This document shows, piece by piece, positions 1-64,000 of a stretch of DNA of 64,000 bases (its first letter is position 1; each line of letters starts with the position of its first letter). A program made the translations under genes and the position numbers. The stretch comes from Prorocentrum cordatum. Lineage: Eukaryota. The notes below the pieces were generated by a model that was given only the letters and a program-made list of their open reading frames with translations, had not been told where the DNA came from and made no database searches. The stretch is from positions 124,001-188,000 of the forward strand of contig CAUYUJ010000126.1 of assembly GCA_963575745.1 (NCBI GenBank), given 5' to 3'.

Positions 1-3122
<3,122 letters not shown>

Positions 3123-4150
3123 TGGGGGAGGAGTGGGCCGTGAATGCGGAGAGGAGGTGAAGGCGTAGGTCGGGGAGTCGGTGCCGGAGGATGGGGAGAA
3201 GGAGTGGACGAGGCCGCGTCTTGTCTGGCCTGCGCTCCCTGGACGGAGGATCTCATCTCGCTGGACGTCGGGAGCGTCTTCCTCCTGCCTTCCGCTTTCG
3301 CCAGTGACCTCGACGCGCAGACTGGCCGAGAGGTGACCCCGCTAGCTCGTGGGGCGGGGGAACAGGAGACGGAGGACGAATCTCAATGTTTTTGTGTGCG
3401 TGTGTGACGGTGTGTATATCGAGTGGCCTTCGGTTCATCCCGCCGCCGTGCCTGGGCTGTGGGTTAGAGGCTTCTTCGATGTTCGTTTGGATATCGTGGG
3501 AGGCCTTTCGGGGGCTTCGTGGAGGCAGTTTTGGGGCCGCCTGGGGTCCTCTTGGGGCCTCTTTTTGAATCTCTTTTTGAGCCTCTAGGGGGGCCTCTCC
3601 TGGGGCCTCCAAGGTGCCTCCTTGGCTCTCTTGGGGGCACACGATGAATCTTGACACGCCAAAACCATTTAAGGAACAACCCGAACCAACAACAAGCACA
3701 TCAAAGTTACACCTAACTCCCGACCGCCACCACCTGACTGATGAAGTGGTGTCGTTTCGGTTTGGCTGTTCCTTACTTGTTGTTTGATTTGCCAGCCGTA
3801 GTTTGTTTGTTATGTTGTTTGGTTGTCCGTCTAGTGTGTTTTTGGTTCCCCACCGCCACCAGAAGGAATCGACGCGTAATCTGCCCACAAAGCGGCTTCG
3901 GTTGTACCCCCTACATCAGGAAGCCTAAATGTAGATCTTCTACATGAGTAATCGATTCCTCCTGCTCCGCCTTTTCTTCATCGATGTGTACGGGTGAGAG
4001 CTCCTGACCTCGTCCCTTTCCCCATCCAGCCTGGATCTCCTTCGTCACGCCCCCCGCTTGGCCTGTACAGCCACACATATCCATATACAAATACCTATAC
4101 GACCACCCTGCGGGTGATAAGGAGGTGAGGGGGGAGGGGTAACCAACGTC

Positions 4151-4645
4151 TCACTCAATCGATCTCGCTATCGATCTCACAATCGATCTCACATTCGATC
4201 TCACTATCGATATCACTATCGATCTCGCTATCGATCTCACTATCGATCTCACAATCGATCTCACAATCGATCTCACATTCGGTTTCACATTCGGTCTCAC
4301 TGTCGATCTCACTATCGATCTCACAATCGATCTCACAGTCGATCTCACATTCGGTCTCACATTCGGTCTCACTATCGATCTCACTATCGTTCTCACAATC
4401 GATCTCACAATCGATCTCACATTCGGTTTCACATTCGGTCTCACTATCGATCTCACAATCGATCTCATTATCGATTTTCACTCGGCAATTTTCACTCGGC
4501 ACCATCATCATCATAATCATCATTACCATCATCATCTCGCAATCGATCTGACTATCGATCTCACCATCGATCTCACTATCGATCTCACAATCGATCTCAC
4601 ATTCGGTCTCACTATCGATGTCACAATCGATCTCACAATCGACGT
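4151..4645. repeat. 12-bp minisatellite TCGATCTCACWA with TCGGTYTCAC variants
   Basis: Tens of tandem copies are visible. They produce the RSIV/EID repeat ORFs. Confidence 0.95.
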
Positions 4646-4755
4646 CATCATCATCATCATCATCAACAACAACACCAACATCATCATCATCATCAGCATC
4701 GCCATCATCACCATCATCATCACCATCATCATCATCATAAGCATCCACATGATCA

Positions 4756-5061
4756 TCGGGACACCGACGGGACACCGACCGGACACCAGCGGGACACCGG
4801 CGGGACACAGCGCGCCACCGGCCGCCCGGAAGAGACACATTTGGTCCGGCCGCGCCTCAGCCACAGGGACACCGACGGGACACCAGCGGGACACCGGCGG
4901 GACACCGCGCGCCACCGGCCGCCCGGAAGAGACACATTTGGTCCGGCCGCGCCTCAGCCACAGGGACACCGACGGGACACCAGCGGGACACCGGCGGGAC
5001 ACCGCGCGCCACCGGCCGCCCGGAAGAGACACATTTGGTCCGGCCGCGCCTCAGCCACAGG
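4756..5061. repeat. 97-bp tandem repeat, 3 copies, built partly from CGGGACACC sub-repeats
   Basis: AGAGACACATTTGGTCCGGCCGCGCCTCAGCCACAGG occurs at 4831, 4928 and 5025. Confidence 0.95.
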
Positions 5062-6914
5062 AGACTTTCCTCTCGCCCGCCCACGCAGCTTCGCCTCGCC
5101 CGCGCGCACGGCACGCACGAACACGAAACCGAAATCGATTTTCCGGTAGGGGGGCTCTCCGTTCCACTTCGATCTCACCCCCTCACCTCCGACTTGTTAT
5201 GCGCTTTGTTTGCATAATATTTGCAGACATGCATGCATGCACACATATTTGTTTTTGTGCATGCGTGTATATATATATATATATATATATGTGTGTATCG
5301 GTGTTTGACACTTATGGATTCTCTCGGAACCTGTTGGTAAGCCTCCAGCCTGGGACCTCTGGGGACCACCGGGGATTGTAAGGCGGGAGAGAGTTTGCAG
5401 ATTTGCTGTGCATTTCGGATGCTCGGCTGTGTCCTCCAGCTGTTAGATTGTAGATCACGGGATCTTCTGCTCGTCCTGCATAGATTGTATATCGGCGAAT
5501 AGCGCCCAAAAACGCCATACAGCGCTCAGTCGCGCAAGTATCGTCCAATAGCGTTTTGTATCGCCGAACAGCGCTCCAATCTCGTCCTTAACCGACCAAT
5601 GGCGCCCAATGGCGCCATGCGAGGGGGATGCATCGTGTTCGCCTTGCCCGCGATTGGGCGCGGTATTGGGCGTCATGGGGGCGCCCCAAGGCCTCCGTGA
5701 GTTGCCTTCTAACTGTTGCCCCGCCCATCGAGAGCTCTGCGGGGACGCCAGGATCGCCAGGAGCGGCCCCCTCGGGCCCGAGGCACGGCCGAAGAGTCCC
5801 TCTTGGCGTCCCGAGACAAGCGCGCGATTCGCACTCACATTGGATCTGAGCCCGCAGGGGCCCGTTTCCGACGAGCGCCCGTTGGGATGCTCAGTGCCCT
5901 CCTCCCCCTCCCTCCTCCTCCTCCTCCTCCTCCTCCTCCTCCTCCTCCTCCTCCTCCTCCTCCTCCCCCTCCTCCTTGTCAATGTGCGTGGCACCGGTCC
6001 TAGGCTTGGGAGGGATGGATTGGTGCTGATCCCATGGCTCTGCCAACAGGATCGGTACTCGGCATGGTTGGGGTGTTCATGACGGTACGGCTCTGGCACA
6101 CGGAGCGGCTAATGGGGCAACGGGAACCAAGGGAACTTTTATATCAAAGCCACCTCGTTGGATCCACCGCCGCCCCCCTCGCCTTCTGGAAGCGCGTGCG
6201 CGAGGGGATTTCGAGCGCTCTCGCGGCCACGCTGGTGGGCTGTTTGTTCCGCCGGCCGTTGGGGAAACCACTGGGTGGAGCTCTGGGGAGGGGCGGTCTG
6301 GTCTCGGGGCTCTTTTCCGGCCTTCTGTTGCCTTCTTGGCCGTGGGATCCGCTTGGGCTTTCGGGCCGCCTGGCGCCTTCAGAGGCAGTCGTGGGGGCCT
6401 CCCCTGGGCCGTCTTGGGGACCTCGTGTCGCTCTCTGGGGGGCAGTCTTGGGGCTCTCTTGGGCCCGTCTCCGGGCCATCTTGGGGTCTGCTTGGGGCCC
6501 TGCTGGGCTGTCTTGGCCCAGCTTTGGGGGCCTCTTGGGCCAGTTCTGGCGCTCTGAAGACCAGGAGTGCGAGAACCCGAAAAACGCTCAACATCACACT
6601 AAGAACATACAGTCAACCCGCATAGTAAGGGTGAGCACCTCTCCAGCGTTACCCTTGCATCCTTGCCCCTTCGGCCCATCTCTGGCAACTTTCGCTGAGC
6701 AGCCCCGCTCGAAAAGCGTCAAGATGGCCTTCCAAGGCCCAGAAATATGCAAGCTAGATTGGCGCGTAAGCTGCCTGGGTAACCTCATGCCCGTGAGAAT
6801 AAACACTAGGGGATAATGAAGTTCAGGGTTCAGGGAGAGATAATAAAAGTAGCCCAGCAGACCTCAGCATAATCTCGAAGTAAGAGATGATCAAGAGGAG
6901 ACCAAGCCGAGCAC

Positions 6915-7283
6915 GTTTTGAGACATCCTTGGCGTTTAGTTTTCATAGAAATATCCTCAACAATGGCTTATCTCGCTGGAGACATCCTCGACAAATCCCT
7001 TGTTTCGCTTGAGACATCCGCAAACTATTGCTTATTTCGCTTGAGACACAGTCAAACTATTGCTTATTTCGCTTGAGACATCGAGACATCCTCGACGAAT
7101 CACTCGTTTCGCTTGAGACATCCTCGTCGAACCTCTCGGTTCGCTTGAGGCATCCTCGAGCAATTGCTGTTTTCGCTTGAGACATCCTTAAGAAACGCAT
7201 CGTTTCGCTTCAGACATCTATATGCTTGTTTCGCTTCGAACATTCTCGAGTATATGCTTGTTTCGCTTGAGACATCCTCGGAA
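6915..7283 (+). repeat. Array of ~11 TTTCGCTTGAGACATCCTCG boxes at ~30-bp period with variable 10-13 bp linkers
   Basis: Visible conserved box alternating with divergent linkers. A smaller related cluster lies at ~8125-8225. Confidence 0.85.
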
Positions 7284-7439
7284 TAGCTCATCCGCCTCGG
7301 CGTCCCTACATAATCAACGGCGGCGATAATAAAGTTCAGGCGGGCGGAGGAATGGAGGAAACTATATATAAAAAAGAAAAATAAAACTAATAAAGAATAA
7401 AATAAAAGAAATGATAGGAGGAGGAGAAGGAGGAAAAGA

Positions 7440-8060
7440 AGAACAAATCTCGAGTTTCAAATCTATTAGATTTTATTTACAAGTGCTTTATGACAATTGT
7501 TTTTTGTAAGTGCTCGTGTAGGGTAGCTCATGTGCCTCAATTTCCATGGATAATCAACCCCAGAGATAAAAAAGTTCAGGCGAGCGTGGGGACAGAGAGA
7601 CATATAAAAGAAGAAGAATACAGTAGAAGAATAATAAGAAAGAAGAAGAAGAGGAGAATAATAAGAGGACGAAGAAAGGAAAAATCCGCAGTTCCAAATC
7701 TATCAATTTTTATTTACAAGCGCTTTATGAAAATTGATTTTTAAGTGCTCGTGTAGGGTAGCTCATGTGCTTCATTTTCCATGGATAATCAACCCCAGGG
7801 ATAAAAAAGTTCAGGCGAGCGTGAGGACAGATAGAAATATAACATATGAAGAGGAAAGTAGAAGAATAATAAGAAGAGAAGAAGAAGAGAATAATAATAA
7901 CAGAAGAATAACGGAAAAATGGAAAGTTTCAAATCTACCAAGTTTAATTTACAAGCGCTTTATGAACATTGATTTTTTAAGTGCTCATGTAGGGTAGCTC
8001 ATGTGCTCCCCTTTCCATGGATAATCAACCCCAGAGATAAAAAACGTCCAGGCGCGCGCG
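7440..8060 (+). repeat. AT-rich ~235-bp tandem repeat, 3 copies
   Basis: The block TTTACAAGYGCTTTATGA...GTAGGGTAGCTCATGTGC...TTTCCATGGATAATCAACCCCAGRGATAAAAAA recurs at ~7477, ~7713 and ~7948. Confidence 0.9.
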
Positions 8061-10876
8061 GGGAAAGATACATATATAAAAAGGAAGATAATAAAACATA
8101 TAAATGAAAAGAAACAACTTGCTGGTTTAGCTTGAAACATCCTTGAGACATCCTTGGAACATTGCTCGTTTCGCTTGAGTCTGCCTCCCAAAAATTTTGG
8201 TTTCGCTTAAGACATCCTGAAAAAGTGTGATCGCTTCGCTTGATGTTGCTATATCAACATCGCTTGATGTTGCTATCTCAACATAGCGTTTCGAGGTGAT
8301 AATGAAGTTCGGCCTCAGCGCTCGCCGCCCAATTTGAATTTTGTATAGGGCGACGATAATCAATTCTGAACACTGAAGGGGGGGGGGTCCCTTTATTATC
8401 ATCGGCATGCGGTTAAAGCCGCGCGTGAGCGTCCTCGTTTCCAATGTAGCGCGCAGCGCCGGCGGTCCGTGTAAGCCACCGCGTAGGGGCGCTACAGCCA
8501 ATCCGCATAGTAAGGATGAGCGGCTTTCCCTTCGGCCAATCCTCGGCCGCTTTCGCTGGCCGCGCCCTACTTACAGAGTGTCGACATGGCCTTCCAAGGC
8601 CATTGCATCCTTACCGCGCATCCTTACTCTGCGGGTAGACAGTGCATGACATCTGCCTGGGGGAGGAGGAGGACGGAGGAGGAGGAGGAGGAGGAGGAGA
8701 AGGAGGAGGAGGAGTAGAAGGAGAAGGAGAAGGATAATAAAAAGGAGAAGGATAATGAGGAGGAGGAGGAGGAGACGGAGGAGACGGAGGAGGAGGAGGA
8801 GGAGGAGGAGGCGGAGGAAGAGGAGGCTGACTGTACATGATATCTGCCTCGGCACCTGAAATCTGCCTCGTGATGCCTCCCGGGGGGGGGCCCATGGGCT
8901 CTGCCCTCGACGTGTGGCCGGCGCCCTCGGCTCTGGCAGCCTGCTCTCCTTCGGCGCCCCGCCGCGCTTGGCAGGACCGCCCGCGGCTCTGACGTCGAGG
9001 GCTGCAGACCGTACGCGCCTGGGGTGGTGTATGGCCTTCCTCCTCCTCCTCCTCCTCCTCCTCCTCCTCCTCCTCCTCCTCCTCCTCCTCCTCCTCCTCC
9101 TCCTCCTCGTTGTCCTCCTCCTGCTCCTGCTCCTCCTCCTCCTCCCCCTCCTCCTCCTCCTCCTCCGCCTCCTCGAGGCCTGCAAACCGTACGCGCCCTT
9201 TTTCGAAGAAGAAACAACGGCAGAAACATAATTAAGCTTTTGGCGCTTCGCACGGGTGTCCTGGAGCCGCGCTGGGGGACCCCCCGGCGGCGCCTGTGGC
9301 GCCGGGGGTCCGGCGCAGATCCAAGAATTCCGCGCGGAGCGCCAAAAGTTCAAGTTTCTGTATTTTTTCTTTTCTACTCTTCTCAGAGGAGGAAAAAGTA
9401 CCCACACCGCTGTCTTTGCCTCGTTTCCCCCCCTCCCCCTCCTGGGCCTCCTGGGAGGTCCTTGTCGCCACCGCCGGCTTTGCCTCGGAGTTCTGGCCAG
9501 GCTGCACCCTGGGAGCGGTCCAGGGAGTGGCGGTACCGGGACCGGTCCGAGGCGGGAATCTACACATGACCACCGCCTGGAGGACCAATTTCCGGGCACC
9601 TCGACAGGCGGCGGATGTGGAGATATTCGGGCCCCTGGGGGCGAAAATATGTCCATATCCACCGCCCGCTGGGGCACACCAGGACGTCGGTCCCCAGACG
9701 CTGGATGTGGATGAGTCCCCGCCTCGCAGTGAGTCGATACCTTTGGGTCTCCCCGCCTCTGGCCACCTCGGGGGGCCTGTGGGGTGGTCGTTATGCGGCC
9801 TGCCGTGGGGCTTCGGCGGGACGGGCCGCAGGCGGCCGGTGACTCCTCCTCTTCCTCCTCCTCCTCCTCCTCCTCCTCCTCTTCTCCTCTCCTCCTCCCC
9901 TCCTCTTCTCCTTCTCCTCCTCCTCCTCCTCCTCCGCCTCTTCTTCTTCTTCCTCCTCCTCCTCCTCCTCACAATCAAATCTGTGCGCCCACCCTTTGGG
10001 CAGGTCGGCGGGCTCCAGGGGCGGCGGATGCAGTGGCCTTCGGCTCCTCCCGCCACCGCGCCCAGGGCTTGGACCAGAGGCCCCCCGAAGGCTTCGTGCG
10101 GGGCCTCTTGGGGGCCGTCCCTTCCTCGCCTCCCGCCCCCCCGGCCTCCTCCCTTTGTCGCCCCTCCTTTCTCCCAGTCTCGTCCCCGCCCTCTTTATCC
10201 TCCAGGGTCTCGTGCCCTCTCGTCCGCCTTCCCTCCGCCCCAGCCTCCCCAGACCTCCGAGGCCCTGGGAGCCGGAGGCACAGCGGGGCGGTTGCGTCTC
10301 CACGCTGGGGTGTCGAAAGGCGTGCCCGAGGGCCAGAGTAGTAACAGCAAGGCCGATACGCAATTCCCACTCAAAGTTTCTCTTCCCCCCTTCTTTCCTC
10401 TTCCGCCCCCTTCTTCTTCTTCTTCTTCTCCTTCTTCTCTCCTCCTCCCTCGTCCTGGCCTGGTCGTTTCGCTCGCGTTGTCGCCCCTTCGTCCTGCGCC
10501 CCTCGTGTCGTCTTCCTTTTCTCTGGCCGTCGTTTTCCCGCTCCGGTTCTGGGCCCCCGCGTTTTTTCGGGTTCGCCGTGGGTTTTTCATGGCCCTGCCC
10601 CGCAGTGTGATCAGGTTCAGGGGTCCCATCTCAGGATCCCGCTTCAGGAATTCCCGCCTCGGGACCAGGACGCATCGCGGACGGCCTCGTCGCTGCGCCC
10701 CCCCTCTCTCCCCCCCTCCCTCCCCTCGGCGAGGGCCGTCATTAGGCCTCGCCGGTGTGGGCAGCCAATAGGCCTCACGCCCCTCGCAGCTTCCATCAAA
10801 TGGGTTGCTTTGGTTCCGGCACCCATCAGTCACCCTTCAGTTCTGCCGTCAATTTGCACTGGAGGGGGCCGAGGAT

Positions 10877-11077
10877 GATGGACCCGTTTTCCACCACCAC
10901 CACCACCACCATAAGTTGGAGGGGGGAAGGAGGTGGAGGAGGAGGAGGAGGAGGAGGCGGATGAGGAGGAGGAGGAGGAGGAGGAGGAGGAGGAGGAGGA
11001 GGCCCAGGAGGAGGAGGACCCCCGTCCCCTCCTGCTTATGGTGGTGGTGGTGGTGGTGGTGGAAAACAAGCCCATCA
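10877..11077. repeat. Inverted repeat with ~40-45 bp arms enclosing a (GGA)n loop
   Basis: GATGGACCCGTTTTCCACCACC...CATAAG is the near reverse complement of CTTATGGTGGTGG...GGAAAACAAGCCCATC. Confidence 0.8.
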
Positions 11078-11814
11078 GAGGACACCCTTACGGTCCCTCG
11101 GCCAGCGAAGACGGCCGTAGGAGGGGGTTGGCCCAGACCTTCACCCCAAAGCACATGTGCCACCACCTGCAACTAGAGGCTCCAATTGCCACCCACCACT
11201 TCTATCCTTCTCCCTCCGTGCTTCCTTTGCCCCGCCGCCTCTTGGACCTTCGAAACCTGGTGGAATCTCCCAGACCCTCACAGGAGCCTGTCAACGATCC
11301 TCGACACCCGTAGGCTCCAGGTGGTCCCACAGGACGAAAAGGCCACGTTACTTCCGCTGTGGGATCAGCCCCTTCGTGTGAAAGTACAAGAGAGCCACAG
11401 GAGTGCAGCGATGGAGTCTGGCCATCCCTTCCGCTGCCCCCCTGGACGGGCGAGCAGCTGAAGCAGCGTGTGCTACGACGCCACGGCTGGCTCAAATCCG
11501 GGCTCGATTGGTTGTCGAGTTCGGGCGCCTTGCAGTCTTCCATCCCTGGCAGTGGCGGGACTTCGAGTTAAGACGAGGCCTCCGTCAGGTCACTGTAAGA
11601 TTTGTTGCTTCGGCAGTTCTGGTTATACAGGCCGTTCTGTTGCATTCCAGGCCTTCTCCATCCGACAGTTCCCACACGCCAACATGCCACGACCAGGGCG
11701 GAGATGGTGGGTAACAGGAAACGGAGCCGAGGATGATGCCATGACGAGCGCCATGCAGAATTTCAACGTCCTGGATCGAAGCGGCGGGCCTGAACTATGA
11801 CAACATACGAAACA

Positions 11815-12023
11815 GAGGATGATGATGCTGATTCTGATGGTGCTGATGATGTTGACGATGACGATGGTGAGGAGGGGGAGGACACGCGCATTGACGACGA
11901 TGATGATGACGATGATGCTGATGATGATGATGCTGATGATGATGCTGCTGATGATGATGATGCTGATGATGCTGCTGCTGATGATGATGATGATAATGAT
12001 GATGATGATGATGATGATGATGC

Positions 12024-12073
<50 letters not shown>

Positions 12074-12118
12074 GGGAGGAGGAGGAGGAGAAGGAGGAGG
12101 ATGAGGAGGAGGAGGAAG
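11815..12118. repeat. (GAT)n/(GGA)n microsatellite
   Basis: Directly visible. Confidence 0.9.
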
Positions 12119-12549
12119 TACCTGTTTCCGTGGTGCGCGCTGCACCTAATCAACTCTTGCAGTAATGGGAGAAACTCTGGGTGTGCGCGACGCCTTACCA
12201 ACTCTCGCAGTACCCATACTGTTTCACCCCTCTTCTTTCTTTTTTGAATTCGGTGCCTGGCTGCGGCTGTCGTGCTTCGGTCGAGTCGGGGAGGAGCAGG
12301 AGGAGCAGGAACAGGAGGACGGACAGGACATTCACAAGGGTGTGTGGGACCCAGACCACCGATGTCATGGTTCGTTTCATAACCTCGGCCCCCGAGAGGT
12401 CTCGACCCATACCTTGGGACCGGCTTTACATTCCAGGCCATCTCTTGACAGTCCCAGGACCTGGCGAGGGCCCCCCATAGGCCGAACATCCGAAGCTTAC
12501 TGCCGTTTTTTGTTCTTGCGACGCAAGGTGGCCTGAGAAAGAAGGAAGC

Positions 12550-12718
12550 GGAGGAGGCGGAGAAGGAGGGAGAGGAGGAGGAGGAGGAGGACGAGGAGGA
12601 TGAGAAGGAGGAGCAGGACGATGAGGAGGAAGGCCCTTCCTACCTGGGCCAGGTGCGTCATTCCACAAGGGTGTTAAACGCAGAAGGAGGAGGAGGAGGA
12701 GGAGGAGGAGGAGGAGGG

Positions 12719-12778
<60 letters not shown>

Positions 12779-13003
12779 GGAGGAGGAGGAGGAGGAGGAG
12801 GAGGAGGAGGAGAAGGAGGAGGGGGAGGACTAGGAGGACGAGGAGGAGGACGAGGAGGACGATGAGCAGGAGGAGAAGAAGGAGGAGAGAGAGGAGGAGG
12901 AGGACGACGAGGAGGAGGAGGAGGAGCAGAAGGAGGAGCAAGAGGAGCAGAGAATGGGGAGGAGGGTCAGGAGGCACATGCTGATGATGATGATGCTGGT
13001 GCC

Positions 13004-13058
<55 letters not shown>

Positions 13059-13112
13059 CTGATGATGCTGATGATGATGATGATGATGTTGATTTTGATG
13101 ATGATGATGATG

Positions 13113-13145
<33 letters not shown>

Positions 13146-13211
13146 CTGATGATGCTGATGACGATGATGCTGATGGCAATGCTGATGATGCTGATGATGA
13201 TGATGATGGTA

Positions 13212-13281
<70 letters not shown>

Positions 13282-13875
13282 TGCTGATCATGATGCTGGT
13301 GATGATGACGATGACGATGATGCGGATGATGATGATGATGACGATGCTGACACGGATGATGATGCTGCTGATGATGATGTTGGCGATGATGATGTTGTTG
13401 CTGAGATGGATTATGATCCTGATGATGCTGATGATACTGATGATGATGCTGAGGTTGTTGATGACGACGACGATGGTGATGATGATGATGACGACGACGA
13501 TGACGATGCTGTTGTCGTTGATTATGATGATGGTCATGTTGATCATGCTGATGATGATGCTGATGATGATGATGCTGCTGATGATGATGATGATGATGAG
13601 GAAGATGGGGGAGGAAGAGGAGGAGGAGGAGAAGGAGGAGGGTGAGGAGTTGGCACTACTGGTGGTGATGGTGATGGTGCTGCTGATGATGCTGATATGG
13701 TGATGGTGGTGGTGATGCTGATGATGGTGGTGATGCTGATGACGGTGATGATGGTAATGATGGTGCTGATGATGGTGATGATGATACTGCTGATGATGAT
13801 GATGCTCATGCTGATGCTGATGCTGATGCTGGTGATGACGATGACGCTGATGATGCAGATGCTGCTGCTGCTAAA

Positions 13876-13918
<43 letters not shown>

Positions 13919-13984
13919 CTGATGCTGATGATGCTGATGATGATGATGCTGATGATGATGATGATGTTGATGATACTGATGATG

Positions 13985-14024
<40 letters not shown>

Positions 14025-14369
14025 GGAGGAGGAGGAGGAGGAGGAGGAGGAGGAGGAGGAGGATGATCATGCTGATGCTGATGTGGAAGAGGGGGAGAGG
14101 AGGAGGAGGAGGAGGAGGAGGAGGAGGAGGAGGCGGAGGAGCAGGAGGAGGAGGACGAGGAGGAGGACGAGGAGAGGGAGGGAGGAAGGAGGAGGATGAG
14201 GAGGAGGAGAGGAGGAGGGGGAGGAGGAGGAGGAGGAGGATGGGGGGGGATTTGGAGGAGGATGAGGAGAAGGAGCAGGAGGAGGGGGAGGAGGATAAGG
14301 AGGAGGAGGAGGAAGAGGAGAGGGAGGAGGTTCAGGACGAGGAGGAGGTGGAGGAGGAGGAGGATGATG

Positions 14370-14402
<33 letters not shown>

Positions 14403-14930
14403 GGAGGAGGAGGAGGAGGAGGAGGAGAGGAGGAGAAGGAGGAGGAGGAGGAGAAGAAGAAAGAGGAGGAATATGAGGAGGAGAAATAGGAGGAGGAGCA
14501 GGAGCAGGATGAGGAGCATGGGGAGGAGGAGAAAGATGTGGAGGAGGAGGAGGAGGCGGAGGAGGAGAAGGAGGAGAAAGATGATAACGAGGAGGAGGAA
14601 GCAGATGAGGAGGAGGAGGAGGAGGAGGAGGAGGAGTAGAAGAAGAATGGGGGGGGGAGGGGGAGGGGGAGGACGAGGACGAGGAGGACTAGGCCGAGGA
14701 CACGACGTCGAGGACGAGGAGGACGAGGAGGCTGGGCCAGAGGTGCGCTGGTCAACGGACCTCTTCGCGAGGGAGGCGCTGCGCCTTCGCCGCGCGCTCT
14801 TCGGCGCGGGCCTCGGCCACCCTGCACGTCGTCTGGTCGTCGACGCTCGTCGTCGTCGTCGTCATCTTCTTCGTCGTCGTCGTCCGTCTTCCGGCGTCCG
14901 TCGTCCGTAGTCCGTCGTCCGTCGTCGTCA

Positions 14931-14962
<32 letters not shown>

Positions 14963-15059
14963 GTCCGTCGTCGTCGTCGTCGTCGTTGTCGTCCGTCGTC
15001 GTCGTCGTCGTCGTCCGTCGTCGTCGTCGACGTCGCCAGAACTCGTCGTCGTCGTTTTT

Positions 15060-15101
<42 letters not shown>

Positions 15102-15130
15102 CGTCGTCGTCGTCGTCGTCGTCGTCGTCG
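12550..15130. repeat. Compound microsatellite field: (GGA)n, (GAT)n, degenerate (GAT/GCT)n, (CGT)n
   Basis: Directly visible. It is the source of the poly-M/D/I/H/R/E ORFs. Confidence 0.95.
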
Positions 15131-16659
15131 GCTCCGTCGGGGACTTCGCCTGAGCGTGTCGCTTCGCCGGCCCTGGCTCGCCACGCCTCGGCGCCTCGCG
15201 CTGTCCGCGTCCCCAGCGCCCCGCGGCGTCGGCGTCCCGAGCCCTGGAGGCCCCCATGCGGAGCGGAGGGGCACGCCATCCGCTCGCCTGGGCGAAGCGT
15301 GCCGCCTGGGCTGCCACTGCGACCTGCCAAGCGAGCATTCCTCCTCCTCCTCCTCCTCCTCCTCCTCCTCCTCCTCCTCCTCCTCCTTCTCCTTCTGAGA
15401 AGCAGCCTCCTTCTAAGAAGCCTTCTCCCCTCCGCCTGCCCCCTTATGCGCGCCCCCTAAGCGAGCATTCCTGACCGTAGTCGTATCGCTGATCTATGGG
15501 GAGCGGTTGCGGGCGCTCTCGCCTGGACGCCGGCTGCAACTGCTTCGCAGGCGAAGCGCCCGCTCGAGCCTGGGGTGACGATATTTCGGGCTCCGCTGCT
15601 CTGCTGCTCCGCTGCTCCGCTCGGCCGGTCGACGTCTGGCGACGACGACGACGATTATGACAACGTTAAACGACGACTATGACGATAAACGACGACGATG
15701 ACAAACACGACGACAAACACGACGACGGCCACCACCACCACCACCACCACCACCACCACCACCACCACCACCACCACCACCACCACCACCACCACGGCGT
15801 CGACGACGACGGCGGCGGCGGCGGCCGCGGCGACGATCACGTCGACGACGACGACGATGAGGACGACGATGACGGCGACGACGGCGACGATGGCGACGAC
15901 GACGACGCCGACGTGGACGACGACGACGACGACAGGACCGATTTCGAGTGCCGACCTGTCGCTGCCGATCTGTCGGCTCCTGGACCTGTCCTGGGGCGCG
16001 TTCTGGACAGAGCTTCGGGACGGACCCAGCCGCAGCCACGGTGCGCCCAAGGACGACCAGTAACGCCCAGAGAGCGAACCTCGACCCTCTCAGACATCCG
16101 GCGACGTGTTTTTATCCCATCCGCAGCCCCAGAGTTCCTGACCCCCTTCCCGGATGTGTTTTTCCGTCCCGGATCAGATTTTCACGGCCCCAGGGCCCGA
16201 TGACGAGCCCCAGAGGCCGAAGTATAGAACACGCGCCAAGATTGAGAACGTCACGTCGTTCCCGGCTGATCGGATGCCCATTTCTTCTGCGTCGCGGCCG
16301 ACGAGATCGGTCGCTACCGATTCTGCTTCAAAATTTCAGTAACAGCAGCGGTCGGCCGGGATCGAGTTCGAGTGCCGAGCAGTCGCTGCCGAGCACGACC
16401 GAGCAGATCGGGTGCCCCATGATGTGGGCGCGACCCTCGCGCCTCGACGGGGCCCGCCCGCCCTGGGCCTTGCCTCGGGTGTTCGATCATGGGCCCCTCG
16501 TGATAGCCGCGAGCATCCAGCTTCCACGCCGAAGACCGCCGAAGATCGCGGGAGGCCGCCGAAGACTGCCGGAAGACTGCCGAGGCCCGCCAGAAGGCCG
16601 CCGAAGACCGCCCAGAGGCAGATGGGTGCCCGGGGTTGGCGGCACGCATCGCGGCGTGA

Positions 16660-16960
16660 GGGGGGAGGCCTTCTGAGGAGGCGGCGCGCTTCTCAGAAGG
16701 CAGGGGCCTTCTTAGAGGGCTTCTGGTAAGTCGGGCATGTCCCTCTACGGGAGGCATGTTCACACACAGTCAACAAAAACAGTCTGGGGATAACTTGTCG
16801 ATTATGTTCGGCAACTTCTTGACACTATGTTGCCACTTTTTATTTTGCCTCCGAAGTCCGCCTGTGGGAGGACATGCCCGACCTGAGGCTCTTGAGAGGG
16901 CCCCTGCCTTCTTGGAAGCCAGAGGCCCCCCCGCCGCCTCAGAAGGCCGCCCCCCCCCCG
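16660..16960. repeat. Inverted-repeat module TCGGGCATGTCCCTCTACRGGAGG...CCGCCTGYRGGRGGACWTGCCCGA around a ~100-bp AT-richer spacer; related copies at ~20248-20378 (partial) and ~20923-21055
   Basis: The arms are reverse-complementary by eye, and the same left arm and spacer start recur at 20248 and 20923. Confidence 0.7.
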
Positions 16961-17540
16961 CGCTATACCGCCTCGCGCGCGCTGCCAACAGGGGTCCACT
17001 GTGGAGTGCGCACGGCGGGGGCGTTCATGTAGGAATGTGCCCGGGAGGCTTCAGACCCTGGAGGGCCCCTTATCTTCGGGGGCGGAAAAGAGGGGGGTGA
17101 TGACTAGGGGGGGGTGGATATCATGGCGTGGGCCATGATATTTCCCCAGATCTCATGGCGCCTCTTCTTGTTTCATTACGTCCCTGGCCCGCCCGCTGGG
17201 CCGCGCACATGCCGCTGGGCATGATTTGCACACACCCCTCTTCGACACCCCCCTCTTTGCCGCTCCCGATATCTGATGAGGGCGGCAGTGCTTTCCATGG
17301 CTGATCCACGACTGGAGTTCCGCCGGCTTCCCTCAGGAGAGGACAGCCACCCCGATCCCGATAAATTGGCTTTTGCTAGACGGCCCTGGGCGTTTGCTAA
17401 ACAGCCCTGCCCTGCTCGATTCCTTCTGGGTGCGGTTACTGAGCGCCTTTGCTTGTCGGGGCGGTTCTTCTGAAGGTGATTTGTGGCTCCTATTCCAGCC
17501 CCTGGATTCCTTACCCAATGCCGGCCACGCACAATTTGGT

Positions 17541-17648
17541 AGGGGTGGGAGGGATGGTTTCTTAGAAGGAGGCTGCTTCTTAGAAGGCGCCCGCCTCGCC
17601 TTCTGAGAACCAGCCTCCTTCTAAGAAGCCTTCCCTCTCCCCATACCC
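17541..17648. repeat. Near-perfect ~48-bp-arm palindrome built from a CCTTCTRAGAAG repeat that also occurs at ~15391-15455 and ~17804-17868
   Basis: TTCTTAGAAGGAGGCTGCTTCTTAGAAGGCG, then a ~7-nt loop, then CGCCTTCTGAGAACCAGCCTCCTTCTAAGAA. Confidence 0.85.
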
Positions 17649-18089
17649 GCTAGTGCGCGCCGCCAACAGTGGCTCCGTGCCCAGTGCCCTCACAGCAGCC
17701 TTTCCTCGCGTTCCTGGCCCTTCCTCCTCCTCCTCCTCCCCCTTGTCCCTCTCCTCCTCCTCCTCCTCCTCCTCCTCCTCCTCCTCCTCCTCCTCCTCCT
17801 TCTCCTTCTGAGAAGCAGCCTCCTTCTAAGAAGCCTTCTCCCCTCCACCTGCCCCCTTATGCGCGCCGCCAGCAAGGGTTTCGTGCCCATTACCCTCACC
17901 ACTAGCCTCTCCTCGCGTCCCCGGCCGCCGCCCTGCAGCAGAGCCCCCCTCGCCTGGCCAACTGCGAGGCGGCGGCCCAGCCCCCGGCGCGGGCGCGGGG
18001 GCGGCGGCCCCCGACGAGGCCTCCGCCCGCGCGCCGAGGGGGGGGGGGGGGCAGATCGAGGGGACCGCCAGCGAGGCCTCTCCTCTCCG

Positions 18090-18575
18090 CGTCCTCCTCC
18101 TCCTCCTCCTCCTCCTCCTCCTCATCCTGCTCCTACCCCTGCTCTTCCTCCTTCACCTCCTGCTCCTCCTCCTCCTCCTGCTCCTCCTCCTCCTCCTCGT
18201 CCTCCTCCTTCTCCTGCTGCTCCTCCTCCTCCTCCTACTCCTCCTCCTCCTCCTCCTCGTCCTCCTCCTCCTCCGGCTCCTGCTCCTCCTCCTGATCCTC
18301 CTCCTTCTTCTCGTCTTTCTCCTTCTCGTACTCCTCCTCCTTCCTCCTCCTCCACCTCCTCCTCCTCCTCTTTCTCGCCCCTGTCCTTCTCGTGCTCCTC
18401 CTCCTCCTCCTTCTCCTCTGCTTCCTCCTCCTCCTTCTTCTCGTCCTTGTCCTTTTCGTGCTCCTCCTCCTCCTCATCATCTTCCTCCTGCTCCTGCTCC
18501 TCCTCCTGATCCTCCTCCTCCTTCTCGTGCTCCTCCTCCTCCTCCTCCTCCTCCTCCTCCTCCTCCTCGTCCTCC
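18090..18575. repeat. Degenerate (CCT)n microsatellite
   Basis: Directly visible. Confidence 0.9.
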
Positions 18576-21500
18576 ACTGCCTCTCCTGCCCCGCTCTGCT
18601 TCGACTTCCTCGGTCTCCTGAGGCCCCACAGCTCCAATCCACACCCGCAGCCTGGGGGCTCGGCCCTGCTGCCGCTTATGTACCTGATCCCTCCGACGTG
18701 CTCTCGCTGCGGCGAGCCACGCAGCGCGCAGTGCCGGCCTTTCACGCCCGAAACAAGCAAAGAAGCTGGCTGAGGGTCCCTCGCCAGCCGTCTTGGCAGC
18801 GTCGCTCGGTGAGCCGCGCGCGCCGTGCTCTTCCGCTATAGTCTGCCGCGCGTCGGGAGGCTCGCGCCCTTTGCTACCGTCGCTCTTCCTCCTCTTCCTC
18901 CTCATCCTCCTAGACCTCTTGCGAGGGTGGCACTTCGCCTCCCTCTCAAGCAGCGGCAGAGAGCCTTCCTGGACATCACCAAGTTGAGGCGCCTCGTCAT
19001 CGAGGCCCGCTCCGAGGACCTCTTAATGTTTGTTCTTCCCTTGCCGCTGCCGCCGCCTGACCCAGACCTCCTGGTGAACGCTGTGCCTCCTCCTCCTCCC
19101 CACTGATTTTGGGGACGTGTGCCTGGCCGGCCACTCTCGAGGTCTGACGCCGCGGAGAGCGACGGAGCGGCACGAGTCCTAGTCCGTGCGCGTCTCGCTG
19201 GGTGATGTTGCAGCCCCGTAAGGGGAAGCGGATTCAATATTGTATCGCAGCAGGAGCCTAAGCAAGCACCCGTATCAAAACTGAGACATCTTGAAAGTTT
19301 GGGTATGGGCGCTTCCTTAGAATGCCCTGGTACCAGCTTTGACGGCTCGCGTGGTCATCCGTTCTGTCCGCTTCGTCCCCTCAGCTTTCCTCTTTCTTCT
19401 CGCAAAATTCGCTTGCACAGAAACATGCATCGCAGCAGGAACAGAAGCTGGTGGGTTCTTGCGGCGGAGCAAAAAAGATCGAGGAGGGGGGGGGAACGGT
19501 ATTGTTAGCGACAGGCAGGTCGAGGCGGGGTAGATCGAGGGACGGGGGGGTGGGCAGATCGAGCAGGGCGGCGTCAGGTTGTCTGGGTTTTCGCGCGTTG
19601 CCGTTGGTCCTTGGATGTTTTTTCCAGCCTCGGGGTGCCCTCCAGCAGCTGCGCCTCTCTGAGGGCGTTCTGGAGGTGCCCGGATCGTACCGAATGTCCG
19701 CGAGAGAGCCGAGTTATGACCCATCGCCCCACATTTGCCCCTCAGGAGAGGGGGAATGTCCGAGGCATCCGCCCCTGGGGAGCCGGTGTCCCCAGCCAGG
19801 CCCCCTCGCGCCGAGAAGAGCTCGCGACGGGTCCTCGAATTTGGTATTGCTGTCTTCGGCCCCCGGGGGCCCTCGCGGGGCCCCGGGGCCAGCTCGCCAT
19901 GAGAAGCCAGTCCCGGGGAATGGGTCGAGACCTCTGGGGGTCCACGTTGTGGAAACAAGCGCGACGTTGGGTGTCTGCAGGATCGATCACAGGAGGCACC
20001 AGTGCCAGGGCCCCAGAAGCCAGGAGGCTGCAAACCAAGGCCCTGCCAGATGCAGCGCTTGGGGACCCGGAGACTAGAGAACGTCTCGGCCTGCCGCTGC
20101 AGTTTCTTTTGGTGCGCTCGTGTCCAAGGCCGTGGCTCTGTCGGAGGCCGATCATTACCACCCCTCCCTGCCAAATGGATCCGCGAAGTGCGTTTTCTAG
20201 GAGTTCCGAGAGGATGTTGCGGCCGCTTTTTTGTCTGTGGCCTTAAATCGGGCACGTCGATGTACAGGAGGAATGCTCAACAATAGGTCAAAGATAGTCT
20301 GGCGACGATGTCCCTATTATTTTCGAGTATTTTTGAATTTACCTTGATATTTATTTTTTCTTTCAAAATCCGCCTGTAATTTTATTTTTAATATTTAATT
20401 TGATATTTAATGTTTGATATTATCCTTTATCTTTTCCTTTTTGATATTTAATTTTTCTTTACCTTTTAATTTGATTTTTAATGTTTTACCTTTGATCCGC
20501 CCGACCGAACTCTGGCCTGCGCCCGCCCGGGGGTCTGGCTCCGGGCAATTTGTTCGCCGTAGAGGGTGTCTTCTGAGGGGTGAGGGTCTCCTTGCCCGTA
20601 ATTCGGCGGCCGAAGGTGTCGTTCGCTGCATACGATCCTGTTGTTCGTGCCCACCATCCTCCCAGCCCCTTCCCCTCCCCCCACACACGTAGGCGGCCGA
20701 AGATATCGTTCGCTGCATCCGATGCTGGTGCTCGTCGTGCCCTTCATCCTCCCAGCCCCTTCCTCCCCCCCACAGGCGACGATCCCCTGTGCCCACCCCC
20801 GAGGATGGATACCCTGGGCCCTCCCCCAGGGGCCCGAGGATGCCTTGTCTCTCTGCGCTGCTGCCTGGGGCCCTGGGACATCGTGCCAGCAGGAGGCTGA
20901 CATGCGTCAGTCTAGGGTGAAATCGGGCATGTCCCTCTACAGGAGGAACACTCAAGACTAGGAAACATAGACTGGGGATGTCGACTTTTTTGGGATTTGT
21001 TTGATTATTTTCAATTTTTCGTCCCAAATCCGCCTGCAGGGGGACTTGCCCGACCTAAGTTTAGGGGGACCTCCGGCCCCCTCGGGGGGCCTTCTCTCCC
21101 GAGGTCGTCTGGGGACCTCTGGGCCACCTCTTTTGTCGTCCAGGCCCTCGTGGGGAAGCTGTCCCCGTCGCCGTGGCCGGACGTGGCTCGACTATATCTG
21201 CCCTGGGCGCTGCGCAAAAGTAGTATGCGGGCGCTGTCCAGGAGGAGGCCGACTTCTGATGTCGTTGTCGTCGTCCTCCTCCCTCCTCCCTCCTCCTCCC
21301 TCGCCCATCCTTAGTTCTCCTCCTCATCCTCCACCTCCTCCACCTCCTCCTTCTCCTCCCTGCTTTTCCCTTATCCTTCTGCTCCTCCTCCTCCTGCCGC
21401 TTACATCGTAAGCTGCTCGCTGATCGTGCCGCGGTTCCCCGAGGCGCCCCCCCAAACACCGCTGTGCTCTGGCCGCGCAGTTGGCGTCCCGAGAGCAGGC

Positions 21501-21577
21501 TAGCGTCGCCGTCGCTGTCAACCGTCTTCCGCGGATGCTGCTCCGCTTCCCATCGGGGGACGTCAATTATACAATCT

Positions 21578-21699
21578 CACCGATTCTGGCCAGGCCCATC
21601 CTGGGCCCGAGGTCGTTGTATTTGCCCTCCTGGCCAAGCCAGGGCGGCGTCTACACCGATCCCAGGCCAAGGATATGGGTCTGGCCAGAATCGGTGTAG
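21578..21699. mobile_element. Small MITE-like inverted-repeat element (CACCGATTCTGGCCAG ... CTGGCCAGAATCGGTG)
   Basis: Perfect 16-bp inverted repeats ~120 bp apart, plus an internal CTACACCGAT/ATCGGTGTAG pair. Mobility is inferred. Confidence 0.45.
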
Positions 21700-23174
21700 G
21701 CGCACAGTTGGCGTTCTCCGATCTTCCGCCGCCTGAGCCTGGCCTCTGGGGCCTGCCACTGGGCCCAGGGATCATCAACATCGGATATGGGACGAGCATC
21801 TACCTGGGGTCGGGGCCTCTGGGGACGCGCGCTGAAAGAGTCACATCGTCGGATGTCCGGGACCCTACCACTGCGGGTCCAGTCGACGCTGGGGTATCGG
21901 ACACCGCCGCTGGGGTTCAGTTTGGCCCCACACGCTTTGGCGAGCGTGTCGCGCTAGATCGCGCCAGACCTGCGTTTTTTCAGCATGCGTGTAGACTGGC
22001 AGCACTTGCTTTCCACGCACTGGGCCCCGTCAACGCCCGTGGGTGCCCCGAGGCCGCGGCCCGGCAGCTGCCCTGGATCCCGCTGATGGGGCCTGCCGCG
22101 CCAGCACACTCAGGTGAGAACTCTTTCAACCCCGAGTGGCCTTTTCTTCTCCCCCCTCCGCGGCCGCCTCGCCTGCCCTCTTCCCGCTCTTGCACGCTGG
22201 CCAATTCGCTTCTCGGTGCCCCCGTTTAGCTCTATCGCTGGTGCAGCCGGCTCTGCCTCGCCGCCGACGGAAAAAGTGTTGAGCTCCATGCCAACACGCC
22301 TGCGTATCGGGGCATCCAGGCACGTGCGATTGCTCGACACTCCAAGCGCACGCCCCCCCCCCACCCCACGGATGGCAGGCTCGAGAGTTGAACGGTGGCG
22401 CCCCGCCTTCGCGCCGACCTGGTCGTGCTTCGAGGAGGAGGCGGAAGAGGAGAAGAGAGGACGAGGGAGGGAGGAGGGACGAGGGAGGAGGGAGGAGGGA
22501 GAAGGGACGAGAGGAGAGAGGAGGGAGGAGGGAGTAGGGAGGAGGGAGGAGGGAGGAGGAGGGAGGAGGAGGAGGGAGGAGGAGGGGGGGGAGGAGGGAG
22601 GAGGGAGGAGGAGGGAGGAGGGAGGAGGAGGAGGGAGGTGGTCGGAGGTCGGTCGGACTCGGCATTGCAGCAGTCTGCGCGCCGTTCTGCTGATGGGCTC
22701 ACACCCCGTGAGCCAGGGGCAACATAACTCTTATTCCGCACGCCATCCCCTCAAAACGAGGAGGGGCACCCAGCCCTGAGCCTGAGCTTGCCATGGGGCA
22801 CCAGGCCCGCCCGGCACAGACCAGGAGCAGGGGCGGCGGCGGAAAGGCGCAAGCCTCAGAAGCGAAGCAAAAATACAAACAAATACGAGGGGGACGGTGA
22901 AAGCAGCAGGAGGAGGGAGGAGAAGGAACAGCGACCGCAGCAGCAGCAACAGCGACGCCACCGCGCCGAGCGGCGGCGCGCCCCCGTCAGGGGAACGATG
23001 ATAAAGATGTACGTCGGGCTCATGCGGTGGAGCCTCTAACCGCACGGTGGAGCCTCTAGCGAAAGCAGCAGCGCCGTCGTCGGAGTCGGAAGCAGATACT
23101 CGAGCTCGTGCAACTGGTGCTAGTAGCGCACCAATCAAAACGCGCGGCCAAAATCTTGCCTCCAAACGATTCTA

Positions 23175-24045
23175 TTGGCTTACGCCACATCCGCCGACCC
23201 CTATATAAACTACTGCGTCTCCAGGACTGCATTTCACGTGGCTTGTCCGAATCATGACACGGCGCTCGACATCGTTCCTGTTGCTTCGTTGCTGTTATTG
23301 TATCTCTTGGTGCTCTTTTGCGGCCTTTTGGTGGCATCTTGGCCTGTCTGCAGGCCATTTCCGGCTGCCTCGAGGCATCCTGGACCAAGTTTTGGGGCCT
23401 CTTGGGGGCTTCCTGGGGGCTTCTTAGAGGCATTTGAGGTTCTCTTGGGGGTCCCTCAGGGCCTCTCGGGTTGTTCTTGGGGCAGGCTGGGGGCGTCTTC
23501 GGGCCGCAGGCTCAGGTGCCCTGTGGGCTTCGTTTTGGAGCCGTCTGGGGGCCCTCTTCGGTTGTCTCAGGGGCTACGGGGGCTGTTGTTGGACCCTCTT
23601 CGACCTTTCTTGGTGGCCCCTTGACCGTCTGGGGGCGATATTGAAGGTTTCTCTGCCCGTTTGGGACGTTGTGAAAACCGAATAGGCGAGCATGCGAAAA
23701 ATGTGTGCTTCTCTCAGGGAATGGGGCCATTTTCTGTTTCCTGGGACTCTCCTGGGGCGCATCTTGGAGCCTTTGGGGGCGTCTTGGCAGCTTTGGAGGC
23801 TGCCTGGAGGCCATCGTGGGCGTCCAGGGCGATATTTCTGCGAATCGTGGCTCCCTGGGACCATCAGGGGAGCGTTTTGGTGCCTCCTTGGCCAGTTTTG
23901 GAGATCTCCGCTCCCCCGTGACGCGTTCGGTCCGGGTTGGGCTGGGCGAGGACGGGAGCGTCCAATTGCCGGTTTGGGGTCCTTGGGGGGGATTATGGGG
24001 GGGGATAATCTCACACGCCTAGAGACCCACAAGTGGTCGGCGGAT
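23175..24045 (+). mobile_element. Non-autonomous Helentron/HINE-like element, family 2
   Basis: 5' end: TT, hairpin GGC-TTAC-GCC, then ATCCGCCGACC (23189-23199). 3' end: hairpin followed by the exact reverse complement GGTCGGCGGAT (24035-24045), next base T. The interior is GGGGCCTCTT-type low-complexity sequence. Confidence 0.65.
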
Positions 24046-24046
24046 T

Positions 24047-24121
<75 letters not shown>

Positions 24122-24282
24122 CTGCTGCTGATGATATGTAATGTTGATGGCGATGCTGATGTTGCTATTGCGGAGTACGATGATGGCCATGCTGATGATA
24201 AGGTTGCTGATGATGCTCATGATGAGGCTGATGACACTGATGATGATGATGATGATGATGATGCTGATGCTGATGCTGATGC

Positions 24283-24313
<31 letters not shown>

Positions 24314-24841
24314 AATGTTGCTGATGATGATGATGCTGCTTATGCTGGTAATTGTGCTGATGGCGACTGTGCTGATGCTTATGGCCAGGAGGTTGATGCT
24401 GTTGTGAGTGATGATTAGCATCCTGTTGACCATGAGGATGTTGATGATACTGATGACGATGATGGTGATGATGCTCATGGTGATGGCGGTGATGATGATA
24501 ATGGTAATGATGATGCTGATGCTGATGATGTTGATGATGATAATGCTGATGCTGATTCGGATGATGATGCTGATGATGATGCTGACGATGATTCTGACGA
24601 TGATGATGGTGTCGATGCTGATGATGCTGATGCTCTTGGCGGTGCTGCTGATGATGCTGACGATGATGCTGATGATGCCGAGGCTACTGGCGACGATGCT
24701 GATGATGATGATGCTGATGATCATGATGATGATGATGTTGATGCTGATGGTGATACTCCTCATCATGCTGATGCTGACGCTGACGCTGCGGCTGCTGATG
24801 ATGATGATGATGATGCTGATGCTGATGCTGATGCTGGCGCT

Positions 24842-24872
<31 letters not shown>
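24046..24872. repeat. (GAT)n and degenerate (GAT/GCT)n microsatellite
   Basis: Directly visible. Confidence 0.95.
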
Positions 24873-26030
24873 CCGCGTGCGAGATACTCGTGGCCGTTCC
24901 GTCTGAGACATCTCGGCAATTCCAGGCTCATAGATGTCGCGCACACGGTTGTCCAGCCAGTTTCGTCTGAGACGTCCTCACCACTCTAGGCTCATAGATG
25001 CTGCGTGCGAAATGCTCCACGCAATCGTCTGAGACATCTTGGCAACTTCAGGCTCATAGCTGCCGCGCATGAGATCTTCCAGCCAGTTTCGTCTGAGGCA
25101 TCCTCACGATTCTAGGCTCAGATGCCGCGTGCGAGATGCTCCAGGTCGTCTCGTCTGAGACATCTTGGCAATTCCAGGTTCGTAGATGTCGGGCGCAAGG
25201 TTGTCCAGCCAGTTTCGTCTGAGACATCCGCACAACTCTAGGCTCAGAGATGCCGCGTGCGAGATGCCCCGGGCCGTTTCGTCTGAGACATCTAGGCGAA
25301 GATGTCGCGCACAAGGTTGTCCAGCCAGTTTCGTCTGAGGCATCCTCACGACTGGGCTCAGAGGTGCCGCGTGCTGGATTCTCCAGGCCGTTTCGTCTGA
25401 GACATCTAGGCAACTCCAGGCTCATAGATGTCGCGCACAAAGGTTGTTCAGCCAGTTTCGCTTGAGACATCCTCACAACTCTACGTAGGCTCACGGCGTC
25501 GGCGGCGGCGGCGGCGGCGGTGACGGTGGCGGCGGCGGCGCTTGCTTCGGCGGCGGCATGCGCATTGGGCTCAAAGATGCCATGCGCCAGGTAGTCGGAC
25601 CCATTTCGCCTGAGACATCCTCGCAATTCTGGGCTCAGATCTGCCGTGAGCTGAGGTGGTGGAGCCAGTCTGGCCAGAGTCTGAAACGTTCTCGCAACTC
25701 TGGGCTCAGATACGCCCTGAACTGAGGTGATCCAGTCAGTCTCGCCTGACACATTATCGCAACTCTGGGCTCAGAGATGCCGCTCACGAGGCGGCTAGTT
25801 TCGCCTGAGGCATCCTTTCAACTCTGGGCTCAGACAAGTCCACTCCTGAACTTGTCCAGCCAGTTTCGCTTCAGACATCTTCGCACTGGGCTCAGAGATG
25901 CTGCCGACGAGGTGGTGTGGACAGTTTCGCCTGAGACACCCTCGAAATTGTGGCTGCGGAGTTGCCGCGCACGAGGGTGTCCAGCCAGTCTCGCTTGAGA
26001 CATTCTCGCAGCTCTGGGATCAAGTGCCGT
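24872..26030 (+). repeat. ~62-bp minisatellite carrying the TTTCGYCTGAGACATC box
   Basis: GTCTGAGRCATC-type boxes recur at ~24901, 24965, 25027, 25091, 25154, 25217, 25281, 25333 and 25395 and continue to ~26000. Confidence 0.88.
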
Positions 26031-27264
26031 GACCCAAAGATGAGCAGACACAGAATTCGTGCGGAGTGGAGGAAAAGTAGCGAATGATGATGTCGCTGGA
26101 TCGTCGGCCATGGTGCTGTCGCCAGAGCGGTTGGCCACAGCCTTGATTGGGACGTTTGCTATCGCACGAGCGTTGGATTGTGCTTTGCCCTGGGCGCCAG
26201 TTGCATCCCTGATTTTGAATAATGCTCTCGCCAGTGCGCTGGCCACATGCCTGATAGGGAACGGTGCTCTCGCTCGAGCGCTGGCTACATCTACATGCTA
26301 GGGCACGCGTGGTCTCCATCTTGGAGGGGTTGTGCCGGTTGTTCGGGGGCTTCTCCGTAGTTTTTTGTTATACGTTTTCCATACAACATCGTAGAACTCG
26401 CATGCGTTTTCATATGCGTCCCATTCCACACGATGAGCGGTTGTAGAACTCGAATTTGGGCCAACATTCCCGAACCAGTCATTGGGAGAAGGTTCTTCGG
26501 GGGCCTGTAATGAAGTTGCCAGGCCACGTGCACGATGGTAGTAATAAGGGCCTCATCTGCCCAGACGGGGTCACGTGAGAGAAGTCTATCATCCTCCTAA
26601 TCGTTCCCCTTTTCTTCCTGTCCTTCCATGGCCAGTCGTTGCATCGTGGAGTAAGGGTCCCATCAGGTGGGAATTTGTCAGGCAGAGGGACCTTCCTTTC
26701 TCGAAGGTCTTGTTTGACGCTTCGCACAGTCTCGCCAGCCATCCACAAAACAATGCCTGGGCGACGTGATGGCTGCTGGGAAGTAGAGAAACATATAGTG
26801 AACCCGAAGACCCCACAAAGGGTGAATTTAGAGGATGGAACGGTGGAGAGCCTTCACCGCCATCCTGGATCTCTCATGTTGTGACGAGTTCGGAGCGACC
26901 AGTGTGTCTCGGGCAGCCAGGAGGGGCTCACAATAAGGCAGCACAGTAGGCAGGACAAATCGTACACATGCATGGGATACCCAATCATTATTCATGGGCC
27001 GTGTAGTTGAAGGGGACCGCCCATCTCTTCTCGTGTCTCATTGTTCTCATCGTCCTCTCATGTCGGTTTGTCTGCTCTCTGTTTATATGTGTCTCTTTCT
27101 ATATTTCTCTTCCGTAACCTTTTCGGCTCCATATCCTCATTCATGAACAGCCATGGGCGTTCATAGTCTCACTATATGCTGAATTTGTGTCACTGTTATT
27201 TGCATTTGTTCGGCGCTTCGGCCCCACCCTGCAGCACCCTCGCGGTGCATGAAGCAGGCCGAGT

Positions 27265-27905
27265 CCGAATCGTGGTCCCTCTCCCGGCTCTCTCGTAGGC
27301 TCGTTTTCAGGCGGCCTTGGCCCGTGTAGGGTGCGTCTGGGGCTGTCTGGAGGTCCTCTGGGACAATGTGGGGGCCCTCTTGAAGGCCTTGTCGGCCGTC
27401 CTGGGGCGACCTCGGTGGCGTCATAGGGCGTTTTGGAGCGTCGGACAGGCCGGAAAACGAGTTTGCTGAAAATGTACGTTTTACGAAGGGGATAGGGCGA
27501 TTTTTGCGTCTGGGGACCCTGCTGGGGCACATGTTCGGGGCACTTTGGGGGTCTTAGGGGGTTCTAGGGGAACCTCCTGGGAGCTCCTGAGGGCCATTTG
27601 GTTGCCTTTTGGATCGTGGTCCTCCTCTTGACCCTGTCGTGGGCTCGTTTTCAGGCGGCCTTGGGCCGTGTCGGGTGCGTTTGGGGCCGTCTGGAGGGCC
27701 TCTGGGACAAGGTGGGGGCCCTCTTGAAAGCCTTTTGGGCCGTCCTGGGGCGACCTCTGGGGCGTCATAGGGCATCTTGGAGCGTCGGACAGGCGGGAAA
27801 GCGAGTTTGCTTAAATGGTACGTCTTACGAAGGGAATGGGGCCATTTCTGCGTCTTGGGACCCTGCTGGGGAACATCTTCAGGGCACCTTGGGGGTCTTG
27901 GAGGC
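27265..27905 (+). repeat. Direct duplication, period 344 bp
   Basis: GCTCGTTTTCAGGCGGCCTTGG and TTGGAGCGTCGGACAGGC each occur twice 344 bp apart. Confidence 0.85.
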
Positions 27906-28077
27906 TACGGAGAGCGTCTGGGGACCATCGCCGGCATCTGGGGTCGATATTCGAACGATTCGCGGCCCTCTTGGACCGCGTGGGGGGGCGTCGTGGTGCC
28001 CTCTTGGAGCATTTTGGAGCGTTCCCCCCCCTTGGCGCGCATTGTCCGGGACCTCGCGCGGCCGGGGGGGGGTCAAA

Positions 28078-29310
28078 TTCTAGACGCTTCGCGTATCCCC
28101 ACCAGACTCGCCTGAGCCGCGTTGCGCGCGCTCGGGAATTTAGCCACGGCCGCGGCCCGACCGTGACTGCCCGCCGCTGGCGTTTCCGCCTGCGGCTGTT
28201 AAAAAAATCCCCACCAGCCCATCCAGAAACGATGTCCAGGCGAGTTGAGGTGATCAAGGAAGTGCGGCAGCGGCCGAACCGTGCAAAGGAGTGAGCAGGA
28301 GAAGGAGGAGGTGGATGGATGGATGGATGGATGGATGGATGGATGAAGGAGTGGGAAGAAGGAGGATGAATAGGATGAGGACGAGGCGGAGGAGGAGGAG
28401 GATGAGGAGGAGGAGGAGGAAGAGAAGGAGTAGGAGCAGGAAGGAGGAACAGGAGGAGGAGGAGGGCAAGCACAAGGGCCAGAGGTCTCTTGGATGCCTC
28501 TCGGAGCCTCTTAGGGGTATCTCTTGGGCGATTCTTGGTGGCCTCTTGGGACGTTCTGGGGGTCTCTTGGCGATCCTGGGGAGCTCTTCGGGGTCTTGGG
28601 TGCCTCGGGGGGGGCCTCTTCGGGCCGCTTAGGGTCTTCTTCCAGGCGGCTTCTTGGGTTCTCTTCGGCGCCTCTTGGGGCCTCCCGGGGGCCTCTTGGG
28701 GCGGAAGGCTCGAATTGGCGGTTTCTGTTCCTCCTCTTGGGCTGTTTTCGGGGACGGCTTGGGGCTCTCTTGGGCCGTCTTGGGCGCCTTTTGAGCCGAT
28801 CTTGGAGGCCTCTTGGACCGTGTTGGGGCCCTGCTGGCGGCCTCTTGGGTCGTTTTGGGCCGATATTTCGGGCCTCGTGGTCTGTCTTGGAGCGTTAGAA
28901 GCATGGAAAGGCGAGAATCACAAAAAAATACACACCATGGAAATCAATGATTCCGACCTCTTGGAGTCCTCCTGAGGTGCCTCGTGGAGCTTCTGGGGCT
29001 TCTTAGAAGTTTTTTCGGCCGTCTGGGGGCCATCTTGACAGTCTTGGAGCGCTCTTGGACCGTCTTGGCGGCCTCTTGAACCCTCTTGGGCGCTTCTTGA
29101 GGCCCTCCTGGCCCGGCAAAGGGGCCTTCTGCTCTCTGGAAAATCCACCCGACCGAGCCCGAGAGCGTTCAGGAGCGCGCGGGAGCCCCCAAGAAATTTG
29201 AGATTCTGGGGCCTCAGCCCCTAGAGTATTAGAATACAGCACTCATGGTAGAGAACCCTTAAGGATCTGGAGAAAACGCCTGTTCGTGCCTCGTGGCACG
29301 GTGGCGGATA
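28078..29310 (+). mobile_element. Probable family-2 Helentron-like element or composite of such elements
   Basis: It starts with ACGCTTCGCGTATCCCCACCAG, the same 5' end as 50203. It ends with hairpin GTGCC-TCGT-GGCAC plus GGTGGCGGAT before a T run. The two ends match only partially. Confidence 0.4.
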
Positions 29311-29311
29311 T

Positions 29312-31120
29312 TTGCGCGGTGGCATGAACGAAGGATCAACAGGTTCGGCATCTGCGTCGTCTGCCTCAGCAGCTGTTTCGGGGCCGGACGCGGCTGTGGA
29401 GCTTTTTTCCCGGAAAGGGCATCGGCCCAGGGTTCTCTTTTAGTAGGTAAACCTGTCCCCCGGTGCCAACTTGAGGGAGGCCGGCGAATTTTTTCCCTGA
29501 TAAATAACGAGGTCGAAGGAGGCCGGCGAATTAAAATTTGAGGATGTCTCGAGCGAAACGCTTGTTTTTGAAATCCCGATCGATAAATCACAGGGTGCGG
29601 GCCACTTTTTCGTGTGTTGAGGATGTCTCGAGCGAAACGCTTGCTCCGCAGAGTTTGCCGAGGATGTCTCGAGCGAAACGCTTGTTTTGCAGAGCCGACC
29701 GCGACGCGGAAAAGCGCCCCGCGCGAAGGAATTTCGATGATGTCTCGACTAATTCCTTTGTTTTTGTACGATTTCCTGGAATTTTGGCAGGATGTCTCGA
29801 GCGAAATGCACGACCCCACCCTAGCACGACCATACCCCAGCACGACCACACCCCAGCACGACCAGACCCCAGCACGACCCCACCCCAGCACGACCCCACC
29901 CCAGCACGACCATACCCCAGCACGACCACACCCCAGCACGACCCGACCCCAGCACGACCCTACCCCAGCAAGACCACACCCCAGCACGACCACACCCCAG
30001 CACGACCACACCACAGCACGACCACACCCCAGCACGACCACCACCCAGCACGACCACGCCCCAGCACGACCACCACGCCCCAGCACGACCACACCCCAGC
30101 ACGACCACACCCCAGCACGACCACACCCCAGCACGACCACACCCCAGCACGCACGAGCACGACCCACCCCAGCACGACCACACCCCAGCACGACCACACC
30201 CCAGCACGACCCCACCCAGCACGACCCCACCCCAGCACGACCCCACCCTAGCAAGACCACACCCCAGCACGACCACACCCCAGCACGACCTCACCACAGC
30301 ACGACCACACCCCAGCACGACCACGCCCCAGCACGACCACGCCCCAGCACGACCACGCCCCAGCACAACCACCCCCCAGCACGACCACCCCCCCAGCACG
30401 ACCACACCCCAGCACGACCACCCCCCAGCACGACCACACCCCAGCACGACCACTCCCCAGCACGACCACACCGCCTTGGTTGAGTGGTTGCCTGTCGTCG
30501 TGGAATGTTTCGTGGGGTGTCTCGTGGAATGTTTCGCGGGGTGTCTCCTGGAATGTTTCGTGAGGTGTCTCGCGGAATGTTTCGTGAGGTGTCTCGTGGG
30601 ATGTTTCGTGAGGTGTCTCGTGGGATGTTTCGTGAGGTGTTGCCCCGTTGGGTATCGTGAAAACGTGCCCATGCTCCACATGTCTATATCCCTTTCCGGG
30701 TTCGTGGGTCCATCATGTTTGAATTCGGAATGTTTTTGGCAGCTTCGAGGCAAGTCGGCATCTGAAAGAGCGCGCGATCTCCAAATTAGGCGTGGGTCTT
30801 TGGATTGTGACTATTGTTGTCAGCTCACCTTCACGGGGCGGCCAAAAAAACAAAGTCACACTGGAATGGAGGGTTGCATCGAGCACAAGAAAATCACCGT
30901 GAGAGACCTCCAGTCCATCGGGAGAACAAGTGGTGGGGGAGAGTACGGCGCTACAGAAACCACGAGAGAAACGGACGCAAGCGTGATAGAGCTCATCGGA
31001 ATGGGCATGGACGTGGCGTCGATCGATGACGCCATCGCGCGTTTAACAGCCATTCGGATTCGCAAACTCGAATCCAATAGCCTTCGGCTCATCCGGAAGG
31101 GTGCCGGGGACGTGGCCTAG
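29312..31120 (+). pseudogene. Unknown protein-coding sequence split by element copy A (LRGG-MNEGSTGS...AVEL // LNSECFWQLRGK...KGAGDVA*)
   Basis: Removing 29407-30717 joins the two flanks in one open frame with non-repetitive, protein-like sequence. No family is recognised. Confidence 0.5.
29407..30717 (+). mobile_element. Non-autonomous Helitron2/Helentron-like element, family 1, copy A
   Basis: 5' TTCCCGGAAAGGG with hairpin GGGC-N4-GCCC. 3' CCCTTTCCGGG lies 17 nt before the terminal ...CATCATG. Both flanks are T runs. The interior has GGATGTCTCGAGCGAAA boxes, a 16-bp CCCCAGCACGACCACA minisatellite and a 24-bp repeat. Confidence 0.85.
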
Positions 31121-31583
31121 GTGTTTCAGGGTGTCTTTCCAGGAGACCGTTGAGACGTTCCCCAAACAGTGCTTCATCTCGGGCTGGACGTTGCCTTGTC
31201 GCTGCGTTGCCGCCCGTCGCCGCCTCGTCGCGTTTCGTCGCCGCCCGTCGGTGCCGCGCCGTTGCACCCTCTTCTCGGTGCATTTGTATTGGTCCAGTTG
31301 AGTCGGTCTAATCGACTCGTTCCCATGTACACGATAGTAATATCAGCGAATGTAATGCATAGATTGCACCGCTTAAGACACAGACCGCAGACCGCACAGA
31401 TACCGCCACCCAACTGACATCACATAGAGAGCGCGGCGTAGCTTGCATCACATAGAACGCGTATGTTTGCTTGCTTGGGTCTCAGTCCACTCAGTGGTTG
31501 GGTTCTGCAGGGTTTTCTTGGGAGTTCTGCTTTTTTCAATATATAAAAAGTGGGAAATGCTATCGAATTTGAAAAATTATTTG

Positions 31584-34500
31584 TTCCCGGAAAGGGCTTT
31601 GGCCCAGGGTTCTCTTTTAGTTGGTAAACCTAATCCCCCGGTGCCTGCTTGAAGGAGGCCGGCGAATTGCCGGCGAATTTTTCCCGGAAAGGGCATCGGC
31701 CCAGGGTTCTCTTTTAGTAGGTAAACCTGTCCCCCGGTGCCTGCTTGAGGGAGGCCGGCGAATTTTTTCCCTGATAAATAACGAGGTCGAAGGAGGCCGG
31801 CGAATTAAAATTTGAGGATGTCTCGAGCGAAACGCTTGTTTTTGAAATCCCGATCGATAAATCACAGGGTGCGGGCCACTTTTTCGTGTGTTGAGGATGT
31901 CTCGAGCGAAACGCTTGCTCCGCAGAGTTTGCCGAGGATGTCTCGAGCGAAACGCTTGTTTTGCAGAGCCGACCGCGACGCGGAAAAGCGCCCCGCGCGA
32001 AGGAATTTCGATGATGTCTCGACTAATTCCTTTGTTTTTGTACGATTTCCTGGAATTTTGGCAGGATGTCTCGAGCGAAATGCACGACCCCACCCTAGCA
32101 CGACCATACCCCAGCACGACCACACCCCAGCACGACCAGACCCCAGCACGACCCCACCCCAGCACGACCCCACCCCAGCACGACCATACCCCAGCACGAC
32201 CACACCCCAGCACGACCCGACCCCAGCACGACCCTACCCCAGCAGACCACACCCCAGCACGACCACACCCCACCACGACCCCAGCACGACCACACCCCAG
32301 CACGACCTCACCACAGCACGACCACACACCCCAGCACGACCACGCCCCAGCACGACCACGCCCCAGCACGACCACCCCCCCAGCACGACCACCCCCCAGC
32401 ACGACCACCCCCCCAGCACGACCACCCCAGCACGACCACACCCCAGCACGACCACACCCCAGCACGACCACACCCCAGCACGACCCGATCGATAAATCAC
32501 AGGGTGCGGAGCACCCCAGCACGAACCCACCCCAGCACGACCCCACCCCAGCACGACCCCACCCCAGCACGACCACGCCCCAGCATGACCACACCCCAGC
32601 ACGACCACACCCCAGCACGACCACTCCCCAGCACGACCCCACCCCAGCACGACCCCACCCTAGCACGACCACACCCCAGCACGACCACACCCCAGCACGA
32701 CCCCACCCCAGCACGATCACACCCCAGCACGACCCCACCCCAGCAAGACCACACCCCAGCACGACCGCACCCCAGCACGACCTTACCACAGCACGACCAC
32801 ACCCCAGCACGACCACGCCCCAGCACGACCACGCCCCAGCACGACCACGCCCCAGCACGACCACGCCCCAGCACGACCACCCCCCAGCACGACCACCCCC
32901 CCAGCACACCCCCCCAGCACGACCACCCCCCAGCACGACCACCCCCCAGCACGACCACACCCCAGCACGACCACTCCCCAGCACGACCACACCGCCTTGG
33001 TTGAGTGGTTGCCTGTCGTCGTGGAATGTTTCGTGGGGTGTCTCGTGGAATGTTTCGCGGGGTGTCTCGTGAAATGTTTCGTGAGGTGTCTCGTGGAATG
33101 TTTCGTGAGGTGTCTCGTGGGCTGTTTCGTGAGGTGTCTCGTGGGATGTTTCGTGAGGTGTTGCCCAGTTGGGTATCATGAAAACGTGTCCATGCTCCAC
33201 ATGTCTATATCCCTTTCCGGGTTCGTGGGTCCATCATGTTTCCCTGATAAATAACGAGGTCGAAGGAGGCCGGCGAATTAAAATTTGAGGATGTCTCGAG
33301 CGAAACGCTTGTTTTTGAAATCCCGATCGATAAATCACAGGGTGCGGGCCACTTTTTCGTGTGTTGAGGATGTCTCGAGCGAAACGCTTGCTCCGCAGAG
33401 TTTGCCGAGGATGTCTCGAGCGAAACGCTTGTTTTGCAGAGCCGACCGCGACGCGGAAAAGCGCCCCGCGCGAAGGAATTTCGATGATGTCTCGACTAAT
33501 TCGTTTGTTTTTGTACGATTTCCTGGAATTTTGGCAGGATGTCTCGAGCGAAATGCACGACCCCACCCTAGCACGACCATACCCCAGCACGACCACACCC
33601 CAGCACGACCAGACCCCAGCACGACCCCACCCCAGCACGACCCCACCCCAGCACGACCATACCCCAGCACGACCACACCCCAGCACGACCCGACCCCAGC
33701 ACGACCCTACCCCAGCAAGACCACACCCCAGCACGACCACACCCCAGCACGACCTCACCACAGCACGACCACACCCCAGCACGACCACGCCCCAGCACGA
33801 CCACGCCCCAGCACGACCACGCCCCAGCACGACCACGCCCCAGCACGACCACCCCCCAGCACGACCCCCCCCAGCACGACCACCCCAGCACGACCACCCC
33901 CCAGCACGACCACACCCCAGCACGACCATCACCCAGCACGACCACACCCCAGCACGACCTCCCCAGCACGACCCGACGATAAAGCAGGGTGCGGAGCACC
34001 CCACCGAACCCACCCCAGCATGACCACACCCCAGCACGACCACGCCCAGCACGACCACGCCCCAGCACGACCACACCCCAGCACGACCACCCCCAGCACG
34101 ACCACACCCCAGCACGACCACACCCCAGCACGACCACACCCCAGCACGACCACACCCCAGCACGACCCGACCCCAGCACGACCCTACCCCAGCAAGACCA
34201 CACCCCAGCACGACCACACCCCAGCACGACCTCACCACAGCACGACCACGCCCCAGCACGACCACGCCCCAGCACGACCACGCCCCAGCACGACCACGCC
34301 CCAGCACGACCACCCCCCAGCACGACCACCCCCCCAGCACGACCACCCCCCAGCACGACCACCCCCCAGCACGACCACACCCCAGCACGACCACTCCCCA
34401 GCACGACCACACCGCCTTGGTTGAGTGGTTGCCTGTCGTCGTGGAATGTTTCGTGGGGTGTCTCGTGGAATGTTTCGCGGGGTGTCTCGTGAAATGTTTC

Positions 34501-34658
34501 GTGAGGTGTCTCGTGGAATGTTTCGTGAGGTGTCTCGTGGGCTGTTTCGTGAGGTGTCTCGTGGGATGTTTCGTGAGGTGTTGCCCAGTTGGGTATCATG
34601 AAAACGTGTCCATGCTCCACATGTCTATATCCCTTTCCGGGTTCGTGGGTCCATCATG
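31584..34658 (+). mobile_element. Family 1 copy B (outer element, interrupted by copy C)
   Basis: 5' end at 31584. The body resumes at 33239 (TTTCCCTGATAAATAACGAGG) and ends CATCATG at 34658. Confidence 0.82.
31681..33238 (+). mobile_element. Family 1 copy C, nested in the internal T6 run of copy B
   Basis: Both ends are complete. The flanks reconstruct GAATTTTTTCCCTGATAAA as seen in the uninterrupted copies. Confidence 0.85.
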
Positions 34659-34889
34659 TTTTTTTATGTTTTCGGGGTTCTTTTTGGGGTGTTCTGTGGT
34701 TCTCAGTCCATTCAGCGGTTGGGTTCTGCAGGGCTTTCTTGGTGGTTTACCTTCTTCAGTGTATAGAAATTGGGAAATGCTGTCGAATTGGACAATTTTG
34801 GTTCTGGGGTGTTTTTGTATGTTTTTGGGTGTTTCTGGGGGTTTCCTGTGGTTCTCAGTCCACTCACTGGCTGGGTTCAGCAGGGTTTT

Positions 34890-35952
34890 TTCCCGGAAAG
34901 GGCGGGGGCCCAGGGTTCTCTTTTAGTTGGTAAACCTAATCCCCGGTGCCAACTTGAAGGAGGCCGGCGAATTTTTTCCCTGATAAATATCGAGGTCGAA
35001 GGAGGCCGGCGAATTAAAATTTGAGGATGTCTCGAGCGAAACGTTTGTTTTTCAGAATTTGTTGAGGATGTCTCGAGCGAAACGCTGGTTTTGCAGAGTT
35101 GGGGATGTCTCGAGCGAAACGCTTGTTTCAGAATTTGCCGAGGATGTCTCGAGCGAAACGCTGTGTTTTGCAGAGCCGACCGCGACGCGGAAAAGCGCCC
35201 CGCGCGAAGGAATTTCGATGATGTCTCGACTAATTCGTTTGTTTTTGTACGATTTCCTGGAATTTTGGCAGGATGTCTCGAGCGAAATGCACGACCCCAC
35301 CCTAGCACGACCATACCCCAGCACGACCACACCCCAGCACGACCAGACCCCAGCACGACCCCACCCCAGCACGACCCCACCCCAGCACGACCATACCCCA
35401 GCACGACCACACCCCAGCACGACCCGACCCCAGCACGACCCTACCCCAGCAAGACCACACCCCAGCACGACCACACCCCAGCACGACCACACCACAGCAC
35501 GACCACACCCCAGCACGACCACGCCCCAGCACGACCACGCCCCAGCACGACCACGCCCCAGCACGACCACCCCCCAGCACGACCACCCCCCAGCACGACC
35601 ACCCCCCAGCACGACCACCCCCAGCACGACCACACCCCAGCACGACCACACCACACCCCCAGCACGACCACACCCCAGCACGACCACACCCAGTCGCACC
35701 CCCGTGGAATGTTTCGTGGCGTGTCTGGTTGAGTGGTTGCCTGTTCGTGGGGTGTCTCGTGGAATGTTTCACGGGGTGTCTCGTGGAATGTTTCGTGAGG
35801 TGTCTCGTGGAATGTTTCGTGAGGTGTCTCGTGGGATGTTTCGCGGGGTGTCTCGTGGGATGTTTCGTGAGATGTCGCCCAGTTGGGTATCGTGAAAACG
35901 TGACCATGCTGCACATGTCTTTATCCCTTTCCGGGTTCGTGGGTCCATCATG
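34890..35952 (+). mobile_element. Family 1 copy D
   Basis: Same termini, with extra GAGGATGTCTCGAGCGAAACG boxes. It is inserted in a local repeat whose empty versions lie at ~31507 and ~34728. Confidence 0.85.
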
Positions 35953-36516
35953 TTTGGGGGCCCTCCTTGTGCAGTGTATAACATAGGAGGAATTGTTGTC
36001 GAATTATCAGCACAGCGTAGCTGGCACCACCTGTGTTGCAATACATATATTGCAGCATATAGCTTACACCACATGTACAAAAACAACGTGGCGTACAACA
36101 CATACGTTGCACCACATATGTTGCACAGCGCAGATCGAATCGGTCCAATCGAATCGGTCCAATCGAATCAGACCAATTCAATCGGTCGCAGTTCCATCGA
36201 TGTCAATGCCTAGATGACACCGCATACCTTGCACCACAGAGCGTGCACCACATAGATGGCACCGCACAGCGTGCATCACATAGTTTGCGCCACATAAATT
36301 GCGCCACATAGCTTGTACCATGTAGATTGCACCGCATAGATGGCACCACAACAGTTGCACCACGTGGATTGTACGTCGTTGTTTGCGCGTCCTCAATTGC
36401 ACCACGTAGTTTGTATCACATAAACTGCTTCGCATACATTGCACCACGTGGGATGCACCGCCGTATAGGATGCAAGAACCTGCAGTATTGTTTGAGGTCC
36501 ACGGTGGCCAGCATTT

Positions 36517-39500
36517 GTGCGAATACATCAATTGGCTTTGAGATGTTTCAAGCAGGCGCATGAAGAAATCGACAACACAGGAAGAATGCACCTGGCTGTG
36601 TATCAGCACGGCGGCGGATTTCAATTTCCTCTTCGCGAGAAGGAGAGTCCAAACTTGGGCGGACGGGGTTTTAGTCGGGACGTGGACACGCCGTTGGCAG
36701 CGGAGGCAGACGCGGCGTCCATGTACAAGAATTTTGTTCCGCGGTCCCGCATGGCCAACCCCATCGGCTTGTTATCCGTGCGCATTGGGCAGCCCTCTTG
36801 GTGGTGCGTTGACAATTTCCGCGTGCGCGTGGCGTCCATGGTGGAGTGGTTCAACAGACGCGAACGGCTAGCAGCGCCGGACCTCGATCATAAGCAGCGC
36901 GCAGTTTTGTCGAAAGATATGGGCCTGGTTGCGCGCGTGAATCGCCGTTGCCGAGATGACACCCCTTCATCCCAATTTGCTTTCGATCATTACCGGGTAC
37001 ACATCGACGCAGGGGGCAACTTGCTTGAGCAGCTACTCGACCTCATGGTGAACGTGTTCGTGGTTAGAAATTCGTTGTCCCATAGTGTGCGCGAAGATCT
37101 CAAGGGCTATGCGTTCCCTTGGCTTCGTGCTTCGTTGCTCGGCGGGGCCCTGTCAAATGTGGACGAGCTGTATGTGTATTATGCGAGGACGAAAGGAGAT
37201 TTTTCCCGGAAAGGGCTCGAGCCCAGGGTTCTCTTTTAGTTGGTAAACCTAATCCCCCGGTGCCAACTTGAAGGAGGCCGGCGAATTTTTTCCCTGATAA
37301 ATATCGAGGTCGAAGGAGGCCGGCGAATTAAAATTTGAGGATGTCTCGAGCGAAACGCTTGTTTTTGAAATCCCGATCGATAAATCACAGGGTGCGGGCC
37401 ACTTTTTCGTGTGTTGAGGATGTCTCGAGCGAAACGCTTGCTCCGCAGAGTTTGCCGAGGATGTCTCGAGCGAAACGCTTGTTTTGCAGAGCCGACCGCG
37501 ACGCGGAAAAGCGCCCCGCGCGAAGGAATTTCGATGATGTCTCGACTAATTCGTTTGTTTTTGTACGATTTCCTGGAATTTTGGCAGGATGTCTCGAGCG
37601 AAATGCACGACCCCACCCTAGCACGACCATACCCCAGCACGACCACACCCCAGCACGACCAGACCCCAGCACGACCCCACCCCAGCACGAGCCCCACCCC
37701 AGCACGACCATACCCCAGCACGACCACACCCCAGCACGACCCGACCCCAGCACGACCCTACCCCAGCAAGACCACACCCCAGCACGACCACACCCCAGCA
37801 CGACCTCACCACAGCACGACCACACCCCAGCACGACCACGCCCCAGCACGACCACGCCCCAGCACGACCACGCCCCAGCACGACCACCCCCCAGCACGAC
37901 CACCCCCCAGCACGACCACCCCCCAGCACGACCACCCCCCAGCACGACCACACCCCAGCACGACCACTCCCCAGCACGACCACACCCCAGCACGACCACA
38001 CCCCAGCACGACCACACCCAGTCGCACCCCCGTGGAATGTTTCGTGGGTGTCTGGTTGAGTGGTTGCCCGTGTTTCGTGGGGGTGTCTCGTGGAATGTTT
38101 CGTGAGGTGTCTCGTGGAATGTTTCGTGAGGTGTCTCGTGGGATGTTTCGCGGGGTGTCTCGTGGGATGTTTCGTGAGATGTCGCCCAGTTGGGTATCGT
38201 GAAAACGTGACCATGCTGCACATGTCTTTATCCCTTTCCGGGTTCGTGGGTCCATCATGTTTCGGCACGTTCGTGAATCCAATGCGAACGAGGAAAGAGT
38301 TGAAACTCGAGGGGTTCCACATCTTCATTGCAGAGCTGGAACATTTCGCTTCCAGGGTATCTAGGTGCCTTCGGCCGACCCCGCCACCGCGCTCGGGTTC
38401 CGAGTCAGAGAGCCTTTGAGTGTCAGTGGGGATCTCGCGCTATGTCCCTGGAAGGCTCGCTTGTGGTTTTCTTGGAGCCTCTCGTGGGCCTGTTGGGGCT
38501 TCTGGGGACTTGTTTGGGGTTTTCGCGGAGCCTCCTGGGCTTGCAGGAGGCCTGTCGTGGGTCCAGGGAGGCCCCCTGAGGTTCCTTGCGGTGTGTTGGC
38601 AGCGGTTTGCGGCCGACTGCCCGGCAATTCCGTTTGAATGCCCCGCATGGGGCACCCGATGGAGTTGTTTTCGGGGCCTTCTCTGGCCGTTTTGGTTCAT
38701 GTTTGGGGTTCGTTGGCGCTCTCGCGGGCCGCTTTGGGGCCGCGTCGGAGGCTTCTGGGGCCGCCAGGGGCCGAATGCGCTGTTTTGGGGTGTAGGGGGG
38801 CTGAAAGCGCGATGCATTGGAAACAAAACTTTCATAAACAAAAAAGACAAGCTATGATTGTTCCCCCTTAGGGGCCTCTTGGGAAGTCGTGGAAGCCAGC
38901 TGGGGCGTCTTGGAGGCCTGCAAGGTCGTCTGAAGGCCATGTTGAACGTCTCAGAGCGATATGTGGGCTTCGGCGGTCTTGGAGGCCCTCTGGGGCTCTC
39001 TTGTCTGTGCCTGTGTTTGGCTACCACGCTCTGGGAACTCCAGCAGGCGAGCGAGCAGCCGCAGGAACTTCGGCAGTTCGGGCTCTGGGCCCCGTGAAGA
39101 CTCCGCAGGAGTGAGGACTTGGGCCTCAGGGGATTGCGCAGAAGACCTGACGCCGCGCTCACTCCTTGCGTTGCGGCGCGGTGGCGGGTTAACGCTGCTG
39201 ACAGTTTTTGTGGATCGATGGGACTTGGGCGATTTTTTTGACGGGCTGCAGGGGGTGAAGGGCCTTGGCGGGACAGGCTTCCGAGCGAAAGAGCTGCTCT
39301 GCGATTTCGTGGCCGTGCTCCCCTCGCTCGAGCGTCAGATTGGTCGCGAGAATCTGGCGGGGATTCAGGTTGCCTTTGTCTCCATCAAGGTAATCGGCGT
39401 GGGCCCTTGTCGAACAGTGAATTTCTTATTCAACCGCCCTTTTTTTCTGAACGAGGAGAAGAGCCCTGACCAGAAACGCGACTTATACATGGAAGCCCTG

Positions 39501-39800
39501 GAGTACGTGGTCGATTACCTCAGGGAGGAACACAAAACAGAATATGCGGGCCGTTCTTTCCTCGATATATGCTATGAGCTGTGCGAATATAATAAGGAGC
39601 TGCTGTCCGCTTTCCTTGACCGAGGCCGCCCGTATAAGCCTACCAAGTACAAGAATGGTAGCGCACGCCACATGTCGTTGGCGGCGGCGACGGAGGAGGC
39701 TCGGAAGCTGATGGAGGGGCGCGCCACTAGACAGTCGTGGTTGACGTTGGCAGGGCAGGAGTGGTTCGAGCTCACGGAGTACGAGATGATGGGGGTGTAA
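36517..39800 (+). pseudogene. aGPT-pyrophosphorylase clade 1 / amino-acid:DNA-transferase-like gene (HhH-glycosylase fold), disrupted by element copy E, a probable intron (~38.36-39.1 kb) and a 5' frameshift
   Basis: Motifs occur in family order: WFNRRERL (36847), VNRRCRDD.PSSQF (36937), LMVNVFVVRN, GGTGFRAKELLCD (39267), IGVGPCRTVNFL (~39393), LDICYELCEYNK (39561). The assignment rests on motif recognition only; no search was run. Confidence 0.6.
37203..38259 (+). mobile_element. Family 1 copy E, inserted in coding sequence
   Basis: Same termini. Removal restores YYARTKGDFFGTFVNPMRTRK, which matches the paralogue YYERTNGFVRTLVDPMRTKK. Confidence 0.9.
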
Positions 39801-40271
39801 GTATGTAGTTGCGCCGTGCTCCCGAAAATGGAAAAAAGTGGGCGCCCTTGCCGTTGCGCCGGCAAGCGGGGATAGCCTCGAGAGGGCGCGGATTCGGGAT
39901 GGGGATTCGGGGAGGGGCTGGGAGGGAGGGAAACAGTAGTCAAGCTAGGTGCGCCCGCGCTACGTCTGACATCCGCCGCTTCCCTCCCATCCCTTCTTTT
40001 TGCGCGAACTATTTGTTTTCACCGAATCAAGCGGCGCAGCTGTCCTCCGCGCCTGGGAGTGGACCGGGGCAGGGGGAGGGGGAGGGGGAGGGGCTTGTGC
40101 GTTTAGACTCGCTCGCTGCTGGCGGGGGTGGTTCTTCGCCTGGTTCGTGAGCTGGCGGTGGAGTGCCCGGGGCGGAGGAGGCGGGCGCCCCCGGCTCGGC
40201 TGGTCCGCCCGCCTGTTCGGTTCGGCCAGAGGTGGAGGAGGAGGAGGAGGAGGAGGAGGAGGAGGATGTGA

Positions 40272-40980
40272 GAGTTGTGAGGATGTCTCAGGCGAAAGAG
40301 GCTTGACGGCCCGAGCTCAGGGAATCTCGGAATCGCTGGCCTGGCTCGGCCACTGGCGAGCTCGGCCTGTGCGAATACTGTGCGTACCTGTGCGGGGCAT
40401 GTGCGGGACGCGCAAGAATGCCGGGGCCGACGTTCGTCTCTGGGCGCCGGCGCATTCGCGTCCGCGCGCAAGCCGCGCGCGGACGCAGCGTTCGCTTCAT
40501 TGCGCGGCCCCGACAGACGGGGCGCCCCGCTCACGCTCCGCACAGGCGCGGCTAGTGTCTCGGCCTTTTCCGCCTGAGACCCTCGCAACTCTGGGTTCCG
40601 AGATGTCCTGAACAGGTGGTCAGGCCACTCGTGCCTGAGACATCCTCGCAACTCTGGGTTCCGAGACGCCCTGGGTTGAGGTGGTCAGACCACTCTCGCC
40701 AGAGACATCCTCGCAACTCTGACGTCAGAGATCTCTTGCCCCATGGAGGTCAGGCCACTTTCGCCTAAGACATCCTCGCAACTCAGACCTCGGAGGTGTC
40801 CTGCCCCATGGCCCATGGTGGTCTGGTCACCTTGACCAGCGACATCCTCGCCACTCTGGTTTCCAAGATGGCCTGCCCCATGGTGGTCCTGCCACGCTTG
40901 CCTGAGACATCCTCGCCACTCTGGGTTGCGAAATGCCCCGAGCTCAGGTGTTCAGGCCACTATCGCCTGCGACATCTCTG
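40272..40980. repeat. ~65-bp minisatellite with CGCCTGAGACATCCTCGCAACTCTG box (40555-40980) and one inverted unit at ~40272-40335
   Basis: About 7 direct units plus the reverse-complement unit GAGTTGTGAGGATGTCTCAGGCGAAA. Confidence 0.8.
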
Positions 40981-41224
40981 CGGCATGTGCGGGCATGTGC
41001 GTCTACATGTGCGTCTATGGTTTCAGAGGTTTGCTTGGCCGTGCATTCGACTGTGCGTCCGACGGTGTGGCATGTGCGCGCATGTGCGGCAATGCTGTTG
41101 AGGCTCTTGTATATGTGCATGGGCATGTGCATGCGACTGTGCGGCATGTGCCTGCATGTGCGGCCCCTTCCGGACCGCAATTGCAAAGTGAGCACTATAG
41201 AAGTGAACGCTATAGAAGTGAATC

Positions 41225-43100
41225 CGGTGTATACGGGCGGCGCAGTTCGAGGAAAGCGGACATCACTTACTATTCGGACAGCTCGTGTCACACGCGAGGA
41301 AAGAACGGCCTGTGTATTATGTTTTGTGATTCTTCCTGAAGTGGCCAGGCGTTCCAGCGTTTCCATGTATACGTCGCGTTTCTGGTCGGGGTTTTTCTCT
41401 TCGTTCAGGAAAACGGGGCGGTTAAACAAGGGATTCGTCTTTCGACAAGGGCCCGCGACGATAACTGTAACAGGGACAAAGGCCACCTGCATTCTCTCCA
41501 GGTTCTCGCGGCCCGTATGAATCTCCAACGAGGGAGGCGCCGCCATGAAATCGCAGAGCAGCTCTTTCGTTCGGAAGTCTGTCCCGCCCTGGTTCTTCAT
41601 CCCTTGCAGCTCGCTACACAAATCTCCCACGGCCCAGCGATCCACAAAAGCTGTCAGCAGCGTTAACCCGCATGGCAAGGAGTGAGCGTGCCGTCAGGTC
41701 TTTTGCCTAATACCATGAGGCCCAATCTTCGCTCCTTCGGAGTCTTCAGTGGGCCCATGGCCCGAAGTGCCACATTTCCTGGGGCTGCGCCCCAAAGCTG
41801 CCCACGAAAGCGCCAACACCCCCCAAAGTACGTGCTCCAAGACGGCCGCAGTGGTTTTCAAAACGGCTCCACCGGGAAGCCCAAACGGGGGGGCGATCGT
41901 AATTGTCGGGCCCTGGGTCCCAAACCACTTCCAGAACACCGCAAGGAACCCCCAAGAGGCGCCCGTGGACCCACAACAGGCCTCCCACAATCCCAAGGGA
42001 CCCCCCCCCGAAGGTTCCAAACAAGCCCCCAGAAGCCCCAACATGGTCACGAGAGGCTTCAAATCAGCCGCAAGCACGTCCCCGAGGGACCTAGCACGAG
42101 ATCTCCGCCAACAGTCGAAGGTTCTCTGATTCACAACCCGGGCATGGTGGCGGGATCGGCCGAGGGCACGCAGATACCCCGGAAACGGAAAGTTCCAGGT
42201 TTGCAGTGAACAAGTGGGCCCCCTCTGGTTACAGCCCTTTTTTTTGTTCGCATTGGATCCACGAGCGTGCGGACAAATCCATTCGTCCTCTCATAATACG
42301 CACGCAGTTCGTTCACATTTGCCAGGGGCCCGCCGAGCAGGGAAGCACGAAACCAAGGAAAACCATGGCTTTTAAGATCTTGTCGGACAAGCTGGGCCAA
42401 CGAAGTCGTAGCCACGAGCACGTTCACAATGAGCTGGAGTAGCTGCTCAAGCAAGTTCCTCCCTGTGTCGATGTGTATCCGGTAATGCTCGTAAGCAAAT
42501 TGGGCCGAATGCGTGTGACGGTCCATGTCCTATATCTTTCGACAGCACTGGCGGTTCACGCGTGGCGGTTCACGCGCGCAGTGGCGGTTCACGCGTGGCG
42601 GTTCACGCGCGGCGGTTCCCGAATCCCGGCAGTGACGGTTCACGCGCGCGACCAATCCCATATCTTTCGACAGCACTGCGCGCTGCTTCTGATGAAGGTT
42701 TGGCGCTGCTAGCCGTTCGCGTCTGTTGAAGTGCCCCATCATGGACGCCGTGCTCACGCGGAAATTGTCAAGCACCGCCAATCAGGCCGCCCAGCGCGCA
42801 CGGATAACAAGCCGATGAGGGTGGCCGTGTGGGACCGCGGAACAAAGTGTTAGCACATGGAGGCAACGTTTGCCTCCGCTGCCAACGGTGTGCCCACGTC
42901 CTGAATAAAGCCCCGCCCGCCAAGCGTGGACCCTCTTTCTCGCGAAGAGGACGTTCGAGTCCACCGCCGTCTTGATGCGCAGCCAGGTGCTGCCGCGCGT
43001 GTCTTTGATTTCTTGGCGCACGTCCGTGGAACATCCCAGAGGCAATTGACATTTTGGAACAAAGTTTAGCCACCTTGGACTTCAAACCGTAATGTAGGTT
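41225..43100 (-). pseudogene. Second, more decayed copy of the aGPT-pyrophosphorylase-like gene in inverted orientation
   Basis: ORF fragments 42530-42781, 42131-42526 and 40944-41678 align with the + copy (e.g. FNRRERLAAPNLHQKQRAVLSKDMGLVARVNRHCRD; GGTDFRTKELLCDF; NRPVFLNEEKNPDQKRDVYMETLE). Several stops and frameshifts are present. Confidence 0.75.
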
Positions 43101-43439
43101 TGGTGAAGCCCATGCGGCGGTGCAGTCGTCGTGGTGCAATGTATGCGAAGCAACCTATGTGATGCAAACTATGCGGTGCAATGTAGGCGTTACAGACTAT
43201 GCGGTGCAATCTAGGTGGCGCAATTGTCTTTGACCTTCCGCGCGTGTCCATCCCCCACGCTTTTGCAAGCATCCCACCATCATTCTCTTTCCTCTCTCAT
43301 TCATCCATCCTCCGCCTCCTTATCCTCCTCCTCGTCCACCTCTTTCCCCTCCTCTTTTTCCTCCTCCGCCCCCTCCTCCTCCTTTGGACGGTTCGGATGT
43401 CCTCTTCTTTGCTGCTACACTTTTTTCGCCCCCCCAACT

Positions 43440-46400
43440 CGCGATGGATTTGCGTGGCTGTGCGTGGGTATCATGGGGGTCGGGGAATCTTTTTTGGAGG
43501 TGGATGTAGTTTTCGGAGACAGTGGCTGGAGGAATCGGTGTTCGTGACATTGCGTGGGTGTGTGTGGATGTCCTGGGGGCCGGGAATTTGTATTTGTGGT
43601 GGCCGTAGTATTCGGAGACAGTGGTTCGGGGAATATGTTTTCGTGTTTTTGCATGGTTGTGCGTCATATATTGGGCGCCGGGAATTGGTGCGGGTAGTGG
43701 TTGCCGTATTCGGAGACACTGGCTGGGTGAATGAGGGCCGGGGAATTGCTTCTAGTGCTAGTTGCCGTATTCGGATACAATGGCTGGGGGAATCTGTTTT
43801 AATGATTTTGTGAGGCTGCGCGTGGATTTCCTGGGGGGCTGGGGAATTTGTTTAGGCGGTGGTTGTAGCATTCGGCGACGCTGACTGGGAGAATTTGTTT
43901 TCGTGATTTGCGTGGCCATTGGATTAGTCGGGGTGGTGGGTGTAGCTTTCGGGGACAGTTGCTGGGGGAATCCGTTTCGTTATGTTGTGTGGTTTTGCGT
44001 GGACATCCTGGGGGCCAGGGAATTTATTTTGGAGGTGTTGTACTACTCGGATACCATTGGTTGGGGGAATCTGTTTTTTCGTGATTTGGTGAGGCAGTGC
44101 GTGCATATTCGGGGGCTGGGGGATTTGTTGTGATGGTGGTTGTAGTAAGTGGCTAAGGGAATGTGTTTTCATGACTTGGTGTGGTTATGCGTGGATATCT
44201 TGGGGGCGTGGGATCTTGTTCTGGTGGTGGATGTAGTATTCGGGGGCAGTGGCTGGGAGAGTTTTCCTTCGTGATATTGTGCGGCCACGTATGGATATCC
44301 TGGGGGGCGGGTAACCTTTTGCGGGTGGTTGTAGTATTCGGAGACGGTGGCTGGAGAGAATCTGTTTTCGTGATTTTGCGTGGCTGTGCGTGGATATCCT
44401 GGGGGCTTCGGAATATGATTTCGTGGTGGTCGCGGTACGCGGAAACAGTGTCTGAGGGAATCGTTTGTCGTGATTGTCCATAGGTCTACGTGGATATCCT
44501 GGGGGCCTGGGAATTTGTGTTGGTGGTGGTTGTAATATTCGATGACAGTGGCTGGGGAAATCTGTTCTCGTGGTTTTGTGTGGTTGTGCGTGGATATCCA
44601 GAGGGCACGGGAATTTGCTTGGGTGGTGATTGTAGTATTCGGAGACAGTGGTTGGGCAGTCTGTTTATGTGATTTTGTGTAACTGTCATGGATATCCACG
44701 GGGCCGGGAAACATTTTTTGGTGGTGGTTGTAGTTTTCGGCGGCAATGGCTGTGGGAATGTGTATTGATTTTGCGTGGTTGGGCGTGGAGATCCGGAGGG
44801 CCGAGGACTGTCTTGTGGTGGTGGTTGTAGTATTTGGAAACAGTGGTCGGGGGCATATGTTTCCGTGTTCTTGCGTGTTTGAGCGTGGATATCTTGGGGG
44901 CCGGGGAATTTGTTTCGGTGGTGATGGTAGCATTCAGAGACAATGGCTGGGGGAATCTGTTTTCGTGATTTCGCGTGGCTATGGGAGGATATCCTGGGGT
45001 TTGGGTTTTTTTGGTGGTGGGTGTAGTCTTTGGAGACAGTGTCTGGGGGAATGAGGGCTGGGGAATTTTCTTCTAGTAGTAATTGTAGTATTCGGAGACA
45101 GTGGTAAGGGGGGAATATTTTTGTATGATTTTGTGTGGATTTGCGTGGAGATCCGAGAGGTTGGGGAATGTGTTTTGGCGGTGATTTTAGAACTCGGAGA
45201 CGGTAGCTGGGGGAATAGTTTCCGTGATTCTGCGTGGTTGTGCGTGGATATCGTGGGAAGGCGGGGAATTTGTTTCGGTGGTGGTTGCAGTATTCGGCGA
45301 CAATGGTTGGGGGCATCCGTTTTGGTGATTTTGCGTGGGTGTGCGTGGAGATCTGGAAGGCGGGGGAATTTGTTTTGGTGGTGGGTGTAGTATTCGGAGA
45401 GTGGCTGGGGGAATCTGTTGTCGTGGTATCGCGTGGCTGTGCGTGGATATCACCGGGGCGAGGGAATCTGTTCTGGTGGTGGTTGTAATAATTGGAGACA
45501 GCTTGGGGGAATCCGTTTTCGTGCTGTTGCGGTGCGTGGATATCCTGGGGGCTGGGGAATGTCGTTTGTTGGTAATTGGAGTATGCAGAAACAGTGGTTG
45601 GGGGAATCAGTTGTCGTGAGTCTGCGTGGTTGTTTGTGGATATCCTGGGGGCTGGGAAATTGGTTTGGGTGGTGGTTGTAGTATTCGGAAACAGTGGTTG
45701 GGGGAATCCGTTATTCTAGACATACTTGTAGTATTCGGAGTCAGTGGCTGAATGATTCTGTTTTCGTGATTTTGTGTGGCTGTGCGTGGATATTTTGGGG
45801 AGCTGGGTAATTTGTTTTGGCGGTGGTGGTCGTATTCGGAGTCAGTGGCTGGGGGAATGTGTTCTCGTGATTTTGCGCGGCTGTGCGTGGATATCCCAGG
45901 GGGTGGGGAATTTGTTTTGGTGGTGGATGTAGTTTCTGGCGGCAATGGCTGTTGGGATCAGTTTTCGTGATTCTGCGTGGCTGTGCGTGGATATCCTGGG
46001 GGGGTGGGGAATTTGTTTCGGTGGTGGTTGGAGTATTCGGCGATAATGGTTGGGGGCATCGGTTGTGGTGATTTTGCGTGGGTGTGCGTGGAGATCGGGA
46101 AGGCTGTTTTCGTGTTTTCGCGTGGCTATGCGAGGATATCCTCGGGTTCCTTCTTTTGTGGTGGGTGTAGTATTTGGAGGCAGTGTCTGGGGGAATGAGG
46201 GCTGGGGCATTTCTTCTAGTAGTAGTTGTAGTATTCGGAGACAGTGGCAAGGGGGGAATCATTTTGTATGATTTTGTGCGGCGCTGCGTGGGGATCCGAG
46301 GGGTTGGGGAATTTGTTTTGGCGGTGATTTAAGAATTCGGAGACGGTGGCTGGGGGAATAGTTTCCGTGATTCTGCGTGGTTGTGCCTGGATATCGTGGG

Positions 46401-49050
46401 GGGGCGGGGAATTTGTTTCGGTGGTGGTTGCAGTATTCGGCGGCAATGGTTGGGGGCATCCGTTTTGGTGATTTTGCGTGGGTGTGCGTGGAGATCTGGA
46501 AGGCCGGAAATTTGTTTTGGTGGTGGGTGTAGTATTTGGAGACAGTGGCTGGGGGAATCTGTTGTCGTGGTATCGCGTGGCTGTGCGTGGATATCCTCGG
46601 GGCGAGGGAATATGTTCTGGTGGTGGTTGTAATAATCGGAGACAGTACTTGGGGGAATCCGTTTTCGTGCTGTTGCGTTGCTGTGCGTGGATATCCTGGG
46701 GGCTGGGGAATGTCGTTTGTTGGTGATTGGAGTATGCAGAAACAATGGCTGGGGGAATCAGTTTTCGTGAGTCTGCGTGGTTGTGCGTGGATATCCTGGG
46801 GGCCGGGAAATTTGTTTGGGTGGTGGTTGTAGTATTCGGAAACAGTGGTTGGGGGAATCCGTTCTTCTAGACATACTTGTAGTATTCGGAGTCAGTGGCT
46901 GGAGGATTCTGTTTTCGTGATTTTGTGTGGCCGTGCGTGGGTATTTGGGGAGCTGGGTAATTTGTTTTGGCGGTGGTGGTAGTATTCGGAGTCAGTGGCT
47001 GGGGGAATTTGTTCTCGTGGTTCTGCGCGGCTGTGCGTGGATATTCCGGGGGGGTGGGGAATTTGTTGTGGTGGTGGATGTAGTTTTCGGCGGCAATGGC
47101 TGTGGGAATCAGTTTTCGTGATTCTGCGTGGCTGTGCGTGGATATCCTGGGGGGGGGGGGGAATTTGTTTCGGTGGTGGTTGGAGTATTCGGAAATAATG
47201 GTTGGGGGCATCCGTTTTGGTGGTTTTGCGTGGGTGTGCGTGCAGATCCGGAAGGCTGGGGAATTTGTTTTGGTGGTGGGTGTAGTATTCGGAGACAGTG
47301 GCCGGGGGAATCTGTTGTCGTGGTATCGCGTGGTTGTGCGTGGATATGATCGGGGTGAGGGAAGATGTTCTGGTGGTGGTTGTAATAATCGGAGTCAGTA
47401 CTTGGGGGAATCCGTTTTCGTGCTGTTGCGTTGCTGTGCGTGGATATCCAGGGGGCTGGGGAATTTCGTTTGTTGGTGATGGGAGTATGCGGAAACAGTG
47501 GCTGGGGGAATCTGTTTTCGTGAGTCTGCGTGGTTGTGCGTGGATATCCTGGGGGCCGGGAAATTGGTTTGGGTAGTGGTTGTAGTATTCGGAAACAGTG
47601 GTTGGGGGAATCCGTTCTTTTAGACATACTTGTAGTATTCGGAGACAGTGGCTGGGGGAGTCTGTTTTCGTGATTCTGTGTGGCTGTGCGTGGATATCTT
47701 GGGGGGTTGGGTCATTTGTTTTGGTGGTGGTGGTAGTATTCGGAGACAGTGGCTGGGGGAATTTGTTCTCGTGATTTTGTGCGGGTTTGTGCGTGGATAT
47801 CGGGGGGGGGGTGGGGAATTTGTTGTGGTGGTGGATGTGGTTTTCGGCGGCAATGGCTGTGGGAATGTGTTGTCGTGATTTGGCGTGGCCGGGCGTGGAG
47901 ATCTGCAGGGCTGGGGAATTTAGTTTGTTGGTGGGGGTAGTATTCGGAGACAGTGGCGGGGGGAAGCTGTTGTCCTGCTATCGCGTGGTTTTGCGTTGAT
48001 ATTCTCGGGGCGGGGGAATTTGTTGTGTCATGGTTTGTTGATGGTTGTAATCTTCGGTGACAGTGGCTGGGGGAATGTGTTTTGTGATTTCGTGTGGTTG
48101 TGCGCGGACATCTTGGTGGCTAGACTTTTTGCATTGGCGGTGGTTATAATATTCGGAGACAGTGGCTGGGGGTATTTGTTTTCGTGATTTGGCGTGGCTG
48201 TACGTGGATATCCTGGGGGCCAGAGGATTTGTTCTGTTGGTGGGTGTACTACTCGGAGACAATAGCTGGGGGAATGTGTTTTTGTGCTGTTGCGTGGCTG
48301 TGCGTGGATATCCTGGGGGTTCGGGCATTTGTTATGTGGGTGTTCTAGTATTCGGAGAGAGTGGCTGGGGGAACCTGTTTTCGTGATTTGGCGTGACTGT
48401 GCGGGGATATCCACGGGGACAGGAAGTTGGTCTGGGTGGTGGTTCTAGTATTCGGATATTGTGTCTGGGGGAATCCGTTTTCGTAATTTTGCGCGCCTCT
48501 GCGTGGGTATCTTGGGGGTTGGGGCATTTGTTTGGGTGGTGGTTGTGGTATTCAGAGACAGTGGTTGGGGGAATATGCTTTCTTGATTTTGTGTGGCTGT
48601 GCGTGGATATCCAGGGGGGCAGGGGAAATTGTTTTGGTGGTGGTTGTAGTAGTCGGCGGCAATGGCTGGGGGCACTTGTTTTCGTGACTTGTGTGGCTGT
48701 GCGTGGAGATCTGGAAGGCCGGGGAAGTTGTTTTGGTGGTGGGTGTACTATTCGGAGACAGTGGCTGGGGGAATCTGTTGGCCTGGTATCGCGTGGCTGT
48801 GTGTTTTTTTTCTCGGGGCGGGGGAATATGTTTTGGTGGCGGTTGTAATACTCGGAGACAGTAGTCGGGAGAATATGGTTTCGTGGTGTTGCGTGGCTGT
48901 GCGTGGATATCCTGGGGTTGCGGAATTTGGTCTGTTGGTGGTTTGAGTATGCGGAGCTAGTAGTTGGGGGAATCAGTGCGTTGTAGTGATATAAGAAAGC
49001 CAGGTAGGGGGAATCTGTTCGTGGGGTGTTGCGTGGATACCGGGAGAAGG
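43440..49050. repeat. Diverged ~98-bp satellite with higher-order structure; resumes at ~50155-50202 and 51205-51600
   Basis: Monomer is approximately TGTAGTATTCGGAGACAGTGGCTGGGGGAATCTGTTTTCGTGATTTTGCGTGGCTGTGCGTGGATATCCTGGGGGCCGGGAATTTGTTTTGGTGGTGGT, repeated ~55 times. Confidence 0.93.
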
Positions 49051-49604
49051 GGCAATATGTTCGCGCGATGTTTCGTGAGTGTCCCGGGAGAGGGGAACTT
49101 GTTGTAGCGTGCAATTGTTGGGTACACGAAAATTCAGTTGCGTTGTAGTGATACACGACAGTCTGGTTGGGAACGATCCGACAGCGAATTAGTGGCCCCA
49201 GCCTGGCGGGTTTCCATGAAGGGGAGGCGTTTTCGCCCGGTCGCCGCGTTGCGCTTCCTGCTGGGAGCGTTGCGTCCAGAGGCCACGGCCCGCAGGTCAT
49301 GTGTTTGAGCGTTGCGGAAAGTCATGCAAATCCTGTAAGCGTAAGCGATGATCGTTCGCGGCCTCGGGGATGACGAGGGGGAATTTGTTTTTCTGTCCTT
49401 TTAAGGAGACACGCAAATTCCCCCCCCCCATCGGTTCACTTTGACTGACATCATGCCGCCGCAGGCGCTGTTCCTCGCTATGTACACACTGTCGCCAGGT
49501 CGCCGCCATTCAAAAACGATGGCCAGGAGAGCTGACGGGAGATCGTTGACTTGGGAGATCTCGGGTAGCGAACGTTCGATGTGGTGATCTCTGGTAGCGA
49601 AGGG

Positions 49605-49964
49605 TGCGGGTGCTGCTGCTGGTGCTGTTGCTGCTAATGGTACTGCTGTTGCTGATGATGCTGCTGGTGTTGTTGCTGCTGCTGGTGTTCCTGGTTCTCA
49701 TTTTGCTGGTGCTTTTCGTGCTGCTGATGATGATGCTGCTGCTGCTGTTGCTGCTCCTGGTGGTGGTGCTGGTGTTGGGCTGGTGCTGCTGGTGCTGCTG
49801 TTGGTGCTGCTGCTTGTGCTGATGGTAGTGTTGCTGCTGATGCTGCTGGTGTTGGTGTTGTTGCTAGTGGTGCTGCTGCTGGTGCTGGTGGTGCTGCTAT
49901 TGCTTGCGCTGCTGCTGGTGTTGCTGGTTCTCCTACTCCTGCTGATGGTGGTGCTGCTGCTGGC

Positions 49965-50009
<45 letters not shown>

Positions 50010-50155
50010 AGTGCGCTGGTGCTGGTGCTGGTGGTGGTGCTGCTGATGGTGATGCTGATGGTGTTGGTGATGAGGGTGGTGGTGCCTTTGGTGCTGCCGC
50101 GTCTGTCAATGCTGTTGCTGGTGGTTGTGGTGTTGCTGGTGCTGGTGCTGCTGTT
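49605..50155. repeat. Degenerate (GCT/GGT)n microsatellite
   Basis: Directly visible. Confidence 0.9.
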
Positions 50156-50202
50156 GTCTTGCTATCGCGTGGCTTTGCGTGGACATTCTCGGGGCGGGGG
50201 AA

Positions 50203-51204
50203 TTCTTCACGCTTCGCGTATCCCCACCAGCCCATCTCAAACCAGCAACTCTTGCGAAACATGAGGCCTCGTGGTGCCTCCTGGGGACCTCTTGTGGGCC
50301 ATCTGGGGAGCTCTAGGGGCCATCTGGTGGACCTCTGGGGGCCATCGTGGGGGGCTTGCGCTGCCCGTCCTCCTGGTGTGACTCGTTCGGGCTCCGCGTG
50401 GTGTGAGTCGTTCGAGGCCCGCGTCGTGGTGTGAGTCGTTCGGGCTCCTCATGGTGTGAGTCGTTCGGGCGGCTCGTCCTGGTGTGAGTCGTTCGGGCCC
50501 CTCCTTGTGGTGTGAGTCGTTCGGGCTCTTCGTGGTGTGAGTCGTTCGGGCCCCTCGTCCTGGTGTGAGTCGTTCGGGCTCCTCGTGGGGCCTCTTGGGG
50601 GCCTCTTGGAGCCTCTTGGGGCCTCTTGGGGGCTTCTTGGGGGCATCTTGGGGGCATCTTGGGGGCCTCTTGGGGCCTCTTGGGGCCTCTTGGGGGCCTG
50701 TTGGGGGCCTCTTGGGGGCCTCTTGGGGGCCTCGTGGGGGCCTCTTGGAGGCCTCTTGGGAGGCCTCCTGGGGGCCTCTTGATGCCATCTTGGGGCCTCT
50801 GGCGATCTCTTCAGAAGCGCAAATGAGCGCTGCCCCTTGAGAAGGACAAACTGAGCCCAAAACCTTCGTAAAATCAATGCTTTTGCTATGAAGGAAGAGG
50901 AGCGCGGCCCCCTCAGGAGGCCAACGTGGGGCCCAAACCGTAGTAAAATCAATGATTTTGGCTTCAAAGAAGAGCAGAGGGGCCAAACTCGGCCCCCCCG
51001 TCGGGGCCAGAATCCTCGTGAGGGTCGTCGTTTTTTTGGCCCTCCCAGGAGTCGAGAAAGACCCCCCTGAGAACACTCGGGACTCCCTGTCCAGGCCCAG
51101 GGGGAGGGGGTAGGGGGAGGGGTAAACCCCTCCCCGAAGGGGAAGAAGGGGGTTGAGGACAGAGCGGGCTCTCCAAACCACTCACGCCCAAAGGGCTGGT
51201 GGGA
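50203..51204 (+). mobile_element. Family-2 Helentron/HINE-like element inserted in the 98-bp satellite
   Basis: 5' hairpin ACGC-TTC-GCGT, then ATCCCCACCAGCCC (50220-50233). 3' hairpin GCCC-AAA-GGGC overlaps GGGCTGGTGGGAT (51193-51205). The empty site GGGGGAATTTGTTGTGTCATGG is visible at ~48012. The interior has GGTGTGAGTCGTTCGGGC and GGGGCCTCTT repeats. Confidence 0.8.
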
Positions 51205-51704
51205 TTTGTTGTGTCATGGTTTGTTGATGGTTGTAATATTCGGTGACAGTGGCTGGGGGAATGTGTTTTGTGATTTCGTGTGGCTGTGCGCGGACATCTT
51301 GGGGGCTGGAGATTTTGTATTGGCGGTGGCTATAATATTCGGAGACTGTGGCTGGGGATATTTGTTTTCGTGATTTGGCGTGGCTGTACGTGGGCACCCT
51401 GGGGGCCAGGGAATTGTTTTTTTGGAGGGTGTAGTACTCGGAGACAATAGCTGCGGGAATGTGTTTTTGTGCTGTTGCGTGGCTGTGCGTGGATATCCTG
51501 GGGGTTCGGGCATCTGTTATGTGGGTGGTTGTAGTATTCGGAGAGAGTGGTTGGGGGAACCTGTTTCGTGATTTGGCGTGGCTGTGCGGGGATATCCAGG
51601 GGACAGGGTAGGCTGGGGAAGGAGGAGGGCTTGTCAGAGAGATGACAAAGTTAGTGAAGCCACCTCAGCCCAAATGGCTGGGGGGATTCAGGCGCAGTCA
51701 TCAC

Positions 51705-51749
<45 letters not shown>

Positions 51750-51754
51750 CATCC

Positions 51755-51789
<35 letters not shown>

Positions 51790-51839
51790 TCTCCATCTTC
51801 TTCAGCATCATTGTCATCATCATTATCTCCGTTTTCGTC

Positions 51840-52778
51840 GATCGTTGAATCTGAAGTGCAAGCTGCACCGCAGCCGTATGTGTTGCGAGGCTACCTGTTT
51901 ACAGAAGTGGCACCCTTCACACTACACGACTGCATAATGTCATTGCCGGTCAGCTTCACCGCCCCGCGAGCTGCGACCGAGGCTTCGGATGACACTGAGT
52001 CTCGCGTTGGTGGGCAGTTCGGCGTCAGCTCTCTGGCGGACACCATGGCCGAGATTGACGGAGAGGTTGCCCCCCTCACGTGCGGCTTCCGCGTGCACTT
52101 GAAGAAGCCGCTCCCACCGAACGCGGATGCCATGGAGCGGTTGGCTCTGGTCGTTTCTGATGGACTGGTGAAGAAGGCGAGGGCCGAAAACAACGGCCGC
52201 ACGATCTATGGCACCCTCCTGGACGAACTGCAGTACGACGCCTTTCAGGAGGAGGCCGCGTGCCTCGGGCGAGTGGAGAAGGATCGCGGGGGGGCAGAAG
52301 GGGGGGAGGGATGGCGCTTCTGCCAGTGACGTCGTCTAGTGCTGCTAGTGTTCCGATGATTTATTCATTTATTGTCGCAGCTGCTGCCTGGCGGGAGAAG
52401 GCGGAGGGTTCGCGGGCGAGAAGCCCCATACTTTTGAAGGAGTAGGCGGAGGTACCTCGCGTATGGGAGGCTGTGCGGAAGTAGTGGGTAGATTGCTTCT
52501 TGGCGATTGAGGCCCCCGCGTAGGAGGAGGCGTCCCAGCACGCGGAGCAGCGCGCCTTCGACGCTCGCTTTCGTGCACAGCGCCAGGCGGAGGCAGCGGC
52601 TGTTCTCCTTCCAGACCGGGCGACTCCTGTGATCGAAGCCCTTGCCGCGCTGCGCGGCGACGGTGGCAGCGAACGTTCTAAAAGGAGGTTCGCTGACTGC
52701 GGCATGGAGGTGCTGGCAACGGGGCAGCGGGTGGCCGCGTCTTCGAACAAGAGGGCGCGCCAGAGCTTAGAGGAGTAA
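51840..52778 (+). pseudogene. Unknown gene 'A1' (probable intron ending at CAG 52380; three in-frame TAG; ends KRARQSLEE*)
   Basis: Protein-like ORF 51811-52329, continued in another frame to TAA 52776-52778. It is paralogous to 56345-57146. Confidence 0.55.
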
Positions 52779-52986
52779 AAGGGCAGCGGGTTTCTAGTGT
52801 CAGCAGCCGTCTGGCGACTTCTTGCGAGCGTGGGCAGTTTTTTTCCTGTTTCGCGGTGTAGCTTGGCGCGGCCTGCGGCAGTGTGCGGCACTATCGCGAT
52901 TGGTTGCGCATTAATTCCTCGTGCCCTGGCCGCTGTATATCGTGGCTGTGTCGATGATCAGGGAACCAGTGCAGTGGAGGGGGGTG

Positions 52987-53270
52987 TCAGGGGCAACTTG
53001 CGCGGGTGCTGATGCGGCTTGCATGCTGTGTACAAACGGGCGAACCCGAGCCTAACAATCGGGTCAAAGGTCACAACAGCGGTGGCAGCATTTTTAAGTA
53101 TCCCTCGCGCAGAGCGCACTCGCATGAGAAGTCGCGGCGCCTGCTAGCCTCGGCCTCTATGTTATTTTCTATTGCCATGGGCTGCGTGGGCCGCGTAGAA
53201 TGGGGTATTCAGGCCGAGGAATTCGGTCAAGGATAAGCTCCCGAGAGACTGCGTCGCACGGAAGAAACAT
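52987..53270 (+). promoter_or_regulatory. Conserved intergenic element copy 1 (predicted pseudoknot 53038-53064)
   Basis: Homologous to 55667-55950 and 57510-57777. Function unknown. Confidence 0.55.
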
Positions 53271-53761
53271 CAGGGCAGGCGAGAGAGGATATAATGAGGA
53301 CGTTCAGCGTGCAGCTTCGGGAACACTTTGGCTAGGTAGGGCGTTCATTCAGAGAAGAGTTGGTTGAGCATGTGCGAGGGTAGGTCGTCGTAGCTGGGGT
53401 ATGGGGCTACTTGAGCAACGGGGCGTGGATGCGATCTGGCGGCGGGATTCCGAGAGTTGGGAGCTGCAGACGTGGGGAGTTACAGCCATGAAGAAACGTG
53501 GGGGTCCGTCTGGCATTGAAGAGGCCCCATGCCTGTCATCTCAGAATCAGTCGCGTTCGCTTCTTTTTGGTTTGGGGGGTCAATCCGCGAATGTCCAGGC
53601 CACTGCGTTGGATGCGTGGCCGCTGTCAGACGGCATCGGGCGCCTTAGGCTGCGTTGTCTGGCACGGCATGTGCGTGAGTCATGCGTCGTTTGCCATAGC
53701 CATTTTTACTCCAGCTGTCTCGGCCTCGAAGCCTCTTCCCCGTGCCCTCCAGTTCTGCGCG

Positions 53762-55382
53762 ATGGCCAGTGCACCCACGTTCTCTCAACGTCGCGCCCCG
53801 GCCTCGCAGAGTGCCGCGCAGAGTCGCTCAGTCGCAGCGCAGGGCCGCCGCGGCCCGATCACCGGGGAGATTGCGGTGTTTGCTGAGCCCGTTCCAGTGC
53901 ACTTCGATACCATCTCGTCGTTGTCAGTTGCATCTCTCGACTACACCCTGCTGGTGCGAGCTACCAAAACCCACGGCGTTTGGAAGACGAAGAACGGCGC
54001 GCACATTCGGGCCATCGAGGTGGAGGACGTCAGCCGCAAGGTGATCTTGAAGGAGTTCGGCGCGGTGCCGCGGGTGCTGAAGGGGTGCGCAGAGGGGGAC
54101 CTGCTCATAGTTCAGAACTTTGAGGTGCAGGAGTACGAGGGGGGGCTCAACTTGATTCCCTCTGTGGGCAGTGTCATTGCGAAGCTGCCGCCCAACGCGA
54201 TCGTCCCGAGCGCTGTGACGCCCTCGCAGCTGGACATTCAGCTGTCGACGGTGAAGGACATCCAGGGGGAGCCGAACGCGCTGCATTCTTTTGCGGGGAC
54301 GATCCGCGTCGCCGGCGACCCCATCACTGAGAAGCGGGCCTCCCTGGACGTCATGGTGGACGTCCAGTCTGGCGACGGGCGCCCGCCACAGGGCATCCGG
54401 CTTCGCCTGTGGGACGAGATGGTCGGGACATTCCAGAGGCTCGGGTGCAAAAAAGGATCCAGCATCTTGGTTCTGGACGGGAAGTCATGGGGTGGTGGCA
54501 TCCAGGCGTGGCCAGGAACGGCCCGCATTCGCGTGTTGCCCAGCGACGCTCCGCTCCCAAGCCCTGCCCCGCCTGCGACGCAGGCGCGCGCGGCGGCGCG
54601 CGGCCCGGGCGGGCAGGGTGGCCCCCCTCGCCCAGGCGCGCCGCCTGCGACGGAGCCAGCAGCCGCCGGCGGGACAAGCGGCGGCCTTGCAGCGCTCCAG
54701 CCTGCAGACTCAGCGCTGGGGGCTGACCCTGCGGCAGCGGCAATTGAGCGGCAGCTTGCGGCGGCGCAGCACCGGATGGCGTCGACTCGCGATCCCGCGG
54801 AGCTGCAGGAGCTCGTTGTGCAGGTGGGCGGTCTGTTACAGGAGTTTGCCGTCGTGTCTGCAACGTTGCCTGGGTCATTTTCTTTCAGAACGCCCCAGAC
54901 CTAGTTGTTCGTTAAGCGCTGTGACATTGCGCCCTTGGGGGCATATGTGTGGGGGGGGGGGGGCGCGTGCACTTTCGAGGGCACCAGGCCGAAACGATAA
55001 ACAGTAGAGACGAAGGGCTTCTGAGGGAGGGTGTGAGATTAGGCCGTCAGCTACTCAGTGGTCGTGGAAAGTCTGTATGCGATAAAGGTTTCAGTGATTG
55101 CCCCCGCAGGACCTCGACAAGCTCAAGGAGCAGGGCGTGAAAGGCTCGGCGGGGCCGGGAGCGGCGCCGCCAGAGGGGGCAAAGGCGGGCGACGCGGCGG
55201 GGCTGGGAGCGGGCGCGACAGAGGAAGCAGCGCGGTCGACTCCCGCGGATCCAGCGGGCGAGGGCGGCCTGGCGGCGGAGTCCGATGACGGCTCAGGGCA
55301 GAAGCCCGAGGACAATGATGATGATGACGATGACGGCCCTCCGAACAAGAGGCGGAAAGTCGACGGGGGATCGACGGCATGA
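53762..55382 (+). CDS. RPA70-like tandem OB-fold ssDNA-binding protein, join(53762..54823,55110..55382), ~444 aa, with coiled coil, acidic tail and NLS PPNKRRKV
   Basis: The pattern FDTISSL..YTLLVRAT..W...IEVED...VILKEF...EGDLLIVQNFEV..Y.G.LNL followed by TVKDI...AGTI...GIRLRLWD...ILVLDGKSWGG resembles RPA1 DBD-A/B. A phase-0 GT..AG intron (54824-55109) joins ELQELVVQ to DLDKLKEQ. Confidence 0.72.
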
Positions 55383-55666
55383 GCAAGTGAGGGTGAGCCG
55401 AGCAGCGCGTCGCTGCGTCCTCCAGCAGAAGGGCGCGCCGCACCTTAGAGGAGTAGAGGGGCGTCGCCTTTCTATTGTTAACGGGCGATTGGCGGCTCTC
55501 TGCGAGTCCGGGCAGGGTTTTCATTTCGTGCCGCAGTGTGGTTGCACCCGACCTGCGGGATTGCGCAGCATTGCTGCAACCAGTTACGCTTTTATTCATA
55601 GTCTGTCTGACCACATGATTTTGGGGTTTTGTCAATCATCGGAGAAATAACGCATGGGAGGGAAAC

Positions 55667-55950
55667 TCAGGGGGCAATCTGCGCCGAGGCCGAGACGGCT
55701 TGCATGTTTTGTACAAAAGGGGCGAACCCGAGCCCAACAAGCGGGTTCAAATGTCACGTCGGTTGTGGCAGCATTTTGAATGACCCCTCGCCCGAAGCGC
55801 CTTCGTATGGGAAGTCGCAGTGCCGCGCAGCCTCCGCCTCAATACCCCTTCCTGTTGCCATGGGCCACGCGCGTGGTGCAGAAGGGACCACCTAGGCCAC
55901 TGATCTAGGTCAAAGATGAGCACACGAGAGACCACGGCGCATGCAAAAGT
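55667..55950 (+). promoter_or_regulatory. Conserved intergenic element copy 2 (predicted pseudoknot 55720-55747)
   Basis: Clear nucleotide homology to copies 1 and 3. Confidence 0.55.
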
Positions 55951-56344
55951 GGAGTGGGCAGGGGAGATGGGAGACAAGGTGTGCGTGCAACAATTGTAAT
56001 GCTAATTGAAATAATGCTGATGTTGGAGAGGCGATCCGAAAGCATTGGTAACAATCCTGGGGCCATTCCGAATGGGCAGCCTCCCCATCTTGCCACGGTA
56101 AGGAAAGAATGTGAGACACCTCATTTGTATAAATGATTTCCGTTGGCTTCGAGAAGAGGGGGACGAGGGAGGGCCTGCCTGAGGCTGGCTCTCTGGGAAC
56201 TGCAACTTCAGCTCCTGGAACTCGCTTGCGGGTCTGCGCGGTTGCTCTTGGGCGCTTGTGGGGCCGCGTTGGATTGAATTGTCGCCATAGCCATGTGAGG
56301 CTCATTTGATAGCACGTGCAGCGCAGGCGTTCCCAGTGACTACC

Positions 56345-57146
56345 ATGAGTGGTAGCGAGCAGACGCCCGATGGTGGCATGGGGTTTCGCATACTTCTTGG
56401 GGAGCCCGTGGCGCCGCATGCGGGGCGGCCAGGTCGAAAAGCTGCAGCCAAGGTGTTGTGCAGCGCGATGCCCCAGGCATTCGTTTCGAAGGTATTGGCG
56501 CAATGTGATGGGCAAGTTCTTGCTGGGTTCAGTCGCGCGCCCCGCGGCACATTGCCGCGTGCCCCAGGGGGGGGGCGGGTGGGGCATGAGCAAACATCGA
56601 CGGTGGAGGGCCCGGATTCTACATGATTGAACAGTAAGTGGGAGGCAGGACTGACGCGCAGGAGCCTCGCGCGGGGCGGCGGACCTCCCACGGCGTGGGT
56701 TGGGGCAGATTTTCAGCAGCGGCGGCCTCGCTTGGCGAGTGCAGGGAGTACAACGACGGAGCGGAGTGGATAGCGTCCTTTGAAGCGACCGGGTCGGCCC
56801 GACCCAGTAGCATGCCGAGTGCAGCGAACGTTGCTGACGTGATTGCGGAGCTTGCGGCGTTACGAGGCAACGCTGGCACCGCTGAGTCCCGCCAAGAATT
56901 TGCGGATAACAGAGGCTGCGCCAATGAACGCCGCGACGCCACCCCCGCATGGATGTTCTGCTGCGGCGGAGCGGGTCTCAGGGGTTTGGAGCACAGCTTT
57001 TGGTAAGCATCAGACGTGCATTGCGCGTCGCAGCAGGAGCAGTTGATCTGAAGCCCAATTTGGTCATTCACTGGCCGGCGGTTCGAGGCATGCAGGCGCT
57101 ATCGCACACGCTGTCAGCCACGAAGAAGCGCCGTCGCAGCAGTTGA
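56345..57146 (+). pseudogene. Unknown gene 'A2', decayed paralogue of A1
   Basis: GFRILLGEPVAPHA aligns with GFRVHLKKPLPPNA, and VIAELAALRGNAGTAESRQEFAD with VIEALAALRGDGGSERSKRRFAD. It has a basic C-terminus TKKRRRSS*, with internal stops and frame changes. Confidence 0.5.
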
Positions 57147-57509
57147 CGTGCCGCCGCGTAGGCGGCGGCATTGTACATTTAGGAAGGAAAGGCGGAGGGT
57201 GAGAAACAGCATGCGGCGTGTGAGTGATCGTTCCACTCCTTGTGTCTCTGCCTCTGGTTCGCCGCTCACACCCGTGCCTCCCCTCTCGCGCGCGCCCCTC
57301 TGCGCGGCGGCGCCCCCGTCGCCCGCGCTGGCAGCGACGGCCCCGTCGCGGGCGCACTGGCCCCCGCACTCTTTCCCATCACTGCGACCTCTCCCACTCC
57401 ATGCTGCAACGAACTACGCTTTCCCCGCTCCTGGACCGTTCGCAACGCCACCCCCGTTACCCGCGTGTCGCCTGCGCGCCTCGCCACAGTCACCCCTCGG
57501 CCACGTTTA

Positions 57510-57777
57510 GCGCCGAGGCTGAGACTGCGTGCATGTTTTGTACAAAAGGGGCGAACCCGAGCCCAACAAGCGGGTCAAAGGTCACGTCGGTTGTGGCATC
57601 ATTTTTAATGATCCTTCGCCCGAAGCGCCTTCGCATGAGAAGTCGCAGCGCCGTTCAGCCTCTGCCTCGGTGTCCCTTCCTGTTGCCATGGGCCACGTGT
57701 GTGGCGCACAGGGGGCCACCTAGGCCACTGAGCTAGGTCAAAGATGAGCACAGGAGAGACCACGGCACATGGAAAAC
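57510..57777 (+). promoter_or_regulatory. Conserved intergenic element copy 3 (predicted pseudoknot 57549-57575)
   Basis: Clear nucleotide homology to copies 1 and 2. Confidence 0.55.
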
Positions 57778-58114
57778 CAGTCCGCAGGGGGCGCCAGTAG
57801 AAGACCACCATGCCTGGCCAGGGCCATGCCCCGAGGCCCAGCTCTCCCAAAAAATCAGCAGAGGCCACTTTGGTGCAACGTTGGAGCGAACATTCTGCGG
57901 TTCTTCGTAAGTGCGGCGCTAGCAGGAGGAGGGCGAGGAGGAGGAGGCGGAGAAAGATGAGGAGGAGGAGGAGGAACAGCAGCAGCAGCAGGACGAGGGG
58001 AGGGAGCAGGAGGAGGTGGGAGGAGTTGGCGACGACAACGCGCGCCGAGGCTCAAGCTAGCTGGTTGGCTGCCGCAGAGCCCAACTTCGGGTTGCGCCGT
58101 GGCCGGCGGGCGCC

Positions 58115-61100
58115 ATGGCTGCCGGTGCAGGCAGCAATGACGGAATCCACAAAGTGTCCCCTGCCCGGGGTTACGTGGCAACCCTTGCCCGGGGTTACGT
58201 GGCATCCCCTTTCCAGCTGGGGTTACGTGCTGAAGGCTACCCAATGCGGGAATTCACAAGTAAGTACCGTGAGCGCGACGTTTCTGGGGGCCTTGTGCCC
58301 CGTGGCGGCCTGCCTGGGGGCATTGTACCCGACGGTCAAGTGGGAGCGGACGAGCGAAACGGCAAGAAAGATGCAGCGGACGTGCGTGCTGCAAGGGGGA
58401 CATGGACAAGGGCTGAGACAAGCGGAGGCGAGTCCATGGTGGAGCGAAGCGAGGGGCATAGAACGATAGGGCGCTGGGAGTGGTGTTGCCGCGGGAGAAG
58501 GCGCAGCGCGGAGCGCGGATGTGCGGTGCGAAGAGGAGGGGCGCAGCCCGCGCGGAGTATCGATTCAGTCGTAGTGCATGGTCTTCATAGAAGTGGGAAG
58601 CGCTCGCAAATTTTGAAATTTGTCCATAGTCGTGCTGGTCCGGATTGTAATCGTCGCGTTGTTGTTGGCTGCCGCCGCTGTGGTGCTACAGTTCGTCGCG
58701 ATCGTGCCGCTCGCTGTGGGCTTGCTGTTGTCTTCCACTGCGGTGGCGGTGCAGGCCGCAGCAGGTGTCGAGATGGCGCTGGTGGTCGCAGTGATGAACG
58801 TCGGTGTGCTGGTCGGCGTGGTGGTGTTCGTAGCATGTGCGGCTGTGGACGTAGTTCTGGCATTGTTGCCACTCGCAGTCGTGGTGGCGCGGCTGTTGTT
58901 TGCAGGCGACATGGTGGCGCAGTCGTTCGCATTCGGTATGGCGGTAAGTGCTGCGGTCGTGTCGAGCAGGTCTGGGTTGCTGCCATCTGCCGTTGTCGGG
59001 GGTGCGTTGTTCGCTGCTTGTATAGTATTGGTGTTGGCCGCACTTGTTTGCGCGTTTGTGTTCGCCTTGACGTAGCAGCTGTTCATCGTCAAACAGGTGG
59101 CGGTGCTCGCGGTAGCTGTCGTGGAAATCATGATAGTCACAGTTGCTGTGGCGGAGTGTATTTACCCGGAGGCTACAAATCCCCCGCCGGTGGTCCCGCG
59201 CGCGCGGGAGGGCGTCGCTATCGAAGGTTTTTCAAAACGGCCCACGAGCGGCAGCGGGGCCTGAATGTCTCACTGGTGCGCGCTCGCGTGGGCGCGGGCG
59301 CAGTTGATTTACCCGCGGGCTACAAATTCCCCGCCCTGTGCACGCGCGCGCGCGGCTGCGGAGTCGCAGCGGAGCTCCTGGAGGATGCCCGGGGCAGTCG
59401 GACAGGGAAAGGCACGGCCGACTTGCGCGACGTGCGCTGTTGTTGCATCATCGTGAAATCGGCGTCGATGGGCGATGCTTGTGCGCAGCATGCGCGCGGG
59501 GGAATGGAATCTGAAGTTAGCGAGAAACGTCGTGTGACCCGCGAGCCTTGGAACAGAGGCTCGAATGGATGCGCCGAGTATTGTGCGGAGTGGACCATGG
59601 TAGGGTGCCACGGTCGCAGATTGTTAATTCGGAGTGCGTTGGCCCGTCTGCTGATGTGTGTTTCCGAGCGTCCTCCCCTCTGTTTGGATTGGAGGTCTTT
59701 CGTGTGTCCGTTCGTCCAGCTCGTGGACGGTGTTCATTTTCGTGCGGTTGTTGGGCACGGTGGTGATGCTGCTTTTGGTTTCCCCTGCGTGGATCAGAGC
59801 CCCGTGCTCGCAATTCTGCGCCTGTGCGCCATGTTGGGGTCCCGCGCTGCGCGTGATGGCTTTCGCAAATGGAGAGACGATGTCCACAGTGAAACATTGG
59901 AAGAGTGCGTTGCGTTGACGGAGAAGACGTTGCAAGGCGCCACGTTGGAGTGCGGACTGGATGGTTTCGGCTCTTGGGAGAGATTGGCACGCGCGTGGCC
60001 GCTTTTTCCGCCGGCCGCGGCGGAAGCCTCGGAAACTGGGCGTCGCGGTGAACCGGTAGCGACGCCCCCGCTGAAACGGTTGCAGAACCCGGAGAACTAT
60101 TGCTGGATCAACGCGGCATTACATGCTGTGTTGGCGCCGCGCATCGCGCGGGACGCGGTTCGGTCAGCCCCGTCGGCGCCTGCGAGACATTGGCATGCGG
60201 ATGTGGCGCGCCGCATGCGCTGTGGTGGTGCTTGTCAGAACACGGTACTGGTCGTGCAGACAATTTGCGTCACCACGTGCAACAGCGACGTGCTGTTGGG
60301 GATGCGTCCTTGGTGCACGTTTCAAGGCCTGGTCGATGAGACCACAAGTGCTTTGCGTTTCTCCAAGGAGCATCCCGTCCCAGTGATCCTCTTGTTGGAA
60401 GGTTGCCGTCCCGCAGCTGGATTGCGTGTCCCCCGCGCGCAACCCATTTCAGCGATCGCATTGTTGGATCCGCCTTGGGAGGAATTGTGTGCACGAGGCG
60501 CGCCCGATGTTGGAAGAGGCGATATCGCGCGTGGGGCACAGCGGCGGCGTTGGCCATGGCGGGCGTGGTTGGCGCGTGGTCGTGTTCATCCCTTGCTACG
60601 TGGAAGTCGTAGAAGGGCGAAACGCTCGCACATTTTTGAATTTGCGTTTTTGGGCATGGCACGCCTTGGGAAAAAGAACTGTTGGGGGAAGCGGCGTTCG
60701 TCAACACGGGGATCGTGCCAGACGCGGCAGCGTTCCTATTCTGTCTTGCGTGGAAGGCGCTGCAGGGGGAAATTCTCGCAAATTTTCAAATTCGCGTCGC
60801 CATCGTTTTCTAGGAGGAGCGGCGCGGGAACGGAGCGTTCCTTTTGTGATGTCTTACGCGTGTCCATGTTCTTAGGCCTGGCGCGGCCGGCCAATGTTAT
60901 GGTTGCGCGCCGACTGGGCGTCTTGCGATCTGACGTGCGGGCGCGGACAGTCGCGTGCGCTGGTGTGCATCCAGACAGGCGGTCCCCAGGAATGGGCGTG
61001 AACCGTAAAGACAGCACAACGCTCCCTGCTTGCTGGTCCAATGGCCGAGATGCACGTGCTGTTCTCGGGAAGACAACTCTCGGTGACTGGGTGCTGCAGG

Positions 61101-64000
61101 CAGAGGTCGCGCAGGCAGTTCAGGTCGGGTTTGCCGATAGCGAGTCGGCAGTTGTACTGGGAAGCGACGCATCCAGCATTGGTCATCATGTGAATAAATG
61201 TTTACAAGTCGCGTGTGCGAACCTGCGTGGGGGGCGGTGGCGCCGGCATGCATTGCGATGGTTTAAAACAGAATGTAGAAACGACATGGCGTCAGGGGGT
61301 GGCAGTGGCAATTCGATGGAGAGGAAAAATCTCCAATCTGTGCAGACATGGCTGTGTGACGAGCGCGCGTTTGTGTGGGTGTATGAAGCGAAGGACGTGC
61401 AGCAATTAATGACAGCCGCGGTGCGGCATAGATGGAAGCTTGGCGACGTCCACGGCGCGTGCGCAGGAGCAGTAATATGGATGTCTAGTAAGCACGTTGT
61501 TCGCGTGGTCAGCGGGGGAGATGTGCTCGCACGCGACGCTGTAGAGGGAGAGGCAGAGCATGCTCCCTGGCTTCATTCTTCGGTTGGGGGTAGCACGTCG
61601 GTGCCATCATCCAACGTCGCTCAGGTAGCGCCGACATGCGCGGAGGGTGCAAGTGCGAATAGCGATGTGGCAGTGGAAGAGCGGCACGATACGGGAGGGG
61701 GCGCAACCGTGCAGGACATTCTGGCGAAACGCCCAAACGAGAGCACATTGTTGGAGCTCGTGCGACCGGCTGTGCCAGAAGAGGATCTGGCGGCCGCGTT
61801 ATATGGTGACTCCGCTCGCGCCGTGCTTGAGGACGGGGCCTGGGCGTGCGCTCGACATCGGATAAAGGGTATGCCGAACATTGGAAATTCGTGTTTTGCA
61901 AACGCCGCCATGCAAGTGTTGCTGCGTTTGGGACCTATTCGGCACGCAGTGTTGCATCATCGACGCGGATGCAGCGTCCGACGGCGTCATCAGTGCGGAG
62001 TTTGTGCGTTGGCACAGCAGGCGGATCTGATGGGCGCATCCCTGGGCGACCTTCCTGTAGATAAAGGCGAACAAGTTCCAGGAGTGAGAGCGGTGCGCGG
62101 TGGCTTGTTTCAGCGCGGTCGCACGAATGATTTTAGGGGCACTCGCCAGTGCGACGCAAGCGAGCTGTGGAGCGCATTAGTTGATGCTGTCTGTGTTGCG
62201 GAGGTGAGTGCGTTGACGGGCATGGGAATCCTTGCGCAGCACTACACAGTGGTAGACGGGTCTATACTGGGAAACACAATCCGTCAAAGGCGGTTTTGCG
62301 GGGGGTGCGGTTGGGTTTCGGATGTGTACAGACGAGAACGATCCATGACAATCCAAATGTGGGAATATGCGGATATGTTGGGTCCAGTTGGTCTTGATCA
62401 TCTGGTGGTGTTGGAATCCACGCGAGCTCAGCACGGTTTGCCATGCCCACATCGACCCGCCTTGCAACGCGGAGAGGTGTGGCACGGGTGCCAGGGCCCG
62501 TCGCAAACTCATGACGTGCCATCGGAGACGCCCGCAAGGTTCCTTGTTGTGGTGCTGAGCAGAAGAATGGCGGACGGAATGACCAGAGTGAATGGCCGCG
62601 TAAGCGTGCCAAGGGCGTTCGAGTGGCCGGGGGCGTCGGGCTGGACATATCGCTTCCAGGGCGCGATTTGCCATCTGGAGCAGCCAGCTCATTACGTCGC
62701 CTACTTCGACTGCCCCGGAGTCGGTGTCGTGAGGTTCGACGACAACGTAGTTGCGCGGATGGAGTTCCAAGATTTTGCAGAGAATCAGAAGAACCAGGGA
62801 GACATTGCCCTTGTGGTATTTTCCAAGCACCCGACGGACGCAGACGCGCCGACAGATGCCGCCAATGAAACGGCGTCGTCAACTGAGGGGCCGCTGTCGT
62901 TGCGCGACAGACACCCAATGTCGTCAGCAACAACGGACACGGCAAAAGCTATACACGAGCTGGGTGTAGCTAGCCGTGGCCATGCACAATCGGTCGCCCA
63001 CGACGGCGCTGCCAAACCGGCTCTGGAAAGCGAGGTTGCTTTGGGCCGCGTCGATGGAGAGTCGAGCTCGATGCGCGCGCCATCGAGGGCGGGTGATGGT
63101 GTAGATGGTGCGTCTCCGTCTTTGCATGGCCCTCCTGTCGGCCGCCGTCAGCCAGAGGGGGGCGCAGGTTCCACAGAGGGTGCGCGGGTGAAGCGAACGA
63201 GGCGCCGGGGGAAGCAGAAAGAAACGTTTTGCGAGTCGTATAGACCGAGCGCGACAGAGCCCACGCCGTGTTCGTCCATGATGCGTGGTCTTTCGTGCAG
63301 AAACGATCCCGAGGCAGGCGCAGGCACGGTCGCGGGTGCGGCAACAGCAGACGACAACGACAAGCCAGTTCAGGAGGGTGCCGCAGTTGGTGCAGCCCCA
63401 AAGGCGGATGCGACGCAAGAGATGTTTTTTTCAGCACGCGTCAACCCAGCGTCGAACGATCCCCGTCGGGCACGGGAAGGAGCGGTGGCAACGGCAGCGA
63501 AGTTGTTGCGGGAGATGCCTACTGCGCCCGCGGATCCAGAGGACCCGAATAAACCGTGGGGGACTGCTTTGGTCGAGAACGACGCGGTAGAACTGCCACC
63601 AACTCATTGTGCTTTCCGAGGTTGCCCATGGACTGGCGTAGACGAGTCTGAGCTTCTGAACCATGTCTGCGTAGCACACGGAGATGTCGTGCAGCCGATC
63701 GCGGACATGTATTCGCCCGCGCACTCGCTGCAGAAGCGAATGCTCACTGCTTACAGTGAACTCGTCGCGTTCGCTGTGCGGCAAGGAGCACCAGTATCGT
63801 CGTATGCGACGCACCGGAGAAGTTTGAAAGCGTACGCAGAAACAGTGACACAGGAAAAGGTAGCATCGCCGATCTGTTTCATGTGCGGCTGTTCGTTTCC
63901 GTGGGTGTCGGGACGGAAAAATAATAATATTTCGTGGGAGCGAGTGTTTGGGAGCGACGCGCGGGATGGTAGTGGACTGACGCACATGGGAGCGTGGTCT
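58115..64000 (+). CDS. Giant polyprotein, at least 1,962 aa, 3'-partial: USP (peptidase C19) domain ~61865-62827, second USP-like Cys box at ~60077-60124, C2H2 zinc finger 63608-63679; probable N-terminal half of a Helitron-type Rep/helicase protein
   Basis: Manual translation of the frame finds no stop after TAG 58058-58060 through base 64000; the first ATG is in gccATGg context. USP boxes: GMPNIGNSCFANAAMQVL, RQCDASELW, CGGC, PARFLVVVLSR, YRFQGAICHLEQPAHYVAY, RFDDNVV. Finger: C-x4-C-x12-H-x4-H. Confidence 0.85.
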   Translation, partial: MAAGAGSNDGIHKVSPARGYVATLARGYVASPFQLGLRAEGYPMREFTSKYRERDVSGGLVPRGGLPGGIVPDGQVGADERNGKKDAADVRAARGTWTRAETSGGESMVERSEGHRTIGRWEWCCRGRRRSAERGCAVRRGGAQPARSIDSVVVHGLHRSGKRSQILKFVHSRAGPDCNRRVVVGCRRCGATVRRDRAARCGLAVVFHCGGGAGRSRCRDGAGGRSDERRCAGRRGGVRSMCGCGRSSGIVATRSRGGAAVVCRRHGGAVVRIRYGGKCCGRVEQVWVAAICRCRGCVVRCLYSIGVGRTCLRVCVRLDVAAVHRQTGGGARGSCRGNHDSHSCCGGVYLPGGYKSPAGGPARAGGRRYRRFFKTAHERQRGLNVSLVRARVGAGAVDLPAGYKFPALCTRARGCGVAAELLEDARGSRTGKGTADLRDVRCCCIIVKSASMGDACAQHARGGMESEVSEKRRVTREPWNRGSNGCAEYCAEWTMVGCHGRRLLIRSALARLLMCVSERPPLCLDWRSFVCPFVQLVDGVHFRAVVGHGGDAAFGFPCVDQSPVLAILRLCAMLGSRAARDGFRKWRDDVHSETLEECVALTEKTLQGATLECGLDGFGSWERLARAWPLFPPAAAEASETGRRGEPVATPPLKRLQNPENYCWINAALHAVLAPRIARDAVRSAPSAPARHWHADVARRMRCGGACQNTVLVVQTICVTTCNSDVLLGMRPWCTFQGLVDETTSALRFSKEHPVPVILLLEGCRPAAGLRVPRAQPISAIALLDPPWEELCARGAPDVGRGDIARGAQRRRWPWRAWLARGRVHPLLRGSRRRAKRSHIFEFAFLGMARLGKKNCWGKRRSSTRGSCQTRQRSYSVLRGRRCRGKFSQIFKFASPSFSRRSGAGTERSFCDVLRVSMFLGLARPANVMVARRLGVLRSDVRARTVACAGVHPDRRSPGMGVNRKDSTTLPACWSNGRDARAVLGKTTLGDWVLQAEVAQAVQVGFADSESAVVLGSDASSIGHHVNKCLQVACANLRGGRWRRHALRWFKTECRNDMASGGGSGNSMERKNLQSVQTWLCDERAFVWVYEAKDVQQLMTAAVRHRWKLGDVHGACAGAVIWMSSKHVVRVVSGGDVLARDAVEGEAEHAPWLHSSVGGSTSVPSSNVAQVAPTCAEGASANSDVAVEERHDTGGGATVQDILAKRPNESTLLELVRPAVPEEDLAAALYGDSARAVLEDGAWACARHRIKGMPNIGNSCFANAAMQVLLRLGPIRHAVLHHRRGCSVRRRHQCGVCALAQQADLMGASLGDLPVDKGEQVPGVRAVRGGLFQRGRTNDFRGTRQCDASELWSALVDAVCVAEVSALTGMGILAQHYTVVDGSILGNTIRQRRFCGGCGWVSDVYRRERSMTIQMWEYADMLGPVGLDHLVVLESTRAQHGLPCPHRPALQRGEVWHGCQGPSQTHDVPSETPARFLVVVLSRRMADGMTRVNGRVSVPRAFEWPGASGWTYRFQGAICHLEQPAHYVAYFDCPGVGVVRFDDNVVARMEFQDFAENQKNQGDIALVVFSKHPTDADAPTDAANETASSTEGPLSLRDRHPMSSATTDTAKAIHELGVASRGHAQSVAHDGAAKPALESEVALGRVDGESSSMRAPSRAGDGVDGASPSLHGPPVGRRQPEGGAGSTEGARVKRTRRRGKQKETFCESYRPSATEPTPCSSMMRGLSCRNDPEAGAGTVAGAATADDNDKPVQEGAAVGAAPKADATQEMFFSARVNPASNDPRRAREGAVATAAKLLREMPTAPADPEDPNKPWGTALVENDAVELPPTHCAFRGCPWTGVDESELLNHVCVAHGDVVQPIADMYSPAHSLQKRMLTAYSELVAFAVRQGAPVSSYATHRRSLKAYAETVTQEKVASPICFMCGCSFPWVSGRKNNNISWERVFGSDARDGSGLTHMGAWS

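What the first reader, a model, noticed from the sequence alone, without database searches (positions are those of the whole stretch)
36517..39800. Phage-type thymine-hypermodification enzyme (aGPT-PPlase1 / amino-acid:DNA transferase) homologue in a probable dinoflagellate
Seen: after removing the insertion at 37203-38259, the N-terminal ORF (WFNRRERL...VNRRCRDDTPSSQF...LMVNVFVVRN) and the C-terminal ORF (GLGGTGFRAKELLCDF...IGVGPCRTVNFL...LDICYELCEYNK...GRPY) read as one protein, apart from a probable intron. Established: aGPT-pyrophosphorylase clade 1 proteins have the ordered motifs ER..I, NV.R.DD..S, N..lfR, G.G.F.AY...D, GPG..RG and D.E..LCE..K. In phages such as PhiW-14, SP10 and ViI the family transfers amines or amino acids onto pyrophosphorylated 5-hydroxymethyluracil. 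Dinoflagellates replace much of their thymine with 5hmU. Inference: the host or its mobile elements may encode an undescribed route to hypermodify, read or excise 5hmU. This copy appears inactivated.
Basis: partly seen in the sequence, partly recalled or inferred. Interest (0 to 1): 0.85.

Follow-up and report, generated by a model that had tools for sequence, protein, structure and literature searches.

The report
Broken dinoflagellate relative of phage thymine-modification enzyme
The window holds two broken copies of a gene from an unannotated dinoflagellate protein family distantly related to enzymes that phages use with hydroxymethyluracil DNA, which makes the intact family members candidates for handling the hydroxymethyluracil that fills dinoflagellate DNA.

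Summary
Three + strand pieces (36586-37202, 38263-38356, about 39180-39797) are collinear with one 550-aa homologue, P0003. A net 1,060-nt repeat element (37203-38262) splits them. Taking it out in silico restores an open frame, and an inverted second copy (43227-41230) lacks it. Both copies are pseudogenes, but copy 1 keeps 28 of 28 family-invariant residues.

The homology claim holds only by sensitive methods. Pfam gives no hit over cut-off for 0 of 21 family members. Profile-profile comparison links the family to PF18723 (former aGPT-Pplase clade 1, now HMUDK_hel) at E 3.8e-21 and 1.3e-12. High-confidence models have a helix-hairpin-helix glycosylase-like fold.

No biochemical role for clade 1 appears in what I read.

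A dinoflagellate origin is supported. Named relatives come from Prorocentrum cordatum (77% identity) and Karenia brevis.

Verdict: a new, divergent eukaryotic branch of a known superfamily. Its action on 5hmU is inferred, not shown.

The parts
36586..37202 (+). Copy 1, first coding piece: the N-terminal half of the catalytic domain. Motifs: NFVPRS 36730-36747, WFNRRERL 36847-36870, RVNRRCRDDTPSSQF 36934-36978, NVFVVRNSLSHSVR 37051-37092, ...YARTKGD ending at 37200. The first in-frame ATG is at 36586. Homology to P0003 starts at 36628 and to the P. cordatum protein P0148 at about 36682.
37203..38262 (+). Net 1,060-nt insertion of a repeat element. It has TTT on both flanks, 11-nt inverted subterminal motifs, a 16-nt tandem array at about 37600-38020 and 24-nt repeats at about 38080-38190. 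It shifts the frame by +1, and the exon frame hits a stop at 37237-37239.
38263..38356 (+). Copy 1, continuation of the coding sequence after the insertion (F)GTFVNPMRTRKELKLEGFHIFIAELEHFASR. It may extend to 38366 if a GC donor is used.
38357..39179 (+). Intron-like spacer of about 800 nt, shared with copy 2. It contains a short, highly repeated 44-nt motif at 38876-38919. Its borders are not resolved, so the coordinates are approximate.
39180..39800 (+). Copy 1, C-terminal half. It carries the helix-hairpin-helix motif GLGGTGFRAKELLCD (39261-39305), VIGVGPCRTVN (39390-39422) and YELCEYNK with the Cys-Glu pair (39573-39596). The stop codon is at 39798-39800.
41230..43227 (-). Copy 2: an inverted, tail-to-tail paralogue with 74-82% nt identity. 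It lacks the insertion but has several stops and frameshifts and a ~106-nt internal expansion. Similarity to copy 1 ends at 41230, opposite 39636, just past the Cys-Glu motif, but the reading frame is broken well before that point.
29404..35954 (+). Four further same-strand copies of the inserted repeat element (29404-30719, 31677-33240, 33239-34660, 34887-35954), immediately upstream of copy 1.

Best explanation
The locus is a pair of inverted, dead copies of a nuclear gene. The gene belongs to a previously unannotated protein family found in dinoflagellates, with intact members of roughly 500-650 aa.

The family is a divergent sister of the phage aGPT-Pplase clade 1 / HMUDK_hel family (PF18723). 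It has an all-helical, helix-hairpin-helix DNA-glycosylase-like domain with invariant G-x-G-F-R-x-K-E-x3-D, V-G-P-C-R-x2-N and Y-E-x-C-E-x2-K motifs.

Copy 1 was knocked out recently by a 1,060-nt repeat-element insertion and is otherwise intact at every invariant residue. Copy 2 has decayed by many mutations.

Inferred, not shown: intact family members bind nuclear DNA, helped by N-terminal C2HC-type Cys/His motifs or a SAP domain. They would flip out a 5-hydroxymethyluracil-type base and act on, or present, its C5 substituent through the conserved Cys/Glu/Lys cluster, as the clade-2 relatives do on phosphorylated 5hmU.

My odds: homology and pseudogene status about 0.9; a 5hmU-directed role about 0.45; a transferase-like covalent Cys mechanism about 0.3.
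For: Gene structure: collinearity with P0003; an empty site in copy 2; an open frame after in-silico excision; 28 of 28 invariant and 10 of 14 near-invariant residues kept in copy 1.

Family: 132 representatives at E<=1e-3 (72 at <=1e-10, 26 at <=1e-30) among 1.84 billion proteins.

Link to PF18723:
- 9 of the 28 hits I scanned carry PF18723 above cut-off. All 9 came from the weak end of the hit list, at E 1.7e-6 to 8.8e-4.
- hhalign of the family (A3) against those proteins (A4): Prob 99.4, E 3.8e-21, 304 columns.
- hhalign against 18 IMG/VR clade-1 proteins plus PaMx11 gp50 (A8): Prob 97.8, E 1.3e-12, 257 columns, with the HhH, GPxxR and LCE..K motifs in register.
- A language-model look-alike search also lists PF18723, PF18746 and PF18724 clusters. 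Scores of 0.77-0.79 make this a lead only.

Fold:
- The AF2 model of P0003 has pLDDT 84.5 and pTM 0.76. The model of P0011 has pLDDT 92.1 and pTM 0.90.
- In the VIA-align wide search, ranks 1-12 (P0003) and 1-22 (P0011) are all HhH-glycosylase-type chains: AGOG, DUF2419/QNG1, Ogg, AlkA, Mag1, EndoIII, MutY, and the clade-2 enzyme PUGT 8z2m (Z 6.8 with 223 aligned; Z 6.6 with 205 aligned). Z then drops to 4.4 or less for unrelated P450s.
- In BFVD Foldseek the top named rows are HMUDK_hel, Pplase1 and AADT proteins with prob 0.87-1.00.

Link of PF18723 to 5hmU biology:
- PaMx11's only PF18723 match (140.7 bits) is gp50. It sits between the 5-hmdU DNA kinase gp49 and a thymidylate-synthase homologue (Table 1 of PMC8989533).
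- A complete IMG/VR phage shows ribonucleotide reductase, PF18723 and a thymidylate-synthase homologue in one module.
- The SP10 5-hmdU DNA kinase (637 aa) matches the model structurally.

Taxon:
- Named members are Prorocentrum cordatum (P0015; and P0148, 127/165 = 77% identical to copy 1) and Karenia brevis (P0019).
- No relative was found among 185,579 prokaryote species genomes (0 of 25 pattern stretches) or in IMG/VR (0 of 32).
- One member carries a SAP domain at E 2.8e-12.

Dinoflagellate DNA has 12-68% of its thymidine as 5hmU, made by a JBP-type enzyme (passages of PMC11572971).
Against: - No family member reaches Pfam's PF18723 cut-off (0 of 21). Against the single phage protein gp50 the profile gives only E 0.074, and against clade-2 gp46 it gives nothing.
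- None of the passages I read reports a biochemical activity for clade 1. M6 gp55 was dispensable in the reconstituted reaction, and 0 of 5 clade-1-bearing viral records carry the clade-2 transferase (positive control). Analogy to clade-2 chemistry is therefore weak.
- PUGT's Glu243 lies four residues before its Cys247. In this family that position is Tyr, and the glutamates sit at -2 and +1.
- All fold-search Z-scores (up to 9.6) are below the level the tool calls safe for helical proteins. Foldseek found nothing at E<=0.001 in PDB or BFVD.
- No kinase, TET/JBP or thymidylate-synthase gene lies in the 64-kb window.
- No RNA evidence for this locus was obtained.
- The models are of homologues, not of the window's own broken protein.
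- The N-terminal ~120 aa of full-length homologues, including the Cys/His motif, were not found upstream of copy 1.
Confidence: 0.6

Rival explanations
1. The family is a non-catalytic DNA-recognition module: a reader or base-flipping adaptor for 5hmU that recruits or serves another enzyme such as a DNA kinase. This is what Pfam's current name for PF18723 ('5-hmdU DNA kinase, helical domain') implies.
For: - PF18723 is now named HMUDK_hel.
- The 637-aa SP10 5-hmdU DNA kinase matches the model at prob 0.98, so the domain appears to occur fused to a kinase.
- In PaMx11 the clade-1 gene gp50 directly follows the kinase gp49.
- No catalysis by clade 1 is reported in the passages read.
- N-terminal SAP or Cys/His DNA-binding add-ons occur in the eukaryotic family.
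Against: - The Cys-Glu-x2-Lys cluster is invariant in this family, in the PF18723 proteins and in the viral clade-1 set. That is unusual for a pure binding module.
- M6's kinase worked without gp55.
- None of the 21 family members scanned has a kinase domain.
- 0 of 5 viral records carry the transferase partner.
Confidence: 0.22
2. The family is a true DNA glycosylase or lyase that removes 5hmU, or another base, from dinoflagellate DNA for repair, erasure or boundary-setting.
For: The best structural matches are glycosylases or nucleoside hydrolases: AGOG at Z 9.6 and 8.7, DUF2419/QNG1 at Z 9.6 and 9.3, then Ogg, AlkA, Mag1, EndoIII and MutY. An invariant Asp (D381 in P0003) follows the helix-hairpin-helix.
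Against: - Sequence homology is to the aGPT-Pplase superfamily, not to HhH-GPD. No HhH-GPD Pfam hit occurs in 21 members, and there is no PDB sequence hit at E<=10.
- The solved and assayed relatives in that superfamily (clade 2) are group transferases, not glycosylases.
- The invariant Asp lies only 9 residues after the hairpin glycine. As I recall, the canonical spacing is about 20.
Confidence: 0.12
3. Copy 1 is still functional. The 1,060-nt element would be removed from the transcript like an intron (an 'introner'-type element), so the gene is not a pseudogene.
For: Every invariant residue is intact (28 of 28). Excision restores the frame exactly. As I recall, and did not check here, dinoflagellate genomes are rich in transposon-derived introns.
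Against: - In every register allowed by the flanking T-runs the element begins TT and ends TG, GT or TT. No GT/GC/GA...AG pair sits at its borders.
- The exon frame meets a stop 35 nt into the element.
- No RNA contig covered the locus.
- No N-terminal region or clear start was found.
Confidence: 0.05
4. The resemblance is accidental and the pieces are unrelated open frames in repeat-rich DNA.
For: Direct Pfam and PHROGs scans of the window ORFs find nothing relevant. The region is full of repeats.
Against: E 3e-30 to P0001; collinear matches to P0003; 77% identity to a named P. cordatum protein; 28 of 28 invariant residues.
Confidence: 0.01

Closest known systems
aGPT-Pplase clade 1 = Pfam PF18723 'HMUDK_hel' (for example PaMx11 gp50; the PhiW-14 and phiRSL1 proteins named in BFVD)
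   Same: - Homologous over about 260-300 residues by profile-profile comparison (E 3.8e-21 and 1.3e-12).
- Same order of motifs: helix-hairpin-helix G-x-G-F-x-A-K-E-x3-D, then G-P-x-x-R-x-x-N, then L-C-E-[FY]-x-K.
- Same predicted HhH-glycosylase-like fold.
- The biochemical reaction is unknown in both.
   Different: - Only about 18-20% identity, and below Pfam's cut-off in 21 of 21 members. Bona fide PF18723 sets match each other at E 4.5e-84.
- The family has signatures of its own (FG-T-x-VNPMR-x-R, N-x2-L-x-RNTLS) and 150-250-aa N-terminal extensions with a C-x2-C...H...C motif or a SAP domain.
- It is eukaryotic (dinoflagellate) and is not next to a kinase or thymidylate-synthase gene in this window.
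Amino-acid:DNA transferases, aGPT-Pplase clade 2 = PF18724 'ADDT' (M6 gp51, ViI gp247, PaMx11 gp46/PUGT with PDB 8Z2M, YuA and SH-Ab 15599 Pplase2)
   Same: Same fold class: Z 6.6-6.8 with 205-223 residues aligned to 8z2m_A. Both have a conserved Cys in an L-C-x-[WFY]-x-K context near the C-terminus. These are the only relatives with a demonstrated reaction: transfer of glycine, serine or a diamine to 5-phosphomethyl-dU in DNA, with an essential Cys and Glu.
   Different: - No detectable sequence match, and 0 of 21 members hit PF18724.
- PUGT's Glu243, four residues before the Cys, corresponds to a Tyr here.
- Whether the metal-binding residues reported for clade 2 have equivalents was not tested.
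HhH DNA glycosylases (AGOG, Ogg, AlkA, Mag1, EndoIII, MutY) and the queuine-salvage hydrolase DUF2419/QNG1
   Same: These are the best structural matches to both models, at Z 9.6-5.0. They share a helix-hairpin-helix followed by a Gly/Pro-rich loop.
   Different: No sequence similarity: a PDB profile search gave 0 hits at E<=10. There is no HhH-GPD Pfam hit. The conserved Cys-Glu-Lys cluster is not a glycosylase feature.
Dinoflagellate JBP-type thymidine hydroxylase (PMC11572971)
   Same: Same group of organisms and the same DNA base. It makes the 5hmU that this family is proposed to recognise.
   Different: It is an unrelated 2OG/Fe(II) dioxygenase fold. No such gene is in the window, and no link between the two has been tested.

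Membership tests
PF18723 HMUDK_hel (aGPT-Pplase clade 1) | Score above Pfam's gathering cut-off (25 bits) against the family HMM | tested here: not met
   The window ORFs give no hit at E<=1. Of 21 family members, 0 are over the cut-off and 1 gives a weak E of 0.082. P0001 and P0002 give nothing at E<=10.
PF18723 HMUDK_hel (aGPT-Pplase clade 1) | Homology across the whole helical domain | tested here: met
   hhalign A3 vs A4: Prob 99.4, E 3.8e-21, 304 columns. A3 vs A8 (viral): Prob 97.8, E 1.3e-12, 257 columns. The family profile reaches 9 PF18723-bearing proteins at E 1.7e-6 to 8.8e-4 in a library of 1.84 billion.
PF18723 HMUDK_hel (aGPT-Pplase clade 1) | Ordered motifs: N-terminal Arg-rich helix, R-x-N/T-N-V-x-R...T, N-x-x-L-x-R, G-x-G-F-x-A-K-E-x3-D, G-P-x-x-R-x-x-N, L-C-E-x-x-K | tested here: met
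   All are present in order in copy 1 (coordinates) and are aligned in register. Copy 1 keeps 28 of 28 invariant columns of its own family.
PF18723 HMUDK_hel (aGPT-Pplase clade 1) | Helix-hairpin-helix glycosylase-like fold | tested here: met
   Tested on models of the homologues P0003 and P0011, not of the broken window protein. VIA ranks 1-12 and 1-22 are all HhH-type. The BFVD top rows are HMUDK_hel, Pplase1 and AADT at prob 0.87-1.00 but E>0.001.
PF18723 HMUDK_hel (aGPT-Pplase clade 1) | Gene neighbourhood with 5-hmdU DNA kinase and/or dUMP hydroxymethylase (thymidylate-synthase homologue) | tested here: not met
   No such gene is in the 64-kb window: 57 ORFs were scanned, and tblastn with the gp49 kinase gave no significant hit. 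Eukaryotic genes need not cluster, and the rest of the genome could not be searched.
PF18724 ADDT (amino-acid:DNA transferase, aGPT-Pplase clade 2) | Sequence membership | tested here: not met
   A3 vs PaMx11 gp46: E 0.51 over 15 columns. No PF18724 hit in 21 members at E<=10.
PF18724 ADDT (amino-acid:DNA transferase, aGPT-Pplase clade 2) | Essential Cys with a neighbouring essential Glu (PUGT C247/E243; Lee 2021) | tested here: inconclusive
   A Cys in an L-C-x-aromatic-x-K context is shared. The Glu at -4 is Tyr here, with Glu at -2 and +1 instead. No residue-level structural superposition was available.
PF18724 ADDT (amino-acid:DNA transferase, aGPT-Pplase clade 2) | Transfer of an amine or amino acid to 5-phosphomethyl-dU in DNA | not testable with these tools
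   This needs biochemistry.
HhH-GPD DNA glycosylases | HhH motif followed by a Gly/Pro-rich loop and a catalytic Asp; base excision | tested here: inconclusive
   The fold matches at Z up to 9.6. There is no sequence or Pfam match. The loop reads V-G-P-C-R with no Asp, and an invariant Asp lies 9 residues after the hairpin.

The most novel reading that the evidence does not exclude
Dinoflagellates have a nuclear enzyme family, descended from or sister to the phage thymidine-hypermodification machinery, that recognises the 5hmU filling their chromosomes and chemically elaborates it, either alone or with a still unidentified DNA kinase. If so, dinoflagellate DNA carries undiscovered hypermodified thymidines, or transient phospho-5hmU. 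This would be a second eukaryotic 5hmU-derived base after base J. The family's copies also turn over quickly, as this inverted pseudogene pair shows.
Probability: 0.2. Interest if true: 0.9.

Novelty: new variant of a known kind. Interest (0 to 1): 0.68.

Why it matters
Dinoflagellates replace 12-68% of their thymidine by 5hmU (PMC11572971). The enzyme that makes it was identified only in 2024, and that paper links 5hmU to transposon silencing. The passages I read name no protein that reads, extends or removes the base.

This work turns a motif-level hunch into a defined protein family: 132 representatives, an alignment, two high-confidence models, invariant residues, and named members in Prorocentrum and Karenia. 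The family is demonstrably homologous to proteins that phages keep inside their 5hmU-modification modules. That gives concrete candidates for experiments on 5hmU handling in a eukaryote.

It also bears on the unsolved role of clade 1 itself. A kinase-free, transferase-free eukaryotic branch that keeps the Cys-Glu-Lys cluster argues that the domain has an activity of its own.

My full-text searches found no paper linking this superfamily to dinoflagellates. Iyer et al. 2013, which as I recall reported such systems in some algae and fungi, was not held and may bear on priority.

Tried and rejected
- Direct Pfam and PHROGs scans of the window ORFs gave nothing relevant.
- tblastn of P0001 against 50,697 phage records gave no match at E<=10.
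- A PDB sequence-profile search gave 0 hits at E<=10. Foldseek against PDB gave nothing at E<=0.001.
- The whole genome of the window is not held. Intact paralogues, kinases and TET/JBP partners therefore could not be searched.
- A recalled dinoflagellate spliced-leader motif gave 0 matches in the window with up to 3 mismatches, and none in L001 or L002 with up to 4 errors. This is uninformative for genomic DNA.
- Rfam found no family in the window.
- Sequencing runs and laid contigs:
  - X1 (DNA) holds the same sequence, plus two short variant contigs that are 94-96% alike.
  - X3 and X18 hold only a 44-nt repeat at 38876-38919.
  - The metatranscriptome X20 holds nothing.
  - So there is no evidence on expression or splicing.
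- Intron borders are unresolved. GT38357 has no in-phase AG, and 55 alternative in-frame pairs exist. The pairs closest in length to the homologues are GC38367 with AG39204 and GC38367 with AG39144.
- The family profile found no relative in IMG/VR (0 of 32 stretches) or in prokaryote genomes (0 of 25). Both scans depend on two peptide patterns.
- The metagenome scan gave only 2 loci.
- P0074, a 2,693-aa VWA-repeat protein that matched profile positions 232-285 twelve times, was dropped as spurious.
- L032 was dropped from alignment A8 because its translation had 13 stops in the given frame. Only 18 of the 30 IMG/VR loci were used.
- Alignment A5 (all 132 hits) was too fragmentary and was not used.
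- Of the 30 clusters looked up, 5 carried an organism name.


Full report
**What is in the sequence.**
A stop-to-stop ORF listing shows three + strand open frames. They are 36496-37239, 38060-38419 (which ends in ...FGTFVNPMRTRKELKLEGFHIFIAELEHFASR...) and 38946-39800. A related minus-strand frame lies at 40944-41693.

The C-terminal frame alone finds two uncharacterised proteins among 5.8 billion, P0001 (E 3e-30) and P0002 (E 3.6e-22). P0001 leads on to the 550-aa P0003. In the alignment and by tblastn the window pieces follow P0003 in order. Residues 120-304 map to 36628-37197, residues 303-344 to 38249-38374 and residues 355-507 to 39225-39695.

**The insertion.**
A second, inverted copy of the whole gene lies tail-to-tail at 43227-41230, with 74-82% nucleotide identity. 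It passes straight through the site: 37197 pairs with 42278 and 38262 with 42273.

The extra DNA in copy 1 is a 1,057-nt element flanked by TTT on both sides, 1,060 nt net. Removing 37203-38262 in a script gives one open 237-aa frame from M36586 to R38356, reading ...YARTKGD-FGTFVNPMR.... With the element in place the frame stops at 37237.

The element carries a 16-nt tandem array, 24-nt repeats and inverted 11-mers near its ends. It has four more same-strand copies just upstream, at 29404-30719, 31677-33240, 33239-34660 and 34887-35954. Its ends offer no GT/GC/GA...AG pair, so it is not a plausible intron.

**The second interruption.**
About 800 nt separate ...HFASR from ...LTLLTVFVDRW.... 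This spacer is shared with copy 2, so it predates the duplication and may be an intron.

I could not fix its borders. The GT at 38357 has no in-phase AG, while 55 in-frame GT/GC/GA..AG pairs exist. The pairs GC38367..AG39204 and GC38367..AG39144 are closest in length to the homologues. A related metagenomic gene (L001) has no interruption at this point.

**State of the two copies.**
Copy 1 has the family residue at 28 of 28 invariant and 10 of 14 near-invariant columns. Its inactivation therefore looks recent. Copy 2 has several stops and frameshifts and a ~106-nt expansion, and its frame is broken well before the Cys-Glu motif.

Neither copy shows the N-terminal ~120 residues of full-length homologues. 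No RNA evidence was obtained. One DNA run holds the identical sequence plus 94-96% variants, and the other laid runs hold only a 44-nt repeat or nothing.

**What family it is.**
Direct library scans fail:
- Pfam and PHROGs find nothing relevant on the window ORFs.
- Pfam finds nothing on P0001 and P0002.
- 0 of 21 family members reach the PF18723 cut-off, and 1 of 21 gives a weak E of 0.082.

A profile of six sequences, searched against 1.84 billion representatives, found 132 proteins at E<=1e-3 (72 at <=1e-10, 26 at <=1e-30). I scanned 28 of them against Pfam. Nine carry PF18723 above cut-off, and all nine come from the weak end of the list. One carries a SAP domain. One, P0074, is a spurious VWA-repeat protein that I dropped.

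Profile-profile comparison settles the homology:
- Family alignment A3 (21 sequences) against the nine PF18723 proteins (A4): Prob 99.4, E 3.8e-21, 304 columns.
- A3 against 18 IMG/VR clade-1 proteins plus PaMx11 gp50 (A8): Prob 97.8, E 1.3e-12, 257 columns.
- For scale, A4 against A8 gives E 4.5e-84.

The window family is therefore a distant sister of PF18723, not an ordinary member. The single phage protein gp50 aligns only weakly but in register (E 0.074). The clade-2 enzyme gp46 does not align at all.

**Naming.**
PF18723 is now called HMUDK_hel, '5-hmdU DNA kinase, helical domain'. It is the family that the phage literature calls aGPT-Pplase clade 1:
- In PaMx11 the only PF18723 match (140.7 bits) is gp50. 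It lies directly after the kinase gp49 and before a thymidylate-synthase homologue.
- gp46 matches PF18724 'ADDT' at 97 bits.
- Phage SN1's announcement lists aGPT-Pplase1 beside the nucleotide kinase (passage of PMC9476957).
- BFVD rows carry both names.

**Fold.**
AlphaFold2 models were built from 62-sequence alignments. The P0003 model has pLDDT 84.5 and pTM 0.76. The domain-sized P0011 model has pLDDT 92.1 and pTM 0.90. Foldseek found nothing at E<=0.001 in the PDB.

The Foldseek-independent VIA-align search puts only helix-hairpin-helix glycosylase-type chains at ranks 1-12 (P0003) and ranks 1-22 (P0011):
- AGOG at Z 9.6 and 8.7.
- DUF2419/QNG1 at Z 9.6 and 9.3.
- Ogg, AlkA, Mag1, EndoIII, MutY and OGG1.
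- The clade-2 transferase PUGT (8z2m_A) at Z 6.8 with 223 aligned residues and at Z 6.6 with 205.

Below these, Z falls to 4.4 or less for P450s. The tool warns that Z under about 13 can be unspecific for helical proteins. I therefore count the fold as consistent support, not proof.

Against BFVD the top named rows are HMUDK_hel proteins of phiRSL1 (E 2.8e-3, prob 1.00) and PhiW-14, the 637-aa SP10 5-hmdU DNA kinase, 'Pplase1' and AADT-domain proteins. A language-model look-alike search lists the same three Pfam families at scores of 0.77-0.79, which is a lead only.

**What is known about the relatives.**
From passages of PMC8989533:
- The 5-hmdU DNA kinase makes 5-phosphomethyl-dU.
- The clade-2 proteins (M6 gp51, ViI gp247, PaMx11 gp46, PhiW-14 gp109) transfer glycine, serine or putrescine to it.
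- A Cys and a nearby Glu are essential, and trapping experiments support an exocyclic-methylene intermediate.
- The M6 reaction ran with gp52, gp53 and gp55 left out.

None of the passages I read reports an activity for clade 1. In 5 IMG/VR records that carry clade 1 (3 of them at least 90% complete), none carries PF18724 (control). In one complete record the clade-1 gene sits between a ribonucleotide reductase and a thymidylate-synthase homologue. Two earlier AI notes of this scan say the same about clade 1. They are leads, not evidence.

**Taxon.**
No tool names the window's organism. Three of the 30 clusters I looked up carry dinoflagellate labels:
- P0015: Prorocentrum cordatum.
- P0019: Karenia brevis.
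- The cluster of P0024, whose 755-aa member P0148 is labelled P. cordatum and also Polarella glacialis.

P0148 is 77% identical (127/165) to copy 1's first piece. Two clusters carry a 'Pyramimonas sp. CCMP1952' label, but one of them groups at 90% or more with the P. cordatum protein.

The family was not found in IMG/VR or in 185,579 prokaryote species genomes. Both scans were limited to two peptide patterns. Window G+C is 43-65% per 2 kb. The window is repeat-rich, with one other recognisable domain: a UCH domain in a frame of at least 1,980 aa that runs off the window end. A dinoflagellate origin is thus supported. The species is not established.

**How it most likely works.**
Shown: homology to clade 1; an HhH-glycosylase-like model; invariant G-x-G-F-R-x-K-E-x3-D, V-G-P-C-R-x2-N and Y-E-x-C-E-x2-K motifs; and N-terminal C-x2-C...H...C motifs or a SAP domain in full-length members.

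Inferred: a nuclear DNA-binding, base-flipping protein aimed at 5hmU or a derivative. The Cys/Glu/Lys cluster would act as in clade 2, or the protein would serve a separate kinase.

Against this inference: clade 1 has no known reaction. PUGT's Glu243 is not conserved in position. No partner gene is in the window.

The rivals are a non-catalytic reader or adaptor, a true glycosylase, and an element that is spliced out so that the gene still works. They are weighed in their own sections.

**Novelty.**
Full-text searches returned 2, 18, 13, 4 and 15 papers. None links this superfamily to dinoflagellates. This rests on the listings, plus term searches in three of the papers. The 2024 paper on the dinoflagellate 5hmU-forming enzyme cites the hypermodification work only in its reference list.

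Iyer et al. 2013 was not held. I recall from its abstract that such systems were noted in basidiomycetes and in chlorophyte and stramenopile algae. Supplements of the papers were not read.

I rate this a new, divergent eukaryotic variant of a known superfamily. The locus itself is a dead copy. The value lies in the family it reveals.

Noticed in passing
window 29404-38262: A ~1.06-1.56-kb repeat element occurs five times on the same strand within 9 kb, the last copy inside the gene. It has a 16-nt tandem array of variable length, 24-nt repeats, inverted 11-mers near both ends and T-runs on both flanks. It encodes no recognisable protein, and its class (non-autonomous transposon or locally amplified satellite unit) is open.
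   Followed up: partly
window 39636-41230, especially 40615-40976: The ~1.6-kb spacer between the 3' ends of the two inverted gene copies holds 65-nt tandem repeats (5 units, 66-83% alike) and G/C-rich low-complexity runs.
   Followed up: no
window 58061-64000 (+): One open frame of at least 1,980 aa runs off the window end. It has a ubiquitin C-terminal hydrolase (UCH) domain at residues 1270-1570 (E 4.4e-8). It is the only other Pfam domain found among the 57 ORFs scanned.
   Followed up: partly
window 1-3000, 12400-15400, 24000-25000, 44000-49500: Long low-complexity or short-period repeat tracts. GC skew reaches +0.58 per 2 kb at the window start and +0.53 to +0.56 at 44-48 kb.
   Followed up: no
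window 38876-38919: A 44-nt motif inside the intron-like spacer is extremely abundant in the DNA run X1 (summed word depth about 4,400 against 5-10 for its flanks). It also occurs in runs of a second organism.
   Followed up: no
protein P0148 (named Prorocentrum cordatum, 755 aa): This gene model is a chimera. A Vps35 C-terminal domain (residues 4-152, E 7.7e-19) is followed after ~440 aa by the N-terminal half of the family. The model stops at ...NVEDLCV, 8 residues before the point where the window's copy is interrupted.
   Followed up: partly
proteins P0024 and P0043: EukProt labels both 'Pyramimonas sp. CCMP1952', a green alga. P0024 sits in a cluster of 90% identity or more with a Prorocentrum cordatum protein and is 77% identical to the window. 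This looks like dinoflagellate contamination or mislabelling of that transcriptome.
   Followed up: no
locus L001 865-1989: A metagenomic genomic copy 96% identical to P0002 lacks the nine residues LCIFYELCE, which hold the conserved Cys-Glu motif. It is otherwise open.
   Followed up: no
loci L006, L009, L016, L024, L034 (IMG/VR): 0 of 5 viral records that carry a clade-1 (PF18723) gene carry the clade-2 transferase PF18724, so clade 1 commonly occurs on its own. In L009 it lies between a ribonucleotide reductase and a thymidylate-synthase homologue, with two unknown ORFs (249 aa and 417 aa) beside it.
   Followed up: partly
proteins P0042, P0067, P0097: Three short proteins in the public library are 100% identical to open frames of the decayed copy 2 (42526-42134, 41546-41139, 42742-42533). 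Pieces of the pseudogene have therefore been called as genes somewhere.
   Followed up: no
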